Shown here: piece by piece, positions 1 through 64,000 of the stretch | How the letters are laid out: each line of letters opens with the position of its first letter | Numbering within the stretch: the first letter of the stretch is position 1 | DNA from: an uncultured Gammaproteobacteria bacterium | Lineage (GTDB): Bacteria; Patescibacteriota; Microgenomatia; UBA10105; UBA927 | Reading direction: 5' to 3' | Assembly (NCBI GenBank): GCA_964515005.1 | Contig: CAZEVT010000001.1 | Location: 310,720-374,719 of the forward strand | DNA: 64,000 nt | Program-made: the position numbers and the translations under genes | Notes under the pieces: generated by a model | Databases searched by the model: none | Told to the model about the DNA's origin: nothing | The model's input: the letters and a program-made list of their open reading frames with translations, nothing else

Positions 1-562
1 GCGCCATATAAAGAATATTTGGTAAATCTTCTATCGCGTCTTCCTCGTAATCCATAATATCTTTTCCAATATCAAAGAGAATCGTTTGAGTACGTAAAGC
101 AGTAGAATGTTTAGGAGTCCAATCAAGTGTTAACAGTTCAAGAACTCTTCCATAAAATATATTATCGCTAGATTTTCCCATGATATATTTTTCAATATCC
201 GTCCATGAAAACTTATAGCCTTGTTGTATGCGGTCATGTAGTATTTGTTCATATTTGAAAAATTGTTTTACTTCATATTCTACGCTCTCGAGTTCGTCGT
301 GAGTATATACCGGAATCATTGTGTAAAATTGTGTCCGTTGTTTTACAAACTCCGTAAGATATTCCGGACTTTTGGTTTCCGAAAACAGATCCAGAAGGCA
401 CGCACAGCGGATAGCTTTCCGCATAACGTCGCGAGTGAACGTTACATCACACTTTGGTGAAACTTCTCCGACAACCGCCGTGACCATGGCAAGAAACGGC
501 CGCTGGTCGATTTCCAGAAGTATATTCTCCATGCCTTTTGGATGATGAATGTCCGGTGACAT
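1..562 (-). CDS. hypothetical protein, N-terminal part (gene runs off the window start; not in the supplied ORF track)
   Basis: Reverse-strand ORF starts at ATG 562..560 (MSPDIHHPKGMENILLEIDQRPFLAMVTAVVGEVSPKCDVTF...) and stays open to position 1. Composition is protein-like. I recognise no family. Confidence 0.4.
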   Translation of the reverse strand, partial: MSPDIHHPKGMENILLEIDQRPFLAMVTAVVGEVSPKCDVTFTRDVMRKAIRCACLLDLFSETKSPEYLTEFVKQRTQFYTMIPVYTHDELESVEYEVKQFFKYEQILHDRIQQGYKFSWTDIEKYIMGKSSDNIFYGRVLELLTLDWTPKHSTALRTQTILFDIGKDIMDYEEDAIEDLPNILYMA

Positions 563-646
563 AGATTGCGTTAACGCTCCGCAATAGTATCTCAATCAAA
601 AAAATATGCAAGGCTGGGGGACAGTGGAGCGGTTTTTTTGATGGGA

Positions 647-675
647 TTGTGTCGAAAGGCTACATCTTGTATAAT
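647..675 (+). promoter_or_regulatory. candidate sigma70-type promoter for rpsA (TTGTGT-N17-TATAAT with extended -10 TG)
   Basis: TTGTGT at 647..652, 17-nt spacer, tgTATAAT at 668..675. A GAAGG Shine-Dalgarno lies about 8 nt upstream of the ATG at 708. Confidence 0.35.
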
Positions 676-707
676 ACCCCTATTCCAATCGAAAGAAGGT
701 AATATGA

Positions 708-1826
708 ATGACCAAATCACCAAAAGCCTCATCTAAAGCTTCCCCAGGCCCTCAAACCATGGAAGAGTTGCTCGCGGCTACGAGCTATACCCTGAAAGGC
801 GTGAAAAAAGGCGATGTTGTTGAGGGGAAAATCACCCGTGTTTCACCCAAAGAAGTTACGATTGACATCGGCAGCAAAACCGAGGGTGTGGTTATCGACC
901 GGGAGCTCGAGACATACCGTGATATGCTCATGGGGCTCAAAGTCGGAGACACGGTGGTGGCGCAAGTGATTGTTGCGGAAAATGACCGGGGTCAATCCGT
1001 TCTTTCGCTCCGCAGAAGCATTTTTGAGAAACGCTGGACGGCCCTCACCGAGCTTAAGGAGAAAGGCGAAGCGGTCGAGGTAATCCTTAAGGAGGCAGTA
1101 CGCGGAGGAATTCTTGTTGATTACGGCGGACTTCGTGGGTATATCCCGCAGTCTCAGCTGGACCACGAGACCGCAAAGCAGCTCGATAAGGCTCCGAACC
1201 GGAGAATTCAGGCGAAAATTGTCGAAGTTGACCGCGAAACCAACCGGCTGGTATTTTCCCAGAGAGCCGTATCCGAAGGCGAGAATCTTATCAAGCAAAA
1301 AGAGATTCTCTCCGCCCTTACCGTCGGTGAGACGGTTCAGGCTACGATTACCGGTATTGTCCCGTTTGGCGCGTTTGCGAAGCTTAAAGTTACCAAAGAT
1401 GGGGAAGAACACGATATTGAGGGACTCATTCACATCTCTGAAATCGCGTGGGAAAAGGTGGAAGACGTCAATCAGTACCTGAAAACCGGCGACAATATAA
1501 AAGTGAAAGTCATCGGCATCGATGCGGCGACAGGAAAACTTACCTTGTCCCTCAAGCAGCTTCTTCCGGATCCATGGGAGCATGTGTTGGACATGTTTGA
1601 GAAGGATAGCGCCGTCAAGGGAACCGTATCACGCGTCTCGCCATACGGGATATTTGTAAACCTTTCGCCCGGTATTGAAGGCCTTATTCACATCAGTAAA
1701 GTCTCTCCTGGTGAAGAACCAAAAAACGGAGACGAAATCCAGTGTATAATTGAAGAAATCAAACCCGACCAGCGGAAAATCAGCCTCTCCATGGCACTCA
1801 AAGAAAAACCGATCGGCTACCGGTAA
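708..1826 (+). CDS. rpsA: 30S ribosomal protein S1 (four S1 RNA-binding repeats)
   Basis: 372-aa ORF with repeated S1-domain signatures (GxV...G.V..i...G.FV.l..g..GlihiSei). This is the typical short S1 of small-genome bacteria. Confidence 0.9.
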   Translation: MTKSPKASSKASPGPQTMEELLAATSYTLKGVKKGDVVEGKITRVSPKEVTIDIGSKTEGVVIDRELETYRDMLMGLKVGDTVVAQVIVAENDRGQSVLSLRRSIFEKRWTALTELKEKGEAVEVILKEAVRGGILVDYGGLRGYIPQSQLDHETAKQLDKAPNRRIQAKIVEVDRETNRLVFSQRAVSEGENLIKQKEILSALTVGETVQATITGIVPFGAFAKLKVTKDGEEHDIEGLIHISEIAWEKVEDVNQYLKTGDNIKVKVIGIDAATGKLTLSLKQLLPDPWEHVLDMFEKDSAVKGTVSRVSPYGIFVNLSPGIEGLIHISKVSPGEEPKNGDEIQCIIEEIKPDQRKISLSMALKEKPIGYR

Positions 1827-1859
1827 CCATTTTTTCCCGCCCGTGTTAGAATATCCCCA

Positions 1860-3167
1860 ATGAAACTTCGCACGAGTTATGTATGCCAACAATGTGGCTA
1901 CGAATCACCCAGTTGGTACGGGAAATGCCCGAGTTGCGGGGAGTGGAACTCATTAGTTGAAACAGTCAAGGAAGTCGGGAGGGGACAGAGTTCAGGGGAC
2001 AGGGTACAGAACAAACTTGGTGCGAAACCTCAAAAACTTTCGGAAGTCAGACATATTGAGAAAAATCGTCTGAAAAGCGGGTTTGCGGAGTTTGATCGGG
2101 TCATGGGTGGGGGCATCGTGCCGGGCTCGGTGACCCTGCTAGCCGGCGATCCGGGGATCGGAAAATCGACACTTCTTCTTCACGTGATTGCCAAATGCGG
2201 GGGACTGTATGTCTCAGGCGAGGAATCGGCAGAACAGATTAAGCTGCGTGCCAAGCGCTTAGGTGTTGAGGGGGAAAATATCAGTATTTTGTCAGAAACG
2301 TCTGTAGAATCGATTGCGGCGAGCTTAGAGACGAGCGGCGACAAAAGTCTCGTCGTTGTCGATTCCATCCAAACGCTCTCTTCTGCTGATTTGGATGGTA
2401 TGGCAGGGTCTGTCGGCCAAATCCGTCACTGCGCAGAGGTACTCCTTGCTACAGCAAAATCCAAAGGTATTCCCATGATGATCATCGGTCATGTGACGAA
2501 AGAAGGGACCATTGCGGGGCCGAAAGTCTTAGAACATATGGTCGACACCGTTCTGTATCTTGAAGGCGAGCGGTTTGCCAACGCCAGAATTCTCCGGACG
2601 TTCAAAAACAGGTTCGGGGCAGTGGAGGAAGTGGGAATTTTTGAAATGGATGAAAAGGGACTGAAGGAGATATCCGACCCTAGTCGGATATTTCTTCAGG
2701 ATCGGGTAAAGAATGTTCCCGGATCGGTCGTGACTGTTATTATGGAGGGAACACGCCCGATGCTGGTCGAAATACAGGCGCTGGTGGTGTCTTCCCAGCT
2801 TGCCATGCCCAGGAGGGTGGCAAACGGCATCGACTACAACCGGCTGCAGCTTGTCGTTGCCATTCTTTCGAAGCGTTTAGGCCTGCCGCTTGGGAGCTTC
2901 GACATTTTTGTGAATGTCAGCGGTGGGATCAAAATACAGGAACCCGCGGCAGATTTGGCAGTCGCCCTTGCGCTAGTATCTTCGTTCAAAAACAAGGCAG
3001 TTGACCCCAAAACCGCCGTATTTGGGGAACTCGGGCTCTTAGGAGAAGTTCGCTCCATTGGCTCCGATGAGCGGAGGACCAAAGAAGCACATAGACTCGG
3101 ATTTACTGCCATTGTTTCTCCAAGAACGGTCCATAATCTCCTACAGGCTGCCAAACTCCTCGGATAA
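1860..3167 (+). CDS. radA: DNA repair protein RadA/Sms
   Basis: N-terminal C4 zinc ribbon (CQQCGY...CPSCGEW), RecA-like Walker A (GDPGIGKST), KNRFG motif, and a Lon-protease-like C-terminal domain. Confidence 0.9.
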   Translation: MKLRTSYVCQQCGYESPSWYGKCPSCGEWNSLVETVKEVGRGQSSGDRVQNKLGAKPQKLSEVRHIEKNRLKSGFAEFDRVMGGGIVPGSVTLLAGDPGIGKSTLLLHVIAKCGGLYVSGEESAEQIKLRAKRLGVEGENISILSETSVESIAASLETSGDKSLVVVDSIQTLSSADLDGMAGSVGQIRHCAEVLLATAKSKGIPMMIIGHVTKEGTIAGPKVLEHMVDTVLYLEGERFANARILRTFKNRFGAVEEVGIFEMDEKGLKEISDPSRIFLQDRVKNVPGSVVTVIMEGTRPMLVEIQALVVSSQLAMPRRVANGIDYNRLQLVVAILSKRLGLPLGSFDIFVNVSGGIKIQEPAADLAVALALVSSFKNKAVDPKTAVFGELGLLGEVRSIGSDERRTKEAHRLGFTAIVSPRTVHNLLQAAKLLG

Positions 3168-3191
3168 GTGAGTACCTGCTACAATAAATAT

Positions 3192-3899
3192 ATGGATGGC
3201 ACAAAAAAATCAGGGTACCCAAAAGTTTCCGTGATCGTTCCCACCTTCAATGAAGGAGAACGAGTCATTCCGGTGATTGAGAGCATTAAAAAATCCCCGT
3301 ATATCAAGGAGATTATCGTTGTTGACGATAGTTCTGAACGCGAAAGCAGAAGTATTTTACAGTCTCTCAAGGGCATCACGCTCATTTCGTTAAAAGAGAA
3401 TAGAGGAAAAGCATCGGCCATAAAAATTGGCGTATCACAGGCCCGCGCTGCGGTTGTCATGTTTGTGGATAGCGATTTGCGGAATCTTACCGCAAAAAAT
3501 ATCAATCACATGATCGAAGCCTTTTTTGAGGGAGGCTACGATATGGTCATCGGAGAAAGAGAAAAGGAGTGGAACATTGCACGGTTCATCGGCATGGCTA
3601 CGACACTTGCCGGAGAACGAATTATTAAAAAACAGATACTTGCGGGTCATATGGATATATTTGAAGCAAAAGGATACTTGCTTGAATCAGCAATAAACAG
3701 GATACTTTTTAGAAAATACAAGGTGGGAAGAGTGCTGCTTGCGGGGGTCGGACAATGGTGGAAGGGACAAAAAACCGGTATGAGCGCCATTTTTCTCAAA
3801 GATTTGCCTTGGATGGTTCGATACGTTCGGTTTTTAGGGATACGGGAGTTTCTCTTTCAGCTTTCTTACGCGAAGCGCATGAAATTTATAGCGAGATAA
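3192..3899 (+). CDS. family 2 glycosyltransferase (GT-A fold)
   Basis: VSVIVPTFNE...IIVVDDSS...DSD motifs. The track ORF starts at GTG 3168 directly after the radA stop; ATG 3192 (MDGTKK) is the more likely start. Confidence 0.75.
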   Translation: MDGTKKSGYPKVSVIVPTFNEGERVIPVIESIKKSPYIKEIIVVDDSSERESRSILQSLKGITLISLKENRGKASAIKIGVSQARAAVVMFVDSDLRNLTAKNINHMIEAFFEGGYDMVIGEREKEWNIARFIGMATTLAGERIIKKQILAGHMDIFEAKGYLLESAINRILFRKYKVGRVLLAGVGQWWKGQKTGMSAIFLKDLPWMVRYVRFLGIREFLFQLSYAKRMKFIAR

Positions 3900-3938
3900 G
3901 TTTTATAGAGAGATAAGTATGATACAATTTTTCCTGCA

Positions 3939-4727
3939 ATGAAAAAGAAAAAGAACGGGACGAACGCAATTCCTCCTGAACAGCTCGTTAAACCGGCCTT
4001 TACCCGGGCGCTTGCTGCGGAAATCGTCAAGAATTTGACCAGTATAGGTAGGTTTACCACGCGGCCCTTTTGGCGGGATGAACCCAAACATGAGGACATG
4101 AAGGTGGAAGAGCTCGGAGCGTACCCGATCCTCGTTGACACCAGCGTCCTTATTGACGGCCGGATACTCCCCATTGTCAACAGCGGATTCCTCACCGGAA
4201 CCCTTATTATCCCCAGATTTGTCCTCGGAGAGCTCCAGCACATTGCCGATTCCGATGATAGCCTCCGCCGTGCCAAGGGAAGGCGGGGGCTGGATATTGT
4301 CAACAAGCTTAAAGGACAGAGGGTCAACGCGCTTATTACCCTCAAGTTTGTTTCCGCAGATCCCCAGGGGGTTTCCGAAGTGGATCACAAGCTCGTTGAG
4401 CTTGCCAGAAGGTGGAGTAGGGAGAAGCCCCGGCTTCTAACCGTGGACTTTAATCTGGCTCATGTGGCCCGTGTCCAGGGCGTCAAAATACTGAATGTCA
4501 ATGATATCGCACAGGCTTTGAAAGTGAGCCTCATGCCGGGCGAAGAATTTACGGTGCGCATCACACACGATGGAAAAGAGCGCGCCCAGGGAGTAGGGTA
4601 TCTGCCTGACGGCACCATGGTGGTCGTAGATGACGCGCGCGGCCGCGTAGGGCAGGATATACTCGTGATTGTCACCAAGGTCCATCAAACCCCCGCAGGC
4701 CAGCTGTTTTTTGCTAGAATTAAATAA
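3939..4727 (+). CDS. PIN-domain plus TRAM-domain protein (YacL-like)
   Basis: PIN core (ILVDTSVLIDGRI...VLGELQ...D) followed by a C-terminal TRAM-like beta barrel (GEEFTVRITHDGKERAQGVGYLPDGTMVVVDDARGRVGQDILVIVTKV). In Firmicutes the PIN-TRAM gene yacL lies downstream of radA. Confidence 0.7.
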   Translation: MKKKKNGTNAIPPEQLVKPAFTRALAAEIVKNLTSIGRFTTRPFWRDEPKHEDMKVEELGAYPILVDTSVLIDGRILPIVNSGFLTGTLIIPRFVLGELQHIADSDDSLRRAKGRRGLDIVNKLKGQRVNALITLKFVSADPQGVSEVDHKLVELARRWSREKPRLLTVDFNLAHVARVQGVKILNVNDIAQALKVSLMPGEEFTVRITHDGKERAQGVGYLPDGTMVVVDDARGRVGQDILVIVTKVHQTPAGQLFFARIK

Positions 4728-4885
4728 TTTCCTTTCCCCAAGTTATCCACCTAATATATATAGATTTCTTTTTCATTGTTGTAACAGTCTTAACATAAAT
4801 AAAAAAACTATAAGACTCGCAAAATTACACTAGTAAAAATCCTATGGGTCTTGACAGAGAATAAGACGAGTGTTTGAATGAGTGT

Positions 4886-5044
4886 ATGAATATAAAAATG
4901 CTTTTCGCACGATTGGGTTTGGCGGTAAAATCAGATCGGAAAAGCCCAGTGGCCCGCGACCGAGAAAAGTTTGAAGAAGAAGTGAAGGAGCAGTTTCAAA
5001 AGCTCAAAGATAAGGGACTTTCGATACCGGTGTTTACGCTGTAA
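4886..5044 (+). CDS. small ORF (52 aa) inside the AT-rich noncoding island; hypothetical
   Basis: ATG 4886 to TAA 5042..5044. Product MNIKMLFARLGLAVKSDRKSPVARDREKFEEEVKEQFQKLKDKGLSIPVFTL is charged and helical. It is below the ORF-track length cutoff. Confidence 0.2.
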   Translation: MNIKMLFARLGLAVKSDRKSPVARDREKFEEEVKEQFQKLKDKGLSIPVFTL

Positions 5045-5264
5045 ACCAAAAAAAAGCATCACTACCGCTAGACATGGTTAGGCTACGAGTAGTAATGCCT
5101 TTTAGTGTTGGTATTATTTTTTGGGCAAAAAGATAATACCTAAGTGATCACGTTATCAGTGGTTTGTTTTGTTGTCAAATAAATTTTTGAAGCTACTTTT
5201 TTGATTTAGCTCGTTGAGTCGGGATTGTTTTATATTAATTATTAGCCTTAAAACAAGTACACCT

Positions 5265-5489
5265 ATGAACAGATCAGCTGAAGTTATCAATCAGATAGAC
5301 GCACAGGAAAGAGGTTTCTCGGCAGCAACAGGAGAAGCATTTCTTATCGCTACAATTTTACCTGCAGTCGGGCCGGAAGGGGCACTGAAGATTGTAGAAT
5401 CATTTAACACTGCCTTTTGTTATTCAAAGTTTTTTGATCACCAGTTACACGAAAAATTTCAGCGTCCACAAGTTTCTCCGAAAGAATAA
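5265..5489 (+). CDS. small hypothetical protein (74 aa from the internal ATG)
   Basis: Track ORF 5214..5489; the more plausible start is MNRSAEVINQ at 5265. No family recognised. It sits in the AT-rich island. Confidence 0.2.
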   Translation: MNRSAEVINQIDAQERGFSAATGEAFLIATILPAVGPEGALKIVESFNTAFCYSKFFDHQLHEKFQRPQVSPKE

Positions 5490-5666
5490 ATGCGTCCAAA
5501 CTTCCAACAGCAAACGATCTCCTGTTGACTTCTAAAAAATTCCGATATACAATCGCGACGATTCGAGCTAAACGACATTTTTTGAGCAAGAAAAGTTTTT
5601 TAAAAAATCGCGTAGAATTCTGTGTTCTGATGGGGGATTGACCGTTGGGCAGGCGATCAATCTCCC

Positions 5667-7277
5667 TTAGAGGATAGAATGAAGCGCGTTTTTGGTGAAG
5701 CGCTCGGTGTTTTGGAATATGCGTACCGTCGGGTGGTCAAATACTTGGAGAGACTCCTCGGCCGTATCATCATTCACTTCCACACCAAAAAGTTTCGGAT
5801 ACGAGGTGAACGTCGTCACTTCATGGTATCCTAGCTCTTCGTTCAACAATTTTTCATAGAACAGACTCGTCAATGGATATTGTTCTTTCAGGCGCGGCAT
5901 CGTCGCCCAAATTCTTCGGGTTGACAGGATAATATAATCGCCTGTTGCGAGTTTGTCCGCGTAATAGAGTTTTTTTTCTTCGTTGTCCGGTTCGTAGACC
6001 GTCAGAAGTTCACGGTTGGGGTAATAGACACGGCTGGGCATCTCGGCCAAATCCAGCGGTAGCCCATCATTCCAGTGTTCGGTATAGATGATCGCGTTTT
6101 CCGGAATATGCGCATAGCTCCATGTTGAAGCTTCTATTTTAGTTTGGGGTCGCATGTAGATTGTCCAGTTAGATAGACCCCAAAGGGACGTGGTCGCAAC
6201 CAGAAGTATCGTAAGGATAAGGCCCGCAGTACGGAAATGTTTTAAAACCGCAAAACAAAACCAGGCGGCAGCGAGGGTGACAAACGGCAGAAACGGTACG
6301 TTGTAGCGGGAAAATTTTGCAAACCACGTGCCGACCCAGGCGAAATACAGAAGAGGAAATATGAGAAACACAATGATTTCCTTGTGTTTTTTCCTGATCC
6401 CGGCAACGGCAAGGGCGATAAGCCCTACGAGTCCTACGAAGACCTGTGGACCGGCTTGCCAGAGCATGGTCGTCATCTGATAGAGGTATGGCACCGTACC
6501 GACAAATTGCAGCGTATAGGGAACGGAGTGCCTGCCAAGGGCGACACCGGTCTCGTAGGTCATGGATTCTTGAAAATGTTTGAGATCAAGGATGGTATAT
6601 GGGGAGAAAAGGAAAAAGATGGCTGCGGCAAGGGCGGAAAGCACACAAGCATACGCAAGTTTTTTGCGAAAACGTAGTGCGTGGGCAAGTAAAATGGCCG
6701 TTACCGGAATAACGCCAAACAAAAGACTTATTGTTTTGGCGGCAATCGCGAGTCCCCAGATGAATGCAAGCCCACAGACTGTTTTTGTCGATGGCTTCCG
6801 AAGAAACGAGTGAGAAAAGTAGGCGAGAAGTAAGAGAAAAAATACCAGCATGGTTTCAGTCGTTGAAAAATGTGCTTCGCGTATGGCCCAGGGGGAAAAA
6901 GCAAGGAGCCCCGCCGAAAGCAAGCCAACATGCCCTGAAAAATATGCCGCTCCGACGAGGTAGATGAGTCCAATGCTTATGGTTGAAAGGGTGGCGGACA
7001 CGAAGCGACCGACGACCGCGATATGGCCCCAATCATGAACCCAAGTCAGATCCTTAGAGAAGTACGCGACCGATTCGGCAAGAGCCCGGTAGAGATAAAT
7101 AGGAAGTCCCCCGTAGGCAAAAAACTTAGGATTCATGTCATTAAAAAATTGAATCCGGGTCACCGCCCAGGAGATATTACGCTCATCCGGGTGAAACGCG
7201 CCGAAGGAATCCCAATTGACTGCGCTAAAGCGAAGAATGGCGCCAAACAAGACGATGAGAATGAGTATTTTCTTCAT
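5667..7277 (-). CDS. GT-C fold membrane glycosyltransferase (PMT/ArnT, GT39/GT83-like)
   Basis: 536 aa. A polytopic N-terminal region has an early loop acidic motif (FHPDER), then multiple TM helices and a C-terminal soluble domain. The stop overlaps the start of the 7274..8488 gene by 4 nt. Confidence 0.7.
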   Translation of the reverse strand: MKKILILIVLFGAILRFSAVNWDSFGAFHPDERNISWAVTRIQFFNDMNPKFFAYGGLPIYLYRALAESVAYFSKDLTWVHDWGHIAVVGRFVSATLSTISIGLIYLVGAAYFSGHVGLLSAGLLAFSPWAIREAHFSTTETMLVFFLLLLAYFSHSFLRKPSTKTVCGLAFIWGLAIAAKTISLLFGVIPVTAILLAHALRFRKKLAYACVLSALAAAIFFLFSPYTILDLKHFQESMTYETGVALGRHSVPYTLQFVGTVPYLYQMTTMLWQAGPQVFVGLVGLIALAVAGIRKKHKEIIVFLIFPLLYFAWVGTWFAKFSRYNVPFLPFVTLAAAWFCFAVLKHFRTAGLILTILLVATTSLWGLSNWTIYMRPQTKIEASTWSYAHIPENAIIYTEHWNDGLPLDLAEMPSRVYYPNRELLTVYEPDNEEKKLYYADKLATGDYIILSTRRIWATMPRLKEQYPLTSLFYEKLLNEELGYHEVTTFTSYPKLFGVEVNDDTAEESLQVFDHPTVRIFQNTERFTKNALHSIL

Positions 7278-8488
7278 GGCATAAGTATTTCCATGGCTGC
7301 CCTCATCCCGAGCTCCACTGCGTAGTTGGTCCCGCGGTCCCAGGGGATGATAGAATCCATATTCGCAAGATATACGTCTTTAACCGGCGTCTTTATTGAC
7401 GGGATTTTTTCTGAATATCGAAGCTCATGAACCGGCTGGGCGAACGGGCCGACAAACATGAATGAATTATGAATTTTGAATTTTGAATTATGGCTTAAAC
7501 GCCTAATAAAAGGAAGAAATTCTTTAAGCAATTGTTCTTTTGTCATTGAAAGATATTTGTGACCCTGCGGTAGGTAGTTGCCAAAATAGGTGAGGTGGTA
7601 GCCAGCGTAATGCGATGTGTCCATGAAGTTAGTGTGGGCAACTGCGGCAAGAAAAGGGAACGACCGGTCGGTGATGTTGAGCCAGTAGATGTCTTTGAGA
7701 ATCGGTTCTTTGGTTTCAAGAATCAGTGTTTGGGCGTGCAAGTGGGGGACTATGGGCACATGAAGTGTTGGAATAAGTTTTTTTGCAATTGGACTGGGGA
7801 CGGTAAGCAGAATCCGATCGAATCCGTTCGGCAGACCATCGAGCTTTGTATTAGTTTTGATAATCCCGCCCTGTTTTTTGATTGCTTTTTCAAGCGCAAC
7901 GACGAGCGCATGAAAGCCGCCTTCCATGTAGGCGAGACTCGGAGTTCTTTTTTTGATCCTGGCCCAGAACCACGCGGCGTTGACGCGCGAGGCAAAGGCA
8001 CCGAATTTGCCAACCAAGAGTGGCTCCCACAGAACCTGGTAGGCCCTTTTCCCTCCTGCCGAAATCAATAGCTTTTCTGCGGTGAACTGTTCCAGAGGTT
8101 TCCAAAAAGGATTAATTTTTAGAAATACAAGGAGTGTGGCTGTCCTGAACTTGTCAGTAAACGACAGGCCCGGGAACGCCAGAAGATTCATGGGCGAATC
8201 CAAGGGATACGGCTTTCCCCGGTACAATGACGCAGTAATCGGGCGCTTGATAATTATTTTGTCTCCGAGACCCAATTTTTTTATGAGATTCAATATCGCC
8301 GAATCGTTGGTAAACCAGTGGTGGTAGGCGTACTCCAGATGCCAATCCCAATTTTTTCCTTTGAATCCATACGCGAGGCCCCCCAAGACCGGTGCTGCCT
8401 CAAAAAGCGTGACGTTGTGACCGCGTTTGGTAAGCATGTATGCCGCCGCAAGGCCCGTGAACCCGCCGCCGATAACTGCAACTTTCAT
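7274..8488 (-). CDS. FAD/NAD(P)-dependent oxidoreductase (amine-oxidase / protoporphyrinogen-oxidase / UDP-galactopyranose-mutase-like superfamily)
   Basis: N-terminal Rossmann dinucleotide fold MKVAVIGGGFTGLAAAYML...LFEA...GG. It is translationally coupled to the downstream GT-C gene. Confidence 0.7.
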   Translation of the reverse strand: MKVAVIGGGFTGLAAAYMLTKRGHNVTLFEAAPVLGGLAYGFKGKNWDWHLEYAYHHWFTNDSAILNLIKKLGLGDKIIIKRPITASLYRGKPYPLDSPMNLLAFPGLSFTDKFRTATLLVFLKINPFWKPLEQFTAEKLLISAGGKRAYQVLWEPLLVGKFGAFASRVNAAWFWARIKKRTPSLAYMEGGFHALVVALEKAIKKQGGIIKTNTKLDGLPNGFDRILLTVPSPIAKKLIPTLHVPIVPHLHAQTLILETKEPILKDIYWLNITDRSFPFLAAVAHTNFMDTSHYAGYHLTYFGNYLPQGHKYLSMTKEQLLKEFLPFIRRLSHNSKFKIHNSFMFVGPFAQPVHELRYSEKIPSIKTPVKDVYLANMDSIIPWDRGTNYAVELGMRAAMEILMP

Positions 8489-8502
8489 GAGGAGATTGTA
8501 TC

Positions 8503-10623
8503 ATGTACAATCTTCTCCATATGCCGATGTCGGATCTGCAACTCGTATTTCAATGGTGGGGGACGCTTTTTTTAGTGGGGGCGGTGGCATATCCCTTCAC
8601 CAAACGCCTTTTTGGCGATTGGTTCGATCGGGGGTTTTTCTTCACTAAGGCAGTCGGAATGGCGATGGTGACGTATGGCGTCTACATCCTGGGAATCCTC
8701 CACGTGGCTCCGTTTACGACACAAACGATCTGGGCCGTTATGGGAGTATTGTTTCTCGCCGGGTTGCCCCTATACGTTCGGAAAAAGGAAACTCATACAT
8801 GGCAAAGAGCCCTCATGCTTGGCGCCGAAGAATTGTTTTTTTTTGCCGCCCTCCTTTTTTGGAGTTGGATCAAGGGACATGAGCCCAGCATCCACGGGCT
8901 TGAGAAATTCATGGATTTTGGGTTCACTAAATCGATTCTCAACAGCGCATACTTTCCCGCGCCTGACATGTGGTATACCGGGCTATCCATCAATTATTAC
9001 TACTTCGGCCACACCGTGATGGCGGTCCTCACGAGGCTGTCGGGCATAGACCTGACCTACACATTTAATCTCATGTTGGCAAGTATTTTTGCCTTTACCC
9101 TGACCATGAGTTTTTCCATCGGTGTGCAGTTACTTCAAGGGGTAGCCCGAATCGGGGTGATGGGGAAAATAGCGGGCGGTATGCTGACGGCTTTTTTGGC
9201 GACCATGGCCGGCAACATGCAGACGATTTATGCGTTTACCCGCGGATATACCGGTGACAATGTCGTACCATTTTGGCAGCTCGTTTGGAAAATGTCGGAT
9301 ATTGGGGGCGTGAAGGGGATGTGGGATGGGACCCTGTGGGCGCGCTTTGCCGAAGGCATGAACACCTACTGGTATGCCAATGCCACTCGTTTTATCCCGT
9401 ACACCATCCATGAGTTCCCGAGCTACTCATTCGTCGTTTCCGATGTCCACGGACATGTACTTTCTATCCCCTTTGTTTTGCTTGCCCTTGCGCTTCTCAT
9501 TCATAAAAAAACATCACCAATATTTTACGGGTTTTTGTGCGGCGTGCTTTTGATGACGAATGCTTTGGATGGTCCCATTTATTTGGGATTATTTATGATA
9601 ATTTTTTGGAAAAATTGGAAACATATCGGGATGGCCATTGGCGCTGCTGCAGTGACCAGCCTGCCGTTTCTTGTCCATTTCAAATCGTTCGTCAACGGTG
9701 TCGCCCTCAATTGTCCTCCGGCATTTCTTGCCGATATCCAGATCGGCCCGCTTATTTTTGAGGGAGTAGACAAATGCCAGCGCTCGCCCCTGTGGATGTG
9801 GTGGCTCTTGTGGGGATTTTTTGTCTACTGTGGAACGTGGCTTGTCGTTGGCATGGTGAAGAACAAAAACAGAATGGCCCACGAACTTTTGCTTGCTATA
9901 CTCTTTTTCCTTTCCCTTGCTCTTCTTATCTTTCCCGAGTTTTTCTACTTTAAGGACATATATCCCATGCATTTCCGAAGTAACACGATGTTTAAGCTCG
10001 GCTATCAGGCCTTTATTATGCTATCAATCGTCTCCGGGTACACGATCGTGAGGTTTGCAAGCGGGAAAGGCAAAAAGGTACTGTTTTTTGTCTTTCTTAT
10101 CCCGCAACTCTTCTTGGTTTCCATATATCCCGTATTTTCCGTGCGGTCCTACTTTAATAGTTTGCGCCATTATGAGGGGATATTCGGCATGGGCTGGTTT
10201 CAACGTCAATATCCGGATGATTGGGCGGGGATTACATGGCTCAATCAAAATGTGAAGTGCAACACACAAGACGCCACCTGTACAAATCCGGTCATCGTTG
10301 AGGCTGATGGAGACAGTTATACCGATTACGATCGTTTTAGTACGTTTACGGGACTTCCTACCGTTGTCGGATGGTCGGTACATGAATGGCTCTGGAGAGG
10401 GTCATACGATGTGGTATCCCCGAGAAAAGAAGAAGTGCGACGCATATATGAGTCAGAGGATATTGAGGAAACAAAGGATATCCTTACAAAGTACATGGTC
10501 AAGTATGTCATTGTGGGTAGCCTTGAGCGAGAGAAGTTTACAGGTCTTCAGGAAGGGAAGTTTAGTCAGCTCGGGGAGCAGGTGTTTGCCCATGGGACGA
10601 CGGTCATTTATCAGGTCCATTGA
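8503..10623 (+). CDS. DUF2298 'YYY' integral membrane protein (Chlor_Arch_YYY family; putative GT-C-like glycosyltransferase)
   Basis: 706 aa and highly polytopic. It has the hallmark GLSINYYYFGH motif. Confidence 0.7.
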   Translation: MYNLLHMPMSDLQLVFQWWGTLFLVGAVAYPFTKRLFGDWFDRGFFFTKAVGMAMVTYGVYILGILHVAPFTTQTIWAVMGVLFLAGLPLYVRKKETHTWQRALMLGAEELFFFAALLFWSWIKGHEPSIHGLEKFMDFGFTKSILNSAYFPAPDMWYTGLSINYYYFGHTVMAVLTRLSGIDLTYTFNLMLASIFAFTLTMSFSIGVQLLQGVARIGVMGKIAGGMLTAFLATMAGNMQTIYAFTRGYTGDNVVPFWQLVWKMSDIGGVKGMWDGTLWARFAEGMNTYWYANATRFIPYTIHEFPSYSFVVSDVHGHVLSIPFVLLALALLIHKKTSPIFYGFLCGVLLMTNALDGPIYLGLFMIIFWKNWKHIGMAIGAAAVTSLPFLVHFKSFVNGVALNCPPAFLADIQIGPLIFEGVDKCQRSPLWMWWLLWGFFVYCGTWLVVGMVKNKNRMAHELLLAILFFLSLALLIFPEFFYFKDIYPMHFRSNTMFKLGYQAFIMLSIVSGYTIVRFASGKGKKVLFFVFLIPQLFLVSIYPVFSVRSYFNSLRHYEGIFGMGWFQRQYPDDWAGITWLNQNVKCNTQDATCTNPVIVEADGDSYTDYDRFSTFTGLPTVVGWSVHEWLWRGSYDVVSPRKEEVRRIYESEDIEETKDILTKYMVKYVIVGSLEREKFTGLQEGKFSQLGEQVFAHGTTVIYQVH

Positions 10624-10764
10624 CAAGGGCTCATAAACGTGGTTTAATACACCATTAGAAACACAGATTCCTCGTATTGACGACATTCTTGATCTATCCC
10701 TAAGAAATATTTGATGACCCAACGCATTGCACACATGAGTTAAATTTTCAGGCATCTCACTGGT

Positions 10765-12312
10765 ATGGCATTCCGCGCTTCCACAAAATCACCTAAATCG
10801 AAATCAACTAAATCTTCCGAGCCGGAACAGGCTGCGGAACCCGTGGCGTCGGCATCGCTTTCCATTGATGATCTGGTAGGCGGACCAAAAAAGACTGAGG
10901 AAGCTACAGAAGCTCCCAAAGCAGAAGAAAAAGCATCGGAGGCGGCACCAGTTCCCTATACCCCGCGTCCCAGGCAAGACCGTCCAAGGGGGGGATTTGA
11001 CCGGGGACGCGGCGGGTACAGCGGAGGATACCAGCATCAAGGCGGTTCGCCTCGCTATAGTTCTGGCGAAGCAGCCAATGGATATCAGGGGCGTACTGGT
11101 GGCAGACCCGGAGGATTCGGAGGCGGGTATAAAAGAGAGTGGACCCCGAGACCTCAAAACAGCGAAGTCTTCACCCAGGACGTCGACGTGCCAACCGAGA
11201 CCGTGCGCGGTATTTTGGATACCATGCCGGAAGGTCACGGATTTTTGCGGCCCAAGTTTACGCCATCGGAGCGCGATGTCTATATCTCCCAGTCGCAGAT
11301 CCGCAGGTTTTTGCTTCGCAATGGCGACATGGTCGAAGGCCAGGCCCGCCCGCCCAAAGACAATGAAAGGTACTACGGACTTCTTAAGGTAGAAAAAGTT
11401 AATGAAAAAATCGTTGAGGAAATGGAATCCCGTCCGAAGTTTGAGGATCTGACCCCTCTGTATCCCAACAAGCTTCTCCGGTTGGAAACCGGACAGCAGC
11501 CGTTATCAACCCGGATTATAGACCTCGTTGCCCCCATCGGATTTGGCCAGCGCGGCCTTATCGTTTCGCCTCCCAAAGCCGGAAAAACGACAATCCTTAA
11601 GGAGCTAGCGGCGGGCATTACGGAAAACTATCCTGATGTTCATCTGATGGCCGCCTTAATCGGTGAGCGACCGGAAGAGGTCACCGACCTGACCCGCAGC
11701 ATAAAAGGCGAAGTACTTGCCAGTAACTTTGACGAGTCGCCCGCGGACCAGACACGCATTGCGGAAGTGACGCTTGATCGGGCCAAGAGACTCGTTGAAA
11801 TGGGAAAAGATGTCGTTGTTCTTCTGGATTCCATTACCCGGCTAGCTAGGGCGTACAATCTGGTCGTGAACCCTTCAGGCAGGACTTTGTCCGGAGGATT
11901 TGATCCGGCGGCACTTTACCCTGCAAAACGATTCTTGGGGGCGGCCCGCTGTGTAGAAGGCGCGGAAGGAAAAATTACCGGATCGCTGACGGTTATAGGA
12001 ACGGCACTTGTGGAAACCGGCAGCCGCATGGATGATCTTATTTACGAAGAGTTTAAGGGCACGGGTAACATGGAGCTTCACCTTTCGAGGTCCCTGCAGG
12101 AGCGAAGAGTATTCCCGGCGATTGACATCGGCAAAAGCGGGACCAGACATGATGAGCTTCTACTTGGCGAAGACGCGATGAAAAAAGTGGTGACCCTGCG
12201 GCACATGCTGTCGCTTCTTGGTGATGAGGAACGCACGCTCATGCTTATTGAGAAGCTTGGCAAAACCAAGAACAACGACGAATTCCTCGAGAGTCTTTCC
12301 CAGGGCTCCTAA
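10765..12312 (+). CDS. rho: transcription termination factor Rho with RGG/Gly-rich N-terminal insertion
   Basis: The C-terminal RecA-type ATPase has a Walker A (PPKAGKTT) and Rho Q/R loops. It is preceded by an OB-fold region (VRGILDTMPEGHGFLR) and a ~110-aa Arg/Gly-rich low-complexity insertion (RPRGGFDRGRGGYSGGYQHQGG...). Confidence 0.9.
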   Translation: MAFRASTKSPKSKSTKSSEPEQAAEPVASASLSIDDLVGGPKKTEEATEAPKAEEKASEAAPVPYTPRPRQDRPRGGFDRGRGGYSGGYQHQGGSPRYSSGEAANGYQGRTGGRPGGFGGGYKREWTPRPQNSEVFTQDVDVPTETVRGILDTMPEGHGFLRPKFTPSERDVYISQSQIRRFLLRNGDMVEGQARPPKDNERYYGLLKVEKVNEKIVEEMESRPKFEDLTPLYPNKLLRLETGQQPLSTRIIDLVAPIGFGQRGLIVSPPKAGKTTILKELAAGITENYPDVHLMAALIGERPEEVTDLTRSIKGEVLASNFDESPADQTRIAEVTLDRAKRLVEMGKDVVVLLDSITRLARAYNLVVNPSGRTLSGGFDPAALYPAKRFLGAARCVEGAEGKITGSLTVIGTALVETGSRMDDLIYEEFKGTGNMELHLSRSLQERRVFPAIDIGKSGTRHDELLLGEDAMKKVVTLRHMLSLLGDEERTLMLIEKLGKTKNNDEFLESLSQGS

Positions 12313-12356
12313 GATCGTATCCTTGACAAACCAGTATAAGCGTATAGCATAAAGTT

Positions 12357-12845
12357 ATGCCCATACGGAGTAGATCATCTAAAACTTCTCTGAAGAAATT
12401 TTTAACCCGTCAGCACTTGTTGGCCCTCATCTTTGCCCTCGCCGGAATCGTTATCCTTTTTATAGCCGCCACAAACCCCACGCGCCTGTTTAGCTTTGCA
12501 AAAGAGACTGGTTCCGATATTCTTCAATGTGAAAAATCCTGTGCAACTATTTGGATACCAGATCTTTCCCATCAAACAACAAGCGACAAGGAGGAATATA
12601 TTCAATGCAGGGGTGGTTGTATAGCAAATAGGGACCGCATCACAGCAAAAAATAAACAGTGTCCTATCGGTTATCTCTGGTGGCCATATACGAATAGCTG
12701 TGAGCGAGAAACTAGCCATCCTGTCGTCAAAACTATCAAAAAAGCCATTGGGACGGCCCCTACCCCCATTCAGCAAAAGAAACTGGATAAGGCAAAATCT
12801 GCCACAAAGACTATTCTTAAGTCCGGAGGAGGGCAGAGGCGGTAG
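12357..12845 (+). CDS. hypothetical membrane-anchored Cys-rich protein
   Basis: Basic N-terminus, one TM helix (LLALIFALAGIVILFIAA), and an extracytoplasmic region with 8 Cys in CxxxC/CxxGC spacing. Confidence 0.4.
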   Translation: MPIRSRSSKTSLKKFLTRQHLLALIFALAGIVILFIAATNPTRLFSFAKETGSDILQCEKSCATIWIPDLSHQTTSDKEEYIQCRGGCIANRDRITAKNKQCPIGYLWWPYTNSCERETSHPVVKTIKKAIGTAPTPIQQKKLDKAKSATKTILKSGGGQRR

Positions 12846-12898
12846 CTTGGATGTTTCGAACGTGGGAGCTACGAAACTGTTTGTTCTATAACACAAAA

Positions 12899-12940
12899 CG
12901 CCATCTAATCAGTAACCCGAAGGTTAACTGCCAGATGGCG
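12899..12940. terminator. candidate bidirectional hairpin between convergent genes
   Basis: The outer stem has CGCCATCT at 12899..12906 pairing with AGATGGCG at 12933..12940 (perfect 8 bp). An inner stem-loop is TAACC-CGAA-GGTTA. There is no clear U-tract. Confidence 0.2.
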
Positions 12941-12977
12941 CTTGAATATATATTCAATTATAGGATAGGTAATTGTG

Positions 12978-13793
12978 TTATGGAACGTTGTAGTAAACGC
13001 GAGATGCTCCATCATCATGAAGATACCAACGTTCCTGAACGACCCAAGGAAACCAATCGCCCCCATTGCTCACTGCCACGAGTGAGTTATTTTGGCTCCA
13101 GACCGTTCGTCCAGAATGAGGGTCATCACAGAAGATGATCAATCCGAGTGGCCCGGTTGCCATGTTTGCCAGGTCAGACGAAAGGAAATCTTCAGCCTTG
13201 GAACTTGCAATGAAGTGCCCTTCATCGTCTTCCGAAACGTAGTAGGTGTTGTCTTCACATTCTGTTTTTCCTTCTACATACGTTTGAGGGTCCACCGCAT
13301 ACCAACGGCCATCAGCGGCAAAAGACCAGCGAGAAATTTCCTTGATTGATCCTTCCCAAGGGATAACCGTCACCTGGAAAGTGTCGCCCTCTGTGGCATC
13401 GAGCGTGAGCGAAACATCACCGCAGTCGAGTCCAACGTGCCCGTCTGCCATATTGAGTGTTGCAATGTATGGTGCGGTATTGGGATCATCGCTCCGCATA
13501 TCGGGATCATCTCTCCACATTATGTCTGTTGCGGTTTCTGACGCCTCAACTTTTTCCACTTTGACCCATTCGGTTGATGTTGTTGAAAAACCATCATATT
13601 CATAAGCGTGGAAAGCCGTGATGGTCATGGACGTTTCGCTCATATCACCCCATGGATTGGGGACACAAAACGTCTTCTCAACGAATTCGTCAATTGTGGA
13701 GCCTGTAGTGCTTGCACTAGGTGTGCAAGCAGTGATCAAAAACATGCTGATCACCAGCAGGGACAAAAGGGTCGTGCGGTATTGCTTGTTCAT
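12978..13793 (-). CDS. putative lipoprotein of unknown function
   Basis: Signal peptide with lipobox L-I-T-A-C (MNKQYRTTLLSLLVISMFLITAC). The rest is acidic and Asp/Thr-rich with no known domain. Confidence 0.55.
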   Translation of the reverse strand: MNKQYRTTLLSLLVISMFLITACTPSASTTGSTIDEFVEKTFCVPNPWGDMSETSMTITAFHAYEYDGFSTTSTEWVKVEKVEASETATDIMWRDDPDMRSDDPNTAPYIATLNMADGHVGLDCGDVSLTLDATEGDTFQVTVIPWEGSIKEISRWSFAADGRWYAVDPQTYVEGKTECEDNTYYVSEDDEGHFIASSKAEDFLSSDLANMATGPLGLIIFCDDPHSGRTVWSQNNSLVAVSNGGDWFPWVVQERWYLHDDGASRVYYNVP

Positions 13794-14183
13794 TTTTCTC
13801 CTTAAGAAAAAATTGGGGTGAGATACGAGTACGTTGGGCGCACTCTGAACAATCTAGCCTGTGGCTAAATGGTTTTGTTGTGCGTCCAATTAAAAATGAA
13901 CATTATACCTATCCTTGTAAAAGAGCCTGTAAGTTTCAAAAATGAGGCTATCAGAGCTTATTCTGACGCTCCAAATTTGAGATTACAAACGCACTAAATA
14001 GTAGCATAAATATGCGGGAAAGTCAATATTATAGGGTAGTTTCAAAGACAAAAATTTGATTATTTCGGATGCCGGTGGTACCCTGTTTCATACCCCCAGC
14101 ACCAGTCTTACTGGCTCGCGAGGGCTACGACCTCGCCTCGCAAGGGCGACGGTGCGGGGTTTCGCCTTGTGAAGGCTCACCCT

Positions 14184-15266
14184 ATGCGTATGTATTTTAG
14201 AAATCTGTTTGACGATATGCGCCTGTGGCGCCAGGGATGGATCAACTATATCGAACACAAAGTCGGGCGGTGGGCCCGCGTCTTCGAGGCGCAAAAAGAC
14301 GTGGTCGTCGATATTCTCATGGCCAGGCGCGGCACCTACCAGCGGCCGTTTTTGCATTTATCCTTAGGTATGCTTCTTTTGGCCGGCGTCACGAGCGCGC
14401 CTATTCTTGCCAGTAGTTACCCCGGGGGACTCCCCAATGAACTTGCGGAGTTTACGCCCGCTTCGGCCGTTGCAACGTCCCTGGACTTTACTGAATACGG
14501 CATACAAACCCAAATATCCCAAAAGCCCCGTGATCAGGTGATTACCTATGCGGCCGAGTCTGGCGATACGCTTGCTAAAATTGCGGATAAGTTCGGCGTT
14601 TCAGTTGATACCATAAAGTGGTCAAATGATCTAAAACGAGATAGTTTGAGTGTAGGTCAGGAGTTAAAAATTCCGCCGGTCACTGGGATCGTCCATAAAG
14701 TTCGTGAGGGGGAAACCGTGCAAAGCATCGCCAAAAAGTATAAAACAGAATCACAAAAGATCGTTAACTTTCCGTTTAATGACTTTACTGATCTCGATAC
14801 GTTTGCCCTCGCCACCGGTCAAACACTTATCGTTCCGGACGGTGTCCAACCCGAGGCCGCGGCGATTGCGATTCGTCCGCCCGCATTCTCTGTCACCCCG
14901 CTTGGTACAGGAAGACTCCTCTGGCCGGTTACTGGACTCATCACGCAAAATCCTGTTTGGTATCACAATGCATTTGATATTGCCAATCCCTCGCTTCCGG
15001 GTATTATGGTTGCCGATTCCGGGGTTGTCGTAGGAGTCGAGTATCTGCGGTACGGGTATGGGCAGCATATCCTTGTTGATCATGGAGGGGGACTCTCGAC
15101 GCTCTATGCGCATTTATCGGAGATATATGTGAAGCCGGGGGACCGAGTTTCGCGAGGACAAATCATAGGACGCATGGGTTCAACAGGCCGGTCAACCGGA
15201 TCGCACCTTCACTTTGAGACACGCGTCAACGGCTCGCCGGTCAACCCCTCACAGTTTTTTAAATAA
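14184..15266 (+). CDS. LysM-domain M23-family metallopeptidase (peptidoglycan hydrolase)
   Basis: N-terminal TM anchor, two LysM repeats (YAAESGDTLAKIADKFGVSVDTIKWSNDL and HKVREGETVQSIAKKYK) and a C-terminal M23 domain (HxxxD ... GSTGRSTGSHLHFE). The track ORF starts at GTG 14169; ATG 14184 is chosen. Confidence 0.8.
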   Translation: MRMYFRNLFDDMRLWRQGWINYIEHKVGRWARVFEAQKDVVVDILMARRGTYQRPFLHLSLGMLLLAGVTSAPILASSYPGGLPNELAEFTPASAVATSLDFTEYGIQTQISQKPRDQVITYAAESGDTLAKIADKFGVSVDTIKWSNDLKRDSLSVGQELKIPPVTGIVHKVREGETVQSIAKKYKTESQKIVNFPFNDFTDLDTFALATGQTLIVPDGVQPEAAAIAIRPPAFSVTPLGTGRLLWPVTGLITQNPVWYHNAFDIANPSLPGIMVADSGVVVGVEYLRYGYGQHILVDHGGGLSTLYAHLSEIYVKPGDRVSRGQIIGRMGSTGRSTGSHLHFETRVNGSPVNPSQFFK

Positions 15267-15267
15267 G

Positions 15268-15339
15268 TGGACCGGAAGAGATTTGAACTCTCAACCTCCT
15301 CGATGCCATCGAGGCGCGCTACCGTTGCGCCACCGGCCC
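15268..15339 (-). tRNA. tRNA-Ala (anticodon GGC)
   Basis: The reverse complement GGGCCGGTGGCGCAACGGTAGCGCGCCTCGATGGCATCGAGGAGGTTGAGAGTTCAAATCTCTTCCGGTCCA folds as a cloverleaf. Acceptor GGGCCGG/CCGGTCC has G3:U70. The D-arm is GCGC-AACGGTA-GCGC. The anticodon stem CCTCG/CGAGG carries loop AUGGCAU, identical to the E. coli tRNA-Ala(GGC) loop. The T-arm is GAGAG-TTCAAAT-CTCTT and the discriminator is A. No CCA is encoded. Confidence 0.85.
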
Positions 15340-16035
15340 ATGAAAACGAACCTCATTATAAACCAAATCAGCAAGAGACTCTAGTTCTAATTGAACCTTT
15401 GTATCAAAATAGTCAATACGTAAAACACCATGATAGTCTGGTCTTTTTGTTGGTTTGCCTTTCGTCCTTGGATCTATGAGAGGTTTATAAAAAAGACGTG
15501 TAGGTATACCTGTCGTCTTTTGCCAATAACTTTTTAATACCTCAGTATTCTGATCTGCCCGACATTGTACTGTCGCCCTAACCTTTTCAAGATTAAACGG
15601 AAAGCATTGTCGTAATAGTCCAAGAAAAAGCAAAATAATTCTTGGGTCAGTATTCCCTAAAGAAAATGATTTCCTGGACTTTGGGTTATATTTTGATGCT
15701 TCACCTAGACAAAGCATCGCAAGGGCGATTTTACCTGCTGCCTTCGTATGCACATTTTTTGCGATGGGAGCATTTCGTCCTAAGAGTAGGTTCGCAAATT
15801 CCTCACGTTTGATTTTATTCATTTCGACGGCAATACCCCTACCCTTGGCGAGCCCCTTTAAGTTCAATCGATCTATTCTTTCTCTATATTCTCTTGGAAG
15901 CGCTACATCCTTGCATTGCCAGGATAGGGAGCTCTTTGGGATTCGAAGATTGAGGGCTTTTTGAATTTCGCCATACGTTTTCCCTTTTGATCGAAGTTTT
16001 CGGACACGATCGATAACTGCTTGAGGATATCGCAT
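15319..16035 (-). CDS. HTH-containing basic protein with degenerate LAGLIDADG-like motif (possible homing-endonuclease/maturase-like protein), bracketed by two tRNA-Ala genes
   Basis: 238 aa. The N-terminus is HTH-like (GKTYGEIQKALNLRIPKSSLSW). An internal ALAMLCLGEAS segment resembles LAGLIDADG variants such as LLGLIIGDGS, with Glu at the catalytic acidic position. The protein is Lys/Arg-rich. Its last 21 nt overlap the 5' half of tRNA-Ala(GGC). Confidence 0.45.
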   Translation of the reverse strand: MRYPQAVIDRVRKLRSKGKTYGEIQKALNLRIPKSSLSWQCKDVALPREYRERIDRLNLKGLAKGRGIAVEMNKIKREEFANLLLGRNAPIAKNVHTKAAGKIALAMLCLGEASKYNPKSRKSFSLGNTDPRIILLFLGLLRQCFPFNLEKVRATVQCRADQNTEVLKSYWQKTTGIPTRLFYKPLIDPRTKGKPTKRPDYHGVLRIDYFDTKVQLELESLADLVYNEVRFHGPVAQR

Positions 16036-16074
16036 GAGGATATTGTACTAAAGAGATTCCCCATGTGCAACATG

Positions 16075-16147
16075 TGGACCTGACCGGAGTCGAACCGGTG
16101 ATCTCCGCAATGCGAATGCGGCGCATTACCAACTGTGCTACAGGCCC
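16075..16147 (-). tRNA. tRNA-Ala (anticodon CGC)
   Basis: The reverse complement GGGCCTGTAGCACAGTTGGTAATGCGCCGCATTCGCATTGCGGAGATCACCGGTTCGACTCCGGTCAGGTCCA folds as a cloverleaf. Acceptor GGGCCTG/CAGGTCC has G3:U70, the Ala identity pair. The anticodon stem CCGCA/TGCGG carries loop UUCGCAU, giving anticodon CGC. The T-arm is ACCGG-TTCGACT-CCGGT and the discriminator is A. No CCA is encoded. Confidence 0.85.
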
Positions 16148-16189
16148 CAGAGCTTTCCAATTATATCAGAAAAATAGTCTTTTGGGGGT

Positions 16190-16402
16190 TTAGCGGGCCT
16201 CTATTTGGTCTCCGGCAACCGAGGGGGAAGAAGCGTCCATTTGGGTATTGATAAACTGCCCGACCATAGCCCCGACGCCAAGCATGATGGCAAATGCAAC
16301 GACCAGCATCCAGCTACGGACCATCACGAGATACTGCTGGCTTGGTCTTGCGGTTCGCGTTCTATGCGATACGTGTCGGGCTTTTCGCTTTTTCATACTC
16401 AT
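16190..16402 (-). CDS. small membrane protein (70 aa), last gene of the GT-C/YfhO operon
   Basis: Basic N-terminus (MSMKKRKARHVSHRTRTARPS) and one TM helix (WMLVVAFAIMLGVGAMVG). Its ATG directly abuts the TGA of the upstream YfhO-like gene (TGAATG). Confidence 0.45.
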   Translation of the reverse strand: MSMKKRKARHVSHRTRTARPSQQYLVMVRSWMLVVAFAIMLGVGAMVGQFINTQMDASSPSVAGDQIEAR

Positions 16403-18679
16403 TCAGTGTGCCGCATTTCTTCTCTGTTTGTCAATCCCCATTTTCAAACCTATTCCCATTATGGTAATGATTTCGACGATAAGGAGTCCTACTTTGGCCC
16501 GCGACGGCTCGTAGGAGGCCACGATCGCATGCTGGCCTGCGGGCACCGGAATACCGATGAAGAAGGGGAAAGTGATAATAGGCCTGACCCGTTTTCCGTC
16601 TACCGTAACGCGCCAGTTGGGGTGATACGTTTGTTTGAGAATGACTACACATTCTGTACAATTTTCCGGAATCGATACGTTAGCCGTAAAAATCATGTCC
16701 GTGTCGTTGGTTTGGGAAGATATTGATATGGGGGATCCGCCAGCTGGCGGAGGGGAGATAGGAGAAATATATTTTGGCGGCTCTCGGAATATATTATGCG
16801 TCGAACCGTCAGGAACTTGAAACGTGACTTCATCAAGCATTTTGAAGTTGGGAAGGCCGGTATGTTTGGGAAAATTCTTGGTATCGAAGGTGATCTCCGG
16901 GTACAGGCCGTTTTTGGGGTCGTCAGATTGGATCCAGAGCCTCACCACATTCGTTCGCGAGTATTTGTCGGATGAGACAATTGCAGGCTGTACACCGAAC
17001 GTAAAATAGCCGGACGTGGGTACTTCATACAAGTTCCATGATGGATTTTCTCTAACAAGTCGCCAGAACGGCTGGATATTTTCCTTCGTAAGCGTTTTGG
17101 GCGTTGCGACGTAGCGAATATTGTAAAGATCATAATCTTCCTGTTTATTTTCCCGGAAGTACTGCTCCGTATCGCCGTTTGGCGACCAGGTTTCCGGCAG
17201 CCAGAGAACCGTCGGGAGGCCAAAGTTCCCGAGATACATGGTGATGTTGGTTTCGGCGATTCGAAAATCCCGTCCCCATGACCCGCCGCGCCCCGAAAAT
17301 ACCCGGCCGGGAGCGGTCTTTTGGAGTTTTTGGAGGGCGTCAACGAGCGCACTCACGTCCGGAGACTGCTTGGTAAAATTATCATTTGCCCGTTTGACAA
17401 GCGTGTCATTGAGCTCGTTGTAGCGGATGGTTTGCTGGTAGACGGGAATCAAAAAGAGGAGCCCTAGAATACAAGAAACCACAAATTGCAAATTTTTGAG
17501 TCGAAAGAGCCGGCGGGAAATAGTTGTTACCATCCACGTTAATCCGATAGGCGCCAAAAACAATCCGGCGATATGTACCCCAACGATGAAACGCGAAAGG
17601 TGGAACTCGGCCATGGCGGGGATGAGGTTGATAAGGCCGCCCCATGTCGTCCGGCCGAAGTAGAGAAGGAGCCAAAAAATAAACAACAAGGCAAGGCCTG
17701 TGAGCCCCGTTCCCTCGGCCGCAAAGAGCGAAAATACGCCCACCAAGACCAGGATAGTCAGAATCGGGAATCTTCCGAAATCAAATAGGTCGCCGTTTCC
17801 GAGGCGTGCGAGGATTTCTTTGGCGCCGTAGGAATTAAATTTCCACACCGGATCCCAGAAAGAAAAGTTGTGAAAGTTATCGGTGAAAAAGGCGGGCCCG
17901 ATCCAGTAGCTTAAGAAAAAGATTGCAGCTGCGGAAAGAGTAAGAAGAGGAATAATCGTTTTTTTGGGCTTGACGAGCGCCAGAGGAATGAGGCTTAGGA
18001 ATGCCATAATGCCCACACCGAGGTGTCCTGCGGTGGTCAAAACAAGAAAAAGTACCGCAGGTAGTAACCCCCGTTTTGTTTGGAAATAGCGGTACGCACA
18101 TGCCACCGCAAGCGGCAGAAAGACCATGGCAAAGAGCTGACTGGAGAGGCCATATCCGCGCCACAGGAATGACGCCGGGTCCAAGCCGTAGAGCCCGTCG
18201 GTGGAGAGGTGCGACGCCAAAAGCGCGCCGAATCCCGCGGTAAGGATGGGTAGGCGCAAAACCAGCAAAGCCAGGAATACCGAAAACGGGAACAAACTTA
18301 AGAGGAGGTATATCGCGACGTGGTAGTACTGAAAGAGCGAAACACTTTGGAGAAACATATGGAAAAATCGATACGATGCCACGATGGCAATCTGCGGGAT
18401 ATGGCTGTAGTAGTAGGGGAGGTTGTACCCTTCGTTCCAGTTGGGGACCCAGTGGTCAATAAGATACGAGATATGACAGATGGGAAACGTGAGTATATTT
18501 TTTGAACACTTTTCCACTGCAAAATCCCATATTTGGTTTGTACGCTCAACCAGAGCAAACTGAAATGTATTATCATTCGGATCGATTTTTGCGGTCGGCT
18601 CCAGGCGATAGAGCCAGAGGTTAAATCCCACGGAAAAAAGGATTATTGCAACAGCAAAATATGTTTCAAAACGTTTCAT
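16403..18679 (-). CDS. YfhO-family integral membrane protein (putative GT-C glycosyltransferase)
   Basis: 758 aa. The N-terminus has about 12 TM helices. The extracytoplasmic C-terminus has the YfhO-type signature ...QTYHPNWRVTVDGKRVRPIITFPFFIGIPVPAGQHAIVASYEP and a final TM helix. Start overlaps the stop of the 18676..20463 gene by 4 nt. Confidence 0.7.
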   Translation of the reverse strand: MKRFETYFAVAIILFSVGFNLWLYRLEPTAKIDPNDNTFQFALVERTNQIWDFAVEKCSKNILTFPICHISYLIDHWVPNWNEGYNLPYYYSHIPQIAIVASYRFFHMFLQSVSLFQYYHVAIYLLLSLFPFSVFLALLVLRLPILTAGFGALLASHLSTDGLYGLDPASFLWRGYGLSSQLFAMVFLPLAVACAYRYFQTKRGLLPAVLFLVLTTAGHLGVGIMAFLSLIPLALVKPKKTIIPLLTLSAAAIFFLSYWIGPAFFTDNFHNFSFWDPVWKFNSYGAKEILARLGNGDLFDFGRFPILTILVLVGVFSLFAAEGTGLTGLALLFIFWLLLYFGRTTWGGLINLIPAMAEFHLSRFIVGVHIAGLFLAPIGLTWMVTTISRRLFRLKNLQFVVSCILGLLFLIPVYQQTIRYNELNDTLVKRANDNFTKQSPDVSALVDALQKLQKTAPGRVFSGRGGSWGRDFRIAETNITMYLGNFGLPTVLWLPETWSPNGDTEQYFRENKQEDYDLYNIRYVATPKTLTKENIQPFWRLVRENPSWNLYEVPTSGYFTFGVQPAIVSSDKYSRTNVVRLWIQSDDPKNGLYPEITFDTKNFPKHTGLPNFKMLDEVTFQVPDGSTHNIFREPPKYISPISPPPAGGSPISISSQTNDTDMIFTANVSIPENCTECVVILKQTYHPNWRVTVDGKRVRPIITFPFFIGIPVPAGQHAIVASYEPSRAKVGLLIVEIITIMGIGLKMGIDKQRRNAAH

Positions 18680-20463
18680 GGGTGTAGCTTTGGATTCAGC
18701 CAGTCGGCATGATCATCAGTGATGCCGTCGCCGGCATCGGTGACAACGAGTTTTAATGTTTTGACACCGGTTACATCGACCTCCTGGTGCCGCGGCATAT
18801 CATACCTGCCGATTTTTTCTGATGCAAAGAGTTTTTTGTCGTCCCCCCATACTTCAAACGTAACCGTCCCGCGGGCTCCGGCTTCAGTGTCCACGCCGTA
18901 GTCAAAGGTAAATGCTTTGAATAATTTTCCGATATCAAATATCTGGTAGCTGTTGGCATGGGTGCCTATTCCGTGGCGATAAAAAGCGTACTGGACCGAG
19001 AGACTAGACCAACTATTGAATCCAAGTGAGGCATTGACAGGCATGTTTACCATTCGGTTCCCAAAGTCTTGTTTCCACTCAAACGGCGTGATGCTCGTTA
19101 TGAACACCGGTTTTTGGGTGAGTATGGGTATATTTTTGGTAATGATTACCAGGGCAATAAGCGTTATTGGCAGGATATATACCCACACTCGGGTAGTTCG
19201 GGCGAGGGAGAAAAGAAACCAGAGAAACACTCCGGTGAAGAGGGCAGAAACGCTTATCGTCAGCCACGGCCAGGTGAATGCTTTCAGTATTGGAATCCCG
19301 TTATGGGGGTAGTTGAAAACCAGTGCAGTGTGGAGGTTGTAGAAATACAGGAGGGTGAAAAGGGCGTACACAGTGACCAAAAACTTCATCGTGTTGCGAT
19401 GTATCCAGAATGATGCCCAGAGAAGTATCAGAATGGCCAACGGAAACGCATAGCGGTCATGGGATTCGGTTTGAAACAGGAAAAACGCACCGTTGACCAC
19501 GATAAAGCTTTCAAGAAATACCCGGAGCGGCTGCGATTTGTCTATAAACTGTCGGAGCATGGCAAAAAGGTACGCGCCTGAAAACGCCACAAGTCCCAAG
19601 GATTTTGCGCTCACCAGGCCCAACACCAGTATTTTATCCGATCCCTTCATGCCGGCGGCCCCGGAGTACACCCACCAGGGATTGAATGCGTTCAGCGAAA
19701 GCCAGGGAAAGTAGTCATAGTTGCCGGTCAACGATTCAATGACCCGGCCAAAGTCACGGGCAAGGATAAATTCTATATTGGTTCCCGCAAATGCGAGGGT
19801 GGCCCCGGCAAGGGCGCGAACGAGGCCCCGCCAGCCCATTATCTGCCAGAGGAAGAGAAAAAATATCGGCCCGTAGATCATGTTCTGAAGTTTCGTCATC
19901 ATGGCGACCATATAGATGATGCCCGCCCAAAACGGCATGCGCCGAAGGAGGGCGAGTAAGGCGAGTAAAAACAGCAAAACCCCAAGCGAGTCGAGTTGCC
20001 CCCACCAGGCTCCGTCGATGATTGAAACCGGCGAAAGAAGGTAGAGAAGGGCAAATATTTGATAGGTGGTAATGGGGAGCGCGGGAAAACCGAGACGCTT
20101 CGCGTTTTTGCCGATGTAAAGAAAGATACCCGCGATACCAAAGTCGGCGATAATCGCCGGGGCCTTGGAAATAAAAAGAAACAAGAGATTATTATTTTGC
20201 CAGAACTGATTGAAATCATGGGGATCGGCAAAGAACGAGTATACGTTCGCCATGAGGGCTAAAAAGTAGCCAAAGGGAGTAGGGTAGTTGAAGTTGGTAA
20301 GCGGCAGTCCTTTGACTATGCCGAAATCCATGACGGCCAGTCCCCAGCTTTTCCAAAACGAAATATCCGCTTCAAAACCGGTGTTGGGAATAAGAAGAAG
20401 GCGGATAAGCAATGCAATAATACTTCCCGAAATCAAAAAAAGCAGGAGTTGATTCTTTTTCAT
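18676..20463 (-). CDS. GT-C fold membrane glycosyltransferase fused to a C-terminal NPCBM (NEW3) carbohydrate-binding domain
   Basis: 595 aa. A polytopic N-terminal domain is followed by a C-terminal ~120 aa matching the NPCBM consensus (GTVTFEVWGDDKKLFASEKIGRYDMPRHQEVDVTGVKTLKLVVTDAGDGITDDHADWLNPKL). Confidence 0.7.
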   Translation of the reverse strand: MKKNQLLLFLISGSIIALLIRLLLIPNTGFEADISFWKSWGLAVMDFGIVKGLPLTNFNYPTPFGYFLALMANVYSFFADPHDFNQFWQNNNLLFLFISKAPAIIADFGIAGIFLYIGKNAKRLGFPALPITTYQIFALLYLLSPVSIIDGAWWGQLDSLGVLLFLLALLALLRRMPFWAGIIYMVAMMTKLQNMIYGPIFFLFLWQIMGWRGLVRALAGATLAFAGTNIEFILARDFGRVIESLTGNYDYFPWLSLNAFNPWWVYSGAAGMKGSDKILVLGLVSAKSLGLVAFSGAYLFAMLRQFIDKSQPLRVFLESFIVVNGAFFLFQTESHDRYAFPLAILILLWASFWIHRNTMKFLVTVYALFTLLYFYNLHTALVFNYPHNGIPILKAFTWPWLTISVSALFTGVFLWFLFSLARTTRVWVYILPITLIALVIITKNIPILTQKPVFITSITPFEWKQDFGNRMVNMPVNASLGFNSWSSLSVQYAFYRHGIGTHANSYQIFDIGKLFKAFTFDYGVDTEAGARGTVTFEVWGDDKKLFASEKIGRYDMPRHQEVDVTGVKTLKLVVTDAGDGITDDHADWLNPKLHP

Positions 20464-20615
20464 TTGGTCTTTGACGGGTCATTGGGTCCCAGATACGTGT
20501 TGCCGGCGGGGATAACAATACGGCCGGGCCGTCCTGCGGCCGAAATGTAGTAGACGGCCACAACAATAAGCATACAAAGTATCGCGACAAATGTCATGAA
20601 GTCACGCTTGTTCAT
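20460..20615 (-). CDS. small single-TM ORF (51 aa) translationally coupled to the GT-C/NPCBM gene
   Basis: Product MNKRDFMTFVAILCMLIVVAVYYISAAGRPGRIVIPAGNTYLGPNDPSKTK. Its TGA overlaps the downstream ATG (ATGA). It is in a different frame from the track ORF 20372..20590, which looks spurious. Confidence 0.3.
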   Translation of the reverse strand: MNKRDFMTFVAILCMLIVVAVYYISAAGRPGRIVIPAGNTYLGPNDPSKTK

Positions 20616-20664
20616 TTGAAGACATAGTAGCACAAAATGCAGTAAATCTTTAGAATAGGTCTAT

Positions 20665-22281
20665 ATGCAGAGATGGCTATGGGGAGGAACTATTGTATTC
20701 TTCGTTTTATTTTCGTTCGTACCGACGTTTTATGAACTCTTGCGGGCCAGTGACCTCCACGAGGACCGTTCCTTCGAGCTCGTCCACAACTATTACACCG
20801 ACTACAATTTTTATCTTTCGCGTATCCGCCAGGGGATAGAGGGCAATCTTTTGGTTCAGGAGAAATACACGTCCGAGCCGCACCCGGGCTCCCTTTTTCA
20901 AATCGTCTATCTTGCTATGGGATGGGTGGGGAATTTTTTGACCGTCCCATGGGACCGACCGGGTGACATCTACCACGTCGCACGGTTTGTTTTTGCGTTT
21001 GCCGTCCTTGCACTCATTGCAGAGTTTGCGAAAGAAACGCTTGGAAAATTGACATCCGCACGGTGGGCGTTTTTAGGATTTTTACTTGCCGTGACGGCCT
21101 CTACCTGGCCAAAACTTGTTCAGGTTTCCGGCGTGTGGCGTTTCGGAGGGTACATGCCATGGTTTACGGTGATGGATTCACTGCAGCGGATTACGTTTCT
21201 TCCCCACCTTCTTATCGGACAGGCAATCATGATGTTCCTCCTTATGGCAATGGCGAGCCGTCAAACACTTGCAAGAACCGGAAATTGGGTGTTTTTGGGG
21301 CTGCTGGCGCTTGCGCTTTCCATCATATACCCGCCCGGGTTGGTGGTCGTTGCGGTGGCATCTGGGTATCTTTGGATACTTGATAAAATTTTTTGGCCCA
21401 GACTCGTCATCGGTCTCATAAGCGTACCGGGGTTGGTGTATATGCTTTATATGTTCACGGTATATCCCTGGAAGCGGCTTGTGGAATTTGACATGCTCAA
21501 CCCGGTTGCATTTAACTTGTGGGAATATATTCTTGCGGTTGGCCCTGTACTGCCCCTGGGACTCATGGGCCTGGTTGTCGCACTCTTCAAAAAGGAAACC
21601 AAGCTCAACAGTGTGATTGCATGGATTTTCTCGTTTTTTACCTTATTTATAGGATTCCATTTTATTCCGCAGCAGCACCCGCTCCGATTTTCAGAAACGC
21701 TGCCGCACGTGCCACTGGCGATCCTCACGGCGTATCTTCTGTGGAACGTAAGTACCCTGGGAAAGTTTGGAAAAATAGCAGCGAAAATAATTGCCGCGCT
21801 AGTCATTATTGTCGGTGTCGGCATTATGTATTCCTCATGGCTGTGGCAGCGCGATTTTACGAATCATAAGTTGATAGCGACGAAGCCACTTGTGCCCTAC
21901 GGAAGTTACGTGATGTATCCGCTGAACGATTTTATCGCTGGCATGACGTACTTGCGGGGGGTCACGCCCCGCGACAGCGTGGTTTTATCCATGCAAACGA
22001 CGGGTAATTATATTCCGGTTTACGCCGGTAATACGGTGTATTTTGGTCACGCAAACACGGTGAAATACGAAGAGAAAAAGGTATTGGTAGAATCATTTTT
22101 TGGCGGGACCATGAAGGCTGCCGACGCGGCACGGTGGATCCGCGGAGCCGGTATTGCGTATGTATTTTTCGGTCCGCAGGAGAGGGAAGTTGGCAATATA
22201 CGCGCCTTGGAAACCGTGTACCCGTTTTTGCAGCCGCTGTTTGCAAACGAGCAGGTGACTATTTATGGGGTACAAAAATGA
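20665..22281 (+). CDS. polytopic membrane protein, probable GT-C-like glycosyltransferase/unknown
   Basis: 538 aa with more than 10 predicted TM helices and no soluble catalytic signature. It sits among GT-C paralogs. Its stop overlaps the next gene's start (ATGA). Confidence 0.55.
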   Translation: MQRWLWGGTIVFFVLFSFVPTFYELLRASDLHEDRSFELVHNYYTDYNFYLSRIRQGIEGNLLVQEKYTSEPHPGSLFQIVYLAMGWVGNFLTVPWDRPGDIYHVARFVFAFAVLALIAEFAKETLGKLTSARWAFLGFLLAVTASTWPKLVQVSGVWRFGGYMPWFTVMDSLQRITFLPHLLIGQAIMMFLLMAMASRQTLARTGNWVFLGLLALALSIIYPPGLVVVAVASGYLWILDKIFWPRLVIGLISVPGLVYMLYMFTVYPWKRLVEFDMLNPVAFNLWEYILAVGPVLPLGLMGLVVALFKKETKLNSVIAWIFSFFTLFIGFHFIPQQHPLRFSETLPHVPLAILTAYLLWNVSTLGKFGKIAAKIIAALVIIVGVGIMYSSWLWQRDFTNHKLIATKPLVPYGSYVMYPLNDFIAGMTYLRGVTPRDSVVLSMQTTGNYIPVYAGNTVYFGHANTVKYEEKKVLVESFFGGTMKAADAARWIRGAGIAYVFFGPQEREVGNIRALETVYPFLQPLFANEQVTIYGVQK

Positions 22282-23144
22282 ATCAAGAGATAGCATGTCC
22301 TTTATGCGGGAAGAAAAACTTCTTGGTATATCGGGATAAGCCCCACCGGCGGATTGTCCGGTGTCTTCATGATGGACTCGTGTTGGTAAATCCGCAGCCT
22401 ACCATACGCGAGATTCACCGAATCTATAACGAGAATTATTTTTCGTCCCACGAAAAGCGAACCGTCAGTTCAGGCGGGTATTTTGATTATATGAGTGAGC
22501 GTCCGCTTCTTTTGCCGTATTTCCGCAGAAAAATTGTGTTTTTGAAACGACTTCTCCCGGGAAGAAAAGTATTGGAAATCGGTTCGTCGTACGGATTTTT
22601 TCTTGAAGAAGCCAAGCGTGCCCGTCTCAACATTTTGGGCATCGATATTTCGCGGGAAGCCGTCGCACATGCAAAGCGACAGGGGCTGCCGGCCCGCGCG
22701 GTTGACCTTTTTGATGCAAAATTTCCATCGAATTCATTTGACGGAGTGGTCGCGTTTCACCTCATAGAACACGTTCTTGACCCGATGGCGTTTCTGCGCG
22801 AAGTGTATAGGATCACCAAACCAGGAGGCATACTGATGCTGGCAACACCCAAAGAAGGAGGGTATGTGCAGCGCATGATGGGAAAACACTGGTTCTCCTA
22901 TCGGCATAAGGAACATTTGTACTTCTTTTCCAAACGAACCATGACGATGCTTTTGGCAAAAGCCGGGTTCTCGGATATTCGGTGTTTTGGCGATGAAACA
23001 CGATGGTATCCCATACGGTTTCTTCTGCGGGGCGTAACCTTTTATGTGAATAATCCGTGGTGGCTCCGGTTTATAAGACTCTTCAATCTTGCTCTTAAAA
23101 TTCCGATGCCGCTGGATACCATGCTGGTGACTTCCCGGAAATAA
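22278..23144 (+). CDS. class I SAM-dependent methyltransferase with N-terminal Zn-ribbon
   Basis: A CPLCG...C pair is followed by a Rossmann MTase fold (VLEIGSSYGFF ... ILGIDIS ... DGVVAFHLIEHV). ATG 22278 is chosen; it overlaps the upstream stop. Confidence 0.75.
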   Translation: MNQEIACPLCGKKNFLVYRDKPHRRIVRCLHDGLVLVNPQPTIREIHRIYNENYFSSHEKRTVSSGGYFDYMSERPLLLPYFRRKIVFLKRLLPGRKVLEIGSSYGFFLEEAKRARLNILGIDISREAVAHAKRQGLPARAVDLFDAKFPSNSFDGVVAFHLIEHVLDPMAFLREVYRITKPGGILMLATPKEGGYVQRMMGKHWFSYRHKEHLYFFSKRTMTMLLAKAGFSDIRCFGDETRWYPIRFLLRGVTFYVNNPWWLRFIRLFNLALKIPMPLDTMLVTSRK

Positions 23145-23167
23145 TACGCGACCCGTGGTATGGGTCG

Positions 23168-23587
23168 TCACTTTTTACGCTTGAGGGAAGCACAATAGGA
23201 TGTATACGTTTCGTACAGACGAATGTATTCTTTTGGGTCATATGGGTGGGAAGCAATGGCAAGCTGCGTTGCCGTATGTGAGTAGCGCTGGGTATGCCAG
23301 ACGAGCGGGGGAATAATGAGCCCCTCATTGGGTTTATCCAGAACAAAGGTTTTTTTCTGACCCTTCGGTGTTTCCGTGGTGACGATAATCTTTCCGGATA
23401 AGGCTATAAGAACAATCGTTGTTTTTTTGTGTGCGTGGCGGCCGCGGATGACGCTTTGGGGGGTAAAGTATGTCCAAAAAACGCGCCGAATGGGAAAGGG
23501 GATCTCCCGAATGGTGCTCGCGGTGAGATAGCCCTCACGGGATGAGCCGTGTTTGTTGAAGAGAATTTTTTTCGGTTCTCCGTTCAT
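23168..23587 (-). CDS. WxcM/FdtA-like cupin (dTDP-4-keto-6-deoxyhexose 3,4-ketoisomerase-like)
   Basis: 139 aa. The cupin is RRVFWTY...RGRHAHKKTTIVLIALSGKIIV, typical of sugar 3,4-ketoisomerases. It overlaps the GT2 upstream by 4 nt. Confidence 0.6.
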   Translation of the reverse strand: MNGEPKKILFNKHGSSREGYLTASTIREIPFPIRRVFWTYFTPQSVIRGRHAHKKTTIVLIALSGKIIVTTETPKGQKKTFVLDKPNEGLIIPPLVWHTQRYSHTATQLAIASHPYDPKEYIRLYETYTSYCASLKRKK

Positions 23588-24285
23588 ATTGCGAAGAATT
23601 GCGGTTGCTTCATCCAGAATACTATCATATCTACAATAGTTGGGAATATAGTAGTCATTTTCCCTCCGCCTCCGCCGCCGCCCTCACGTGCACGGTGACT
23701 GATAGGGGCTTCAATGACACGAAAGCCGGCTTGTATTGCTTTTATGGCAAGTTCCGCATCAACAAACGCAGAAGAAGAACGTAGCCGTATTTTTTTGATG
23801 ATCCTGCTGCGCATGAGACGCACCGAATTGGCGTCATGAAGCGGGAGGTGAAATAGTAAGCGAAGTAAACTATTGTAGATATTTGATTGGAGAAGTCGGA
23901 TAGATGAATCGTTCCGTTTATTTCTCCATCCGATAAGCATATCGGCCGTATCCCGCTTGCGCCATAACGCAGTAAGTTCTTTGGGCTCAATCTGATAATC
24001 TCCCGGGAGAGAAAATACCCAGGAGCCTGGCGCGTTTTCATATAACTCCCGTATTGTTGTGCCGTACCCAAGATTATATCTATGAGTAATAACCCGGAGA
24101 TTTGGCATGAGTTTCCGAAGCTTTTCAAGTTTTTGCCCGGTTTGATCACGACTTGCATCATTGGCCACCAAGATAGTAAAGGGGATATGCAGTTTCATGG
24201 CAGTTGTTGCGGTCTTTCGCAACACTGTTTCGATCGTCGCTTCATCATTGTAAGCGGGGATAACAACGGTGAGTGATGAGTTCAT
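23584..24285 (-). CDS. family 2 glycosyltransferase (DPM1/polyprenyl-phosphate sugar synthase-like)
   Basis: LTVVIPAYNDE...ILVANDASRD...SLPGDYQ motifs. It is soluble and about 230 aa. Confidence 0.75.
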   Translation of the reverse strand: MNSSLTVVIPAYNDEATIETVLRKTATTAMKLHIPFTILVANDASRDQTGQKLEKLRKLMPNLRVITHRYNLGYGTTIRELYENAPGSWVFSLPGDYQIEPKELTALWRKRDTADMLIGWRNKRNDSSIRLLQSNIYNSLLRLLFHLPLHDANSVRLMRSRIIKKIRLRSSSAFVDAELAIKAIQAGFRVIEAPISHRAREGGGGGGGKMTTIFPTIVDMIVFWMKQPQFFAI

Positions 24286-24341
24286 CTTGGCGGAATTGTA
24301 GCATACTTGTCACGGCAGAAGCGTCAGGGTATTATGAGGCA

Positions 24342-24890
24342 ATGATGAAGCCTATTGTGTATCGTAGCAGTAAGGGTCATACGTTTGTCGTCCGCCCGAT
24401 GGCGGCAGGTGATGTGCGCGGTCTTTTGACCTTTGCCAATACACTGATTGCCGAAGACACGTTTATCATGCTCAGCGGCAAAAAGCTGACACTGAGAGAA
24501 GAATCAACGTACGTATCCGAGGGGTTGAACCTTATGAAAAAGGGCAAGAAATTTCGTGTCGTGGTGACTATCTCCGGCGCCATAGTCGGTTCAGCCGAAA
24601 TCCGGCGCGGGGAACTGCGCAAATCCCATGTGGGCGAACTAGGCATATCCGTCCTCAAACCGTATCGGGGCGAGGGGACTGGGAGCGCGCTTATGGAGTG
24701 TTTGATTGCCGAAGGAAAACGGATGGGGTTGCGGATCCTGATGCTTCACTGTTTTGAGAATAATACCGCCGCCCTCGCGCTGTACAAAAAATTCGGCTTC
24801 ATCCAGTGTGGACTTCTCCCTCAGGCGCTGTACTACCGCGGAATGCACATAGGAGAAGTGACGCTCTACAAAAAATTATCCGCAACCTAA
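24342..24890 (+). CDS. GNAT family N-acetyltransferase
   Basis: Acetyl-CoA binding motif (VLKPYRGEGTGSALM) and GNAT beta-bulge (ALYKKFGF). The ATGATG start at 24342 is chosen. Confidence 0.75.
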   Translation: MMKPIVYRSSKGHTFVVRPMAAGDVRGLLTFANTLIAEDTFIMLSGKKLTLREESTYVSEGLNLMKKGKKFRVVVTISGAIVGSAEIRRGELRKSHVGELGISVLKPYRGEGTGSALMECLIAEGKRMGLRILMLHCFENNTAALALYKKFGFIQCGLLPQALYYRGMHIGEVTLYKKLSAT

Positions 24891-24893
24891 ATT

Positions 24894-26132
24894 ATGCAGA
24901 ACCATAGGACACTCCTTGCCGGTGCGGTTATTTTTCTTTTGTCGGTTGTATTTCGCCTGTGGTTGACCAATATCGTGCCGCAGCCGTTTGTGTACGATCA
25001 GACGGAGTACGAGGCGTATGCAGGGAAAATTTTTGCTGCACCATACATGCTTGCGGCCCATACGTATCGCTCATATCCATACCCACTGATGATTGCAGTT
25101 CTCTACAAAATTGTCGGGTTTGGCAATCACCCCGCGGTATTTGCGCTGCAGGCGGTGTTGGACAGTCTCACCGCCGTCATGGTGTATTTCATCCTGCGCC
25201 TTGCTGGCCGGAGCCGGGCGGCGTGGATCGGTTACCTCCTCTATGCGGTCAATCCTTTTACCGCGGCATATGCCGGCGTCATTCTTTCGGAAGTGCTGAC
25301 GACGTTTTTTGTTGCCGGTATGTTGCTGACCGGTGTGTATGTCATCAAAAAACCTTCGTTCCTGCGGGGCTTGTTGTTTGGTCTTTGTGCCGGCATGGCG
25401 ATTCAAACGAGAAATGCAATGACTGTCGGATCGCTCGCTGCGGTAGGGAGCATATGGTTTTGGATTTCCTGGAAATTTTATACACGGGTGTATCTCGCGA
25501 TTTTTCTGGGGTTAGTCCTTACGGTTTTGTATCCTCTTTACACAAACTGGCAGGCATATGGGCAGGTTTCCATATTTAAGGTTGATAGCTTTTACGCCAT
25601 GGAGCTCTATAACGGTGCGACGCTCAAAATTCTTCCACCGTTTATGACTAGTACCAGCTATCCCGCGGGCCAGCAGGAGATGTACCGGGAGTATTGGTCG
25701 GAATATGATTCGACGAGAACGATGTCTGACCGGCAAGATATGGCTGATAAGTATGTTGGGAAGGCCATTGCGATTATAAAAGCCGATCCGATAGAGTATA
25801 TCCGGTGGCGGTTTTTCAAAATGTGGTACGTGTGGCAGAAAGATAATATTTTTACGTATAGTGAGCCCGGATACGCGGTACATAAGCCATGGACGTTTTG
25901 GGGTAATACGATGCTCTTGGCCGCTGCGGCATTCGGTATCGTGTTTGGGTTTTTTCGCAAAAAAGGAAAGACCATGGTGTGGCTCTGGACGGCGGCGATT
26001 GCCATCATTGTTTTCCAGACGGTTGCCTTTTCATTCAGTCACGCAGAATATCGATTAAGTATTCCTTTATATCCCATCATTATTCTGTTTGCGGCACTTT
26101 GCTACAATAAAGACTATGGCAGGAGGCAATAA
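24894..26132 (+). CDS. GT-C fold membrane glycosyltransferase (ArnT/PMT-like)
   Basis: 412 aa and polytopic, with an early periplasmic-loop acidic motif (VYDQTEYEAY) typical of GT-C enzymes. Confidence 0.6.
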   Translation: MQNHRTLLAGAVIFLLSVVFRLWLTNIVPQPFVYDQTEYEAYAGKIFAAPYMLAAHTYRSYPYPLMIAVLYKIVGFGNHPAVFALQAVLDSLTAVMVYFILRLAGRSRAAWIGYLLYAVNPFTAAYAGVILSEVLTTFFVAGMLLTGVYVIKKPSFLRGLLFGLCAGMAIQTRNAMTVGSLAAVGSIWFWISWKFYTRVYLAIFLGLVLTVLYPLYTNWQAYGQVSIFKVDSFYAMELYNGATLKILPPFMTSTSYPAGQQEMYREYWSEYDSTRTMSDRQDMADKYVGKAIAIIKADPIEYIRWRFFKMWYVWQKDNIFTYSEPGYAVHKPWTFWGNTMLLAAAAFGIVFGFFRKKGKTMVWLWTAAIAIIVFQTVAFSFSHAEYRLSIPLYPIIILFAALCYNKDYGRRQ

Positions 26133-27621
26133 ACGCATCTGGGAAACCGGTATCGGTATTTTTCTTTTGGGGTTGTTGGTATATCTCCTCTTTTGGCGCT
26201 ATCAAATCGCCTCGACGAGATTTTTTGACATCGACGAGTTTGCCTATCTTCACTGGGCGGCGCAGGTTGCCCGCGGGGAGCGCATGTATGTGGATTTTTT
26301 CTCCTACTTTACGCCCGGATTTATGTGGGCGTTTACTCCTATTTTTTGGATATACGGAGTATCAACACAGGTTTTTACGGCGGCCCGGATGTTCTCTTTT
26401 GGTATCTTCTTGGGAATCGTCGGCATGGTCGGATTGCTTTTTGGCGAGACGCGTAGTGGGAAGTGGGCGCTGCTTCCGATGATTCTCTTAACCTTTTTGC
26501 CCATCCCGTATGAAAAACTTTTGGAAGTACGGCCGGATAATCTGGCGACTCTCTTAGCCTTTGGTGGGTTATTGGGAGAGATGAGGGCAATACAGGGCGA
26601 TAAAAAAGCATCACTGTGGTGGTTTATTTCGGGACTTTTGTACAGTGTGTCTTTGTTTGTACTCGTAAAAACCATGCCATTTGTGCTTGTTGGTGTGGGA
26701 GTAGCCGTTCTGGCCGTCTGGCCCATGAAAGAGTGGCAAAAATTCAGATTGTTTCTCTTGGGGCTGGGTGGGCCATGGATATTGTTTTTTTCGGTACTGT
26801 GGGTACAGGGGTACGGCGCCCAGGCTTGGTATGCACTCGTTCGTTTACCGTTTCTCGTCTATGGAAGCTTCAAAAACTTCTATATGGTGGCGACCTTATT
26901 TTTTTGGCCGAATTGGTGGCTGTATGGCGGCGACGGCAAGCACGTGACGATGGCTATGATTGTCAATCACAGTGTCTGGATTCTGGCAGGTCTCACCGGT
27001 ACATACCGGCTAGTGACCGCATTTGGCAGGAAGAGACAGGAAGGGTTGAAAGAACTGCTTATGGCGGGAACATTTTTTGTGAGTATGTTGGCATACACCA
27101 AATTTTTTCCTTTTAAGCACGGTCAGTACCTTATCCCGATTGCTGTCTTTGTTGCGTACTTTGCGGGAGACGCGTTATCGGTTTTCTTTGACCGGATGGC
27201 GAAGGCGAGGTGGTATGCACTACTGGCTCTCGTCTTTCTGGGCTTCGGATACCTATTGGTTGCGGTGAACGAGGAGGTTAATAGATTCAAACTTTCACTA
27301 ACCGCAGAAAAGCAAATGATGGAAATTTCAGCGCTTATTCAGACCGTACCCCCCTCGGCCCGTGTGGTCGATTTGGAAGGGCGAATGCTGTTTTGGCCTG
27401 CCGGATATCCCATATGCTGTTTACCGTTTGATACATTTCTGCCGTATGTGCGTGGGGGGGCGTCGCCGCTTCGGCAATATCTATCAGACCACCCGGCCGA
27501 GTATATCTATGGTGGAGAAACCGATCGTTTTACCACACTCTCTGCTGAAAATATATCATATATTCGCGCCAATTATGCTCCGGTACCGGGATTTGACGAA
27601 CGATTGAGGAAGAGAAAATGA
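26116..27621 (+). CDS. GT-C fold membrane glycosyltransferase (ArnT/PMT-like), paralog of the preceding gene
   Basis: 501 aa from ATG 26116. It has a first-loop DIDEFAY acidic motif, multiple TM helices and a C-terminal soluble domain. It overlaps the previous gene by 17 nt. Confidence 0.6.
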   Translation: MAGGNKRIWETGIGIFLLGLLVYLLFWRYQIASTRFFDIDEFAYLHWAAQVARGERMYVDFFSYFTPGFMWAFTPIFWIYGVSTQVFTAARMFSFGIFLGIVGMVGLLFGETRSGKWALLPMILLTFLPIPYEKLLEVRPDNLATLLAFGGLLGEMRAIQGDKKASLWWFISGLLYSVSLFVLVKTMPFVLVGVGVAVLAVWPMKEWQKFRLFLLGLGGPWILFFSVLWVQGYGAQAWYALVRLPFLVYGSFKNFYMVATLFFWPNWWLYGGDGKHVTMAMIVNHSVWILAGLTGTYRLVTAFGRKRQEGLKELLMAGTFFVSMLAYTKFFPFKHGQYLIPIAVFVAYFAGDALSVFFDRMAKARWYALLALVFLGFGYLLVAVNEEVNRFKLSLTAEKQMMEISALIQTVPPSARVVDLEGRMLFWPAGYPICCLPFDTFLPYVRGGASPLRQYLSDHPAEYIYGGETDRFTTLSAENISYIRANYAPVPGFDERLRKRK

Positions 27622-27643
27622 ACGTGCTATACTGTGGGCCACG

Positions 27644-28666
27644 ATGAAACCATACCTCTCCATTGTCATCCCGCATTATCATGCACCGGAAAAGCTCGCG
27701 CGACTCCTTGCGTCGATCGGGAAAAGTAAACACGCGCCGCCCTATGAAGTGATTATTGTCGATGACGGATCGACGACCACGTTTACACATCCCGCCTTGC
27801 CGGCAGGCAGGCAACTCACCAAACCCCATGTTATTCGATTACTCAAAAATCATGGGCCTGCGGTTGCCAGGAATCGCGGAGTCGACGCCGCCCGCGGTAT
27901 GTTTATCGTATTTTTGGACTGTGACGTTGAAGTATTTCCCGACACGCTTGCGCAAATTGCCAAGATTTATAAAGACGATCCTGATGTAGTCGCCCTTACA
28001 GGCGTATGGGTCAAAGAGCAAAAAACTCGTGCGTTTTTTCCCAATTTCAAGGCGCTACGGGATTGGTCGTACTGGATCCATGAGCGGGACGCAAGCGGGT
28101 ATTACTTCCTTTTCTCGACGCGTATCGCATCAATTAAAAAGGCGGTGTTTCAGCGTTTGGGCGGATTTGACGAAACGTACCCCGCGCCGCTTGTTGAAGA
28201 TATAGAGCTTACGTACCGGATCGCCCGCCGCTACGCCATTATATTCGCCCCAAAGGTACGGGTTCGGCATGAGTTTGAGGGTTTTTGGCCCGTTGCGAAA
28301 AAATACTTTTGGCGGACATACTACTGGACGAAGCTCTACAGTGAGCGCAAGAAATTTGATCCCGTCGCCACCACCGTGCGGGAGAGTTTAACGGCCATAA
28401 CCGGGGTGGGGGCCCTCGGCGCAATTGTCCTTGGCATGCTTACGTTTTTTGTGATCCCGGTGCCGCTGATCCGCGTGGTGTTTCTTTTGACGGGAATTTT
28501 CCTTATGGCCATCCACATCTGGTTTCTTCGCACGTTCTTGTCGTTTGTGTATCGGGAAAAAGGCTTTGCGTTTGCGCTCAAGTCCCTTGGAACGGGCCTC
28601 GTTCTCTATATGGTCATTCTCTCCGGAGCCCTCTTTTACAAACTTCAATCATTGCGGGATGGTTAG
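27644..28666 (+). CDS. family 2 glycosyltransferase with C-terminal TM helices (GtrB/polyprenyl-phosphate glycosyltransferase-like)
   Basis: LSIVIPHYHA...VIIVDDGS...LDCDV motifs plus two C-terminal TM helices. Confidence 0.75.
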   Translation: MKPYLSIVIPHYHAPEKLARLLASIGKSKHAPPYEVIIVDDGSTTTFTHPALPAGRQLTKPHVIRLLKNHGPAVARNRGVDAARGMFIVFLDCDVEVFPDTLAQIAKIYKDDPDVVALTGVWVKEQKTRAFFPNFKALRDWSYWIHERDASGYYFLFSTRIASIKKAVFQRLGGFDETYPAPLVEDIELTYRIARRYAIIFAPKVRVRHEFEGFWPVAKKYFWRTYYWTKLYSERKKFDPVATTVRESLTAITGVGALGAIVLGMLTFFVIPVPLIRVVFLLTGIFLMAIHIWFLRTFLSFVYREKGFAFALKSLGTGLVLYMVILSGALFYKLQSLRDG

Positions 28667-30409
28667 CTCAGAGGGCGCGGGTGCGGCTGTGGCGGGCGTA
28701 TCACTCGCCGGCAAATTTTTGAGTGCATCCAGTTCGTTTTTTGCCTTGTAGTAATCAGAGCTTTCGGGCGGCACCAGGAGGATCGTTTTCTCAAGCGTTT
28801 CTGCAGCTTTCACCGTGTCGCCTTTGAGCCTATATGCATTAGCCAGATTATAGAGTGCATTGGCGTACCCGGGGCGAATGCGCGCCGCCCTTTCAAAAAC
28901 CCGAACCGCCTCATCATACTTTTTTTGGTGGATATAGACGGCGCCCAGATTGAGGAGTAGCAGGGGATTGTTGGGGTCAAGCTCGATGGTTTTTTCGTAA
29001 CTTGCCGCGGCCCAAGCGTCTGCGCCGGTCGCTACCGGGATAAGGCTTTGGTAGACCGATGACAAGTTTTCCCAGGCTATAACATTATTGGTATTGAGGT
29101 TAACCGCGATTTTTGCTTCCCGAATTCCTTGATCTATGAGACGTTCTATTAGTTTTTGATCCTCCTGGGCCTTCGCGCTTTCGGTTGCCGTGAGGGTTTC
29201 AAGTTCTCCGGCCAAGCTACTTGCAAGAGCGATACTTATCTGGCTGTAGGTCATGTGATATTTGGTGGCATAGGGATTAACCTTCAGAGCCCCGACGAGA
29301 AGATTGTACGCCTTAGTGCCCTCATCCCGCTTGGCGGCGGAAAGTGCTTGCATATACATGAACTGACCCCAGTACACGAATCCTACTCCTAAAAAGAGAA
29401 TAATGCCGAGCGTAAAGCAAACAAAAGCGCCCAGGATGCGTCGCCATGACCGCCATTGGGCAGGGGCATGTTCTTCCTGTTCTCTCCCCGAAAGAATAAA
29501 TACCGCTGCAATAACGGTAAGGAGGGTGACGGTCGGCGGGACAAGAAGTAGGGCCGCAAGCGAAAGGAGTTTTGGTGCCAGGAAGGTATCCTTTTTCGTA
29601 ATACCCTGTAAAATAGCGTAGGCAAAAGCGAGCCCTGCTCCCAGCCCCAAGAGGCCGTAGACGGTGGCAACATGCAGGAAAAAGTTAGCGTTTGTGGTAA
29701 ACCTGGTATTCCACAAGGCGGTCGCGCTCATCCACTGCGGCCGGCCGGCTGTATATGCGGTCACGAAATTTTCGCTGCCTACCCCCACTAGGACTCCGCG
29801 CATAGATTTAAATGTTTCAAGAACCACGCTCCCTCCGGTAGAAATGGGCAGCATGGTACTCACGCGGGGGGTGAGGTGCCATGCGGTCATGGCGGCGCCC
29901 GCCGTCACCAGGAAAGCGAAGAGAAGTAGTGGTACCGAATTTTCTTTCAGAGACGAGCGGATATCAGTGAATAGGAGCGATAGTCCAATGACAAGGAGGG
30001 CAAGCGTGGTTGTCGCGTTCCCGGTAAGATTCCATAACGGATCCGCAAGGGAAGAGGCTCCGGGAAACATAAGTTTTCCCACGCCCAATCCCTGGTAGAT
30101 GGCAATAAGTCCTACCAAGGCCGCTACCGTATAGAGAACCCAGGAGAGTCGTGCTTTGATCTTGGGACGCGCGGGGACCCCTGCGGCAACCAAAATGGCA
30201 AGCGCGATAAATGTAATTGGTCCTAGCGGCCCAACAAGCGCCTCTCCCATATTTTGAGAAACTGCTAGAAGACTAATAAGCGAGGAGGCGGCAAGTGCGG
30301 CAAATCCTATCGTTCCGGGCGAGAGGCGAAGGGGCAGGGACTTGCGGGAAGCGATGGCAATACCTGACATGATGAGGATAACGGCTGCGGCGAGGGTGAT
30401 AATCGGCAT
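28649..30409 (-). CDS. O-antigen ligase (Wzy_C)-family membrane protein fused to C-terminal TPR repeats; candidate O-oligosaccharyltransferase
   Basis: 586 aa. The N-terminal ~380 aa is polytopic with a large periplasmic loop, as in Wzy_C/PglL/PilO/WaaL. The C-terminal ~200 aa carry 4-5 TPR motifs (AYNLLVGALKVNP, YIHQKKYDEAVRVFERAARIRPGYANALYNLANAY) and end in a Pro/Ala/Thr tail. Confidence 0.65.
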   Translation of the reverse strand: MPIITLAAAVILIMSGIAIASRKSLPLRLSPGTIGFAALAASSLISLLAVSQNMGEALVGPLGPITFIALAILVAAGVPARPKIKARLSWVLYTVAALVGLIAIYQGLGVGKLMFPGASSLADPLWNLTGNATTTLALLVIGLSLLFTDIRSSLKENSVPLLLFAFLVTAGAAMTAWHLTPRVSTMLPISTGGSVVLETFKSMRGVLVGVGSENFVTAYTAGRPQWMSATALWNTRFTTNANFFLHVATVYGLLGLGAGLAFAYAILQGITKKDTFLAPKLLSLAALLLVPPTVTLLTVIAAVFILSGREQEEHAPAQWRSWRRILGAFVCFTLGIILFLGVGFVYWGQFMYMQALSAAKRDEGTKAYNLLVGALKVNPYATKYHMTYSQISIALASSLAGELETLTATESAKAQEDQKLIERLIDQGIREAKIAVNLNTNNVIAWENLSSVYQSLIPVATGADAWAAASYEKTIELDPNNPLLLLNLGAVYIHQKKYDEAVRVFERAARIRPGYANALYNLANAYRLKGDTVKAAETLEKTILLVPPESSDYYKAKNELDALKNLPASDTPATAAPAPSELTIPQ

Positions 30410-30477
30410 GGATCTATCATAATCGATTCCGACGCTGGTTGCATTTCCTGTTCATTCTTGTCATACTTTTTTACAGC

Positions 30478-30993
30478 ATGCAAAAGAACAAAACGCGCCT
30501 GCCTGCCGGCAGGCAGGGTTTTACCCTGATTGAGCTTATGATCGTCATGGTCATCCTTGCAATATTGGCGGCAGTCGGTACAAGCTCATTTATATCTTCA
30601 CAAAAAAAATCGCGCGACTCTACCAGAAAATCTAGTCTCAAGAATATTGCGACGGCACTGGAGCTGTACTACAACGATAAAGGAAAATATCCAGGCGATG
30701 ATGGAGCCGGAAAAATAAAAGGGTGCGGCGATGATATTGCTCCGACGGTCTGTCAGCCAGGCACTGCCTTTTCTGACGCCAACGGGACCATCTATATGGA
30801 GCGGCTTCCCGTCGACCCGACATCGAAGCGGCGTTACTACTACCGAGCGCCGTCGGTCAATCAGTTTCAAATCTATGCGAATTTGGAAAACGATCAGGAT
30901 TCGTCAATTATCTCAACCGACTCAAGCTGTGCCGCCAGTACCGGATCGTTTCCGTGTAACTTCGGATTAAGCAGCGCGAACATAACGCCATGA
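30478..30993 (+). CDS. type IV pilin-like protein (prepilin with N-terminal methylation motif)
   Basis: Leader [14 protein letters not shown] followed by [19 protein letters not shown], the class III signal G/FTLIE with Glu at +5. The C-terminal domain is Cys-containing. Confidence 0.75.
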
Positions 30994-31505
30994 GTATAAA
31001 ATCTACCCATTTCAAACCACATAGCGCGTTCACATTGATCGAGCTTCTGGTCGTGATTGCCATCATTGCCTCGATGGTCGCCCTTGCCCTTCCTAATTAC
31101 TTAAGTGCCCGTGAACGGGCCCGGGACAGTAAGAAAAAAAGTGAGATGCGGGAGCTTAAGGCGGCACTCCGTCTGTATTACAATGATTTCAACAACTACC
31201 CGGCAGATGACGGAGTGGGACACATAAAAGGGTGTGGAGCCGCGGGGGCGGGACCATGCCCGTGCAGTAGCACCGTAGATTTTGCCTCTGGAGCAACCTG
31301 TGACAACCTGTTCATGAAGAAATTACCCAGTGATCTGGGGGTCGGTACCTATTACTTTAAAGGAGCCAATGGTGAAGATTTCTGTCTGAGTACGCTACTT
31401 GATAACAAATCGGATCAGGATATTACTACCAGTCAATCCCGCTGTGCGTCCGTCTGCGGAATAAACTGCAACACCACCGGCCGCTTTTGTACGTGTGCGG
31501 ACTGA
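30990..31505 (+). CDS. type IV pilin-like protein (second, translationally coupled)
   Basis: Leader ...KPHSA followed by [22 protein letters not shown], with Ala at -1 and Glu at +5. It overlaps the previous pilin gene (ATGA). The C-terminal region is Cys-rich. Confidence 0.65.
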
Positions 31506-31522
31506 TAAGCGATACGGGGATT

Positions 31523-32539
31523 TCATAGCCTCACCTCTTTTCCATCCGTACGAATTGATTGAGTAGCGCTTTCTACGGCTCGGATCACCCGAATTCCCAT
31601 CGGTCCGTCGCTTACTGGATTTTCCCCTTTTGTTATTGCTTTTACAAAGTCCTCTGCCATAGTCAAAAGTCCTTCTCTCATAGGCAAACGCGGCGCGGTC
31701 ATCCCGCCGGTTCGGTAACCGATGCGCAGTTGGTACTGCGCGTGCGGATCAGTGAGCGCGGAAATTCCTTTATCGTAGATTTTAATTTTTTCAGACGGCT
31801 CGATGTCGTTATAGACAAGCATCCGTTTGGTGCCCACAAACATCATAGTTCTGATTTTTACCGGCGACAACCAGCTCACGTGGGTATGGAAAAAGAGCCC
31901 GTTCGGATAGCGCGCCGTGATATAGGCGACCGTTTCCTGCTGCATTTTTTGAGGTGCAAATCCGGTTCCTGATACGGCGTTGGGTGCTTTGGCGAACATA
32001 TAGTCGATGATAGAAAAATCGTGAGTAGCGAGATCAAAAATGACATTGCTGTCGCTGCGTATTACGCCTAAATTAGTTCGTACTGAATCGATGAAGAAAA
32101 CTTTTCCGAGCTGACCGCTTTGGATAATGTCACGAATCTTTATGACTTCCGGGGTATAGAGATACGTATGGTCCACCATAAGGGTTCGCTTCCTGCTTTT
32201 GGCCAGGGCTACGAGGATTATCGCTTCGGCAACAGTGGGGGAGAGAGGTTTTTCGACGAGGACATGCTTGCCAGCCGATAGAGCTGCCTGCGCCAGTGAC
32301 ACATGCGTAGCCAGTGGCGTCGCAATGACGACTGCGTCCGTCTTGGGGTCCGCCAAAACTTGACGAACATCGGTTGTGGTTTTGGCTGTAGGGTACTGTC
32401 TTGGAATATCTTTGAGTACGTGGGGGTTACGGTCGCAGATCCAGGAAATGTCAACGTTCGGAAGGGAGCGTATGTTGCGTGCGACATTCGGTCCCCAGTA
32501 GCCGAAACCAATAATACCAATATGAATCATAGGTGACAT
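31523..32539 (-). CDS. Gfo/Idh/MocA-family NAD(P)-dependent sugar oxidoreductase
   Basis: Rossmann fold IGIIGFGYWGPNVARN and EKP motif (VLVEKPLS). It resembles nucleotide-sugar 3-dehydrogenases of O-antigen pathways. Confidence 0.8.
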   Translation of the reverse strand: MSPMIHIGIIGFGYWGPNVARNIRSLPNVDISWICDRNPHVLKDIPRQYPTAKTTTDVRQVLADPKTDAVVIATPLATHVSLAQAALSAGKHVLVEKPLSPTVAEAIILVALAKSRKRTLMVDHTYLYTPEVIKIRDIIQSGQLGKVFFIDSVRTNLGVIRSDSNVIFDLATHDFSIIDYMFAKAPNAVSGTGFAPQKMQQETVAYITARYPNGLFFHTHVSWLSPVKIRTMMFVGTKRMLVYNDIEPSEKIKIYDKGISALTDPHAQYQLRIGYRTGGMTAPRLPMREGLLTMAEDFVKAITKGENPVSDGPMGIRVIRAVESATQSIRTDGKEVRL

Positions 32540-32574
32540 GTGGACAAAGCAAATGGTATTATAACTCAATTATT

Positions 32575-33357
32575 ATGTATGTCACTGACATCAAGAAACA
32601 AACGCGTCATTTTATTGAGCTTCTGTGGGTTACCACGGAAAAGGAATTGCGGACCCGGTATAAATATACAATTTTGGGATTTTTGTGGATCGTGTTTATA
32701 CCGCTTTTGCAGATGTTGGTAATCGGATTTATTTTTACTTTTTTTGTTAAAGAACAGATTCCCCGGTATAACTACTTTCTCTATATAGGCCTTCTGATAT
32801 GGAATTTTTTTGCACTTTCGGTTGCGAAGGCAACATCGAGCATGATCAGTGAGCGCGACCTCATCACCCGGGCAAAATTTCCCCGGATCATTATCCCGCT
32901 ATCGATTATTTTTTCTAACCTCACCCATTTCCTATTGGGACTCGTTTTAGTCATTATTGCACTTCTTCCCGCGGGAACACTTCACCCATGGAGCATCGTT
33001 GTTGTCGTTTTTGCGACCGCACTTTTGATTCTCTTTACGATCGGGTTTTCGGGCTGGACGACGGCGCTCAATGTTCGGTATCGGGATATTAATTTTTTGG
33101 TACAGGCAATCCTAATGTTATGGTTTTACGCCACTCCCATTGTGTACCCCTTGTATTTTATTGCTAGTCCCATGCAGTGGCTTTGGTACTTCAACCCCCT
33201 CACAAGCGTTGTTGAAATCTATCAGTGGGCGCTTGTGGGGACTCCGGGCCCCGGCTGGGGGCTTTTTATGGCAAACGTAGCCGAAATTTTGGGAATAGGT
33301 ATTATGGGTATTATCTTCTTCAACCGAAAAAGTAAACATTTTGCCGATTGGATATGA
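32575..33357 (+). CDS. ABC-2 type polysaccharide/teichoic-acid export permease (Wzm/TagG-like)
   Basis: Six TM helices. It is adjacent to and overlaps a Wzt/TagH-like ATPase gene. Confidence 0.75.
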   Translation: MYVTDIKKQTRHFIELLWVTTEKELRTRYKYTILGFLWIVFIPLLQMLVIGFIFTFFVKEQIPRYNYFLYIGLLIWNFFALSVAKATSSMISERDLITRAKFPRIIIPLSIIFSNLTHFLLGLVLVIIALLPAGTLHPWSIVVVVFATALLILFTIGFSGWTTALNVRYRDINFLVQAILMLWFYATPIVYPLYFIASPMQWLWYFNPLTSVVEIYQWALVGTPGPGWGLFMANVAEILGIGIMGIIFFNRKSKHFADWI

Positions 33358-34124
33358 GAAGAAATAAACACAATAAGCAGGTTATATTGACGCTTGCAGG
33401 TATTACCAAATATTACACGATTCATCATGAAAAACCGCTTCTGTTTGATGAGTTCATGCGTGTTGGCAATGAACGATTCCCGGCCGTCAAGAACGTTCGT
33501 CTGACGGTCTATAAAGGGGAAAAAATAGGTATTTTGGGACCCAACGGTTCAGGTAAAACGACGCTTCTCAAGCTCGTCTCCGGCATAATCGTTCCGACCA
33601 GCGGGAGGCTTGTCTTGGGAGGAACTGTGGTGCCGATTATTGACGCTGAAGCAGGGTTTCATCCGGATCTTACTGGTGAGCAGAATATCTATTTAAATGG
33701 ACTTATTATGGGTATGACCAGGAAAGAAATCCGGCAGCAATTATTCCGTATTATAGAGTTTGCTGAGCTTGGACGCTTTATTGACGTACCGTTTTATACG
33801 TACTCGCAGGGCATGAAGCTGCGTCTTGGGCTTGCTATAGCATTGTATGCCAATCCCGATATCTTACTTCTTGACGAGGGTATTGGCGCGGGTGATAAAG
33901 AATTTCAAAAGAAGGTGCAGGCTAAAGTCCACGAACTGTTTACCTCCGGGATGACGGTCATGATTGCCTCACATTGGCTGGGGTATCTTAAGAAGTACTG
34001 CACGCGGATTCTTATTATGGACCACGGGAGAATTATTGCGGACGGTACGACGAAACTTGTGGGGCAGTACACGAAAATGAAATTTAACCACGAACGCATT
34101 CTGCACGTAGGAAGAAAAAAATAA
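33348..34124 (+). CDS. ABC transporter ATP-binding protein (Wzt/TagH-like)
   Basis: Walker A GPNGSGKTT, ABC signature YSQGMKLRLGLA, Walker B ILLLDEGI. Confidence 0.8.
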   Translation: MDMRRNKHNKQVILTLAGITKYYTIHHEKPLLFDEFMRVGNERFPAVKNVRLTVYKGEKIGILGPNGSGKTTLLKLVSGIIVPTSGRLVLGGTVVPIIDAEAGFHPDLTGEQNIYLNGLIMGMTRKEIRQQLFRIIEFAELGRFIDVPFYTYSQGMKLRLGLAIALYANPDILLLDEGIGAGDKEFQKKVQAKVHELFTSGMTVMIASHWLGYLKKYCTRILIMDHGRIIADGTTKLVGQYTKMKFNHERILHVGRKK

Positions 34125-35057
34125 CTAGTTATTTTTTACCACGTTTTCCACAGGAGGAATAGGAGTAATTTTTGCAAAGAAAAATGCAATGAGCAGTCCC
34201 CAACACACATGATACAGATCAGCAAACACGTCATATAAGAAGCCGGGAGGGGAACGCCGTGCGTGAATGAGTGCCTTCATCTCATCGGTAATACCTTGAA
34301 AAGTTTCTGCAATATATGATTGCATTACTTCCCGACACTCTGACACTCCCAGGAGTCCGTAGAAGCCATACGCTGCTATACCGCCACACAAGTACGAGTG
34401 CGCCTGATGTTTGGCTTCGGCAATTGTGAGCCATTTATTGTGGTATACGATCATTGACGGATTGTATGCTATCGTGTGCCGGGCGATGAGGGCGCGAAGA
34501 ATAAACTCGGCATCCTCAGCATTGTGTCCAATAGAGCCGGGGCCCAGCCACCATTTGTACCTGCCGATAGCGTCAAACACCTGTTTTTTTATCACGGCAT
34601 TATTGTCATACCCCACATCAATCCAATGCCGGCTAATGTGTGATGTCACCGTAAACTTGTTTGGTTTTTTTGTGAATGTACAGGGACAGATTTGCCCTGT
34701 GTGTTCTTCGGGGTGGTAGGCATGCGTCTGTCCGTACACGAGAGCGATTAATGGATCAGAAAGTGTCACCACTGCCTTCGAAACCCAATCTTTGTCTAAA
34801 TAACAATCATCGTCGGTTAAACCAACTAGCTCTGTGTGCACTTCATCAAGACCCCTGTTTATCGCCCTGCTTCTTCCTGTGTTGGTGAGCTTGATGTGCA
34901 CGACCTTCGATTGATGATTGGTATAGCTGTTTGCAGATCCTTGGGTAACTAAGACTATTTTGGCGAGTCGTGCGTCACGAAGAACCTCTTTCCATATATT
35001 TGGGTATACGACGCCTTCTCTGTTTGAGCAGACTACCAGTGTAAGTGTTGGCTTCAT
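34125..35057 (-). CDS. family 2 glycosyltransferase
   Basis: GT-A fold with DDD region (GLTDDDCYLD). It has no TM helices. Confidence 0.7.
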   Translation of the reverse strand: MKPTLTLVVCSNREGVVYPNIWKEVLRDARLAKIVLVTQGSANSYTNHQSKVVHIKLTNTGRSRAINRGLDEVHTELVGLTDDDCYLDKDWVSKAVVTLSDPLIALVYGQTHAYHPEEHTGQICPCTFTKKPNKFTVTSHISRHWIDVGYDNNAVIKKQVFDAIGRYKWWLGPGSIGHNAEDAEFILRALIARHTIAYNPSMIVYHNKWLTIAEAKHQAHSYLCGGIAAYGFYGLLGVSECREVMQSYIAETFQGITDEMKALIHARRSPPGFLYDVFADLYHVCWGLLIAFFFAKITPIPPVENVVKNN

Positions 35058-35104
35058 GGAAACAAGTATAAACCATACGATATGCTATAGTATCTTACAA
35101 AACC

Positions 35105-36493
35105 ATGCATATCCTTCACAAATCATATCTACGGAGATTCAGACGTTTACTTGAATTTGTTCTAAAAACGAACACGTTCTACAAAAAAAAATACACGAAG
35201 AAAGGAATCGTTTCTGCTGCCCAAATCAAGACATGGGAAGATTTTTTCTCTCTGCCTCTTACCACGAGGTATGAACTTATAGGCGACCAGGAGCGCACTC
35301 CTCCTTTTGGCACAAATATTAGTCGCCCGCTTTCCCAGTATTCTTTTGTGATACGTACATCGGGTACATCGACGGGGCGGCCGTTCTTCCAACCTCTGAC
35401 TCATGATGAATTCAATCGGTTTGTTGAGGTCATGATAGCCGGCTATGAAGAAATGGGTCTTAAGTCAGGTGACATTGTTTCTTATGTGAGCGCTCCACAC
35501 GCATATCCGCTTTTTTACGAAATAACTCACCGCATGGGTGCGCGCATGGTACCGGTCGAAACCCATACATCCTTCGATTTTTTGACTCGGATACAAACTA
35601 TGAACGTAAATGTGCTTCAAGCCTATCCTACTGCTCTATTTGAACTTATGGAATTGGCAAAAGATCATCATATTGATCTTCGGCGTTTGGGACTGAAAAA
35701 AATTTTTACTATCGGAGAAGTCGGAGGGGGACACCCTCCAACCAAGGCGTTGCTTGAACGTGTATGGGGGGCCAAGGTGATCGATCATATAGGATCGTTG
35801 GAATCTGGAACACTTGCTGTGATTTGTCCAAAAGGAAATGGGTATCATCTTTTGGAAGATTTGTTTATCGCTGAGGTATTTGCATTGGATGCTGATATAC
35901 CCACACGCCGAGGCGAGCTCGTTTTGACATCATTTTGGAGACGAGATTATCCTCTTATCCGATACAGGACAGGCGATATGGTAGAGATTGAGTATGGGAG
36001 ATGCTCCTGCGGGAAAACAACGCCGCGACTTATCAATGGCATTTTAGGAAGAGTAACGGGACAATTGAGACTGCGTGCAGCTATGCTTTTCCCCGAAGAT
36101 ATTGAGCGAGTGTTGCGATCCCACACACAGGTTCTGGAATATCAAGTTATCTGTAGGAAACCTCATGGCATTGATGTGGTTGATATATATGCCGAGTTAT
36201 CACTAAAGACTACTCGCGGTGAACTTGTCGCATTAATCGATGATCTTGATAATCTACTTGGTTTTGCTCCCAACCTCTATCCGATGCTCCCTAAGATGCT
36301 CCCCCGTTTCGATCTGCAAAAGGGGAGTCGGTTTCATGATTATAGAATATCTAAAACTGATACGCGTGAACCGGTAGGGTTACCCAAAAGGATTCTATCA
36401 AAGATCGTATGGTCCCTCTTTATCTGGAATAATCAAAGCAACATGGTAAAGAAATATATTTCTTTTGTTCATACTATACTCAAAAGAAATTAA
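35105..36493 (+). CDS. CapK/PaaK-like adenylate-forming enzyme (phenylacetate-CoA ligase / coenzyme F390 synthetase family)
   Basis: AMP-binding core (IRTSGTSTGRPF ... YRTGD). Its size and architecture match CapK proteins of capsule loci. Confidence 0.6.
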   Translation: MHILHKSYLRRFRRLLEFVLKTNTFYKKKYTKKGIVSAAQIKTWEDFFSLPLTTRYELIGDQERTPPFGTNISRPLSQYSFVIRTSGTSTGRPFFQPLTHDEFNRFVEVMIAGYEEMGLKSGDIVSYVSAPHAYPLFYEITHRMGARMVPVETHTSFDFLTRIQTMNVNVLQAYPTALFELMELAKDHHIDLRRLGLKKIFTIGEVGGGHPPTKALLERVWGAKVIDHIGSLESGTLAVICPKGNGYHLLEDLFIAEVFALDADIPTRRGELVLTSFWRRDYPLIRYRTGDMVEIEYGRCSCGKTTPRLINGILGRVTGQLRLRAAMLFPEDIERVLRSHTQVLEYQVICRKPHGIDVVDIYAELSLKTTRGELVALIDDLDNLLGFAPNLYPMLPKMLPRFDLQKGSRFHDYRISKTDTREPVGLPKRILSKIVWSLFIWNNQSNMVKKYISFVHTILKRN

Positions 36494-36534
36494 CTCTTGA
36501 TTTTTAGAAACAACATATATATCATAAGCCAATT

Positions 36535-37578
36535 ATGCCGATGAAGACTCGTTTTCTTCCACTTATCTTTATTCTTCTTATCGTGATGGCAGGGTTGTGG
36601 GTCTGGATGAGTGCAAAAAATAATGCTAGCAAAAAGCCTGTTTCAACCAATGGTCTACCAGTTATTATATTGGGAGCGGCTCCACCATCATCCAATGATC
36701 TAGCAGCTCGTGTTATTCGCAAATACGGATGGGATAAAGAAGCAGGGTTTCAATTGGAAACTCGGGCTGTCGCGCCGGAAGTTGCTATACCTACAATCAT
36801 CGGCGGGACGGTCGACATCATTGGCATGACACCTTTGGCGGCTTTGACGACCGTCAATCCAGAAAAGCCTATTACCATTTTGGCAAACGGTAATATTGTG
36901 TATTGTCCATTTTTCGTTCCCGAGGGGAGTACACTCACAACCTGGCAAGAGCTTAAGGGTAAACGTTTGGGAGCCACAGCGATTGTGGGGCCATCCTACA
37001 ACATGACCAAAATTGCTATGAAACTCAAGGAAAATTTGGATATGGATAAAGCGTTTATTGTTTCTAATTCGCCGTTCCCGGAGCTTATTCCACGATTATC
37101 ACGAGGTGAAATAGATGGTGCCATAGGCCGGTGTGGTGAAGTTGGGATAGCCAAAGCAGTGGTTGAAGCAAAGTTTAAAGTCATTGGAAATCTCACTGAC
37201 ATCCTATACAAAGATGGAGACTTGAGCGAGCTCATGATGGAAGCCTTGGTGACGACACGTGATTGGGCGACTACCCATAGTGAGCTTGCGATAGCGTTCC
37301 GTGAGACCTTGTATCGAGCCTATGCGTACATCAAAGATCATCCAGAAGTGTATGATGATCCTGACATACAAAAAGCCTACGCTCTTGATAAATCCACACC
37401 CGACGTTATAGCCAAAGTTAAAGAACTCGTTCCCATATTTTACGCCTTCAAGACATGGTCAGAAGCAATAGATTCACAGTACAAGTTTCTCAAAATGGCT
37501 CAAGAAGCGGGATTTTTTACAGAAGTTCCTGTCAAAGAAGAACTCTTTTTCAATCCCAGCGTATCGCCTCAACCATAA
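36535..37578 (+). CDS. ABC transporter substrate-binding protein (NMT1/THI5, SsuA/TauA-like)
   Basis: N-terminal TM/signal anchor and a periplasmic-binding-protein fold. It is followed by a permease and an ATPase. Confidence 0.65.
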   Translation: MPMKTRFLPLIFILLIVMAGLWVWMSAKNNASKKPVSTNGLPVIILGAAPPSSNDLAARVIRKYGWDKEAGFQLETRAVAPEVAIPTIIGGTVDIIGMTPLAALTTVNPEKPITILANGNIVYCPFFVPEGSTLTTWQELKGKRLGATAIVGPSYNMTKIAMKLKENLDMDKAFIVSNSPFPELIPRLSRGEIDGAIGRCGEVGIAKAVVEAKFKVIGNLTDILYKDGDLSELMMEALVTTRDWATTHSELAIAFRETLYRAYAYIKDHPEVYDDPDIQKAYALDKSTPDVIAKVKELVPIFYAFKTWSEAIDSQYKFLKMAQEAGFFTEVPVKEELFFNPSVSPQP

Positions 37579-37599
37579 AAGAAGGATTTAAATAGGCTC

Positions 37600-38394
37600 A
37601 TGAATAGCGCATTACTTCGTGGTCGTTTTTTTCGACAGATATGGATGTTTATTTTGCGCGTACTCCCCGAAAGTGTCGGCATCATAGGTTTTTTGGCTGT
37701 TTGGTATGGAGTGAGCGTGCAGATTCCTGGTTTTCTTTTACCCTCCCCAATAACCACTTTTTTTGATACCGTGGAAACACTCACATCGTCGGATTTTTGG
37801 GCAAACGCGGCGCTCACGTTTGGGCGATCTCTTGAGGGACTTATCGTTGCCTTTGTGCTTGCAAACATCGCGGCGATTTTAAGCGCTGCCAGTAGGGTTG
37901 CCAAAAAAGGGTTATGGCCGCTTATTCTTTTGGGCAACTCATTCCCCGGTACGATCGCCACGTTTATTGCGGTGGTTGTCTTGGGTTCGCGCGGGCCTGT
38001 GGCAATAACGGTGGAAGTTGCGCTTCTGGGACCGCTATTATTTTATATGTTATATCCGGCTTATGAGGCCATTGACAAAAATCTCTATGAACTCGCTGTC
38101 GTATTTCGTCTTTCAAACGTCACGTACCTTCGATCTATCGTTCTTCCTCAGCTTGCTCCGGCACTTTTTGCAGCCATCCGCACTGGTCTTGCCAACGGGT
38201 GGAAGCTTGTGGTAACCGCCGAGGTATTTAGCCTGGGTGATGGCGTGGGGTACCGAATTCTTCAATATTTTAACCTTTTTTCCTTGCGGCATGTATTTGC
38301 TTGGTTGTTGTCGTTTCTTCTGATTATGCTTGCTGTTGAATATCTCTTGGTGGCACCCTTTGAACGATGGGTGGTCGCCCGAGGCAGAAAGTAA
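37600..38394 (+). CDS. ABC transporter permease (SsuC/TauC-like, BPD_transp_1)
   Basis: Six TM helices with the EAA-type loop (LYELAVVFRLSNVTYLRSIVLPQLAPAL). Confidence 0.8.
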   Translation: MNSALLRGRFFRQIWMFILRVLPESVGIIGFLAVWYGVSVQIPGFLLPSPITTFFDTVETLTSSDFWANAALTFGRSLEGLIVAFVLANIAAILSAASRVAKKGLWPLILLGNSFPGTIATFIAVVVLGSRGPVAITVEVALLGPLLFYMLYPAYEAIDKNLYELAVVFRLSNVTYLRSIVLPQLAPALFAAIRTGLANGWKLVVTAEVFSLGDGVGYRILQYFNLFSLRHVFAWLLSFLLIMLAVEYLLVAPFERWVVARGRK

Positions 38395-38400
38395 TACAGT

Positions 38401-39147
38401 ATGAGAGACATAACCCTTTCGCGGATTGATGTGTCGTTTGCAACAGGAGTGGAGTTATTTCGTGATTTTTCTCTTACCATTCCAAAAAAGAGCTGCGTAT
38501 GTTTGTTCGGACCTTCAGGGTGCGGTAAAACGACACTTTTACACATTCTTGCCGGTTTGAGGAAGCCGGATAATGGCATGGTAAAATATAGTAACGCCGC
38601 TCGTGGTGGCCTCGGATCACCGATTATCGGGTACGTCTTTCAAGAACCCCGACTTTTATCCTGGATGACGTCAAAAGAAAACGTAGCGCTTGTACTAGAT
38701 TCGGTCATTGCGCGCAAAGATCAAGACCGTCACATTGCCCGTTTCCTTAAGCTCGTACGACTGTCGGGTCACAGTAACCGATACCCACAGGAGCTCTCCG
38801 GTGGAGAAAGGCAGCGCGTGAGTCTGGCTCGGGCGTTAAGTGTGAGCCCCGAGATTCTGCTTTTGGATGAACCATTTAGCCATCTTGATGAACTCACCGC
38901 GACAACGCTGCGTGCGGATTTTTTGAGGGTATTTGAGCAAATTCGCGCAACGACGGTATTTGCGACGCATAATCCTCTGGAAGCTATATATCTTGCCGAT
39001 GTGATCGTCGTACTTTCCAACGCTAAACCCACGTACATAAAAAAAATCATCAATATACCGAAGAAGAAATTAAGAACCCATGATCTGTATGGTTCCCTTA
39101 TTTTTGAGAAGCAAACAAAACGCCTCATACGGCAGATGTTTGGGTGA
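38401..39147 (+). CDS. ABC transporter ATP-binding protein (SsuB/TauB-like)
   Basis: Walker A GPSGCGKTT, signature LSGGERQRVSLARAL, Walker B LLLDEPFSHLD. Confidence 0.85.
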   Translation: MRDITLSRIDVSFATGVELFRDFSLTIPKKSCVCLFGPSGCGKTTLLHILAGLRKPDNGMVKYSNAARGGLGSPIIGYVFQEPRLLSWMTSKENVALVLDSVIARKDQDRHIARFLKLVRLSGHSNRYPQELSGGERQRVSLARALSVSPEILLLDEPFSHLDELTATTLRADFLRVFEQIRATTVFATHNPLEAIYLADVIVVLSNAKPTYIKKIINIPKKKLRTHDLYGSLIFEKQTKRLIRQMFG

Positions 39148-39157
39148 AATAGTCAAC

Positions 39158-39913
39158 CTAATAATAGATACTCATGGGAGAGAGTTTCGGTTCCATCTCT
39201 TCTATGATTTTGCGGGGAATGGGATTGTCGCCAAGTATTAATATATTTAGGTTGGGCGGTAAGAATGCGGGAAAGGTGTCAAGACGATTGCCCGTGAGAT
39301 CCAGTATCCCTAATTTGTTCAAATTGCCAATTGAAGGCGGAAGCGACTCCAGTCGATTATATGAAAGGTTTAGTACCGCAAGATTTTGAAGTTGTCCGAT
39401 GGTCGACGGGAGGCGCGTGAGATTATTCCCAAGCAATGAAAGGTCTTCAAGATTTGTGAGATTGCCTATCGCGTCGGGGAGAGTAGTGAGTCGTGTGTTG
39501 GTAATGAACATAGTGCGAAGCCCGGTAAGTTTTCCTATCTCGTCGGGAAGCGTGCGTATGGGATTTTGATTGATCCAAAGTCCGGTTACATTGTGGACAG
39601 AGCCGATCAGAGGAGAGATGGTCGATACATGATCATCGGAGTCAAGCCCTATAAATACATCTGAGAGACTACGACTGCTTTCTTCCATCTTCACAAAAAA
39701 CGTTTCTTGTGAATATGTGGTTTCACCATACAGTGCATCCTTAGAGAAGACATACTCCCGTTGTAAGGGGATGCTTCGCATAGCGGGAAGCAAGGCCATC
39801 ACAACGCGGAAACTCACGAAAGCGGTTATGAATCCAAGAATCATCGCTATTGCGATACGGTAGGGTGCGTGAGTATCGGTCAGGATGGGTGGTTGCGCCT
39901 CGATTGTTGTCAT
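39158..39913 (-). CDS. membrane-anchored leucine-rich-repeat (LRR) protein
   Basis: An N-terminal TM helix is followed by about seven 23-residue LRRs (LxxLxxLxLxxNxLxxLPxxIGx). Confidence 0.75.
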   Translation of the reverse strand: MTTIEAQPPILTDTHAPYRIAIAMILGFITAFVSFRVVMALLPAMRSIPLQREYVFSKDALYGETTYSQETFFVKMEESSRSLSDVFIGLDSDDHVSTISPLIGSVHNVTGLWINQNPIRTLPDEIGKLTGLRTMFITNTRLTTLPDAIGNLTNLEDLSLLGNNLTRLPSTIGQLQNLAVLNLSYNRLESLPPSIGNLNKLGILDLTGNRLDTFPAFLPPNLNILILGDNPIPRKIIEEMEPKLSPMSIYY

Positions 39914-39941
39914 AGGAACGTATGGGATACAATATCATTAT

Positions 39942-40460
39942 ATGGACCTCATGCCCGATAGTACAAGTGCTCCCGTATGGCATATCGGAAACGCTATTTT
40001 TATTGGAGTGCTATTGGCAGCGATGACTGCAATCGCTCTGATTTGGTTGCCCTATGACCGCATCGTCGTTTTTGATCAACCGTGGGCAACCACTGTTCGG
40101 ATGAGCTCCATTCATCTGAAACAGGGAGGATTCGCCGTTTTGTATCTTCAGGAACCGGAAGGTTGGCGGCAGGTGGGTCAAACATTTTATTTGCCGCCGG
40201 GGTATTACCAAAACGTCGTAGTTGGTATTGATATTGATGTGCTCTTACAACATACTGCGAGCCATTTTATCGCACGGCTTTATGAGGATACGGGAGATTA
40301 TGTATTCCAAGAAACGGTAGATGTGCCGGTGAAGGATGTTTTTGGCAACGTGTATACGAAGCATTTCTGGTTTGACCACGGTCCAAACGTCATCAGACGC
40401 GCATTGGGCCGAATGACATTTCAGCCTGTCCCGCTTCTTATCGATACTCTTTTCCCGTAA
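39942..40460 (+). CDS. hypothetical membrane-anchored protein
   Basis: 172 aa from ATG 39942, with one N-terminal TM helix. No family recognised. Confidence 0.4.
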   Translation: MDLMPDSTSAPVWHIGNAIFIGVLLAAMTAIALIWLPYDRIVVFDQPWATTVRMSSIHLKQGGFAVLYLQEPEGWRQVGQTFYLPPGYYQNVVVGIDIDVLLQHTASHFIARLYEDTGDYVFQETVDVPVKDVFGNVYTKHFWFDHGPNVIRRALGRMTFQPVPLLIDTLFP

Positions 40461-41634
40461 ATCCCTCGTACTCCCGTTTTTTCATAACGTCGAGAATGGC
40501 CTCAATTTTTTTCTCCCAGGTATGAGAGAGGGCAATTGTGCGTTCCTGACGTCGCTGGGAGGGCGTCAGAGGGTGGGTAAGGGTGTGAGCGATGTGACGG
40601 GTCCATTCTTTGGGGGTAGTTCCCTGTCGAACAAACGGCGCATACCGTGATAGCTCCATAATGGGCGTCGTTATGACATACTTTTGGGCATAAAAGTATT
40701 CCATGCATTTCATGGGAAATGCATAGCGATTGAATGGAAGCCGTGTGTTGTAAGGGATGATTGTGGCTGCACACCGGTTGAGAATAGTGGGGACATACCG
40801 GGGAGAAACAGCGGTATGGACGACATTAGGTAAAGACAGAAGGCGACCGGTCATCCGTCGCACATAGGCGGCCTCGTAATCGAAGATGTCGTTATCAAAG
40901 ATCGGCCCGATGAGGGCAAATTGCCATTGCGGATTATCGCGGATGACCCGGGAGATGAGGCGGTAGTCGAGGCGGTAGTCGATAGCGCCTATAAATCCGA
41001 TCATGGGCTTTGTGGTGGTCAGAAGACCGTTGAGAGGTTTGGGATGGCGAAACATTTCTATCCGAAATCCAAGGGGTACGGTGTGCACAACTGCCCGAGT
41101 TTTCCGCAGCAACGCGGTGAGCGTGTGCGAATTTGCGGTAACGATCCATGCGCGTTTGAGAAGTTTGCGTTCTTCATTTTGCAATGTGGCAGCAATACGG
41201 GGGAGGGGGTGCCAGACCCGATCAACGCAATCATACAAAATCGGCATATTCCAAAAAACATACGGAAAACACGCGAAGACGGGATGAAAAAATCCGAAGA
41301 ACCAGAAGACTCTTTTGGCAGTAATACGTTTTATTATTATCGAACACAAAAATTGTACAATAATAGCATTAAGGATTAAATTGATGGCTTGTACTATCGC
41401 AAACCTTTTTCCAGGAACTACATATAAGGGTTGATATCGCCAGTGATTTCCGTCTTTCGTAATCATTCGATATGGTTTGCGGTCCACTATGATTTCGCGA
41501 AGAGAAACCGCATCACCCCAAAGAAAACAAACGACGATGTGGCGTCGAGCTAGGATGCGTGCCGTCTGGTTGGCATAATCCGTATGCCACTGGTACGGGT
41601 TATGGAAGGGAATGATAAAGCAGTATTTTTGCAT
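40438..41634 (-). CDS. putative GT-B fold glycosyltransferase
   Basis: 398 aa. Its alternating alpha/beta pattern and size resemble GT1/GT4 enzymes, but the EX7E motif is not obvious. Confidence 0.45.
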   Translation of the reverse strand: MQKYCFIIPFHNPYQWHTDYANQTARILARRHIVVCFLWGDAVSLREIIVDRKPYRMITKDGNHWRYQPLYVVPGKRFAIVQAINLILNAIIVQFLCSIIIKRITAKRVFWFFGFFHPVFACFPYVFWNMPILYDCVDRVWHPLPRIAATLQNEERKLLKRAWIVTANSHTLTALLRKTRAVVHTVPLGFRIEMFRHPKPLNGLLTTTKPMIGFIGAIDYRLDYRLISRVIRDNPQWQFALIGPIFDNDIFDYEAAYVRRMTGRLLSLPNVVHTAVSPRYVPTILNRCAATIIPYNTRLPFNRYAFPMKCMEYFYAQKYVITTPIMELSRYAPFVRQGTTPKEWTRHIAHTLTHPLTPSQRRQERTIALSHTWEKKIEAILDVMKKREYEGFTGKEYR

Positions 41635-41674
41635 AGCGCAGTTTATTGCATATTGTATGATACAATCGTCGAAA

Positions 41675-43141
41675 ATGAAACTTTCACAACGGACATTGTT
41701 CAGTGTTACCGGGTTGTATTATGTTGCACTTCTGTTGATGCCCGACACAAAAACGTTGGTCGCCGTCAGTGTCCTGTTTTTTCTTTTTTTGTGGAAGCTC
41801 TTTGGCAGTCTCCGTATCGCACTGGGTAGTATATATCTTATGCTCCTGCCGATTGCGGTCGGGAAAAAAATACCGATCGAATTCTTGTCTCCGCTAGACC
41901 TTGATATACTCGGCAGGTCATATGGGATCTCTGCAGACGTTATCATCAGCCTGCCGGATATAGTCATTGCAGGCATGGGTATAGTGCTCGTCCTTTCTGC
42001 GCTGCGAGGTACGCTCGTGTACCGAAGAGATCGGTGGTTAGAATTATTGCTGTTTCTCTATCCCGTGGCTACGATACTGGCAACACTTTTTGGATCGGTG
42101 CATCCGGAAGTATCAATCCTACACAGTTTGTTTACTGTCCGGCCGCTTATTCTCTACTATTTCTTTGCTTCCTTTTCTGGAATAACTCCACTCACAGCCA
42201 TCACATTCATGTCGGCAGGAGTGGTGTTTGAATCATTCGTCGTTGGGGGACAGGTAGTGCGCGGTGGTCCTCTGGAGCTTGCTGTTGAAGCGTATCGGGG
42301 GTATATTTCGATTGATTCATCGGCAGAAGCAGGTACCGGGCTCTTGCGCTACGCAGGAACGTACGAGCATGCCAACGTTCTGGCCCACGCGCTCCTCGTA
42401 CCCCTTACGTTGCTTCTGCCTACTCTTTTTTACCGCTATGGCAACATGGGGAAGATACTATCCGCCTGTTTTTTTGTTGGCCTGGGAGCGCTGGCATGGA
42501 CCATGAGCCGATCTGCATATGTAGGGTTAGGAGTAGGTGTGGGGATTTTTTTCTTCATAGCAGAAAAAATCTGGCACTATCGCCTCACCATGGTGCATAT
42601 ACGCACTGCGCTTACGCGTGGAATGATAGCCGCCATTATCATTGGCATAGGCGCGATTATGTTACCCCGCATTACCAGTTCGTGGGTTACGGGCAATGCG
42701 TACGGTAGTTGGGAAACCCGCATGCTGCTCCTGCGTGAATACAAGGAAACGATCGCCCAGCATCTCGTAAACGGCGTGGGACTTGGGATGGACGTCTACT
42801 ACCAATACCAGCGGTCGTTCATTGCCGGTGATCCTCAGCTAGACTCACCGAATCGATCGGTTCTTCAGTATTTTCCGGAGCCGGTCCATAACGGATTCAT
42901 TCGACTTCTGGTCCAAGTCGGATTATTGGGTACTGTTGCCTACAGTATTGTTTTTGTACGGCTTTTTCTGCTGACGATCATGCGGGTGAGATCAAAAAGA
43001 GGACAGGGGGGGCGTTTGCTTGGATTGTCATTAGTGATTACCTATATAGCCGTGTTTATAAACAGCATGGCGCAACCACTCCTTCCTGATTTGCAGTTTT
43101 TTGTAGTGTTGACTATGATATACGCACACAACAGGGTATGA
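41675..43141 (+). CDS. O-antigen ligase / Wzy-like polymerase family membrane protein
   Basis: About 11 TM helices with the Wzy_C core (WTMSRSAYVGLGVGVGIFFF) and a large periplasmic loop. Confidence 0.6.
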   Translation: MKLSQRTLFSVTGLYYVALLLMPDTKTLVAVSVLFFLFLWKLFGSLRIALGSIYLMLLPIAVGKKIPIEFLSPLDLDILGRSYGISADVIISLPDIVIAGMGIVLVLSALRGTLVYRRDRWLELLLFLYPVATILATLFGSVHPEVSILHSLFTVRPLILYYFFASFSGITPLTAITFMSAGVVFESFVVGGQVVRGGPLELAVEAYRGYISIDSSAEAGTGLLRYAGTYEHANVLAHALLVPLTLLLPTLFYRYGNMGKILSACFFVGLGALAWTMSRSAYVGLGVGVGIFFFIAEKIWHYRLTMVHIRTALTRGMIAAIIIGIGAIMLPRITSSWVTGNAYGSWETRMLLLREYKETIAQHLVNGVGLGMDVYYQYQRSFIAGDPQLDSPNRSVLQYFPEPVHNGFIRLLVQVGLLGTVAYSIVFVRLFLLTIMRVRSKRGQGGRLLGLSLVITYIAVFINSMAQPLLPDLQFFVVLTMIYAHNRV

Positions 43142-44010
43142 CCATGCAAAAATTTATCCGGCGATTTGGTTTTTTTGAATACGGTGGTATTCTGCTCCTT
43201 TTTGTCGCCGTCGCCGTCGCCTATGTCCTCCTGTCACCTCAGTCAAAAGATATATTAATAACGGTGAGACTTGCTGAAAAAGATCTGATCTGGCTGGATA
43301 ACGGATCCCCGCGAGCGTTTGGAGCCAACGTCGTCCACCCCGGCATGAAAGACAAAGATGCGCTCGGCCGTGTGACGGCGGAAGTAACAGAGGTGATCGC
43401 GTTTGATCAACCCCGGCAAGAATCACCGTATGTAGACAAAAAAACAGTCTATGTCACTCTGCGATTACGAGCATCTCATACTACTAAGACCGACCAATAT
43501 CGATATCAAGGCACGCTTCTTCAAGTCGGCGAATGGGTGCGATTTTCTATCAACTCGACGACCATAAACGGTTTGGTGATCAGCACTCCTTCTTCGGATA
43601 TTCCAAAACCGGTATGGGTCACGGTCAAAGCTCAATTAAAGCCTGATGATTTATTCGGGCGCGAACCCTTCGATGAAACAACCGGTGTTGATTGGTATAT
43701 AGCACAAGCAATCACGGTGGGAGACAAAGCAACGGATTCAGAGGGACATATCATCGCCCAGATATTGGAGAAACAGGTCGTGCCCGCAACACGTACAACT
43801 TTTGATCTAAACGGCAATATTTACCAGCGGAACCACCCGCGCAAGTTCGATGTGTATATAACGGCGAAAGTTGCCGCACTCAGAGTGAATGATGAACTCT
43901 ATTACCTGGATGCGTTGCGTATGAAAGTGAACGCAAGGCTGCCTCTTTTTCTCTCTCGGATAGATATCGAGCCGCGTATCACCGAAATCGTTTCGGTCAA
44001 TGAACAATAG
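43138..44010 (+). CDS. hypothetical membrane-anchored protein
   Basis: An N-terminal TM helix and a beta-rich extracytoplasmic domain. The start overlaps the upstream stop (ATGA). Confidence 0.45.
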   Translation: MTMQKFIRRFGFFEYGGILLLFVAVAVAYVLLSPQSKDILITVRLAEKDLIWLDNGSPRAFGANVVHPGMKDKDALGRVTAEVTEVIAFDQPRQESPYVDKKTVYVTLRLRASHTTKTDQYRYQGTLLQVGEWVRFSINSTTINGLVISTPSSDIPKPVWVTVKAQLKPDDLFGREPFDETTGVDWYIAQAITVGDKATDSEGHIIAQILEKQVVPATRTTFDLNGNIYQRNHPRKFDVYITAKVAALRVNDELYYLDALRMKVNARLPLFLSRIDIEPRITEIVSVNEQ

Positions 44011-45100
44011 ATTTTTTTGCAAGTGCTTTGTTGATATATCGCGTGAGCGTTCGTTCAAATTGGTTGTCGTCGAATTTTTTTGCGTGATTCCTCAGCACAC
44101 GCGGGTCAAATCGCATGCGTGATAGCCTTTGGATTGCCTCCTCCAGTGACGAAACCGACGGCTGGTGGAAGAATATCCCTGTTTTTCCTTCGATTACTGT
44201 TTCTTTGGTGCCACCCCCCCAATACGCGATAACTGGTACCCCGTGGGCATTCGCTTCAAGGGGAACCATGCCAAAGTCTTCATTATAGGAAGGAAAAATA
44301 AGCCCGATTGCATGGGTATAGAGTGACGTAATGCGGCGATCATCGACGAATCCCAAGAATTCGATCGTGGGACCTGCGATACTTCGAAGGTATCGTTCAT
44401 AGCGGGGCTCATTGGTCTTTCCGGCGATTTTTAAGCGAACGCGCAAATGATTGCATGCGGTGATTGCAGTTTCTATATTTTTCGTTCGGTCCAAACGCGA
44501 AACGATAAGGTAGTAAGAAGGAGAAGCATTTCTGCGCGGGAGATGCTGTGGGATTGCGATAGAGGGGTATAAAATGGCCGCTGCGACACCGCAAAACTTG
44601 CGAAGTACATCTTTTGTGTGGCGGGAGTTGGTTATGATATAGGGCGATTTCATAAGCGTCCGCTTGTAGGAGGGTTTCATGACGCGTTCATAGTGCGTAA
44701 GTCGTTGCCAGGGGGTCGGAGGGTCTATGCCAAGGATATTTTTTGGGGGGGATTGTAGATATTGAATATGGCAAGCCGCGGGAGCCACGCGTACCATGTT
44801 GCACATAAGTTGCAGCGTATGAGAAATGACTAAGTCAAAATCAGAAAGATCGACGCTGTGCCAGACGAACGGCGCCATACTTTGAAAAAGTGAGGTATGA
44901 GACCACAGGAGAGGAATTTTTTGTATCCAGGTTGCGTGTAGCCGGGCAGATGAGAGCGTGGGAAAAAATTTTTGGATGAAGAGTGGGTTATAAAATCCGG
45001 TATAGACATGTGCCCGGGGGTACATTGAAAGAATTGTGGCAAGCACACGTTCTGCGCCGCCAAACTCGACTAAACTATCGTGTACGATGGCTATTTTCAT
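43997..45100 (-). CDS. family 4 glycosyltransferase (GT-B, Glycos_transf_1)
   Basis: N-terminal MKIAIVHDSLVEFGGAERV and C-terminal EX7E region (FPSYNEDFGMVPLEANAHGVPVIA...G). Confidence 0.85.
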   Translation of the reverse strand: MKIAIVHDSLVEFGGAERVLATILSMYPRAHVYTGFYNPLFIQKFFPTLSSARLHATWIQKIPLLWSHTSLFQSMAPFVWHSVDLSDFDLVISHTLQLMCNMVRVAPAACHIQYLQSPPKNILGIDPPTPWQRLTHYERVMKPSYKRTLMKSPYIITNSRHTKDVLRKFCGVAAAILYPSIAIPQHLPRRNASPSYYLIVSRLDRTKNIETAITACNHLRVRLKIAGKTNEPRYERYLRSIAGPTIEFLGFVDDRRITSLYTHAIGLIFPSYNEDFGMVPLEANAHGVPVIAYWGGGTKETVIEGKTGIFFHQPSVSSLEEAIQRLSRMRFDPRVLRNHAKKFDDNQFERTLTRYINKALAKKSIVH

Positions 45101-45107
45101 GGATTCT

Positions 45108-46013
45108 TTACCGGATTATATACCTATACCATCCGATGCGTGAGACGAGAGGAAAGACCAGAAGAACCATCATGTAAGCAAGTTTTTGTACCGGCCCGAA
45201 CTGTTTTGCTGCCTGTATCTCATTCAGTAACCAAGGGATAAAAGCCATGGGATAGGGTAGTGTCTTGATGTCAACATGTACGTGGGATGTCGTCCACGCA
45301 TCGGAGTACCCGTTCCAATAAGCAGTGGTAAGAAAAGGCCAGAGGCGGGTGCGGGGAACCGCATATGCCGTAATAGTAGGGTCAAACCAGACGATGTTCC
45401 CTTGCTCAAGGAGGGTGAGTCCTAATTCTACGTCCTCATTGCGGTAATAGGTGGGTCCGTCGGTGGGGAAGCCGACGGTTTGTATCACACTCCGGCGGAT
45501 CGCCATGGCTTCGCAGTCAAACATGCGCCCGAGGCGTAATTGCTGGATCCGGTTTGGTGCGTCAAGCATACTGCGGATTCCTTTGGTGTAATAGCTGTAT
45601 TGGACGGCGGCGTAGATATTGGTAGGCCGGGCATTTTTGATGTGCCCCATGACTGCCGAAAGACGCGGGTTTTTCTGAAAATGCTCACGAAACTTTTCAA
45701 GGTACCGTGGGTGGGCCGCAAGATCATCATCGAGATAGACAATGAGATCTCCATGGGCTTTTTGGTTCGCGAGGTTTCGTCCAAATGGCGTGGTGTGGTG
45801 CCTTGTGTTGTTGATTTTCGTGAGGGGAAGGCGGGGAGAAAACCCATCGCACACCCGTTCCGTTTCTTGAAAGAGCCGACGGCTACCGTTGACCACGAGA
45901 ACTTCCATCGGTTTGACCGTTTGCCGGGTAACGGTGAGAAGACATCTTTTCAAAAGTTGTGGTCGGTCGCAGGTGAGAATAACAAGGCTTACCGTCAGTG
46001 TTTTATGTTTCAT
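45108..46013 (-). CDS. family 2 glycosyltransferase
   Basis: VSLVILTCDRP...VLVVNGS...YLDDD motifs. Confidence 0.8.
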   Translation of the reverse strand: MKHKTLTVSLVILTCDRPQLLKRCLLTVTRQTVKPMEVLVVNGSRRLFQETERVCDGFSPRLPLTKINNTRHHTTPFGRNLANQKAHGDLIVYLDDDLAAHPRYLEKFREHFQKNPRLSAVMGHIKNARPTNIYAAVQYSYYTKGIRSMLDAPNRIQQLRLGRMFDCEAMAIRRSVIQTVGFPTDGPTYYRNEDVELGLTLLEQGNIVWFDPTITAYAVPRTRLWPFLTTAYWNGYSDAWTTSHVHVDIKTLPYPMAFIPWLLNEIQAAKQFGPVQKLAYMMVLLVFPLVSRIGWYRYIIR

Positions 46014-47031
46014 GAAGGGGCGGAGTATAGAGAGATCTCCCTGTGGTGATCATGGATGCAATATCCCCCACAACGGAGAGTTTATTTTTTTTGATGGCAT
46101 CTTTGGCAGTGCAGATGAGCCAACAATCATTACAGACTTCAGCTTTCGGCAAAAAATGCTGTCTTGGTTTTGAACACCATATTTGTTCAAATGATTGTTT
46201 CCGTAAGTTTCCGATAGGCCAGTTTTTTATTTGACACATAAAGATATTGGCAAACGGATCCATATAAAAAAAGTTTTCTCCGGCCCCACAGCGCAGGGGG
46301 CGTTGGTGGTGAACCATATACTCGTACGAGTATCGATTAAACCATGCTTTCCCCCAGTCTTTCGGGTTGAGGCTTTTGATTTGTTTTTTAAACAGTCTGT
46401 CAAAATCAGCTTTTACATCTTCAGGTTTGGGTTGCAGCGGAGTTTTGCCTGTGCCGAAGTAGATCGGCGAGTCATGGACGATGTTGAGAGAGAAGGATAA
46501 GCCCTCTTTTTTACAATAGTCATACACGGTATGGAGCTCATGTTTATTTATATTCATGAGGGTGAAGGTGAGTCCTATGTCTTTTACTCCGGCCTTTTTG
46601 AGTATGGCGACTGTTTGTAACACCTTTTCAAACGCATGAGGAATGCGGCGTACTTTTTCGTGCGTTTTACCCCAACCATCAAGCGATACCCGGAAGGCGA
46701 TTTTGGGGTCTGCAGCAACAATAGCGGGCACGTATTTTTGTATTTTTTCCGGGAGAAAGCCGTTGGTGGTGATGAGAATCCGTGCTCTCGGGCAGGTTAT
46801 TCGTACTGTTTGGACAATCTCGGGTATGTCATTTCTTAGGAACGGTTCACCGCCGGTAATATCGACCATTTCGAGACTTGCAGGAAGCTTGCGATATACC
46901 TCAATGGGCAGAAAGTCCATGCCTCTGTTTTTCCAGATATCACAATGAATACAGCGTGAGTTACAAAGGAGAGTCACTGCCAAAAATGCGCTGGTTGGTA
47001 ACGATGATGGTATTGTCTGGTTTGTTTGCAT
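46003..47031 (-). CDS. radical SAM enzyme with C-terminal SPASM/twitch domain
   Basis: CNSRCIHC (Cx3Cx2C) and a glycine-rich SAM motif (DITGGEPFL). A C-terminal Cys cluster (CGAGENFFYMDPFANIFMCQ...CNDCWLIC) matches SPASM. Confidence 0.8.
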   Translation of the reverse strand: MQTNQTIPSSLPTSAFLAVTLLCNSRCIHCDIWKNRGMDFLPIEVYRKLPASLEMVDITGGEPFLRNDIPEIVQTVRITCPRARILITTNGFLPEKIQKYVPAIVAADPKIAFRVSLDGWGKTHEKVRRIPHAFEKVLQTVAILKKAGVKDIGLTFTLMNINKHELHTVYDYCKKEGLSFSLNIVHDSPIYFGTGKTPLQPKPEDVKADFDRLFKKQIKSLNPKDWGKAWFNRYSYEYMVHHQRPLRCGAGENFFYMDPFANIFMCQIKNWPIGNLRKQSFEQIWCSKPRQHFLPKAEVCNDCWLICTAKDAIKKNKLSVVGDIASMITTGRSLYTPPLHET

Positions 47032-47042
47032 ACGTCTTTACG

Positions 47043-47525
47043 TTAGACCCACCCAGCGACAAGAGAGTCAAGATGTGTAATAAGTTTACTATTATTTTCT
47101 TGAACTGGTTTTGTTTTACTCTTTATGATGAATATATCTTTGAGCAATGTGTTATCTGCAATAATGCACACGAGTCTGCGCTTTGCCATAAATCGACAAA
47201 AGTCGACCTGATGATCATTTAAGTGTTCACCGAATTGTTTTTGTCTGGGCAGTACCCATGGGATTTTGCCGAATGACAGTGCCTGATAAATGGTCGCCGG
47301 CCCGCCATGGCAGATAATAACCCGCGCACGTTTCATGCCATCCATGAGTTTTTCGTGGGAAATAAAAGCATGCAGTTCTATATGCGCATGCATGCCTTTT
47401 GGTGGGGTACGGCCATATTGAAAGATGATTTTTTCTTGAGGGTTGCAGATTGCTGCGATCTCTTGCACGAGGTTAGCCATACGGGTAAAAGGAAAGAGTG
47501 TAGACCCTACGGTCACAAGAATCAT
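47043..47525 (-). CDS. Alg13-like glycosyltransferase catalytic subunit (Glyco_tran_28_C)
   Basis: MILVTVGSTLFPF ... ICHGGPATIYQALSFGKIPWVLP ... HQVDF, the Alg13/MurG C-terminal half. Confidence 0.7.
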   Translation of the reverse strand: MILVTVGSTLFPFTRMANLVQEIAAICNPQEKIIFQYGRTPPKGMHAHIELHAFISHEKLMDGMKRARVIICHGGPATIYQALSFGKIPWVLPRQKQFGEHLNDHQVDFCRFMAKRRLVCIIADNTLLKDIFIIKSKTKPVQENNSKLITHLDSLVAGWV

Positions 47526-47977
47526 AATATAGCTCCTTTATAGTGAGCTTTGGGATAAAACGTGCGCTGATGCGGGTGTTGTACAAGCATTACATCGACC
47601 AATGGAGCAAGGAGTCGTCCGGTCAGACTTGGATGGGCCACTAAATCGTACGGTTCTATAAACACCGTTTTGATTCCCAGGAGCTTTCCTATATAAAAGA
47701 ACGGCGGGGCAATACCGGCGCCACAACTTATAAGAAGGCTGGGTTGTTCGCGTCGCAAAATCGTCCAAGCCAGAAAGATATGGCGTAGCGCGTTAGGAAG
47801 GTTTCTGGTTTCCGGATAATAGCCATAATACACGCGTTCTCCTGCAAGCAGGGATGTGGTGTCTTCTCCGGGGAATGTAACCCAGAAGCGGTGATATTTT
47901 TTCCACCATGGCTTGAGCCGGTACATCTGAAACAAATGTCCGCCACGAGAGGTAATAATGCCTATTTTTGGATTCAT
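47522..47977 (-). CDS. Alg14-like glycosyltransferase membrane/acceptor subunit
   Basis: IGIITSRGGHLFQMY (SxGGH) and PSLTGRLLAPLVDVMLVQ, Alg14/PssD-like. The start is set at MNPKIG, 2 nt after the upstream stop. It overlaps the Alg13-like gene by 4 nt. Confidence 0.65.
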   Translation of the reverse strand: MNPKIGIITSRGGHLFQMYRLKPWWKKYHRFWVTFPGEDTTSLLAGERVYYGYYPETRNLPNALRHIFLAWTILRREQPSLLISCGAGIAPPFFYIGKLLGIKTVFIEPYDLVAHPSLTGRLLAPLVDVMLVQHPHQRTFYPKAHYKGAIL

Positions 47978-48855
47978 CGATTCGTAGTGTATCCCCATAG
48001 TCTGATCCATGCAAGAGTAATATATACCAGCGGCAGCAGGAGCGCCTCTTTCCATTGCAGTCGATATATATACGATAGTTCTCTTTTCCAAGCGCTTTGG
48101 ATATGAAGAAGCAGTTTTTTTGTCGGGATGGCTCCAAGACGCTCTGATGGGTCGAGAATACGGTCTAGATATCCTTCGCTTGCCGCAAACCGCCGGTGTT
48201 GGGCGATACATCCTGCAAATGTTGTTCGTTCGTGATGAAATGCAATGATTGAGGAGTCAAAATATATGGGGACACCCTGTCGCTTGAGGCGTAGGCCAAG
48301 TTCTATGTCTTCTGATCCACGTGTCATGACAGGATTGAAACCGTGATATTTGTGAAAGAGTTTGCGCGGGAGAGACGCATTTTTATTATCAAACGTTTTA
48401 AGCTTCGAGGGGCCGATTTTCATAGCTTCGAGCCAGTTTTTATAATGGTCGCCCATGATATCCACGTAGAGATTGTCATGTGGTATGCTATGGGTTATGC
48501 CTTGTATGAGGGCGTTTGGGTGTTTTTGGTGGGCGCGCCGTATGGCGGCCATAAAGGCAGGGTTGGCGATACAGTCGTCATCCAAAAAGACAATGATTTG
48601 ACCACGAGCTTTGCGTACAGCCAGATTATACAGCCTCGGGTACCCGGCAACGGTCGTCCTGTACGATCGAATGGGCAGGAGTGATTCAAATGAAGCAATG
48701 ACGAGCCCTGTCTCATCGGTTGAGGCATTGTCGATGAGAATTATTTCGTCTCCGGGATTGGTTTGGCCGACCAAGGATGCGAGGTTTTTTTTGAGGAATA
48801 CTGCTCGATTCTTGGTCAGGGTGATGATGGAAAGGCTGGGTGAGGATTGTTTCAT
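47974..48855 (-). CDS. family 2 glycosyltransferase
   Basis: LSIITLTKNR...IILIDNAS...FLDDD motifs. The start is set at MKQSSPS (48855), adjacent to the upstream stop. Confidence 0.75.
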   Translation of the reverse strand: MKQSSPSLSIITLTKNRAVFLKKNLASLVGQTNPGDEIILIDNASTDETGLVIASFESLLPIRSYRTTVAGYPRLYNLAVRKARGQIIVFLDDDCIANPAFMAAIRRAHQKHPNALIQGITHSIPHDNLYVDIMGDHYKNWLEAMKIGPSKLKTFDNKNASLPRKLFHKYHGFNPVMTRGSEDIELGLRLKRQGVPIYFDSSIIAFHHERTTFAGCIAQHRRFAASEGYLDRILDPSERLGAIPTKKLLLHIQSAWKRELSYIYRLQWKEALLLPLVYITLAWIRLWGYTTNR

Positions 48856-50867
48856 TGGGTGGTAATGGTTGGAATCGACGCAATGTCGCTTTCGAAACTG
48901 CCGGGCACCGGCAGCATGGAAAGATCTTCCCATACGAGAGCACAGCCGTTGCGGGCGTAGGGATTACTCATGCAGACAATCAGTGTTTGGTGGGCGGCCT
49001 GTTGATCGCCAGTCCAGTAGTATTGGGCGCTAGCAAGCTCCATATGGTAGTACCCCCATTGAGGTGCCCCGTCGCGGGCAACGGTCCAAAAAAGTATCGT
49101 TGCATCTTTGTTACCCGTGGTTTCAAACAAGGAACGACCGACGAAATAAAAGAACTTTGCGGGTCCATCTATCCCCGAGAGATATCCGAGAGTTTGTAGA
49201 AATGAGGAGCTCTCGAGATAGTGTTGAAATTCATCTTTTTGCATATACGTACACAGTGAAGGAGAGGCACGAGATGAACCCTTTTTTGTCAAAGAACATA
49301 CTGCCTCGCCAGCCCCGCGTAGATCATGTATGTCTATGCGAGAGAGTATATATGCTTGGAGATAGGCATAGTTGTAGGGGTCAATAGACAAGAGCGTTTC
49401 ATATAAGGGAAATGAGTTTTCGGGTGTCGCCCTTTTGGCTAGGGCAAAAAGTATATCGGGGTCTTTCCTATAGAGAAATAGCATACGGGATTGCATCGCC
49501 AATGGGAGAGCGGGAACGGACGATTGTATCATGTGTAAAATGATTTCCTTGCGGTACGGCGCGAGCATGCCAGCAAGGGTAGTGCGGCCGGAAAAGAGTG
49601 CTATGCTACTTATTGTATAACTGAGTACATACAGCCAGAGTATGCCTAGCAGTACCCCTTGGAGGGCCTTAAGGGGGCCAGTCAGCGATGATTGACCCAA
49701 GGTATTTCTTATCAGTATGCCAATACTTGCCCACACGAGAAGCCAGATGGACAGTTGATCGAGGGTCACCTCAAATGTGCTATACAGAATTGTAAGGAGG
49801 ACACTGGTTGCAAGCGCTTTTTCCCATGGGTTCTTGTTTGTGTGTTTCAACTTTCTCACCATATGTGATATGACGATTCCAAAAAGAAAAAAGATTGATA
49901 TAGTGCCCAACACGCCGTTTTCTGCCAGTGTTTGTAACGGGAATGAGTGGGCGTACCGCGCATATTGCCCTGCGTTCGTTTGATAGGCCCGCGATGCGAG
50001 GGTAAAGGTGCCCGGGCCTATGCCAAAAACAGGTGCGTGGCGAATTGCTTTGACTGCTTGGTCTATAAACGCCCATCGCTCTTGGTTAACCGGCATATCT
50101 TTAAGAAAGAAGCGATTCAATGGATAGTGTGCGATAATGGCCGCTGTTTGTTCATAGGGGATGAGCGAGAGCCAGACGAGCGAGAAAAGGGCTATAGCCA
50201 TGGCACACATGCCCAAAGCAAGATGCCTATGATGTTTCAAGCGAAAATCTTCTACCACTATTGTGATAAGCCAGAGGACTATGATCAGGATTGCGCCACG
50301 GGCGCCGCTTAGGATAAGCGCCACACAAGCGGCAACCAGGGTGATACGCGACACTGCGGTCGGATGGTTTCGGTGATCCACAAGAAAAAGAGGGAAAAAA
50401 AATACCAGAAGATACGCGATGGGGTGGTGGCCATTGACCGCAATCATGCCGGTATATGCCGGAAGCAGATGTTGAAGCGGGGCGACGACAACAAGGAGTA
50501 GAAATGTCGCCAGAATGATGCGCCCCAAAAGGACCAGGGAAGAAGGAAATGCAGAGCGATATGTTTTTGTGTGCGATGCTATCCACGCCATGAGGAGAAA
50601 GGCCTCTATATATCTCACAACGACAGGTATTGACGAGGCGATGCTATGAGATATGGCTGTTGTAACAAGGAGACTGGCAAAAACTGCTATCCACAAAAAT
50701 TTTATATATTTTGATATAAAACGGAGTGAATTTTTTTGGAATGGCCTCGTGACATACAGGATACATATGATGAATGCCCAGTACACCTCTACCAAATTGT
50801 CTATATTCTGTGGCAGAAACAGGGAAATAAAAAAGAAGATAAAAAACACGCCAATACTTACAGACAC
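48852..50867 (-). CDS. O-antigen ligase/Wzy-like polytopic membrane protein with large C-terminal extracytoplasmic domain
   Basis: 671 aa. It has about 12 TM helices with a Wzy_C-like core (LSGARGAILIIVLWLI). The C-terminal ~250 aa are soluble and may be helical-repeat-like. Confidence 0.55.
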   Translation of the reverse strand: MSVSIGVFFIFFFISLFLPQNIDNLVEVYWAFIICILYVTRPFQKNSLRFISKYIKFLWIAVFASLLVTTAISHSIASSIPVVVRYIEAFLLMAWIASHTKTYRSAFPSSLVLLGRIILATFLLLVVVAPLQHLLPAYTGMIAVNGHHPIAYLLVFFFPLFLVDHRNHPTAVSRITLVAACVALILSGARGAILIIVLWLITIVVEDFRLKHHRHLALGMCAMAIALFSLVWLSLIPYEQTAAIIAHYPLNRFFLKDMPVNQERWAFIDQAVKAIRHAPVFGIGPGTFTLASRAYQTNAGQYARYAHSFPLQTLAENGVLGTISIFFLFGIVISHMVRKLKHTNKNPWEKALATSVLLTILYSTFEVTLDQLSIWLLVWASIGILIRNTLGQSSLTGPLKALQGVLLGILWLYVLSYTISSIALFSGRTTLAGMLAPYRKEIILHMIQSSVPALPLAMQSRMLFLYRKDPDILFALAKRATPENSFPLYETLLSIDPYNYAYLQAYILSRIDIHDLRGAGEAVCSLTKKGSSRASPSLCTYMQKDEFQHYLESSSFLQTLGYLSGIDGPAKFFYFVGRSLFETTGNKDATILFWTVARDGAPQWGYYHMELASAQYYWTGDQQAAHQTLIVCMSNPYARNGCALVWEDLSMLPVPGSFESDIASIPTITTQ

Positions 50868-51664
50868 TTTTGAGTGCGCGCGACCCCGGATGCCGCTGCC
50901 GAGCAGTCGGTAACGGCAGGATCTTTACACGTGCTATTGGTGACCGTGTAGTATGTGCCGCTTACATCGCAGGCTGGGGCAGAGGTGATATATCCGGTTG
51001 TACCTGTCGTAGTGTTGGCATCAAAGCTTGCATATCCTGACCCATTCGTACAGGCGTCACACGTATACAGACTGGTAACTTCTTGTGTTTCTACTCCACT
51101 ACAGTTCCAGTCATGGGTCAGAGACGCATTCACGTTATTGGTAAACGTTCCGCTAAAGTACGTAACTTGTCCGGGGTTTGCATTGGCATCACTAGTGCCG
51201 CAGTCAACCGTTGTTGCCGTTAATTTATTTTTTCGGACGTAGCCGGCGCCACCGCTTGTAGAACACGTCGTTGGGCTTGCGGAGTAGCCATCCGCGTCGC
51301 TATCCAGTACATAGCATTTGACGCCGGGATTCAGACTGATAAAACTTCCCGACACCGCAAGCGTACCTCCCGTCATACTGAGATTGCCGACTCCTAAGTA
51401 TGTGAAGGCGCCGGAGGCTCCGGAATTTATCGTGACGGTGACTCCGGGTGGGACAATGACTTTGTACCCATTCAGTGCATCATCGGCACCGCTTGAATAA
51501 TCGTAGTATTCTGCTGATTGACCATCAATGCCGCAGGTTACTGCGGTGACAATCCCATCGGGATCATTATGTGCCCAACCACAGGCTGCATAGGCAACAG
51601 ACCGTCCCTGCACAAAGAAGAAAAACACTAAAAAAAGAAGCGTATATCGTAGTAAGTTTTTCAT
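50858..51664 (-). CDS. secreted Cys/Gly/Thr-rich hypothetical protein
   Basis: Signal peptide (MKNLLRYTLLFLVFFFFVQGRSVAYA) and 16 Cys. No family recognised. Confidence 0.5.
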   Translation of the reverse strand: MKNLLRYTLLFLVFFFFVQGRSVAYAACGWAHNDPDGIVTAVTCGIDGQSAEYYDYSSGADDALNGYKVIVPPGVTVTINSGASGAFTYLGVGNLSMTGGTLAVSGSFISLNPGVKCYVLDSDADGYSASPTTCSTSGGAGYVRKNKLTATTVDCGTSDANANPGQVTYFSGTFTNNVNASLTHDWNCSGVETQEVTSLYTCDACTNGSGYASFDANTTTGTTGYITSAPACDVSGTYYTVTNSTCKDPAVTDCSAAASGVARTQKCL

Positions 51665-52212
51665 TTTCGTTCCCGTATCGTAATTGTCACCATTCCTTTA
51701 TTGTATGCTGATTGCGCAGTGACGCCGACAATATAGTTATAGGTATAACTTTCCGGCACAGTCCATGATACTTGCCAACTGCCGTTGTCTGCAGTCCCCG
51801 CTACCCGCGCCAGCGGTAATTTGGTGGTTTTGGTGTCCGTGCGTATAGCAAGGGCGGCTTGAGTAACTGGATATTTATTGGGTATGTTGACCGTAAATGT
51901 TTGTGTGGCCCCAACAGCAGGATCCAACGGATCGATTGCGACTTCGGCAATATTAATATCTGTTGTTGAACCACCGCTTACCCGATAGGTATCTTTTCCA
52001 TGAAATAGCTTCGTCGGCGTTGGTGTGGGGGTTGGGCGAGAGGACTCTTCCGGGGCGAACGTACTGCTTTGCTCTTGGTTCCGGAGTGTTTGGAGGATTT
52101 TTTGGGTGCGGTATGCGTAGGCCGCCGCAAGCAGAATAATAATGAGAAGAGCTACGCTGACAGCGACGCCAGTGTTCTTTTTTTTACTTTTTGATCGGTC
52201 AGTCGTTCCCAT
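51661..52212 (-). CDS. membrane-anchored hypothetical protein with PT-repeat linker
   Basis: A TM anchor, then a PTPTPTPT linker, then a beta-rich (Ig-like?) domain. Confidence 0.5.
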   Translation of the reverse strand: MGTTDRSKSKKKNTGVAVSVALLIIILLAAAYAYRTQKILQTLRNQEQSSTFAPEESSRPTPTPTPTKLFHGKDTYRVSGGSTTDINIAEVAIDPLDPAVGATQTFTVNIPNKYPVTQAALAIRTDTKTTKLPLARVAGTADNGSWQVSWTVPESYTYNYIVGVTAQSAYNKGMVTITIRERK

Positions 52213-52283
52213 AGAGGCAGCCGAGAGCGGACTCTTATTTAGTCATACCCCATATCACCATAGTTGTCAACTCCCCGCGTTCG

Positions 52284-53912
52284 TCAGAAATAACCCTCTT
52301 GGATTAGTGTACGCTTTTTTTCTTCATCAATCCAACCGGGAAATTCACTCTTGACTGGTTCATATACGGGGGGACCATTGAGGGTGGCACGAAGCGTATT
52401 GTAAAGATTCTGCATTATACCCGAGTTGGTTGCGACAATATTATTTTTTTCGCCGGGATCAAGTTTGAGGTTATAGAGCTCTAATTGTGGGATCGTCTGA
52501 TTACCTATATAGAGCTTCCATAGACCGTCCCGGATCGATTGTATGGTGTCTCCTCGATGCTGGCTTATCACATAGGAATCGCCCGTGGCATTGGGCTTGC
52601 CCAACAGGAGTGGTAGTAAACTTTTTCCTTCAAGTTGGCCTTTGAATTTCACGCCGATTATGTCAAGGAGGGTAGGGTATATATCGATACTTTGTCCTAA
52701 CGCATCATACGTTCCTTGTCTCACGCGGGGAGCAGACAGGATGAACGGTACGTACGTGGTCGTATTATAAATATTCCATCCATGATCAAATTCCCCATGT
52801 TCCATAAATTCTTCTCCGTGATCCGCGGTAAAAATGACAATGGTTTTTCTTTTTACTTCGGGTTTCGATACAAAGGAAAGGAGTGGTTTCAGGGTCTCGT
52901 CGAGGCCGTTGATGCGCTCATCATAGAGGCTCCGTACATAGGCAATCATGGCGGGATCCTTTTTATCAATTTTTTCCCAGTACCACGAAGCGTAGAGCTC
53001 ATATTGTTCATACCCTGGAAGTGACCATACCATGTCGCGAGCTTTTCGCAAATTACTGTGTACCAGAGCATCACGCAGTCCGTCCACAATGGCACTATTT
53101 CGCGTTTTACTTTCGGCATTCTCACTCTCTGTTAGGCGCCTGCGAAATTCCCCGAGCACAAATTGATAAAATGGTAATGTATCAGCCTCAAATTCTTTCC
53201 GAGTCAGAGGAATTTCCGGAAACGATTTGGGCACGTAACGCAGAGGTTCTTTTTCGGTGAGATACGGCGCGTGCACATAGTAGGTATGGAGAAACATAAA
53301 TGTTGGTTTTCCATCCAGAAATTTTGGCAGAAGCTTTTCATATTCAGCTCGCCACTCCGGTACCCAACTATTTATCGAATATATTTCATCAAACCCCCGC
53401 TCCAAGCCTTTGTCCAGAGGCAGATTCGGATCATCGGTAACACCTGCGTAGATGGTTCTATACCCATGGGTTTTTAGTGTTTGCGTCAAGGTCATAATGG
53501 CAGGATTGAGCGTATCTTTTAGCATATTGATCATGTGATGTTTACTGGGGTAGAGCCCGGTAAATATAGACATATGGCTATCTAAGGTGAACGAAGATTG
53601 TGAATAAAATCGGGAGAACAAAATATTTTGCGAAGCAAAGGCGCAAAGATTCGGCGCGGTATTGCGGGCGTACCCATAACAGGGCAACTCATCTGCGCGC
53701 AGGGTGTCCAAAGAGACCAAGATAATATTGCAATCCGGACAACTCGGTAGTCCCGGAATTATTTTTGGTGACCGATACACGATTTCGTCCACCAGTCGTC
53801 TAAGGAATGGGAAAGGACGGGGGAATACGTACGTTAATACCATAACTGCCCCCATACAAAGGACTATAAACGTACGATGTGATGTATATATTGGGTGTTT
53901 GATCTTACTCAT
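52284..53912 (-). CDS. sulfatase-fold (alkaline phosphatase superfamily) hydrolase/transferase, non-canonical nucleophile motif
   Basis: A TM anchor, then LVSLDTLRAD metal-binding start and the C-terminal ADHGEEFMEHGEFDHG of Pfam Sulfatase. The C/S-x-P-x-R formylglycine motif is replaced by T-L-D-S-H. Confidence 0.7.
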   Translation of the reverse strand: MSKIKHPIYTSHRTFIVLCMGAVMVLTYVFPRPFPFLRRLVDEIVYRSPKIIPGLPSCPDCNIILVSLDTLRADELPCYGYARNTAPNLCAFASQNILFSRFYSQSSFTLDSHMSIFTGLYPSKHHMINMLKDTLNPAIMTLTQTLKTHGYRTIYAGVTDDPNLPLDKGLERGFDEIYSINSWVPEWRAEYEKLLPKFLDGKPTFMFLHTYYVHAPYLTEKEPLRYVPKSFPEIPLTRKEFEADTLPFYQFVLGEFRRRLTESENAESKTRNSAIVDGLRDALVHSNLRKARDMVWSLPGYEQYELYASWYWEKIDKKDPAMIAYVRSLYDERINGLDETLKPLLSFVSKPEVKRKTIVIFTADHGEEFMEHGEFDHGWNIYNTTTYVPFILSAPRVRQGTYDALGQSIDIYPTLLDIIGVKFKGQLEGKSLLPLLLGKPNATGDSYVISQHRGDTIQSIRDGLWKLYIGNQTIPQLELYNLKLDPGEKNNIVATNSGIMQNLYNTLRATLNGPPVYEPVKSEFPGWIDEEKKRTLIQEGYF

Positions 53913-55270
53913 AGAGCTTTATATTTAGTGAGTGTTTGATACATAAGTCTATTAAATAAGTCTTTTTCTTTGGGATTTCCTTGACCCGCAAGATTCTGTT
54001 GTTCTTTGGGATCGTGGTGCATGTTGTAGAGTTTTGTTACTTTCGTTTCTTCATCATAGATAAGTTTCCAACCGTCGTTGGTGCGCAGCGATTTGAGAGA
54101 GGTGGCGTATCGATAGGAGGTTTCGGCAAAAACATCCAGTGCTAATCTAGCCCCCTTCATGAGAGGAGCCAGGCTTACTCCTTCGAGTTGGGATGCAAGG
54201 GATGCGGCGGGTGTGATGCCCACTAGTGAAAAGATTGTCGGCATGATATCTATCGTGCGCACCTGATCATCTATAATCTTTCCTTTTGATATACCAGGTA
54301 CCACAATAAGAAGCGGCACGTGTAGCAGTTCGTCGTAGAGCGTCATACCATGATCAATTCTGCCGTGCTCGTAGAATTCTTCTCCGTGGTTGGATGTGAA
54401 GATTATGATCGTTTTCTCCGCTAATCCCAATGCCTGATATGAAGCAAAAAAATTGGCAAGGCGAAGATCAGCACGAGCCAGTTTTTCATCATACAATGCC
54501 CGAAGTGTCGCCACATCTGCGGGTGTCAAAAAGACATTTCCCTGCGTCATTCCCTCTTCGCGCAGTGCCTTTTCCTCTTCTTTGGCCCCGGTAATCGGGC
54601 CCTGATAGGAACGGTCAACAAAACGTTTATCGTAGCCCTCAGGTGGTATATATTGTCCATGCACATCAAATCCATGGAGGAATATAAATAACCGTTCGTT
54701 TTTATGGGACGAGATAAAATTGAGTGCGTTGGGGGCTGCGGTATCTAGGCCATGAAATCCATCGTCGGTTATATAGCTATCAAATCCTATATCAAATCCA
54801 AATCCGGTGGCAAACGGCCCGCCTCCCATAAAAGCGGCCGTCGTATATCCTTGAGCCTTTAGAGCCCCCGCCAGCGTGACAATCTGCGGGGAAACAGTCG
54901 CAAGGTGGGCAGGAATCAAGCCTTCTTGCTCTGTTTTGCCAACCAAAACTTTGTTGACAATCTTATGTGTTGATGGATACGTACCCGTAAGCAAACTCAT
55001 AGCAGAGGGAAGGGTCCATGGTGCTGGCGCAAACGCATTACGAAACAAAAATCCCCGGCGGGATAGCGAGTCAATAAACGGTGTGGCAGGTCGTGGATTT
55101 CCTAATACACCCAGACCATCCGCCCGTAACGGATCAAGAGCAATAAGAATAATATTACAATCCGCGCACCGGAAGGCTTGTTGCGTATGGGGGTAAACAA
55201 CAGCCCATTGATACCAACCCAACGCGATGAGCATACCCAGAACGGCAATACGTAATGTTATCGATTTCAT
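53909..55270 (-). CDS. sulfatase-fold (alkaline phosphatase superfamily) hydrolase/transferase, paralog
   Basis: LIALDPLRAD ... SNHGEEFYEHGRIDHG, with T-L-P-S-A at the position of the FGly motif. It overlaps the downstream paralog by 4 nt. Confidence 0.7.
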   Translation of the reverse strand: MKSITLRIAVLGMLIALGWYQWAVVYPHTQQAFRCADCNIILIALDPLRADGLGVLGNPRPATPFIDSLSRRGFLFRNAFAPAPWTLPSAMSLLTGTYPSTHKIVNKVLVGKTEQEGLIPAHLATVSPQIVTLAGALKAQGYTTAAFMGGGPFATGFGFDIGFDSYITDDGFHGLDTAAPNALNFISSHKNERLFIFLHGFDVHGQYIPPEGYDKRFVDRSYQGPITGAKEEEKALREEGMTQGNVFLTPADVATLRALYDEKLARADLRLANFFASYQALGLAEKTIIIFTSNHGEEFYEHGRIDHGMTLYDELLHVPLLIVVPGISKGKIIDDQVRTIDIMPTIFSLVGITPAASLASQLEGVSLAPLMKGARLALDVFAETSYRYATSLKSLRTNDGWKLIYDEETKVTKLYNMHHDPKEQQNLAGQGNPKEKDLFNRLMYQTLTKYKAL

Positions 55271-55310
55271 TCGTGTGGTATAGTTAACTATATCAGATTA
55301 GAAATAGAGT

Positions 55311-55922
55311 ATGCCACGTAAGAAATATTTCACCGTTTTCATTGCCATAGGTATAACTATCGGTGCGGTTCTTTTGGTCAGCAAGAATGCTCGTCATCAG
55401 TCTCTATGCGATGGACTCAGGTGCATCCGGATGACAGATAGCCAGTCATATCAAGAAAAAGAACTATATAGTGATACTCCCAACGTCTACCGTGCGCTCT
55501 ATAGCTTTGGAGAGCGGTATATTCGCATCGAAGCCCAGCGCGTGAGTTCGGCAGACGCAGAGCAAACACTTGAGGGTTCCGTGACGCGCATGAAGGCGCT
55601 GTTTGAAAATGCTCCCGCCCCGTACCCGGGTGAAATATCCGACACCATCGTGTGTGATAAAGCATTTGCCCCAACATATGCCGAGCGAAGCCCAACCACA
55701 GATGGATCCCTAAAATACTTTATCGGATATCTTAACAATCGTATGACCTTTGGGTCGTGTTCTGTGGATCAGGCAGTATACAAAGGGATCATGGGGTTCA
55801 TGTATTGTCCCAATCGTGCGGTCATTGTGCGTGTTGAACTCATTGCACCAACAAGAGAATTTCAAGCGAATGAGGAAGTCCTTACCTCTCAATTTCTTTC
55901 CCTTGGGTGCAGCGGGGATTAG
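55311..55922 (+). CDS. hypothetical membrane-anchored protein
   Basis: An N-terminal TM helix and several Cys in the C-terminal domain. No family recognised. Confidence 0.4.
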   Translation: MPRKKYFTVFIAIGITIGAVLLVSKNARHQSLCDGLRCIRMTDSQSYQEKELYSDTPNVYRALYSFGERYIRIEAQRVSSADAEQTLEGSVTRMKALFENAPAPYPGEISDTIVCDKAFAPTYAERSPTTDGSLKYFIGYLNNRMTFGSCSVDQAVYKGIMGFMYCPNRAVIVRVELIAPTREFQANEEVLTSQFLSLGCSGD

Positions 55923-57955
55923 GGGAGAAAGATATCCAGCGGCTTGCCCTGGACAAAATCGGGGATTTTCACTTTAAGCGCTTTCATGATCGTCGGATAT
56001 TGATCGATGAGGGAAAATGGTGTATTTCCCAAGAAATGATTGCGTTTTATGCCCGGTCCAGCCATGATAAAGGGCGTCCACATTCCGGGAACGTCCTGTG
56101 CTTTAATAGCCTGTTTGTATCCCGAGATGAGGGGTTTTTCAAACAGACGCCGGTCTTGCGTCATCTCCTCATTCCATCCGTACCCGGGCGCGTTTGCGAT
56201 AATAAGGTCTCCTGCGCGGTCCGGATCCATGCGGACATGGTCGCGGGCGTCTTCCCATTTTACAATATCGGCAAGAGGGGCAACTCCTTCAGGAGTTTTT
56301 ACGTTTTTGAGGGTCTCGATGACTTGGTTTCGCAGAAGTTCATACGCCGGGCCGCTTGCGCGCTCGTAATTTCCATCAAGCCCATTGGGATTGATATAGA
56401 TATGTGCCATTTTGAGATAGACGACTTTGGAATTTTTCCAGTCGATAATCGGTTCTCCAGTTTTGGGATCAATCGTAAAGGAGAGCCAGCCCTTTTGCGC
56501 AAATAGGTTATTGAGGTTTACGTAGGTGTTGATAGGTACCGCGCCGTGATCACTACTGATGACAATATATGAGTTCGGGCCTTTTTTCGCGAGTATTTGC
56601 CCGATGAGCACATCAAGCTCTTTATACATATCCTGTACTTCCATCCAAAGTTTTTCCCGTTCAGTAGGCGTTACATCTTTGTAGGTAGTGCTTGCCGGAT
56701 CCACAGATCCCATCCACCAGCGGCTGGTGAGCATCTGGTTCGGGGTATAGATGTCATGGATTACCACATCAGGCTTAAAGAGGTTGAGGACCGCAGCTAC
56801 CGCCTTCGTATGCCAGGCGTAGGACATCGTCGCCTCATCTTGGAATATCTGCTTGTCTTCGGGGTAGTAGATAAGCTGGGCGGGGAAGTTATCAGCAAAA
56901 TCCACCTGCGGGCCCGTGGCCGCGAGCATTTTTTCGGCCGCTTCCTGCGGGAATGTATTGTATTGGTTGAGCGTGTCATAGAGAACGCGTACCCGGAAGA
57001 AGCCAGTGGGATCAAGCTTGACGATCGCAAGCTTCATATGGGAGGGGATTTTGATCTCTTCGTCTTGAGGCTTCCAGGTGAGCGTCACCGGCATCCAGTT
57101 GCTCCAGGTGGCTTCGGTCAGATCGGCAAGTATCGCGGTTTTGTCCATAGAAAAGGCTACTTTGTCATAGTTTGTTATTTTGTCATCTGTTGTGTCATAG
57201 ATATATCCATATATGGTAGCGCCCCAGCCGGTTAAGGCTATTTCTTTTCCCGGGCTGAATGTTACCGGCGCATTCTTCCAGTCTTTAACAAGGGTATCGT
57301 CTATATAATTGGTGAGAGCTGGCCCGAAGTAGAAAAATCTAGATCCTCTTCCCTGGGCAATTTTTCGGGATACATCTCCTTTGGTTTCGAAAAGGAGGGC
57401 AAAAAAATCCGGCCCCCATCCGCCCCAGCGGCCACGCATGACGATTCCTTTTTGAATTTCCGGAGGAGTGGATCCGGGAACCGATATGATGGCGACTTTT
57501 TTGCCTGCTTCTTCGAGGGTTTTCCAAATAGGGGGGACCTTTTTGGCGGTTGAACTGAAGCCGCCGATGGCGACTTTATCCAGTGGCTTGCCAATTGCTC
57601 TCATGGGGCCATCATCCACGCCGTTTATCTCCGGGTACGAACCCGTCAAAAGCGCGGCAAAGTTCGTCGGCGTATGGCTGGGGAAATTGGGATACGAATA
57701 GCCGTAGGACCCCATCTCCATGAGCTTCTTTATATTCGGCAGCTTTCCTTCCTTGGCCCATTGGAATACGGTGAAAAGGTCCGGCTCTGCACGTACTCCG
57801 TCGGGAATAAACCAGTAAAGTGTGTATGAGGGGACAAGGCGGGGGATAAGAAAAACACCAATAAGTATAAGTAGTCCGATCACCAGATATCGGAGTCGTG
57901 TCATGAGAAATACTATAAGAGTGGTATGGACAAATGTCAAGGAGGCGCGTTGCAT
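55919..57955 (-). CDS. type I phosphodiesterase / nucleotide pyrophosphatase (NPP)-family alkaline-phosphatase-superfamily enzyme
   Basis: A TM anchor, then WFIPDGVRAE and YPNFPSHTPTNFAALLTG (Thr nucleophile) and a distal SSDHG metal site. It is 678 aa with a large inserted domain. Confidence 0.65.
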   Translation of the reverse strand: MQRASLTFVHTTLIVFLMTRLRYLVIGLLILIGVFLIPRLVPSYTLYWFIPDGVRAEPDLFTVFQWAKEGKLPNIKKLMEMGSYGYSYPNFPSHTPTNFAALLTGSYPEINGVDDGPMRAIGKPLDKVAIGGFSSTAKKVPPIWKTLEEAGKKVAIISVPGSTPPEIQKGIVMRGRWGGWGPDFFALLFETKGDVSRKIAQGRGSRFFYFGPALTNYIDDTLVKDWKNAPVTFSPGKEIALTGWGATIYGYIYDTTDDKITNYDKVAFSMDKTAILADLTEATWSNWMPVTLTWKPQDEEIKIPSHMKLAIVKLDPTGFFRVRVLYDTLNQYNTFPQEAAEKMLAATGPQVDFADNFPAQLIYYPEDKQIFQDEATMSYAWHTKAVAAVLNLFKPDVVIHDIYTPNQMLTSRWWMGSVDPASTTYKDVTPTEREKLWMEVQDMYKELDVLIGQILAKKGPNSYIVISSDHGAVPINTYVNLNNLFAQKGWLSFTIDPKTGEPIIDWKNSKVVYLKMAHIYINPNGLDGNYERASGPAYELLRNQVIETLKNVKTPEGVAPLADIVKWEDARDHVRMDPDRAGDLIIANAPGYGWNEEMTQDRRLFEKPLISGYKQAIKAQDVPGMWTPFIMAGPGIKRNHFLGNTPFSLIDQYPTIMKALKVKIPDFVQGKPLDIFLP

Positions 57956-57980
57956 TTTACCAGGGTGTATGTCAGACTAA

Positions 57981-58655
57981 TTGTATTGTATGCGTTTGGT
58001 AAGACAAAAAGGCTTTACCCTCGTCGAACTTCTCATTGTCATTGCGCTTGTTATTATTATTCTTATCTTGGTCCTTTTAAGCTTGAGGACACAGATAATG
58101 CGGGCCCGGGACGCTAAGCGAAAAACAGATCTGAGCCGTATCCAGAAATCATTTGAGGAATATGTTAATGATCGGGATAGATACCCCAATGAGGATATTT
58201 TAGATAATTGTGAAAGCCATGACCTCGCTCCGTACCTTGAATCGGTTCCCTGTGATCCTTCTACCCGTGAGCCCTACCTGTATGTGCCCGTTGAGCCTGT
58301 GGGCGCCGGGTATCGAGTGTGTACCAAACTCGAGGATAAGAAGGATCCTGACATTAAGCTTCTCGGATGCCATCCCGACAACGGCTGCGGGTACGGCGCC
58401 GGGTATAATTATTGTCTGGCCGTAGGCGTACCGGTGACGCCCGACGGATTTAATCCGTTTGCCGAACCTACCCCTACGCCCACCCCTACGCCGTTCTATG
58501 CAGGAAGTTACGCCTGTACGCCTGGCGGCGCCTGCAATAATTATGATGATCCGAGTAAACCCCAATATGGCTGTCCGGTCTCCTGGGAATTTGGCTGCCC
58601 TGTACAGGGATCAAGAGAGGCTTGTGATAATCCCGCAAACCGTTGTCGTCTGTAA
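57981..58655 (+). CDS. type IV pilin-like protein with PT-repeat linker and Cys-rich C-terminus
   Basis: ...RQKG followed by FTLVELLIVIALVIIIL, the prepilin signal with Glu at +5. A PTPTPTPTP linker precedes a C-terminal Cys-rich module. Confidence 0.7.
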   Translation: MYCMRLVRQKGFTLVELLIVIALVIIILILVLLSLRTQIMRARDAKRKTDLSRIQKSFEEYVNDRDRYPNEDILDNCESHDLAPYLESVPCDPSTREPYLYVPVEPVGAGYRVCTKLEDKKDPDIKLLGCHPDNGCGYGAGYNYCLAVGVPVTPDGFNPFAEPTPTPTPTPFYAGSYACTPGGACNNYDDPSKPQYGCPVSWEFGCPVQGSREACDNPANRCRL

Positions 58656-58663
58656 GCTGCAAT

Positions 58664-61600
58664 CTAGTTTATAATCCACCAATTAAATTCAACTGGTACA
58701 GAAAGCGGGGAATCTAATCCTACGGTGAAGGCGACATGTGGTATTTTGTCAACCACATACAAAACTTGATTGTCGGTTGAGCCCACCGGAGTGATGTAGA
58801 TAAGACTGTGATCAGTCACCTGCGTATTGGCAAGGGTGACCTGGTATTGTCCTGCCGCAAGTGTAGCCTGACCAATTGTTGGAGAGTTTTGCGTTTGTTC
58901 GGTAACCAACAATCGGGTGGTGGATAATTGTCCGGAAAACGATGCATTGCCCGAGGCGTCTATGGTTCCGACGATATTACCATTGGAGCCGCGGACTAAT
59001 AGTTTAGCAAACTCACTCCCTTGACTGCCAGAATTAGCAGAATCAGTTGCGGTAATTGGGCGGGAAATATCTATAACTAAGTCACTGGTATCAATGGGAG
59101 AGATTGTATTTGCGCCCAAAACTCCAGTAATTTCGAGATTGCCGTTTATCACCACATTCCCCAATGTGTTGACGACAATCGTGCCGTTCATAATATCGAG
59201 TGCTGCGAGTTTGCTCTTTTGCAGATAGAGCGTATCGCCAAAGCTTTCGATGCCGCCGGCTCCGATATGCACCGTTCCATCAACATCCAATCCTCCCGCA
59301 ACAGTGGTCCTGCCGAGGAGGGTCTCCCCGAAGACGGCAAGGGAATTGGTAAGCGTAATATCCCGGGTAATCTCCACATGGTTTTCCGTGACCGTTGCTC
59401 CGAAGGCAAACAGCGCGCTGGCTGTTGCCTCACCGATAGACCGGACAAGATCGGGTTGATCAGAAATAGGTGCTGCAGCGGGCGTTGCATACGTCAATTG
59501 GGTGATATTGGTAACAAATGTCGCCGACTGGGTGCTCGTTTGGAGTTCTCCATACCGGGTGACAATTCGGTCGGCATAGAGCGTACCGGCAACCGTGGCA
59601 TCAGACTGGACCTCAAGGTTTTCTGAAACGAGTACACCTGAAAATGTGGCATTTCCTAGGGAATCGAATGAGGTAGTCGGCCTGCCTTCCTGGTCGGTGA
59701 TCGTTAAGGATTGTTCCGGATTGAGCTCAACTGCGATTCCCGCTGAAGTGCTGGCAATTGGCGAGATTATATCAACGCTCAATTTGTTGATGGAGGCCAC
59801 GGGGGAGACAAGTGATTGGCCAACCACGATAGTTTGGGCAGCGATGTCATACGCCTGCAAAAACCCTGTGGATACCTGGCCACTGACTATCTGGGCAAAC
59901 GTTCCCAGACGGGTGAGCAGTTCTCCGGTCTGGTGATTGATGACCTCCCACACATCAGTAACGATGGTAAATGCCCCGCCGTCAGAAATATCAGCGTCGG
60001 GGGCCGCGCTTACGGACTGTACAAGTACAAGGACTCTGTCTTTCCCAAGATCCGGCGTCCAGTTTTCCAGTGCGCGACCCATAATGAGGTCTCCCGGGTT
60101 TGCCTTGCGGCCACGGCCGGGGATACGGGCAGAGGTGATCGCGTCTCCTGCGGCAATCGCCGCGGAATTCGAGGCGATTTTCACCGGAATCCGGCCCGCC
60201 AAGGCCAAAAGTCTTCGGTTGGGGGCTTCCAGGCCAAGCATATTTCCTGCCCTAGTTGAAATGCCGCCGATAAGTTTTTGATCATTGGCTTTGGTGGTTT
60301 TGCGAAGGATCGGTACGTCGTATTCATCTAATTCCCCTGTGACGGCAACCAGATCGCCTTCTTCGATCGCATCATCCTCCACGGTATACCACTCGGCAAG
60401 GTCGGCTCCAAACACCACCGCGTCAAGCCTTAATTGCTGAGTATCTCCGCTAAAATTATATAGTCTGACTGTATTTGCATCTGTTTGGACTATTTTGAAT
60501 CCGTTATTCCATTCAATCCTAACGTTATATAGTTTTGGCCGGAAGGCGTTGTTAGTTGTTGTAATAATCGCTCTATACTGAATATATTCATTTGGAGTAG
60601 AGGATATGGTATGCCCTGAGGCCGCATTCATGAGCCGTTCTCCCTGAATATTATCGATATACAGCGTCTGGCCAGTTGCATTAAGAGAGGTGACCCTGAG
60701 CTTTGTTATAGCATTTCTTTGGGATTCATCGATATCTGTTATATCCCAATAGACTTTTTGCCAGGTATTAACGGAATCTATATTAAATGTTTCTTCTTGT
60801 TCTGTTGCAGCACTCTCACCTATACCAAGCTTGAAGACGTTCCCGGTTGTACTGCTATAGACCCACATGCTGATAAGATCATAATTTGAAAGATCAGTTG
60901 AAGAGATGGTGGCTCCTGCATATTGACCGGATGCGCTGTACGTATCAGCGCTTCCCGAGTTGTAGAGATCTGTTTTTTCAGTCGTAGAAAGAACTTTTTT
61001 CCAGAATCCGACCTCATCGATAAGACCGTCAAAGAAGCTCGTTTCTGCGGTTGTCGTTGCTCCTATTCTGAAGTTGGCGGCGGTATCGGCGGGAACTCCC
61101 GTTTCTGCTGCGGAATCTGCCGTACCATTATTAACAGAAATATTACAGGTGTTGGCTGTTGCGTCGTGCCAAGCCAGAACATAATACCAAGTTGCTGTTG
61201 TTGTCGCACCAAACGTGTTTGCGGTGACCGTACATCTTGATGTACCACCGCTGTCGAATAACTCGAATTGTAATCTGTCCGCTGTTGCTCCGGTATAGTA
61301 AAGGGAGTATTCGCGGACTGTGGCGCTCTCATATTTACTTATAATCGTTTCTTGGGTTGTACCGGCCGATTCACTCTCCATATTTATCCAGGCTCCCACG
61401 GTAAAATCAATGTCTCCAGTTGAAGCAGATGAGTTGTCGGCAACTTCAAAAAAGTTGCCATTGGTTAGTTCCAGATCGGCGGCATTGCTTATTTTGCCTG
61501 TTCCGCTCAAAATATATGAGGTCGCGGATCGGTTGTCTGTTAAATTATTCGTACCAAAGCTATCACTTCTGGTGACTGGTGTTCCTGCAACAGCACTGCT

Positions 61601-64000
61601 TTCATTCATCGTCCAGTACGAGGTGAGGGAAGTGGTGAGTGTTCCCGCGGTATCCTGCTGAAAGCCACTGGCGGTAATCTTGGTAATATTTCCGGCGGTT
61701 GCCTCGTCTTCGTCTTCAAACTCATCAACGTTGCGAGTGACTGCTGTATCGTCGGCAACGTTAAGCGTGGTACTGGTCCAATCACCGTGCGTATTAGCAT
61801 TGTTTAAGACTTTAATATTGGTATTGACAACAGCCGGTCTCCACGGCTCCCACGATCCATCCGTTGCGTTATTACTCTTGCCAGTTCTCGTTTGGAACTG
61901 CACCATTCCGTAACTATTTTGATCAAAATTAAATGTCAGTTTATTGAGTTCCGTGGAGTTGGGGGTAGCCACCTCATCGGAAACAAAGAGAGCGTAGTTA
62001 TTTACACTGGTTGACGCACTATCTGCGGTGGGGCTGGTCGTTCCTGAGATTGAGGTGACATAGGATATTGCGATCCTTCCACTTCCTCCGGCTCCACCTG
62101 CGTTGGCAGCTGTTGCGCCGCCATTCCACATACCATTACCACCTGAACCACCTGCTGCAGTAACGAGGGATGAGCCTAATGTGAGGGTATTTCCAATTAA
62201 TTTAATTGACCCTCCCGCGGCTCCGCCACCACCGCCTGAATATGAACTCGCTGCTCCCGAGCCGGCTGTGCCTGTTTCACCTGTTGATGTGATCCCCCCG
62301 GAAACAGTGACTGTGTTTGCTGCGATGTAGATAATGCCGCCTCCATCTCCGCCTGCTCCTGGTATTGAAGCACCTGCAACATATTCTGCTCCTTCACCGC
62401 CAGCTGTGCCAAACATAAGGTCGGTTAAAACTGCGTCTCCGTATGTTCCACCTCCACCTCCACCTCCACCATTAACGCCTGTACCTGCTCCGTTTGCCGA
62501 ACTATTAGTTCCACCGGCTGTTGCATCAGCTCCATCGGTAGCTATACCTCCACCTCCCGCGGTCCCATATCCTCCACCCCCACCTCCTGAATCATATCCA
62601 CCACCACCTCCACCAGCACCGCCGGATGTAGCACTCCCAGTGCCACCAGTATTACCACCTCCACCTCCACCACAATATCCTGTACCACCCGCACTGGCGC
62701 CACCGTTGTATCCACCTCCACCTCCAGCTGAACCAGCTGTTCCAGTCACATTATTACCCCCAATCCCTCCTGGGCCACAAAATGCCTCTCCGCCATCTCC
62801 ACCCGCGCCATTCGCGGGAGCATCATCGTCACTGGTGCCAATATATCCTTTAGAGTTAGCGTTGATAGTAGTTGATGCATTTATGGTGACGGTTCCAGAA
62901 GCTCGGAAAAATATGACTCCACCTTCACCAGCACCGTTATTTACTGCTCCAGTGGGGGATACCCATTCATCAGGATAGAAGTCTGTGCCGGATGTGGTTG
63001 TTGTGACATTGGTATAATTTGGCACCCTTTGGAGCATGACAATTTGGCTTCCGGAAGAAAGACCAATGCTCGTATCATCCGTCGTATTTGCTCCGTAGTA
63101 TTTACTTTTACCTGTGGTAAAGGTTATAACATTTGCGACAATACTTCGCACCCGTAACGTTTCATAGTTGCCAACATTGACAAAAGCGGAGTTTCCACCC
63201 TGAAGATTAATCAGAACCACTTCATCGTTAACTGCAAGACACCCCGTGGATGGAGCCGATTCAAGAGTTGCAGTAGTGGAAGTGAGCGCAGTAACAGAAT
63301 AGTTGACAGCATCGCCTCCATCTGCACAGGACCTACCGGAGATTAGACTCGTGGCATTGATACTGGTGTCCGAGGAAACTGTGATGGCACCGTCGGCACC
63401 AGTGCCGGGATCGTAGGTCGTTTGTTGGGTGATACTGGTTGGGGCAACTTCGGTATGAATGCTTTTGTTGTTGTCCAGTTCGGATTCCGTCATCTGGAGT
63501 CTTCCCGACGTGTAGTAATTCACGTCATTGAGGCTTCTGACTCTATTGGCATCAATCGTGTAGGTCCCAACAGGGTTGGTGTAGGCTAATTGAATAGCAC
63601 TTATACTTGGTTGGTTTGCAGTATTGGTCGTTGTGAGTATTGCCCGGTATTGTACATAGGTATTTGCCGTGGAAGTAATGGCGGATCCTGCAGGAGTGGT
63701 TAAGAGAGACTTTTCTGCCTTTATGCTATCCACATACACCGTAGAATTGGTTTGAGTGATGTACACGCGAAGTGCGGTGACACCATTGCGATCAGCAGCA
63801 GCAATATCGGAAATATCCCAATATACTTTTTGCCATGTATTGATAGCGTCTACTGTCACAGTTTCTTGAGATTCAACGCCTGTGTCAGTGATAGAAAGTT
63901 TTACCAGATTTCCTGATCCGGTGGCATATACCCAAGCCGAGATATAATCAAAACCGGAAAGATCAGTAGTGCTGATTGTGTCTTCATTGAATCCAGCCGC
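58664..64000 (-). CDS. giant cell-surface protein (more than 1,770 aa; N-terminus beyond window end) with Gly-rich region, LamG/ConA-like domain and internally duplicated module
   Basis: The track ORF 58664..63859 begins at an internal GTG. The reading frame stays open on the minus strand to position 64000. It contains a Gly-rich low-complexity region of about 260 aa, a LamG-like segment (IDFTVGAWINMESESAGTTQETIISKYESATVREYSLYYTG...LQFELF) and a beta-rich C-terminal region. Confidence 0.7.
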   Translation of the reverse strand, partial: AAGFNEDTISTTDLSGFDYISAWVYATGSGNLVKLSITDTGVESQETVTVDAINTWQKVYWDISDIAAADRNGVTALRVYITQTNSTVYVDSIKAEKSLLTTPAGSAITSTANTYVQYRAILTTTNTANQPSISAIQLAYTNPVGTYTIDANRVRSLNDVNYYTSGRLQMTESELDNNKSIHTEVAPTSITQQTTYDPGTGADGAITVSSDTSINATSLISGRSCADGGDAVNYSVTALTSTTATLESAPSTGCLAVNDEVVLINLQGGNSAFVNVGNYETLRVRSIVANVITFTTGKSKYYGANTTDDTSIGLSSGSQIVMLQRVPNYTNVTTTTSGTDFYPDEWVSPTGAVNNGAGEGGVIFFRASGTVTINASTTINANSKGYIGTSDDDAPANGAGGDGGEAFCGPGGIGGNNVTGTAGSAGGGGGYNGGASAGGTGYCGGGGGGNTGGTGSATSGGAGGGGGGYDSGGGGGGYGTAGGGGIATDGADATAGGTNSSANGAGTGVNGGGGGGGGTYGDAVLTDLMFGTAGGEGAEYVAGASIPGAGGDGGGIIYIAANTVTVSGGITSTGETGTAGSGAASSYSGGGGGAAGGSIKLIGNTLTLGSSLVTAAGGSGGNGMWNGGATAANAGGAGGSGRIAISYVTSISGTTSPTADSASTSVNNYALFVSDEVATPNSTELNKLTFNFDQNSYGMVQFQTRTGKSNNATDGSWEPWRPAVVNTNIKVLNNANTHGDWTSTTLNVADDTAVTRNVDEFEDEDEATAGNITKITASGFQQDTAGTLTTSLTSYWTMNESSAVAGTPVTRSDSFGTNNLTDNRSATSYILSGTGKISNAADLELTNGNFFEVADNSSASTGDIDFTVGAWINMESESAGTTQETIISKYESATVREYSLYYTGATADRLQFELFDSGGTSRCTVTANTFGATTTATWYYVLAWHDATANTCNISVNNGTADSAAETGVPADTAANFRIGATTTAETSFFDGLIDEVGFWKKVLSTTEKTDLYNSGSADTYSASGQYAGATISSTDLSNYDLISMWVYSSTTGNVFKLGIGESAATEQEETFNIDSVNTWQKVYWDITDIDESQRNAITKLRVTSLNATGQTLYIDNIQGERLMNAASGHTISSTPNEYIQYRAIITTTNNAFRPKLYNVRIEWNNGFKIVQTDANTVRLYNFSGDTQQLRLDAVVFGADLAEWYTVEDDAIEEGDLVAVTGELDEYDVPILRKTTKANDQKLIGGISTRAGNMLGLEAPNRRLLALAGRIPVKIASNSAAIAAGDAITSARIPGRGRKANPGDLIMGRALENWTPDLGKDRVLVLVQSVSAAPDADISDGGAFTIVTDVWEVINHQTGELLTRLGTFAQIVSGQVSTGFLQAYDIAAQTIVVGQSLVSPVASINKLSVDIISPIASTSAGIAVELNPEQSLTITDQEGRPTTSFDSLGNATFSGVLVSENLEVQSDATVAGTLYADRIVTRYGELQTSTQSATFVTNITQLTYATPAAAPISDQPDLVRSIGEATASALFAFGATVTENHVEITRDITLTNSLAVFGETLLGRTTVAGGLDVDGTVHIGAGGIESFGDTLYLQKSKLAALDIMNGTIVVNTLGNVVINGNLEITGVLGANTISPIDTSDLVIDISRPITATDSANSGSQGSEFAKLLVRGSNGNIVGTIDASGNASFSGQLSTTRLLVTEQTQNSPTIGQATLAAGQYQVTLANTQVTDHSLIYITPVGSTDNQVLYVVDKIPHVAFTVGLDSPLSVPVEFNWWIIN
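62059..62842 (-). repeat. Gly-rich low-complexity coding repeats (GGxGG/GGGGGY) inside the giant surface-protein gene
   Basis: Sense translation is GGGGGYNGGASAGGTGYCGGGGGGNTGGTG.... The opposite strand yields a spurious Pro-rich ORF. Confidence 0.6.

Follow-up and report, generated by a model that had tools for sequence, protein, structure and literature searches.

The window, by which we mean the whole 64,000-nucleotide stretch of DNA that was analysed, carries a gene whose product joins a WaaL-fold membrane module (Wzy_C superfamily) to a C-terminal TPR domain, and which belongs to a Microgenomates-specific family retained beside pilin-like genes and a giant surface protein. What we regard as established is that the protein combines a WaaL fold with a TPR domain, that its topology is predicted as described below, that its neighbourhood is conserved and that the canonical catalytic triad has been lost. 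A transfer activity for the family, its donor and its acceptors are what we infer.

A WaaL-fold membrane protein with a C-terminal TPR domain

The original prediction placed at this locus a membrane protein of O-antigen-ligase (WaaL) topology with a C-terminal TPR array, close to two coupled prepilins on the opposite strand, and proposed that they form a pilin O-glycosylation module. The open reading frame is real, and fold, TPR and topology analyses agree on a polytopic protein with a genuine TPR domain. The focal gene, its pilin-like neighbours and the giant surface protein are as follows.

28649..30409, minus strand: focal gene, 586 aa, WaaL-fold (Wzy_C superfamily) membrane protein with a C-terminal TPR domain
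29375..30409, minus strand: focal membrane domain, aa 1–345, about 10 TM helices
28721..29320, minus strand: focal TPR domain, aa ~364–563, about five TPR-like helix pairs, predicted to be extracytoplasmic
28652..28720, minus strand: focal C-terminal tail directly after the TPR domain, P/A/T-rich, last residues SELTIPQ
30478..30993, plus strand: pil1, prepilin-like, cleavage motif G↓FTLIELM, matching N_methyl (7.5e-10), T2SSG and GspG (2.6e-17)
30990..31505, plus strand: pil2, prepilin-like, matching the N_methyl, T2SSG and GspG models
57981..58655, plus strand: pil3, 224 aa, Cys-rich and prepilin-like, with a PTPTPTPTP linker
58664..63859, minus strand: giant surface protein, at least 1731 aa, with Laminin_G_3 (PF13385, 1.6e-14) and a Gly-rich region

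The focal ATG (position 30409) is preceded by an in-frame stop 12 codons 5' of it. The membrane domain is polytopic and WaaL-like in fold, its large helical loop outside the membrane (aa 186–242) contains the sequence GVGSENF, and the C-terminus comprises multiple 34-residue helix-turn-helix repeats of the TPR type. In a positive-inside topology analysis the density of Lys and Arg alternates from loop to loop (0.11–0.22 versus 0.00–0.07), and this alternation predicts that the conserved motifs and the TPR domain lie outside the membrane. Throughout the family the WaaL-fold module is followed by one extra TM helix and then by the TPR domain, an arrangement in which the extra helix sets the TPR domain outside the cell.

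The focal protein itself gave no match to PF04932 (Wzy_C) at E ≤ 0.1 and did not reach the gathering score of that model; PF04932 was matched by 14 of 42 family members (best E-value 1.9e-11), and comparison of the family with canonical Wzy_C proteins by hhalign gave an E-value of 2.8e-5 and a probability of 74%. Two further Wzy_C genes had also been predicted in the window and were recovered, one of them with its start at 41612 in place of 41675. Profile searches of the three proteins had a divided outcome: the two further proteins matched PF04932, the focal protein did not, and PglL_A (Pfam) was matched at E ≤ 0.1 by none of the three.

The catalytic His and Arg residues, whose conservation had been proposed as a check, are not retained. 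E. coli WaaL R215 corresponds to focal G130 (Gly in 37 of 42 family members), R288 to G192 (G/S/A across the family) and H338 to A241 (S in 22, A in 12 and G in 3 members), the last of these in the motif TNANFFLH, where motif mapping also puts Ala241 at the canonical His position. The mapping was drawn from three independent alignments, in which the His column is solid and the Arg columns fall in lower-confidence regions. PglL residues R224/R298/H349 are the equivalents of the WaaL triad and are conserved among PglLs (PMC3643930); their columns in the focal family are identical to those of WaaL R215/R288/H338 and are likewise substituted throughout. Because the family lacks the three catalytic residues that known ligases share with pilin glycosylases, a role in glycosylating pilins is only a possibility. 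CPR/Patescibacteria are generally reported to lack LPS, and if so a lipid-A-core acceptor is unlikely for this protein.

The family comprises at least 600 clusters at 50% identity, and searches with it recovered essentially only MAGs labelled Patescibacteria or unclassified. Candidatus Gottesmanbacteria and other Microgenomates MAGs are the nearest relatives, making the predicted CPR origin of the window plausible from sequence relationships. In the family, the polar residues under the strongest conservation are all placed in outward-facing loops, and motifs and residues such as YDTNK in loop 1, SxNKxEAL, WTPTG, K201, GxGxxNF, N228, W233 and R236 are kept outside the window/L001 clade at less than 25% overall identity. 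Such very strong conservation of outward-facing polar motifs has the appearance of a ligand-binding or active site. In the membrane domain, conservation is lowest in the window copy and its closest relative: both are N-terminally truncated and miss the first TM helix of the family together with loop 1 and the near-invariant Lys of that loop, both have also lost W193, N228 and P128, and they keep 21 of 33 and 20 of 32 family-conserved membrane-domain positions, respectively. Their TPR domains are normally conserved; there the window copy is 70% identical to P0002, against 50% for the membrane domain.

Pilin-like, surface-protein and glycan genes around the family

The focal ATG and the pil1 ATG are separated by a gap of 68 bp on opposite strands, close to the ~70 bp originally given, and the start of pil2 overlaps the stop of pil1 (ATGA). 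An alternative TTG start for pil1 lies at 30439. All three pilin-like proteins, including the third one that had been predicted and is confirmed by its pilin profile match, carry a class III signal (G/A↓F-T-L-[IV]-E) followed by a hydrophobic helix (N_methyl, TIGR02532, above cutoff); they may be minor pilins. Orthologs of pil1 end in CN[YW]G[IL]SSAN..P, with SSAN 5–7 residues from the C-terminus, and those of pil2 end in ..CAD. PT-repeat surface proteins had been expected in the locus; PT repeats were found in pil3 (58467..58490) and in the ORF at 51661..52212 (minus strand), and nowhere else in the window. A 26-kb glycan block separates pil2 from pil3 in the window. In the closest relative pil3 is contiguous with pil2 and pil1, and it is the pilin type most often retained beside the family gene in distant lineages.

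Pilin-like genes lie near the family gene beyond chance. Across 85 Microgenomates loci the flanks of the family gene, out to 3 kb, contain 1.33 pilin-like ORFs per 10 kb versus 0.09 per 10 kb farther off (~15-fold enrichment), and the association is retained in relatives at 28–58% identity. It takes three forms (a divergent trio, a same-strand pil3-like gene and a convergent trio), and the trio is kept at 14 of 21–23 near-clade loci. The predicted partnership with pilins is supported to that extent, but the most widespread neighbour is the giant, fibre-like surface protein, homologs of which are encoded upstream on the same strand at 50 of the 85 loci. Its conserved C-terminal domain ends in FNWWIIN and gives a borderline match to PF24146. 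The synteny of the housekeeping genes LysM/M23 and Rho with the family gene is about as conserved as that of the giant gene, and part of the neighbourhood thus reflects vertical inheritance.

Glycan-synthesis genes flank the focal gene on both sides:

24894..26132: PMT_2 protein
26089..27621, plus strand: TM510, divergent GT-C-type membrane glycosyltransferase, found near the focal gene across the Gottesmanbacteria clade
27644..28666, plus strand: GT2 glycosyltransferase (Pfam) with C-terminal TM helices
32533..34124, plus strand: Wzm/Wzt-type ABC-2 polysaccharide exporter pair (Pfam ABC2_membrane, ABC_tran), within the block between pil2 and pil3
41612..43141, plus strand: canonical Wzy_C protein (PF04932, 3.8e-11), SR and HN motifs kept
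48852..50867, minus strand: canonical Wzy_C protein (PF04932, 1.1e-15), SGAR, ERW and AHS motifs kept, unassigned C-terminal extension of ~340 aa

The GT2 gene and the focal gene converge with an 18-nt overlap, and the GT2 product is a putative GtrB/Ppm1-like polyprenyl-phosphate sugar synthase. No Pfam model matched TM510 itself; its distant homologs match PF13231 (PMT_2) or PF09594 (GT87), and its first loop contains a D-x-D-E motif. The GT2 and GT-C pair and sugar-modification genes also occur in the neighbourhood at Gottesmanbacteria loci, with GT2 kept at 21 of 24 near-clade loci and TM510 at 11 or more; in distant loci GT2 and GT-C were found at only 2 and 1, respectively.

Possible functions of the family

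We tentatively favor for the family a role as a glycan ligase that acts on proteins, comparable to PglL and to the predicted S-layer O-OTase WsfB. In this scheme the TPR arm would serve as a docking site for secreted proteins encoded nearby (the giant protein and the pil3-type pilin, perhaps pil1 and pil2 as well), and the membrane module would carry a polyprenyl-linked glycan on its outer side and pass it on to the docked protein. In its favour are the predicted external position of the TPR domain and the conserved motifs, an architecture like that of described O-OTases, the enrichment of pilin ORFs, the giant-protein homologs upstream and the glycan-synthesis genes on both sides. Since the canonical Arg/Arg/His triad is substituted throughout the family, catalysis would have to rely on a rewired site, for which the conserved outward-facing loop-1 Lys, K201, R236, N53, N228 and H/Q246 are candidate residues. 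The window copy lacks several of these, and its own activity may consequently be reduced or lost. Counting against a protein-directed ligase are the family-wide replacement of the triad, the lack of PglL_A and Wzy_C matches for the window protein, the degenerate membrane domain of the window copy and its closest relative, and the partly inherited synteny. In addition, in the distant part of the family a pilin lies within 3 kb at only 8–9 of 54 loci, and pilin glycosylation in Saccharibacteria is predicted only.

The loss of all three catalytic residues also speaks for a pseudoenzyme, a somewhat doubtful possibility in which the WaaL-fold module merely anchors an external TPR scaffold. At the membrane, that scaffold would chaperone, dock or arrange the giant fibre, the pilin cassette or both, with no glycan transfer. 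The erosion of the membrane domain in the window lineage, beside a TPR domain that stays conserved, agrees with such a role. The TPR proteins PilW/PilF and Tgl are pilus assembly factors, and the NCBIfam TPR matches include these, all of them generic and far below cutoff. Opposed to this are the outward-facing polar motifs, so strongly kept outside the window/L001 clade, and the one third of family members that still match Wzy_C. A glycopolymer ligase or polymerase acting on a non-protein acceptor (a lipid anchor, the cell wall or a growing glycan chain) appears unlikely; the pilins and giant protein would then be bystanders or mere binders of the polymer made. Wzy_C spans polymerases as well as ligases, and Wzy polymerases work without the WaaL His. 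The gene also sits at the edge of a glycan cluster (GT2, GT-C, methyltransferases and Wzm/Wzt, with sugar aminotransferases in relatives), its synteny is partly inherited backbone, and the C-terminal domain of the giant protein resembles that of a capsule lyase tailspike (borderline), which is compatible with a glycan-binding fibre. But TPR domains are typical of protein recognition, ligase or polymerase roles at the locus could already be filled by its two canonical Wzy_C proteins, whose R/H motifs are intact, and pilin proximity has been maintained through three different rearrangements.

Glycosylation of the pilins or their PT linkers might instead be carried out by the neighbouring GT2 and GT-C proteins (TM510 and the PMT_2 protein), with the Wzy-TPR protein not being the transferase. 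Such a system would be akin to Ppm1/PMT of actinobacteria or to TfpW. PMT enzymes classically act on PT-rich linkers, and the GT2 and GT-C (PMT_2-like) pair is an equally good candidate for O-glycosylating them, given its retention in the near clade, the PMT_2 and GT87 matches among distant TM510 homologs and the D-x-D-E motif. As an account of the locus this is nevertheless quite unlikely: the pair is confined to the near clade whereas pilin and giant-protein proximity extends further, and nothing links it to proteins over teichoic-acid-like polymers; CsbB/YfhO-type systems follow the same logic. The original prediction, a dedicated PglL/TfpO-type pilin O-OTase using the standard Und-PP-glycan mechanism on pil1 and pil2, now seems improbable. 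Its basis stands (the fold, the external TPR domain and the conserved pilin proximity, including the divergent adjacency to pil1/pil2 and the retained trio), the SSAN of pil1 orthologs and the PT linker of pil3 would suit it, and pilin-adjacent O-OTases have precedent (PMC3643930). However, the R/R/H triad is absent and PglL_A was not detected, truncation and degeneration mark the window copy, the gene and the pilins diverge where pilO/tfpO are co-oriented and downstream (PMC3643930), and the giant protein is the deeper conserved partner.

An equally improbable explanation is that the family is a new WaaL-fold class without Arg/Arg/His chemistry, attaching or sorting surface clients onto the CPR envelope. 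The external TPR domain would recognise a conserved client C-terminal domain ending in FNWWIIN or YYIIN, shared by giant fibre proteins and by small membrane-anchored proteins whose genes lie directly upstream, and the clients would be attached or sorted together with the pil3-type pilin. If true, the family would serve to anchor or sort surface proteins in a manner specific to CPR, instead of being a glycosylase.

Comparison with known systems

A Wzy_C-TPR protein beside pilins had been thought an undescribed arrangement, but WsfB and PglL are both described as Wzy_C proteins with a C-terminal TPR (PMC2943079), and pilin genes adjoin 21 of 31 PglL homologs, an adjacency recognised as a hallmark of O-OTases (PMC3643930). 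By description the focal protein shares its Wzy_C-type domain and C-terminal TPR fusion with WsfB, the predicted S-layer O-OTase of Paenibacillus alvei. WsfB and WsaB/WsaA (Geobacillus stearothermophilus, WsaB being likewise a predicted S-layer O-OTase) belong to monoderm hosts, as the focal host is presumed to be, and in both settings a surface-glycan cluster with an ABC transporter lies beside a large surface-protein gene, with the TPR protein WsaA encoded beside WsaB (PMC2943079). Unlike those systems, the CPR family has the canonical Arg/Arg/His substituted and has pilin-like genes in its neighbourhood.

PglL (Neisseria; Acinetobacter, where it lies beside comP) resembles the focal protein in its WaaL-like fold, its frequently adjacent pilin or target gene and its reported C-terminal TPR; the focal protein differs in lacking a PglL_A match and equivalents of R224/R298/H349, in being divergent from the pilins and in its CPR host. 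The acceptor of TfpO is a C-terminal Ser of pilin. PilO/TfpO (Pseudomonas aeruginosa group I, Acinetobacter) likewise place a Wzy_C-superfamily gene directly beside a pilin gene, TfpO being downstream of pilA in the same orientation (PMC3643930), whereas the focal gene is divergent, adjoins three pilin-like genes and encodes a large TPR domain and no catalytic His. Relative to WaaL (Cupriavidus metallidurans 7TPG/7TPJ; E. coli K-12), the focal protein lacks R215/R288/H338, has an extra C-terminal TM helix and a TPR domain, presumably has no lipid A-core acceptor in its host and, in the window copy, is missing the first TM helix. The GT2 and TM510 pair recalls Ppm1/PMT O-mannosylation and pilin arabinosylation by TfpW (GT-C), in which a membrane-anchored GT2 and a polytopic GT-C occur beside PT-linker proteins or pilins, but differs in that it has no established direct membership of those families. 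Wzy_C-TPR O-OTases are already described, and the focal family is a further variant of that architecture, one that lacks the canonical triad.

Fold, predicted topology and catalytic positions

The Wzy-TPR gene, whose start is fixed by an in-frame stop 12 codons upstream of its ATG, encodes a product of 586 amino acids and lies among the following genes and elements.

Features of the window discussed in the text
5667..7277 and 24894..26132: PMT_2 proteins
708..15266: S1 protein, RadA, Rho (10765..12312) and LysM/M23 peptidase (14169..15266)
26089..27621, plus strand: TM510, membrane protein
27644..28666, plus strand: GT2, membrane-anchored, with C-terminal TM helices
28649..30409, minus strand: Wzy-TPR gene
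30410..30445, minus strand: loop-1 remnant
30478..30993, plus strand: pil1 (alternative TTG start at 30439)
30990..31505, plus strand: pil2
31506..57980: 26.4-kb block
41612..43141, plus strand: canonical Wzy_C gene
48852..50867, minus strand: canonical Wzy_C gene with a C-terminal extension of ∼340 aa (48852..49870, minus strand)
51661..52212, minus strand: ORF with PT repeats
57981..58655, plus strand: pil3
58664..63859, minus strand: giant surface protein

Pfam and NCBIfam recognised only the TPR repeats of the product (residues ∼420–560), with no match to Wzy_C or PglL_A at E ≤ 0.1. When the membrane domain was modelled alone (pLDDT 83), the sole credible Foldseek match was WaaL (7tpg_B, probability 0.99). 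PF04932 was matched by 14 of the 42 aligned family members (best 1.9e-11), and hhalign comparison of the family with a small alignment of canonical sequences, built from E. coli WaaL, both of the window's other Wzy_C proteins and three homologs, returned an E-value of 2.8e-5 and a probability of 74% across the GxGxxxF...HN motif region; against single canonical Wzy_C sequences the probabilities were 0.3–1.4%, which is too weak, and the method is usable only against such small alignments. Profile searches of PDB sequences returned nothing but TPR proteins with the full family alignment, and no matches with the membrane-domain alignment. The original prediction of an O-antigen-ligase-type membrane protein is upheld by the fold and by transitive homology, which make the membrane region Wzy_C-like, and not by a direct profile match.

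The density of Lys and Arg alternates from loop to loop (0.11–0.22 versus 0.00–0.07). The topology predicted from this alternation puts the large loop (residues 186–242) and all conserved motifs outside, and an extra transmembrane helix beyond the WaaL core would carry the TPR domain outside as well. The tail of the protein (28652..28720, minus strand) starts as a linker rich in P, A and T and closes with a conserved S[SE]LT[LI]PQ, in place of which distant family members have PP[IL][ED]LP.

Schulz et al. equate residues R215, R288 and H338 of E. coli WaaL with R224, R298 and H349 of PglL, which are conserved among PglLs (PMC3643930). We verified the three positions in the E. coli WaaL sequence, and their mapping onto the family agreed in three alignments (MAFFT-add, hhalign versus EcWaaL+Wzy2+Wzy3, and hhalign versus a larger canonical alignment); the mapping is firm for the His, while the two Arg columns fall in regions of lower confidence. 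Where the canonical frame reads H-N-x-x-L-Q-x-x-x-E-x-G-x-x-G, the family has [S/A]-N-x-x-L-[H/Q]-x-x-T-x-x-G-L-L-G. At the position of the catalytic His the window protein has Ala241, in a column that holds Ser in 22, Ala in 12 and Gly in 3 of the 42 members; the R288 column is occupied by Gly, Ser or Ala, and the R215 column by Gly (Gly130 in the window protein; 37/42 members). The window's two other Wzy_C proteins retain SR, RW and H[NS]. Conservation of the catalytic His and Arg had been proposed as a check, and the answer is negative family-wide, with all three columns replaced. Assignment as WaaL proper is rejected, since the triad is missing and LPS is probably absent in the host. Several outward-facing polar residues are strongly conserved in the family (the loop-1 Lys, N53, K201, N228, W233, R236 and H/Q246), and a rewired active site is possible.

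State of the window copy

A membrane-domain search over 1.8 billion representatives (E ≤ 1e-3) matched 623 clusters, nearly all of 600–700 aa; the lineage-wide family comprises at least 600 clusters. Query residues 3–7 align with positions ∼40–50 of the cluster proteins, so the first TM helix of the family and the conserved loop FFLPxTQxFYDTNKW are missing from the window protein. Motif regex and tblastn searches for these elements across the whole window found only the remnant directly upstream of the ATG, IDYDRS (compare FYDTNK), which is in frame behind the stop codon. The start of pil1 sits where the lost helix would be encoded.

The protein of the closest relative (P0002, locus L001; 58% identity) is even further truncated. 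The two are the least conserved members at family-conserved membrane-domain columns, keeping 21/33 (window protein) and 20/32 (P0002) as compared with a median near 0.9. In the TPR domain both match other members in conservation (65/77 conserved columns kept in the window protein), and identity between the two is 70% in the TPR domain versus 50% in the membrane domain. The window gene is a truncated, degenerate copy and not the best experimental representative of its family.

Pilin genes, surface proteins and conserved neighbourhood

The predicted pair of coupled prepilin genes divergent from the Wzy-TPR gene was borne out: pil1 and pil2 both matched the N_methyl, T2SSG and GspG models, overlap by ATGA, and begin 68 bp (ATG to ATG) from the Wzy-TPR gene on the opposite strand. 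The third pilin (pil3) and the two further Wzy_C genes were likewise confirmed, and PT repeats are present in pil3 as well as in the ORF listed. A promoter scan of the divergent intergenic region performed no better than on shuffled sequence. A perfect 8-bp-stem palindrome, CCTGCCTGCCGGCAGGCAGG, lies within the leader-peptide codons of pil1 (30498..30517), and a related core, TTGCCGGCAGGCAG, within GT2 (27797..27810); both encode LPAGRQ, and the degenerate core has 3 matches versus 0.05 expected. Among orthologs at loci L001–L024, pil1 products end in CN[YW]G[IL]SSAN..P and pil2 products in ..Y.xCAD; those of pil3 have 12–14 conserved Cys, with a PT/PS linker in about half.

A scan restricted to one genome per species found 247 relatives, from which 80 loci were retrieved; those correctly labelled belong to Gottesmanbacteria, Amesbacteria, Shapirobacteria, Chisholmbacteria, Collierbacteria, Roizmanbacteria and Woesebacteria. 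Many TPA metagenome-assembled genomes that hold the family (L008, L011–L014 and others) go under the titles ‘uncultured Gammaproteobacteria’, ‘Pseudomonadales’, ‘Micrarchaeota’ or ‘Bathyarchaeia’; the family is CPR-specific, and these records are probably mislabelled.

The usual order in the near clade (L001–L024, 32–58% identity) is giant protein (plus), pil2, pil1 and pil3 (minus), Wzy-TPR (plus), then GT2 and TM510 (minus). Up to 3 kb from the family gene there are 1.33 pilin-like ORFs per 10 kb, and farther off 0.09; the corresponding densities are 3.34 and 0.19 for the near clade and 0.47 and 0.05 for the distant group. This proximity outlasts rearrangement: the pilin trio may be divergent, or convergent and downstream (L054, L063, L075), and elsewhere one pil3-like gene lies upstream in the same orientation (L059, L066, L070, L074, L077, L079). 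The most widespread neighbour is a giant-protein homolog, upstream on the same strand at 50/85 loci (39/61 distant ones). LysM/M23 and Rho are almost as conserved, so that part of the synteny is plain inheritance; S1, RadA, Rho and M23 are also present in the window. In distant relatives, for instance at L005, this backbone stands right next to the Wzy-TPR gene, and between the window's backbone genes glycosylation genes have accumulated (GT2, PMT_2, DUF2298, YfhO-like and NPCBM).

The window's giant protein contains a Laminin_G_3 domain and a Gly-rich stretch of ∼260 aa (residues ∼340–600), and its homologs contain collagen-like or Gly-rich repeats, including long N-terminal G-x-T-G-x-T repeats in L003:299-4114 and L014:1728-5978. 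A conserved C-terminal domain of ∼70 aa (58664..58870, minus strand), ending in FNWWIIN, is borderline to PF24146 K1-lyase_C of K1 capsule lyase (E 9e-6; 26.5 bits versus a cutoff of 27). At 17 of 54 distant Microgenomates loci the gene directly upstream of Wzy-TPR encodes a small, TPR-like protein with a TM anchor and this same domain at its end (for example L059:3020-3880, L066:1901-2413, L070:2459-3196 and L077:4489-5325).

In L001, pil3, pil2 and pil1 are contiguous, which suggests that the window's block between pil2 on one side and pil3 with the giant gene on the other was inserted into a pilin operon. The block encodes a Gfo/Idh/MocA oxidoreductase, a Wzm/Wzt exporter, GT2/GT4 genes, an NMT1-type ABC importer, an LRR protein, the two canonical Wzy_C genes, a radical SAM/SPASM gene, Alg13/14-like genes, two sulfatases and a phosphodiesterase. 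The extension of the minus-strand Wzy_C protein matches no Pfam family and has no similarity to the TPR domain of the Wzy-TPR protein; a search of 5.8 billion proteins found only 3 homologs besides the window's own protein, and phmmer against the PDB gave nothing useful.

TM510 has no Pfam match itself; matches of its distant homologs to PMT_2 or GT87 mark it as a divergent GT-C enzyme. It and GT2 make up a pair, conserved across the near clade, that resembles Ppm1/PMT or GtrB/GtrC. The layout matches that of polyprenyl-phosphate-sugar-dependent extracytoplasmic glycosylation.

Candidate functions and relation to known systems

The genes and layout of the proposed pilin O-glycosylation module are confirmed, and its interpretation is partly supported. 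We tentatively favour a glycan ligase resembling WsfB/PglL, directed at proteins and using a rewired active site, whose clients would be the giant protein and pilins encoded nearby; the fold, the TPR domain predicted outside and the persistent neighbours are consistent with it, and the replaced triad is the difficulty. A non-catalytic TPR scaffold is nearly as likely, especially for the degenerate window copy, with its eroded membrane domain and well-kept TPR domain; the polar residues conserved family-wide fit it less readily. A ligase or polymerase acting on a non-protein acceptor is a somewhat less probable reading, compatible with the fold; the retained pilin proximity speaks against it.

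That the GT2/GT-C pair is the real glycosylation route seems rather unlikely; its layout speaks for this reading, and its near-restriction to the near clade against it. A standard PglL/TfpO-type pilin enzyme is the most improbable of these readings, pilin adjacency speaking for it and the loss of all three catalytic residues against it.

Host attachment in CPR/Patescibacteria depends on pili and giant surface proteins. A WaaL-fold family with an external TPR domain, encoded beside such proteins and lacking the canonical triad, provides a concrete, testable handle on CPR surface biogenesis; the fold alone is not a sufficient basis for an O-antigen-ligase or pilin O-OTase annotation of genes of this kind.

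A Wzy_C-TPR fusion beside pilins had been put forward as a novel arrangement, a claim that does not hold, since each element is already known. A C-terminal TPR motif has been reported for WsfB and PglL, and the gene neighbouring WsaB encodes a TPR protein, WsaA (PMC2943079); pilin genes adjoin PglL homologs in 21/31 cases (PMC3643930). The family resembles WsfB and PglL in its Wzy_C+TPR architecture and PglL homologs in its pilin adjacency. Pilin glycosylation in Saccharibacteria is predicted only, and our literature searches found no description of the CPR Wzy-TPR family. What appears to be new is a CPR-wide family that, as judged from its alignments, has lost the R/R/H triad, that has links with giant fibre proteins and with a pilin of the pil3 type, and that co-occurs with the GT2/GT-C pair in Gottesmanbacteria.

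What the first reader, a model, noticed from the sequence alone, without database searches (positions are those of the whole stretch)
58664..64000. Giant surface protein with duplicated ~100-aa blocks ~1,000 aa apart, Gly-rich low-complexity region and LamG-like domain
The ORF exceeds 5.3 kb and continues past the window edge. Two highly similar ~100-aa blocks sit about 1,000 aa apart, suggesting an ancient duplication of a large module. One block is roughly 60500..60935 (...DSVNTWQKVYWDITDIDESQRNAITKLRVTSL...YIQYRAIITTTNNAFRP...). The other is roughly 63574..64000 (...DAINTWQKVYWDISDIAAADRNGVTALRVYIT...YVQYRAILTTTNTANQP...). Each block is followed by similar sequence (TYTIDANRVRSLN versus IVQTDANTVRLYN). 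A poly-Gly region of about 780 bp has a mirror Pro-rich antisense ORF. A LamG/ConA-like lectin segment is present. The protein lies next to a pilin gene and could be a pilus-tip adhesin or an S-layer-like host-attachment protein.
Basis: seen in the sequence. Interest (0 to 1): 0.55.

Follow-up and report, generated by a model that had tools for sequence, protein, structure and literature searches.

The report
Giant tailspike-like surface fibre, Patescibacteria
This is the back end of a very large cell-surface fibre gene from an ultra-small (Patescibacteria) bacterium, built from repeated lectin-like modules plus a self-folding, probably self-cutting domain otherwise known from phage tail spikes, and it is most likely used to grip sugars on another cell.

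Summary
A minus-strand ORF ends at 58664 and runs off the window. The source contig extends it to 2,563 aa, still without an N-terminus. The two blocks align at 46% identity (E 2e-41), 1,023 aa apart, and their DNA has diverged, so this is not an assembly artefact.

The blocks are the tails of a tandemly duplicated supermodule of about 760 aa. Each supermodule has a beta-solenoid whose Gly-rich core is predicted ordered (pLDDT 90, pTM 0.93), followed by a small beta-sandwich split by an inserted CBM-type jelly roll. In copy 2 a LamG domain is nested inside the CBM.

Downstream lie a phi29-gp12-type (Peptidase_G2) intramolecular-chaperone domain with the D-x-x-E cleavage motif, an unassigned fibre region, and a borderline K1-lyase_C-like end domain.

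Homologues are 2-4.4 kaa proteins, mostly from Patescibacteria. Many begin with an integrase-SAM-like or MerR HTH domain followed by a TM helix.

The best reading is a membrane-anchored, probably trimeric, tailspike-like lectin fibre for attachment. The pilus-tip and S-layer readings are not supported, because pilin adjacency holds only in the closest relative. I rate it a new variant of a known kind, of moderate interest.

The parts
58664..64000 (-). C-terminal 1,778 aa of the giant gene. The stop codon is at 58664-58666 and the 5' end lies beyond the window and beyond the contig. At least 2,563 aa are known, and the estimated full length is about 3,270 aa.
   Evidence: Translation. Contig extension. 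Collinear with the 3,038-aa Collierbacteria protein P0008 at an offset of about 711 aa.
63506..64000 (-). End of supermodule copy 1 (aa 1-165). It holds the C-terminal two-thirds of the CBM-like jelly roll, the 'YxQYRA' half of the split beta-sandwich and a short 'TYTIDANRVR' strand.
   Evidence: blastp, 46% identity to aa 1031-1182. AF2 model of the 68%-identical P0008 unit. Foldseek matches to CBM folds.
62000..63412 (-). Beta-solenoid / Gly-rich module of supermodule copy 2 (aa 197-667). It has an N-terminal beta-barrel-like part ('GDEVVLINLQG...VMLQRVPNY'), long solenoid strands ('GGGIIYIAANTVTVSG', 'GGSIKLIGNTLTLGS', 'GRIAISY') and an ordered Gly-rich core.
   Evidence: AF2 model with pLDDT 90.3 and pTM 0.93. 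27 invariant columns, mostly Gly, across 31 homologues. Weak Foldseek hits to phage tailspikes. Strong hit to a Bathycoccus virus protein, E 4e-21.
62051..62830 (-). Gly-rich core (aa 391-650, 40% Gly) within the solenoid module.
   Evidence: Composition scan. pLDDT is mostly >90 with almost no DSSP helix or strand.
62334..62978 (+). Antisense Pro-rich ORF (214 aa, 39% Pro). It is a non-coding mirror of the GGN codons.
   Evidence: Translation and composition. The sense frame has conserved homologues.
61829..61999 (-). N-terminal half ('QFQTR' half, aa ~668-724) of the split small beta-sandwich, copy 2.
   Evidence: The same segment is contiguous with the 'YxQYR' half (gap 8-19 aa) in 33 units of other proteins. 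Strands E6-44 of the AF2 model.
61640..61828 (-). First strands of the CBM-like jelly roll, copy 2 (aa ~725-787). They include the conserved acidic loop 'FEDEDEAT'.
   Evidence: Alignment A2. AF2 strands E66-113, with the acidic loop at pLDDT <50.
60956..61639 (-). LamG / ConA-like domain (aa 788-1015; Pfam match at aa 861-1008). It is inserted into a loop of the CBM-like domain and is present only in copy 2.
   Evidence: Pfam Laminin_G_3, E 1.6e-14. Copy 1 and 130 of 140 homologous units lack it.
60641..60955 (-). Remaining strands of the CBM-like jelly roll, copy 2 (aa 1016-1120; 'ISSTDLSNYDLISMWVY...TWQKVYWDI...LYIDNIQGE').
   Evidence: blastp. Foldseek: CBM11 6r31 at E 7e-7, plus CBM4, CBM22, CBM30, CBM6 and CBM35; 96 hits at E<1e-3.
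60446..60640 (-). C-terminal half ('YIQYRAII' half, aa 1121-1185) of the split beta-sandwich, copy 2.
59981..60445 (-). Peptidase_G2-like intramolecular-chaperone (IMC) domain (aa 1186-1340). The motif is 'FGA|DLAEWY', and the predicted scissile bond is A1199|D1200 (D codon at nt 60401-60403).
   Evidence: Family profile vs PDB: phi29 gp12 C-domain 3gqh, E 7.9e-5, and 6qz9 aligned at S691|D692. hhalign vs gp12 680-854: probability 91.6%, E 8e-7. Pfam PF11962 is hit by 8 of 18 family members. D, A and E of DLAE are invariant.
58916..59980 (-). C-terminal fibre region (aa 1341-1695) with an internal repeat of about 75 aa ('ISPI...GNA(T/S)FSG...'). No family is assigned.
   Evidence: Self-match at 33% identity. 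No PDB or Pfam relatives for profile A5.
58667..58915 (-). C-terminal beta domain (aa 1696-1778, '...FNWWIIN'). It is K1-lyase_C-like, with borderline support.
   Evidence: Pfam PF24146, E 5.7e-7 and 30.4 bits (cutoff 27) when scanned alone. It scores 24.9 bits within a 443-aa context.
57990..58655 (+). Neighbouring type IV pilin-like gene (221 aa), convergent with the giant gene. It is probably not part of the same machine.
   Evidence: N_methyl motif. A homologous pilin (42% identity) follows the orthologue in Collierbacteria. The adjacency is not conserved elsewhere.

Best explanation
The finding is the C-terminal two-thirds of a gene of about 3,300 aa from a Microgenomates-type Patescibacterium (closest relative: Candidatus Collierbacteria). 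It encodes a giant, membrane-anchored cell-surface fibre assembled from phage-tailspike-like parts.

Shown:
- The protein contains two tandem supermodules.
- Each supermodule is a compact beta-solenoid with an ordered Gly-rich core, followed by a beta-sandwich of about 100 aa.
- That sandwich is split by an inserted CBM-type jelly roll of about 155 aa. In the second copy a LamG lectin-fold domain is nested inside the CBM.
- After the repeats comes a domain homologous to the intramolecular-chaperone / autocleavage domain of the phage phi29 appendage protein gp12 (Peptidase_G2). Its D-x-x-E motif aligns on the gp12 cleavage site.
- Then follows a fibre of about 440 aa that ends in a small beta domain. 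That domain resembles the C-terminus of a Klebsiella-phage capsule lyase tailspike.

Inferred from homologues:
- The missing N-terminus is a cytoplasmic integrase-SAM-like (or MerR-type) domain plus one TM helix, so the rest of the protein is extracellular.

Inferred mechanism:
- The C-terminal IMC domain nucleates folding and trimerisation of the ectodomain, as in tailspikes.
- It may then cut the chain between A1199 and D1200.
- The CBM and LamG domains project sideways from the stalk on their split 'carrier' domains and bind glycans on a host cell or particle, giving the episymbiont attachment or host recognition.
For: Architecture:
- Contig extension and self-comparison show copies at 'full' aa 191-945 and 982-1967, with shifts of 791, 780 and 1024 aa.
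- The plan [solenoid - split sandwich(CBM±LamG)] x1-3, then the DLAE domain, then the C-terminal end domain, is conserved in most of the 120 listed homologues, which are 1.4-4.4 kaa long and whose source names are mostly Patescibacteria lineages.

CBM:
- The AF2 model has pLDDT 85.9 and pTM 0.81.
- Foldseek finds 96 PDB hits at E<1e-3, led by CBM11, CBM4, CBM30, CBM22 and CBM6 and by phage tailspike accessory domains.

Split domain:
- The two halves are contiguous (gap 8-19 aa) in 33 units of other proteins.
- 130 of 140 units lack LamG.

Solenoid:
- pLDDT 90.3 and pTM 0.93, with ordered Gly positions.
- The only PDB resemblances are phage tailspikes and depolymerases.

IMC domain:
- PDB profile hit to gp12, E 7.9e-5, starting at the S691|D692 site.
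- hhalign probability 91.6%, E 8e-7 over 108 columns.
- Pfam Peptidase_G2 is hit in 8 of 18 members.
- D, A and E of the motif are invariant.

C-terminus: K1-lyase_C, E 5.7e-7.

Anchor:
- 46 of 120 homologues have N-terminal SAM-like or MerR domains, and 43 of those have a later TM segment.
- P0008 is 67% identical and is a single ORF.

Context:
- The window is chromosomal and rich in envelope-glycan genes, not phage genes.
- PHROGs and phage tblastn searches were negative.

Literature: very large Patescibacteria proteins are preferentially surface-targeted and carry adhesion domains, including concanavalin A (PMC13059738).
Against: - The N-terminus of this particular gene is not in the data, so the anchor is by homology only.
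- No ligand, oligomeric state or cleavage has been tested. CBM and LamG folds also occur in non-binding roles.
- The window's own IMC domain does not reach the Pfam threshold by itself. Only the family profile does.
- In phi29 the IMC domain is the extreme C-terminus, whereas here 440 aa follow it. Cleavage would therefore discard a large conserved fibre. This suggests the domain may be retained as an uncleaved trimerisation module.
- Structural similarity of the solenoid to tailspikes is weak (TM 0.12-0.16).
- K1-lyase_C support is borderline.
Confidence: 0.55

Rival explanations
1. Surface-displayed glycan depolymerase. The tailspike-like solenoids would be catalytic (lyase or hydrolase), with the CBM and LamG domains targeting them to a host capsule, wall polymer or environmental polysaccharide. 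The neighbouring sulfatases and phosphodiesterase would finish the degradation.
For: - The only solved-structure resemblances of the solenoid are phage tailspike depolymerases and the K1 lyase.
- There is a K1-lyase_C-like C-terminus and a weak K1-lyase_Rider hit in one homologue.
- CBMs are typically appended to glycan-active enzymes.
- Two sulfatases and a type I phosphodiesterase lie within 6 kb.
Against: - No catalytic family was detected by Pfam, NCBIfam or PDB profiles.
- TM-scores to tailspikes are very low (0.12-0.16).
- The sulfatase neighbourhood is not seen at the two homologous loci inspected.
Confidence: 0.2
2. Contact-sensing, membrane-tethered regulator. The giant ectodomain would sense host contact, and processing would transmit the signal to the cytoplasmic DNA-binding-type N-domain (ToxR-, RodZ- or MyRF-like logic).
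For: - N-terminal MerR HTH (E 1e-23) or integrase SAM-like domains (E 4e-8 to 6e-13), followed by a TM helix, occur in at least 43 of 120 homologues.
- A phage-type autoprocessing chaperone domain sits in the same chain.
- MyRF is a precedent for a membrane transcription factor using a tailspike-type autocleavage domain (PMC8326128, abstract).
Against: - The IMC domain is extracellular and far from the TM helix, so its cleavage cannot release the N-domain.
- The SAM-like domain alone is not known to be a sequence-specific regulator.
- The N-terminus of this gene is unseen.
- The N-domain may simply be a cytoplasmic anchoring or assembly module.
Confidence: 0.1
3. Pilus-tip adhesin working with the adjacent type IV pilin.
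For: - A pilin-like gene abuts the 3' end.
- A homologous pilin follows the orthologue in Collierbacteria.
- Type IV pili mediate host binding in Saccharibacteria (PMC11623550, abstract).
Against: - Complete homologues carry a cytoplasmic domain plus a TM anchor instead of a pilin-like N-terminus.
- Pilin adjacency is seen in only 2-3 of about 28 loci.
- In this window the two genes are convergent, so they are not co-transcribed.
Confidence: 0.05
4. S-layer-like lattice protein.
For: It is a large, beta-rich, Thr/Ser/Gly-rich extracellular protein in a monoderm-type lineage.
Against: - No SLH or other S-layer domains were found.
- The architecture is that of an elongated fibre with a tailspike-type chaperone domain and a TM anchor in homologues.
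Confidence: 0.04
5. Phage or prophage tail fibre, or an assembly chimera.
For: There are tailspike-type IMC and C-terminal domains and viral structural relatives of the solenoid.
Against: - There are no PHROG hits and no tblastn hits in 50,697 phage records.
- Neighbours are cellular genes, including Rho and envelope glycosylation genes.
- The ORF is uninterrupted and collinear with homologues from independent assemblies.
- The repeat copies are only 68% identical in DNA.
Confidence: 0.03

Closest known systems
Bacillus phage phi29 pre-neck appendage (tailspike) protein gp12, Peptidase_G2 auto-chaperone domain (PDB 3gqh, 3suc, 6qz9)
   Same: - The IMC domain is homologous: hhalign 91.6%, E 8e-7, and PDB profile E 7.9e-5.
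- The conserved D-x-x-E motif aligns on the gp12 S691|D692 cleavage site.
- The domain is preceded by beta-solenoid modules whose only PDB resemblances are tailspikes.
   Different: - This is a cellular protein, not a virion protein, and it is about four times longer.
- The IMC domain is followed by another 440 aa rather than ending the chain.
- The solenoid has a Gly-rich core with no counterpart in gp12.
- Cleavage, ATP dependence and trimer formation are untested.
Giant bacterial adhesins with ligand-binding domains inserted in 'split' carrier domains (RTX adhesins; concept from Graham et al. 2024, cited in PMC13059738)
   Same: - A putative sugar-binding jelly roll (CBM, plus LamG) is inserted into a small beta-sandwich whose two halves are contiguous elsewhere.
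- The protein is giant, repetitive and extracellular.
   Different: - No RTX repeats, T1SS signal or Ig-like extender arrays were detected.
- The anchor is an N-terminal TM helix with a cytoplasmic domain.
- The stalk is built of solenoids.
Very large surface proteins of other Patescibacteria (e.g. Absconditicoccaceae) with concanavalin-A, FN3 and integrin-type domains (PMC13059738)
   Same: - Same phylum-level lineage.
- Length over 1,500 aa, a TM or signal segment, and a ConA/LamG domain.
- Proposed role in host recognition.
   Different: Those descriptions are domain lists. The supermodule, the nested insertion, the Peptidase_G2 domain and the DNA-binding-type N-termini found here are not mentioned in the papers I could search.
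CAZy carbohydrate-binding modules of the beta-sandwich type (CBM11, CBM4, CBM22, CBM30, CBM6)
   Same: The jelly-roll fold matches (Foldseek E 7e-7 to 1e-4), and there is a faint profile match to CBM4-2 (E 0.5).
   Different: - There is no significant sequence membership in any CBM Pfam family.
- The domain has a conserved acidic EDEDE loop and is not attached to a recognisable enzyme.
- The ligand is unknown.
MyRF, a membrane-bound transcription factor with a tailspike-type ICA domain (PMC8326128)
   Same: A single chain combines a DNA-binding-type N-domain, a TM helix and a phage-derived intramolecular-chaperone autocleavage domain.
   Different: [quoted passage not shown]
- Here the G2-type domain is at the far extracellular end.

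Membership tests
Laminin_G_3 / ConA-like lectin-glucanase superfamily (PF13385) | Sequence match above the Pfam gathering score | tested here: met
   54.7 bits against a cutoff of 27.6, E 1.6e-14, aa 861-1008.
Beta-sandwich carbohydrate-binding modules (CBM4/11/22/30/6 type) | Jelly-roll beta-sandwich fold | tested here: met
   The AF2 model (pLDDT 85.9) gives 96 PDB hits at E<1e-3, led by CBM11 6r31 at E 7e-7. The model is of the 68%-identical P0008 unit, not of the window copy itself.
Beta-sandwich carbohydrate-binding modules (CBM4/11/22/30/6 type) | Sequence membership in a curated CBM family | tested here: not met
   No Pfam CBM family matched at E<=10 for the block. The best PDB profile match is CBM4-2 at E 0.5.
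Beta-sandwich carbohydrate-binding modules (CBM4/11/22/30/6 type) | Demonstrated carbohydrate binding | not testable with these tools
   This needs glycan arrays or ITC on the recombinant domain.
Peptidase_G2 / phi29 gp12 intramolecular-chaperone autocleavage domain (PF11962) | Sequence homology to the IMC domain | tested here: met
   Met at the family-profile level: PDB hmmsearch 3gqh E 7.9e-5, hhalign vs gp12 680-854 at 91.6% and E 8e-7, and 8 of 18 members hit PF11962, best 8.8e-7. The window copy alone does not reach the Pfam threshold.
Peptidase_G2 / phi29 gp12 intramolecular-chaperone autocleavage domain (PF11962) | Conserved Asp/Glu (D-x-x-E) at the scissile site, aligned with gp12 S691|D692 | tested here: met
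   'ADLAEWY' aligns with 'SDFAEYF'. D, A and E are invariant in 18 diverse members. Mature gp12 ends at residue 691 (PMC6542822).
Peptidase_G2 / phi29 gp12 intramolecular-chaperone autocleavage domain (PF11962) | Domain forms the extreme C-terminus and is released after trimer folding | tested here: not met
   About 440 conserved residues follow the domain. Release is untested.
Peptidase_G2 / phi29 gp12 intramolecular-chaperone autocleavage domain (PF11962) | Autoproteolysis and trimerisation | not testable with these tools
   This requires expression, mass spectrometry and mutagenesis (D1200N, E1203Q).
K1-lyase_C (PF24146) | Sequence match above the gathering score | tested here: inconclusive
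   30.4 bits (cutoff 27) when the last 83 aa are scanned alone. 24.9 bits when scanned within 443 aa, and only 2 of 8 homologues match.
Type IV pilus-associated tip adhesin / minor pilin | Pilin-type N-terminal leader and hydrophobic helix on the protein itself | tested here: not met
   The N-terminus of this gene is missing. Complete homologues begin with SAM-like or MerR domains plus an internal TM helix, or a short signal-like anchor, and none has a G|F(T/S)L(I/V)E leader.
Type IV pilus-associated tip adhesin / minor pilin | Conserved linkage to pilus genes | tested here: not met
   A pilin motif next to the 3' end was found only in L001, L002/L005 and (after a second giant gene) L023, among about 28 complete loci.
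S-layer proteins | SLH or other S-layer anchoring or lattice domains | tested here: not met
   Pfam and NCBIfam find none.
ALK-type / Pfam glycine-rich domains (PF12810, PF21722) | Sequence match of the Gly-rich region | tested here: not met
   There is no Pfam hit for 31 copies of the module at E<=1. PF21722 hits in relatives map to a different region. No ALK chain appears in the PDB profile or Foldseek searches.
RTX-type giant adhesins | RTX repeats and a C-terminal T1SS signal | tested here: not met
   No such Pfam families were detected. Only the split-domain insertion principle is shared.

The most novel reading that the evidence does not exclude
These giants may form a previously undescribed class of one-chain contact sensors in episymbiotic bacteria. 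A phage-tailspike-derived, self-assembling lectin fibre on the outside would be covalently coupled, through a single TM helix, to a DNA-binding-type domain (integrase SAM-like or MerR HTH) on the inside. Binding or mechanical pull on a host cell would then be relayed directly to the chromosome or to gene expression. Alternatively, the N-domain tethers DNA at the contact site.
Probability: 0.1. Interest if true: 0.85.

Novelty: new variant of a known kind. Interest (0 to 1): 0.5.

Why it matters
How ultra-small episymbiotic bacteria recognise and hold on to their hosts is largely unknown. Outside Saccharibacteria there are almost no candidate molecules with a mechanistic handle.

This family is found mostly in Patescibacteria, chiefly Microgenomates-type lineages. 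It gives concrete, testable parts:
- two kinds of lectin-fold domains displayed on split carrier domains;
- a predicted ordered glycine-rich solenoid with no close solved-structure relative;
- a phage-type self-chaperoning domain with a predicted cleavage site.

It also shows that cells have recruited tailspike assembly logic for their own surface fibres. Finally, it flags a systematic mis-annotation: several of these giants are named 'site-specific integrase' or 'MerR regulator' in public records because of their small N-terminal domain.

Tried and rejected
- Whole-protein phmmer against PDB gave no hits. PHROGs gave no hits. NCBIfam gave no hits.
- tblastn of the C-terminal 593 aa and of the solenoid module against 50,697 phage genomes gave no hits.
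- An exact-match scan of metagenome contigs with the contig-end sequence, meant to recover the N-terminus, gave 0 matches.
I therefore modelled the 68%-identical P0008 unit instead.
- The search for related loci with the IMC alignment failed because it had no conserved 7-10-mer. The solenoid alignment was used instead.
- The profile of the C-terminal fibre region gave only chance-level PDB hits.
- The idea that Pfam Gly_rich_2 describes the Gly-rich core was rejected. It maps to a different region in relatives.
- The idea that the conserved upstream genes at homologous loci form a WxL/csc-type surface cluster has only one sub-threshold hit (WxLIP_PGBD, E 0.019).
- The literature searches found no paper describing this family.
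Full report
**What is in the sequence.** The long ORF lies on the minus strand. Its stop codon (TAG) is at 58664-58666, and the frame stays open to base 64000, giving 1,778 aa. I looked up the neighbouring pilin-like protein and found the source contig: JGI sample 3300010391, Ga0136847_11232483, 69,874 bp, held as locus L001. There the same ORF continues for another 785 codons to 2,563 aa and is cut again by the contig end. It is collinear with the closest complete homologue, the 3,038-aa P0008 of Candidatus Collierbacteria. That comparison implies about 710 missing N-terminal residues and a full length near 3,270 aa.

**Checking the observation.**
- The DNA of the copies has diverged. The best-conserved part of the larger repeat is 68% identical, and the longest exact run is 15 nt. 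An assembly artefact is therefore excluded.
- The Gly-rich stretch is nt 62051-62830, exactly 780 nt, with 103 Gly in 260 aa.
- The antisense ORF 62334-62978 is 39% Pro. This is the expected mirror of GGN codons and not a gene.
- The LamG call is solid: Laminin_G_3, E 1.6e-14.

**The real repeat unit.** With the extra 785 residues the picture changes. The protein holds two tandem supermodules, at 'full' aa 191-945 and 982-1967. The register shift is 791 aa in the first part (75-90% identity), 780 aa in the middle and 1,024 aa at the end. The jump comes from an insertion of about 230 aa, the LamG domain, in copy 2. The window happened to start just inside the end of copy 1.

**Homologues.** A search of 5.8 billion proteins returned 190 hits. 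Nearly all are 1.4-4.4 kaa long, and nearly all that carry a source name come from Patescibacteria: Collier-, Pace-, Dojka-, Woese- and Roizmanbacteria and WWE3. A few weaker solenoid-only hits are RHS/SpvB-type proteins, one of them named Anaerolineales. Scanning them with segments of our protein shows a conserved plan:
- [solenoid - 'QFQTR' segment - (LamG) - CBM-like segment - 'YxQYR' segment], repeated 1-3 times;
- then a 'DLAEWY' domain;
- then a conserved C-terminal domain.

A scan of GTDB species genomes found the solenoid module in 71 loci, again mostly Microgenomates-type Patescibacteria. A few were in TM6, Bacteroidetes, Myxococcales and Bdellovibrionales bins. A profile of the sandwich/CBM unit matches 2,410 of 1.84 billion cluster representatives (106 at E<=1e-30), with up to six or seven units per protein.

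**The duplicated block is a CBM-type jelly roll nested in a split domain.** I modelled the unit of P0008 copy 1, which is 68% identical to our block A. The contig-only sequence was not accepted by the tool. The model has pLDDT 85.9 and pTM 0.81, is all-beta with 17 strands, and has one disordered acidic loop (YEDEDEF).

Foldseek against the PDB gives 96 hits at E<1e-3. They are led by CBM11, CBM4-2, CBM30, CBM22, CBM6 and CBM35, and also include accessory domains of phage tailspikes. A sequence profile gives only a faint CBM4-2 match (E 0.5), and no Pfam CBM family matches. This is therefore a fold assignment, not family membership.

Flanking it are two short segments, 'QFQTR' and 'YxQYRA'. 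In 33 units of other proteins in the hit set these two segments are directly contiguous, with gaps of 8-19 aa, and repeat as a domain of about 100 aa. In this family, then, the CBM is an insertion into a small beta-sandwich.

The LamG of copy 2 sits between the 'NITKITAS' strand and the 'YAGATISSTD' strand of the CBM, so it is an insertion within the insertion. 130 of 140 units in homologues lack LamG. This resembles the 'split carrier domain' principle reported for giant adhesins (Graham et al. 2024, as cited in PMC13059738).

**The Gly-rich region is part of an ordered module.** Thirty-one copies of the 470-aa module align with 27 invariant columns, most of them glycines. The AF2 model of the window's own copy (aa 190-672) has pLDDT 90.3 and pTM 0.93. 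The Gly-rich core is placed with pLDDT mostly above 90 yet has almost no DSSP helix or strand. Long solenoid strands flank it: 'GGGIIYIAANTVTVSG', 'GGSIKLIGNTLTLGS' and 'GRIAISY'.
- Sequence profiles find nothing in PDB or Pfam.
- Foldseek finds only weak partial similarity (TM 0.12-0.16) to phage tailspikes and capsule depolymerases: phi297 gp61, LKA1 gp49, AP22 gp54 and the K1 lyase.
- Among predicted viral structures there is a clear relative, a Bathycoccus virus 'PA14 domain' protein (E 4e-21, TMq 0.57, 24% identity). Weaker matches go to uncultured phage proteins and to giant-virus 'collagen-like' proteins.

**The C-terminal third is tailspike-like.** The domain starting 'FGADLAEWY' (aa 1186-1340) is homologous to the C-terminal auto-chaperone domain of phi29 gp12:
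- The family profile hits PDB 3gqh at E 7.9e-5.
- It aligns 'ADLAEWY' on gp12 'S691-D692-FAEYF'.
- hhalign against gp12 residues 680-854 gives 91.6% probability and E 8e-7 over 108 columns, starting at that same site.
- Eight of 18 family members hit Pfam Peptidase_G2 on their own.
- D, A and E of the motif are invariant.

Mature gp12 ends at residue 691 (PMC6542822), and its C-domain acts as an intramolecular chaperone that is cut off after trimer folding (PMC3357383). By alignment the equivalent bond here is A1199|D1200.

There are two differences. The window's own copy is below the Pfam threshold when scanned alone. And about 440 conserved residues follow the domain, with an internal repeat and no PDB or Pfam relatives. 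The last 83 aa match K1-lyase_C (30.4 bits alone, 24.9 in context), which is another tailspike C-terminus.

**The likely N-terminus.** Complete homologues are single ORFs. They begin with one or two integrase N-terminal SAM-like domains (P0008 5.6e-13, P0021 4e-8) or MerR-type HTH domains (P0005 1e-23, two copies). A Lys/Arg-rich stretch and a TM helix follow, and then the extracellular part.

By iterative search, 46 of the 120 listed homologues have such N-domains, and 43 of those have a later TM segment. Among the 67 with the DLAE domain, 36 have the N-domain. This explains why public records name some of these giants 'site-specific integrase' or 'MerR family regulator'. For our gene this is inference from a relative whose best local alignment is 67% identical.

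**Context.** The window is chromosomal. It carries Rho, two tRNA-Ala genes and many envelope-glycan genes: DUF2298, YfhO, PMT_2, two Wzy_C, GT2 and an NPCBM protein. Next to the giant gene lie a type I phosphodiesterase and two sulfatases.

The pilin-like gene is convergent with the giant gene. A homologous pilin (42% identity) follows the Collierbacteria orthologue. Among about 28 loci with a complete 3' end and the DLAE motif, no other has a pilin there, apart from one case after a second giant gene.

At the two homologous loci I inspected, a conserved set of four unannotated secreted or anchored proteins precedes the giant gene. The corresponding side of our gene is off the contig.

**Interpretation.** The domain anatomy is well supported. 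The function is inferred. I consider it most likely a type II-anchored, tailspike-like fibre, probably trimeric. Its C-terminal chaperone domain would drive assembly and possibly self-cleavage. Its laterally displayed CBM and LamG domains would bind glycans for host or particle attachment. This fits the reported surface targeting and adhesion-domain content of very large Patescibacteria proteins (PMC13059738).

A surface depolymerase role is the main rival. The pilus-tip, S-layer, prophage and artefact readings are poorly supported. The most novel reading that is not excluded is a one-chain contact sensor coupling the fibre to the cytoplasmic DNA-binding-type domain. MyRF (PMC8326128) is a loose precedent, although here the position of the cleavage domain does not fit release of the N-domain.

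**Verdict.** I found no published description of this architecture in the searchable literature, although the proteins themselves sit in public databases as hypothetical proteins. I rate it a new variant of a known kind (giant adhesin-like surface proteins and tailspike-type self-chaperoning fibres), of moderate interest.

Noticed in passing
L002:1318-5679 and L003:1950-6147 (loci of homologues P0008 and P0021): Directly upstream of the giant gene, on the same strand, both loci carry a conserved set of four unannotated genes (243-293, 312-331, 478-497 and 334-337 aa; pairwise 30-47% identity). The proteins have signal-like N-termini. Two have C-terminal TM helices, and two end in '...Y.A.PSF'. 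The only family hint is a sub-threshold WxLIP_PGBD match (E 0.019). This may be a surface-complex operon that includes the giant gene. The equivalent side of our gene is off the contig.
   Followed up: partly
Homologues P0008, P0053, P0083, P0087, P0071, P0094, P0103: Public records name these 2-4 kaa proteins 'site-specific integrase', 'phage integrase SAM-like domain-containing protein' or 'MerR family transcriptional regulator'. The names come from a small N-terminal domain, while the bulk of each protein is an extracellular fibre. This is a systematic annotation error.
   Followed up: yes
window 61700-61730 (aa ~758-766 'FEDEDEAT'); model m5030658dd8c7 residues 96-104: A nearly invariant acidic loop (E-D-E-D-E) inside the CBM-like domain is the only internal part of the unit predicted with pLDDT <50. 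It could be a metal (Ca2+) or ligand site. It remains unexplained.
   Followed up: no
window 57990-58655 (+): The pilin-like protein has a classic 'KGFTLVELLIV' leader, a (PT)n linker and a Cys-rich C-terminal half. A homologue sits in the same position next to the Collierbacteria orthologue, but on the same strand as the giant gene, which implies a local inversion.
   Followed up: partly
window 52284-57955 (-): There is a cluster of two sulfatases (453 and 542 aa) and a 678-aa type I phosphodiesterase/nucleotide pyrophosphatase with an N-terminal TM segment. This is unusual cargo for a reduced genome and may be relevant to host-glycan or teichoic-acid scavenging.
   Followed up: no
window 5667-22281 and 41612-50867: The window is dense in envelope-glycosylation membrane proteins: PMT_2, DUF2298, YfhO-like, two Wzy_C O-antigen-ligase-like proteins and GT2. 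There is also a 595-aa protein with a C-terminal NPCBM/NEW2 glycan-binding domain (18676-20463, E 2e-32).
   Followed up: no
BFVD entry A0A7S6NY19 (Bathycoccus sp. RCC716 virus 1): A prasinovirus 'PA14 domain-containing protein' shares the whole solenoid/Gly-rich module (E 4e-21, 457 aligned columns, 24% identity). Pandoravirus and Orpheovirus 'collagen-like' proteins match more weakly. The module is therefore shared between Patescibacteria and viruses of eukaryotes.
   Followed up: no
L023, L027, L044, L046, L051, L016, L017, L060: In many genomes two giant ORFs (each over 1,200 aa) carrying these modules lie head-to-tail. This suggests paralogous pairs or arrays of such fibres.
   Followed up: no
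window 15267-15339 and 16074-16147 (-): Two tRNA-Ala genes (anticodons GGC and CGC) lie about 800 bp apart.
   Followed up: no
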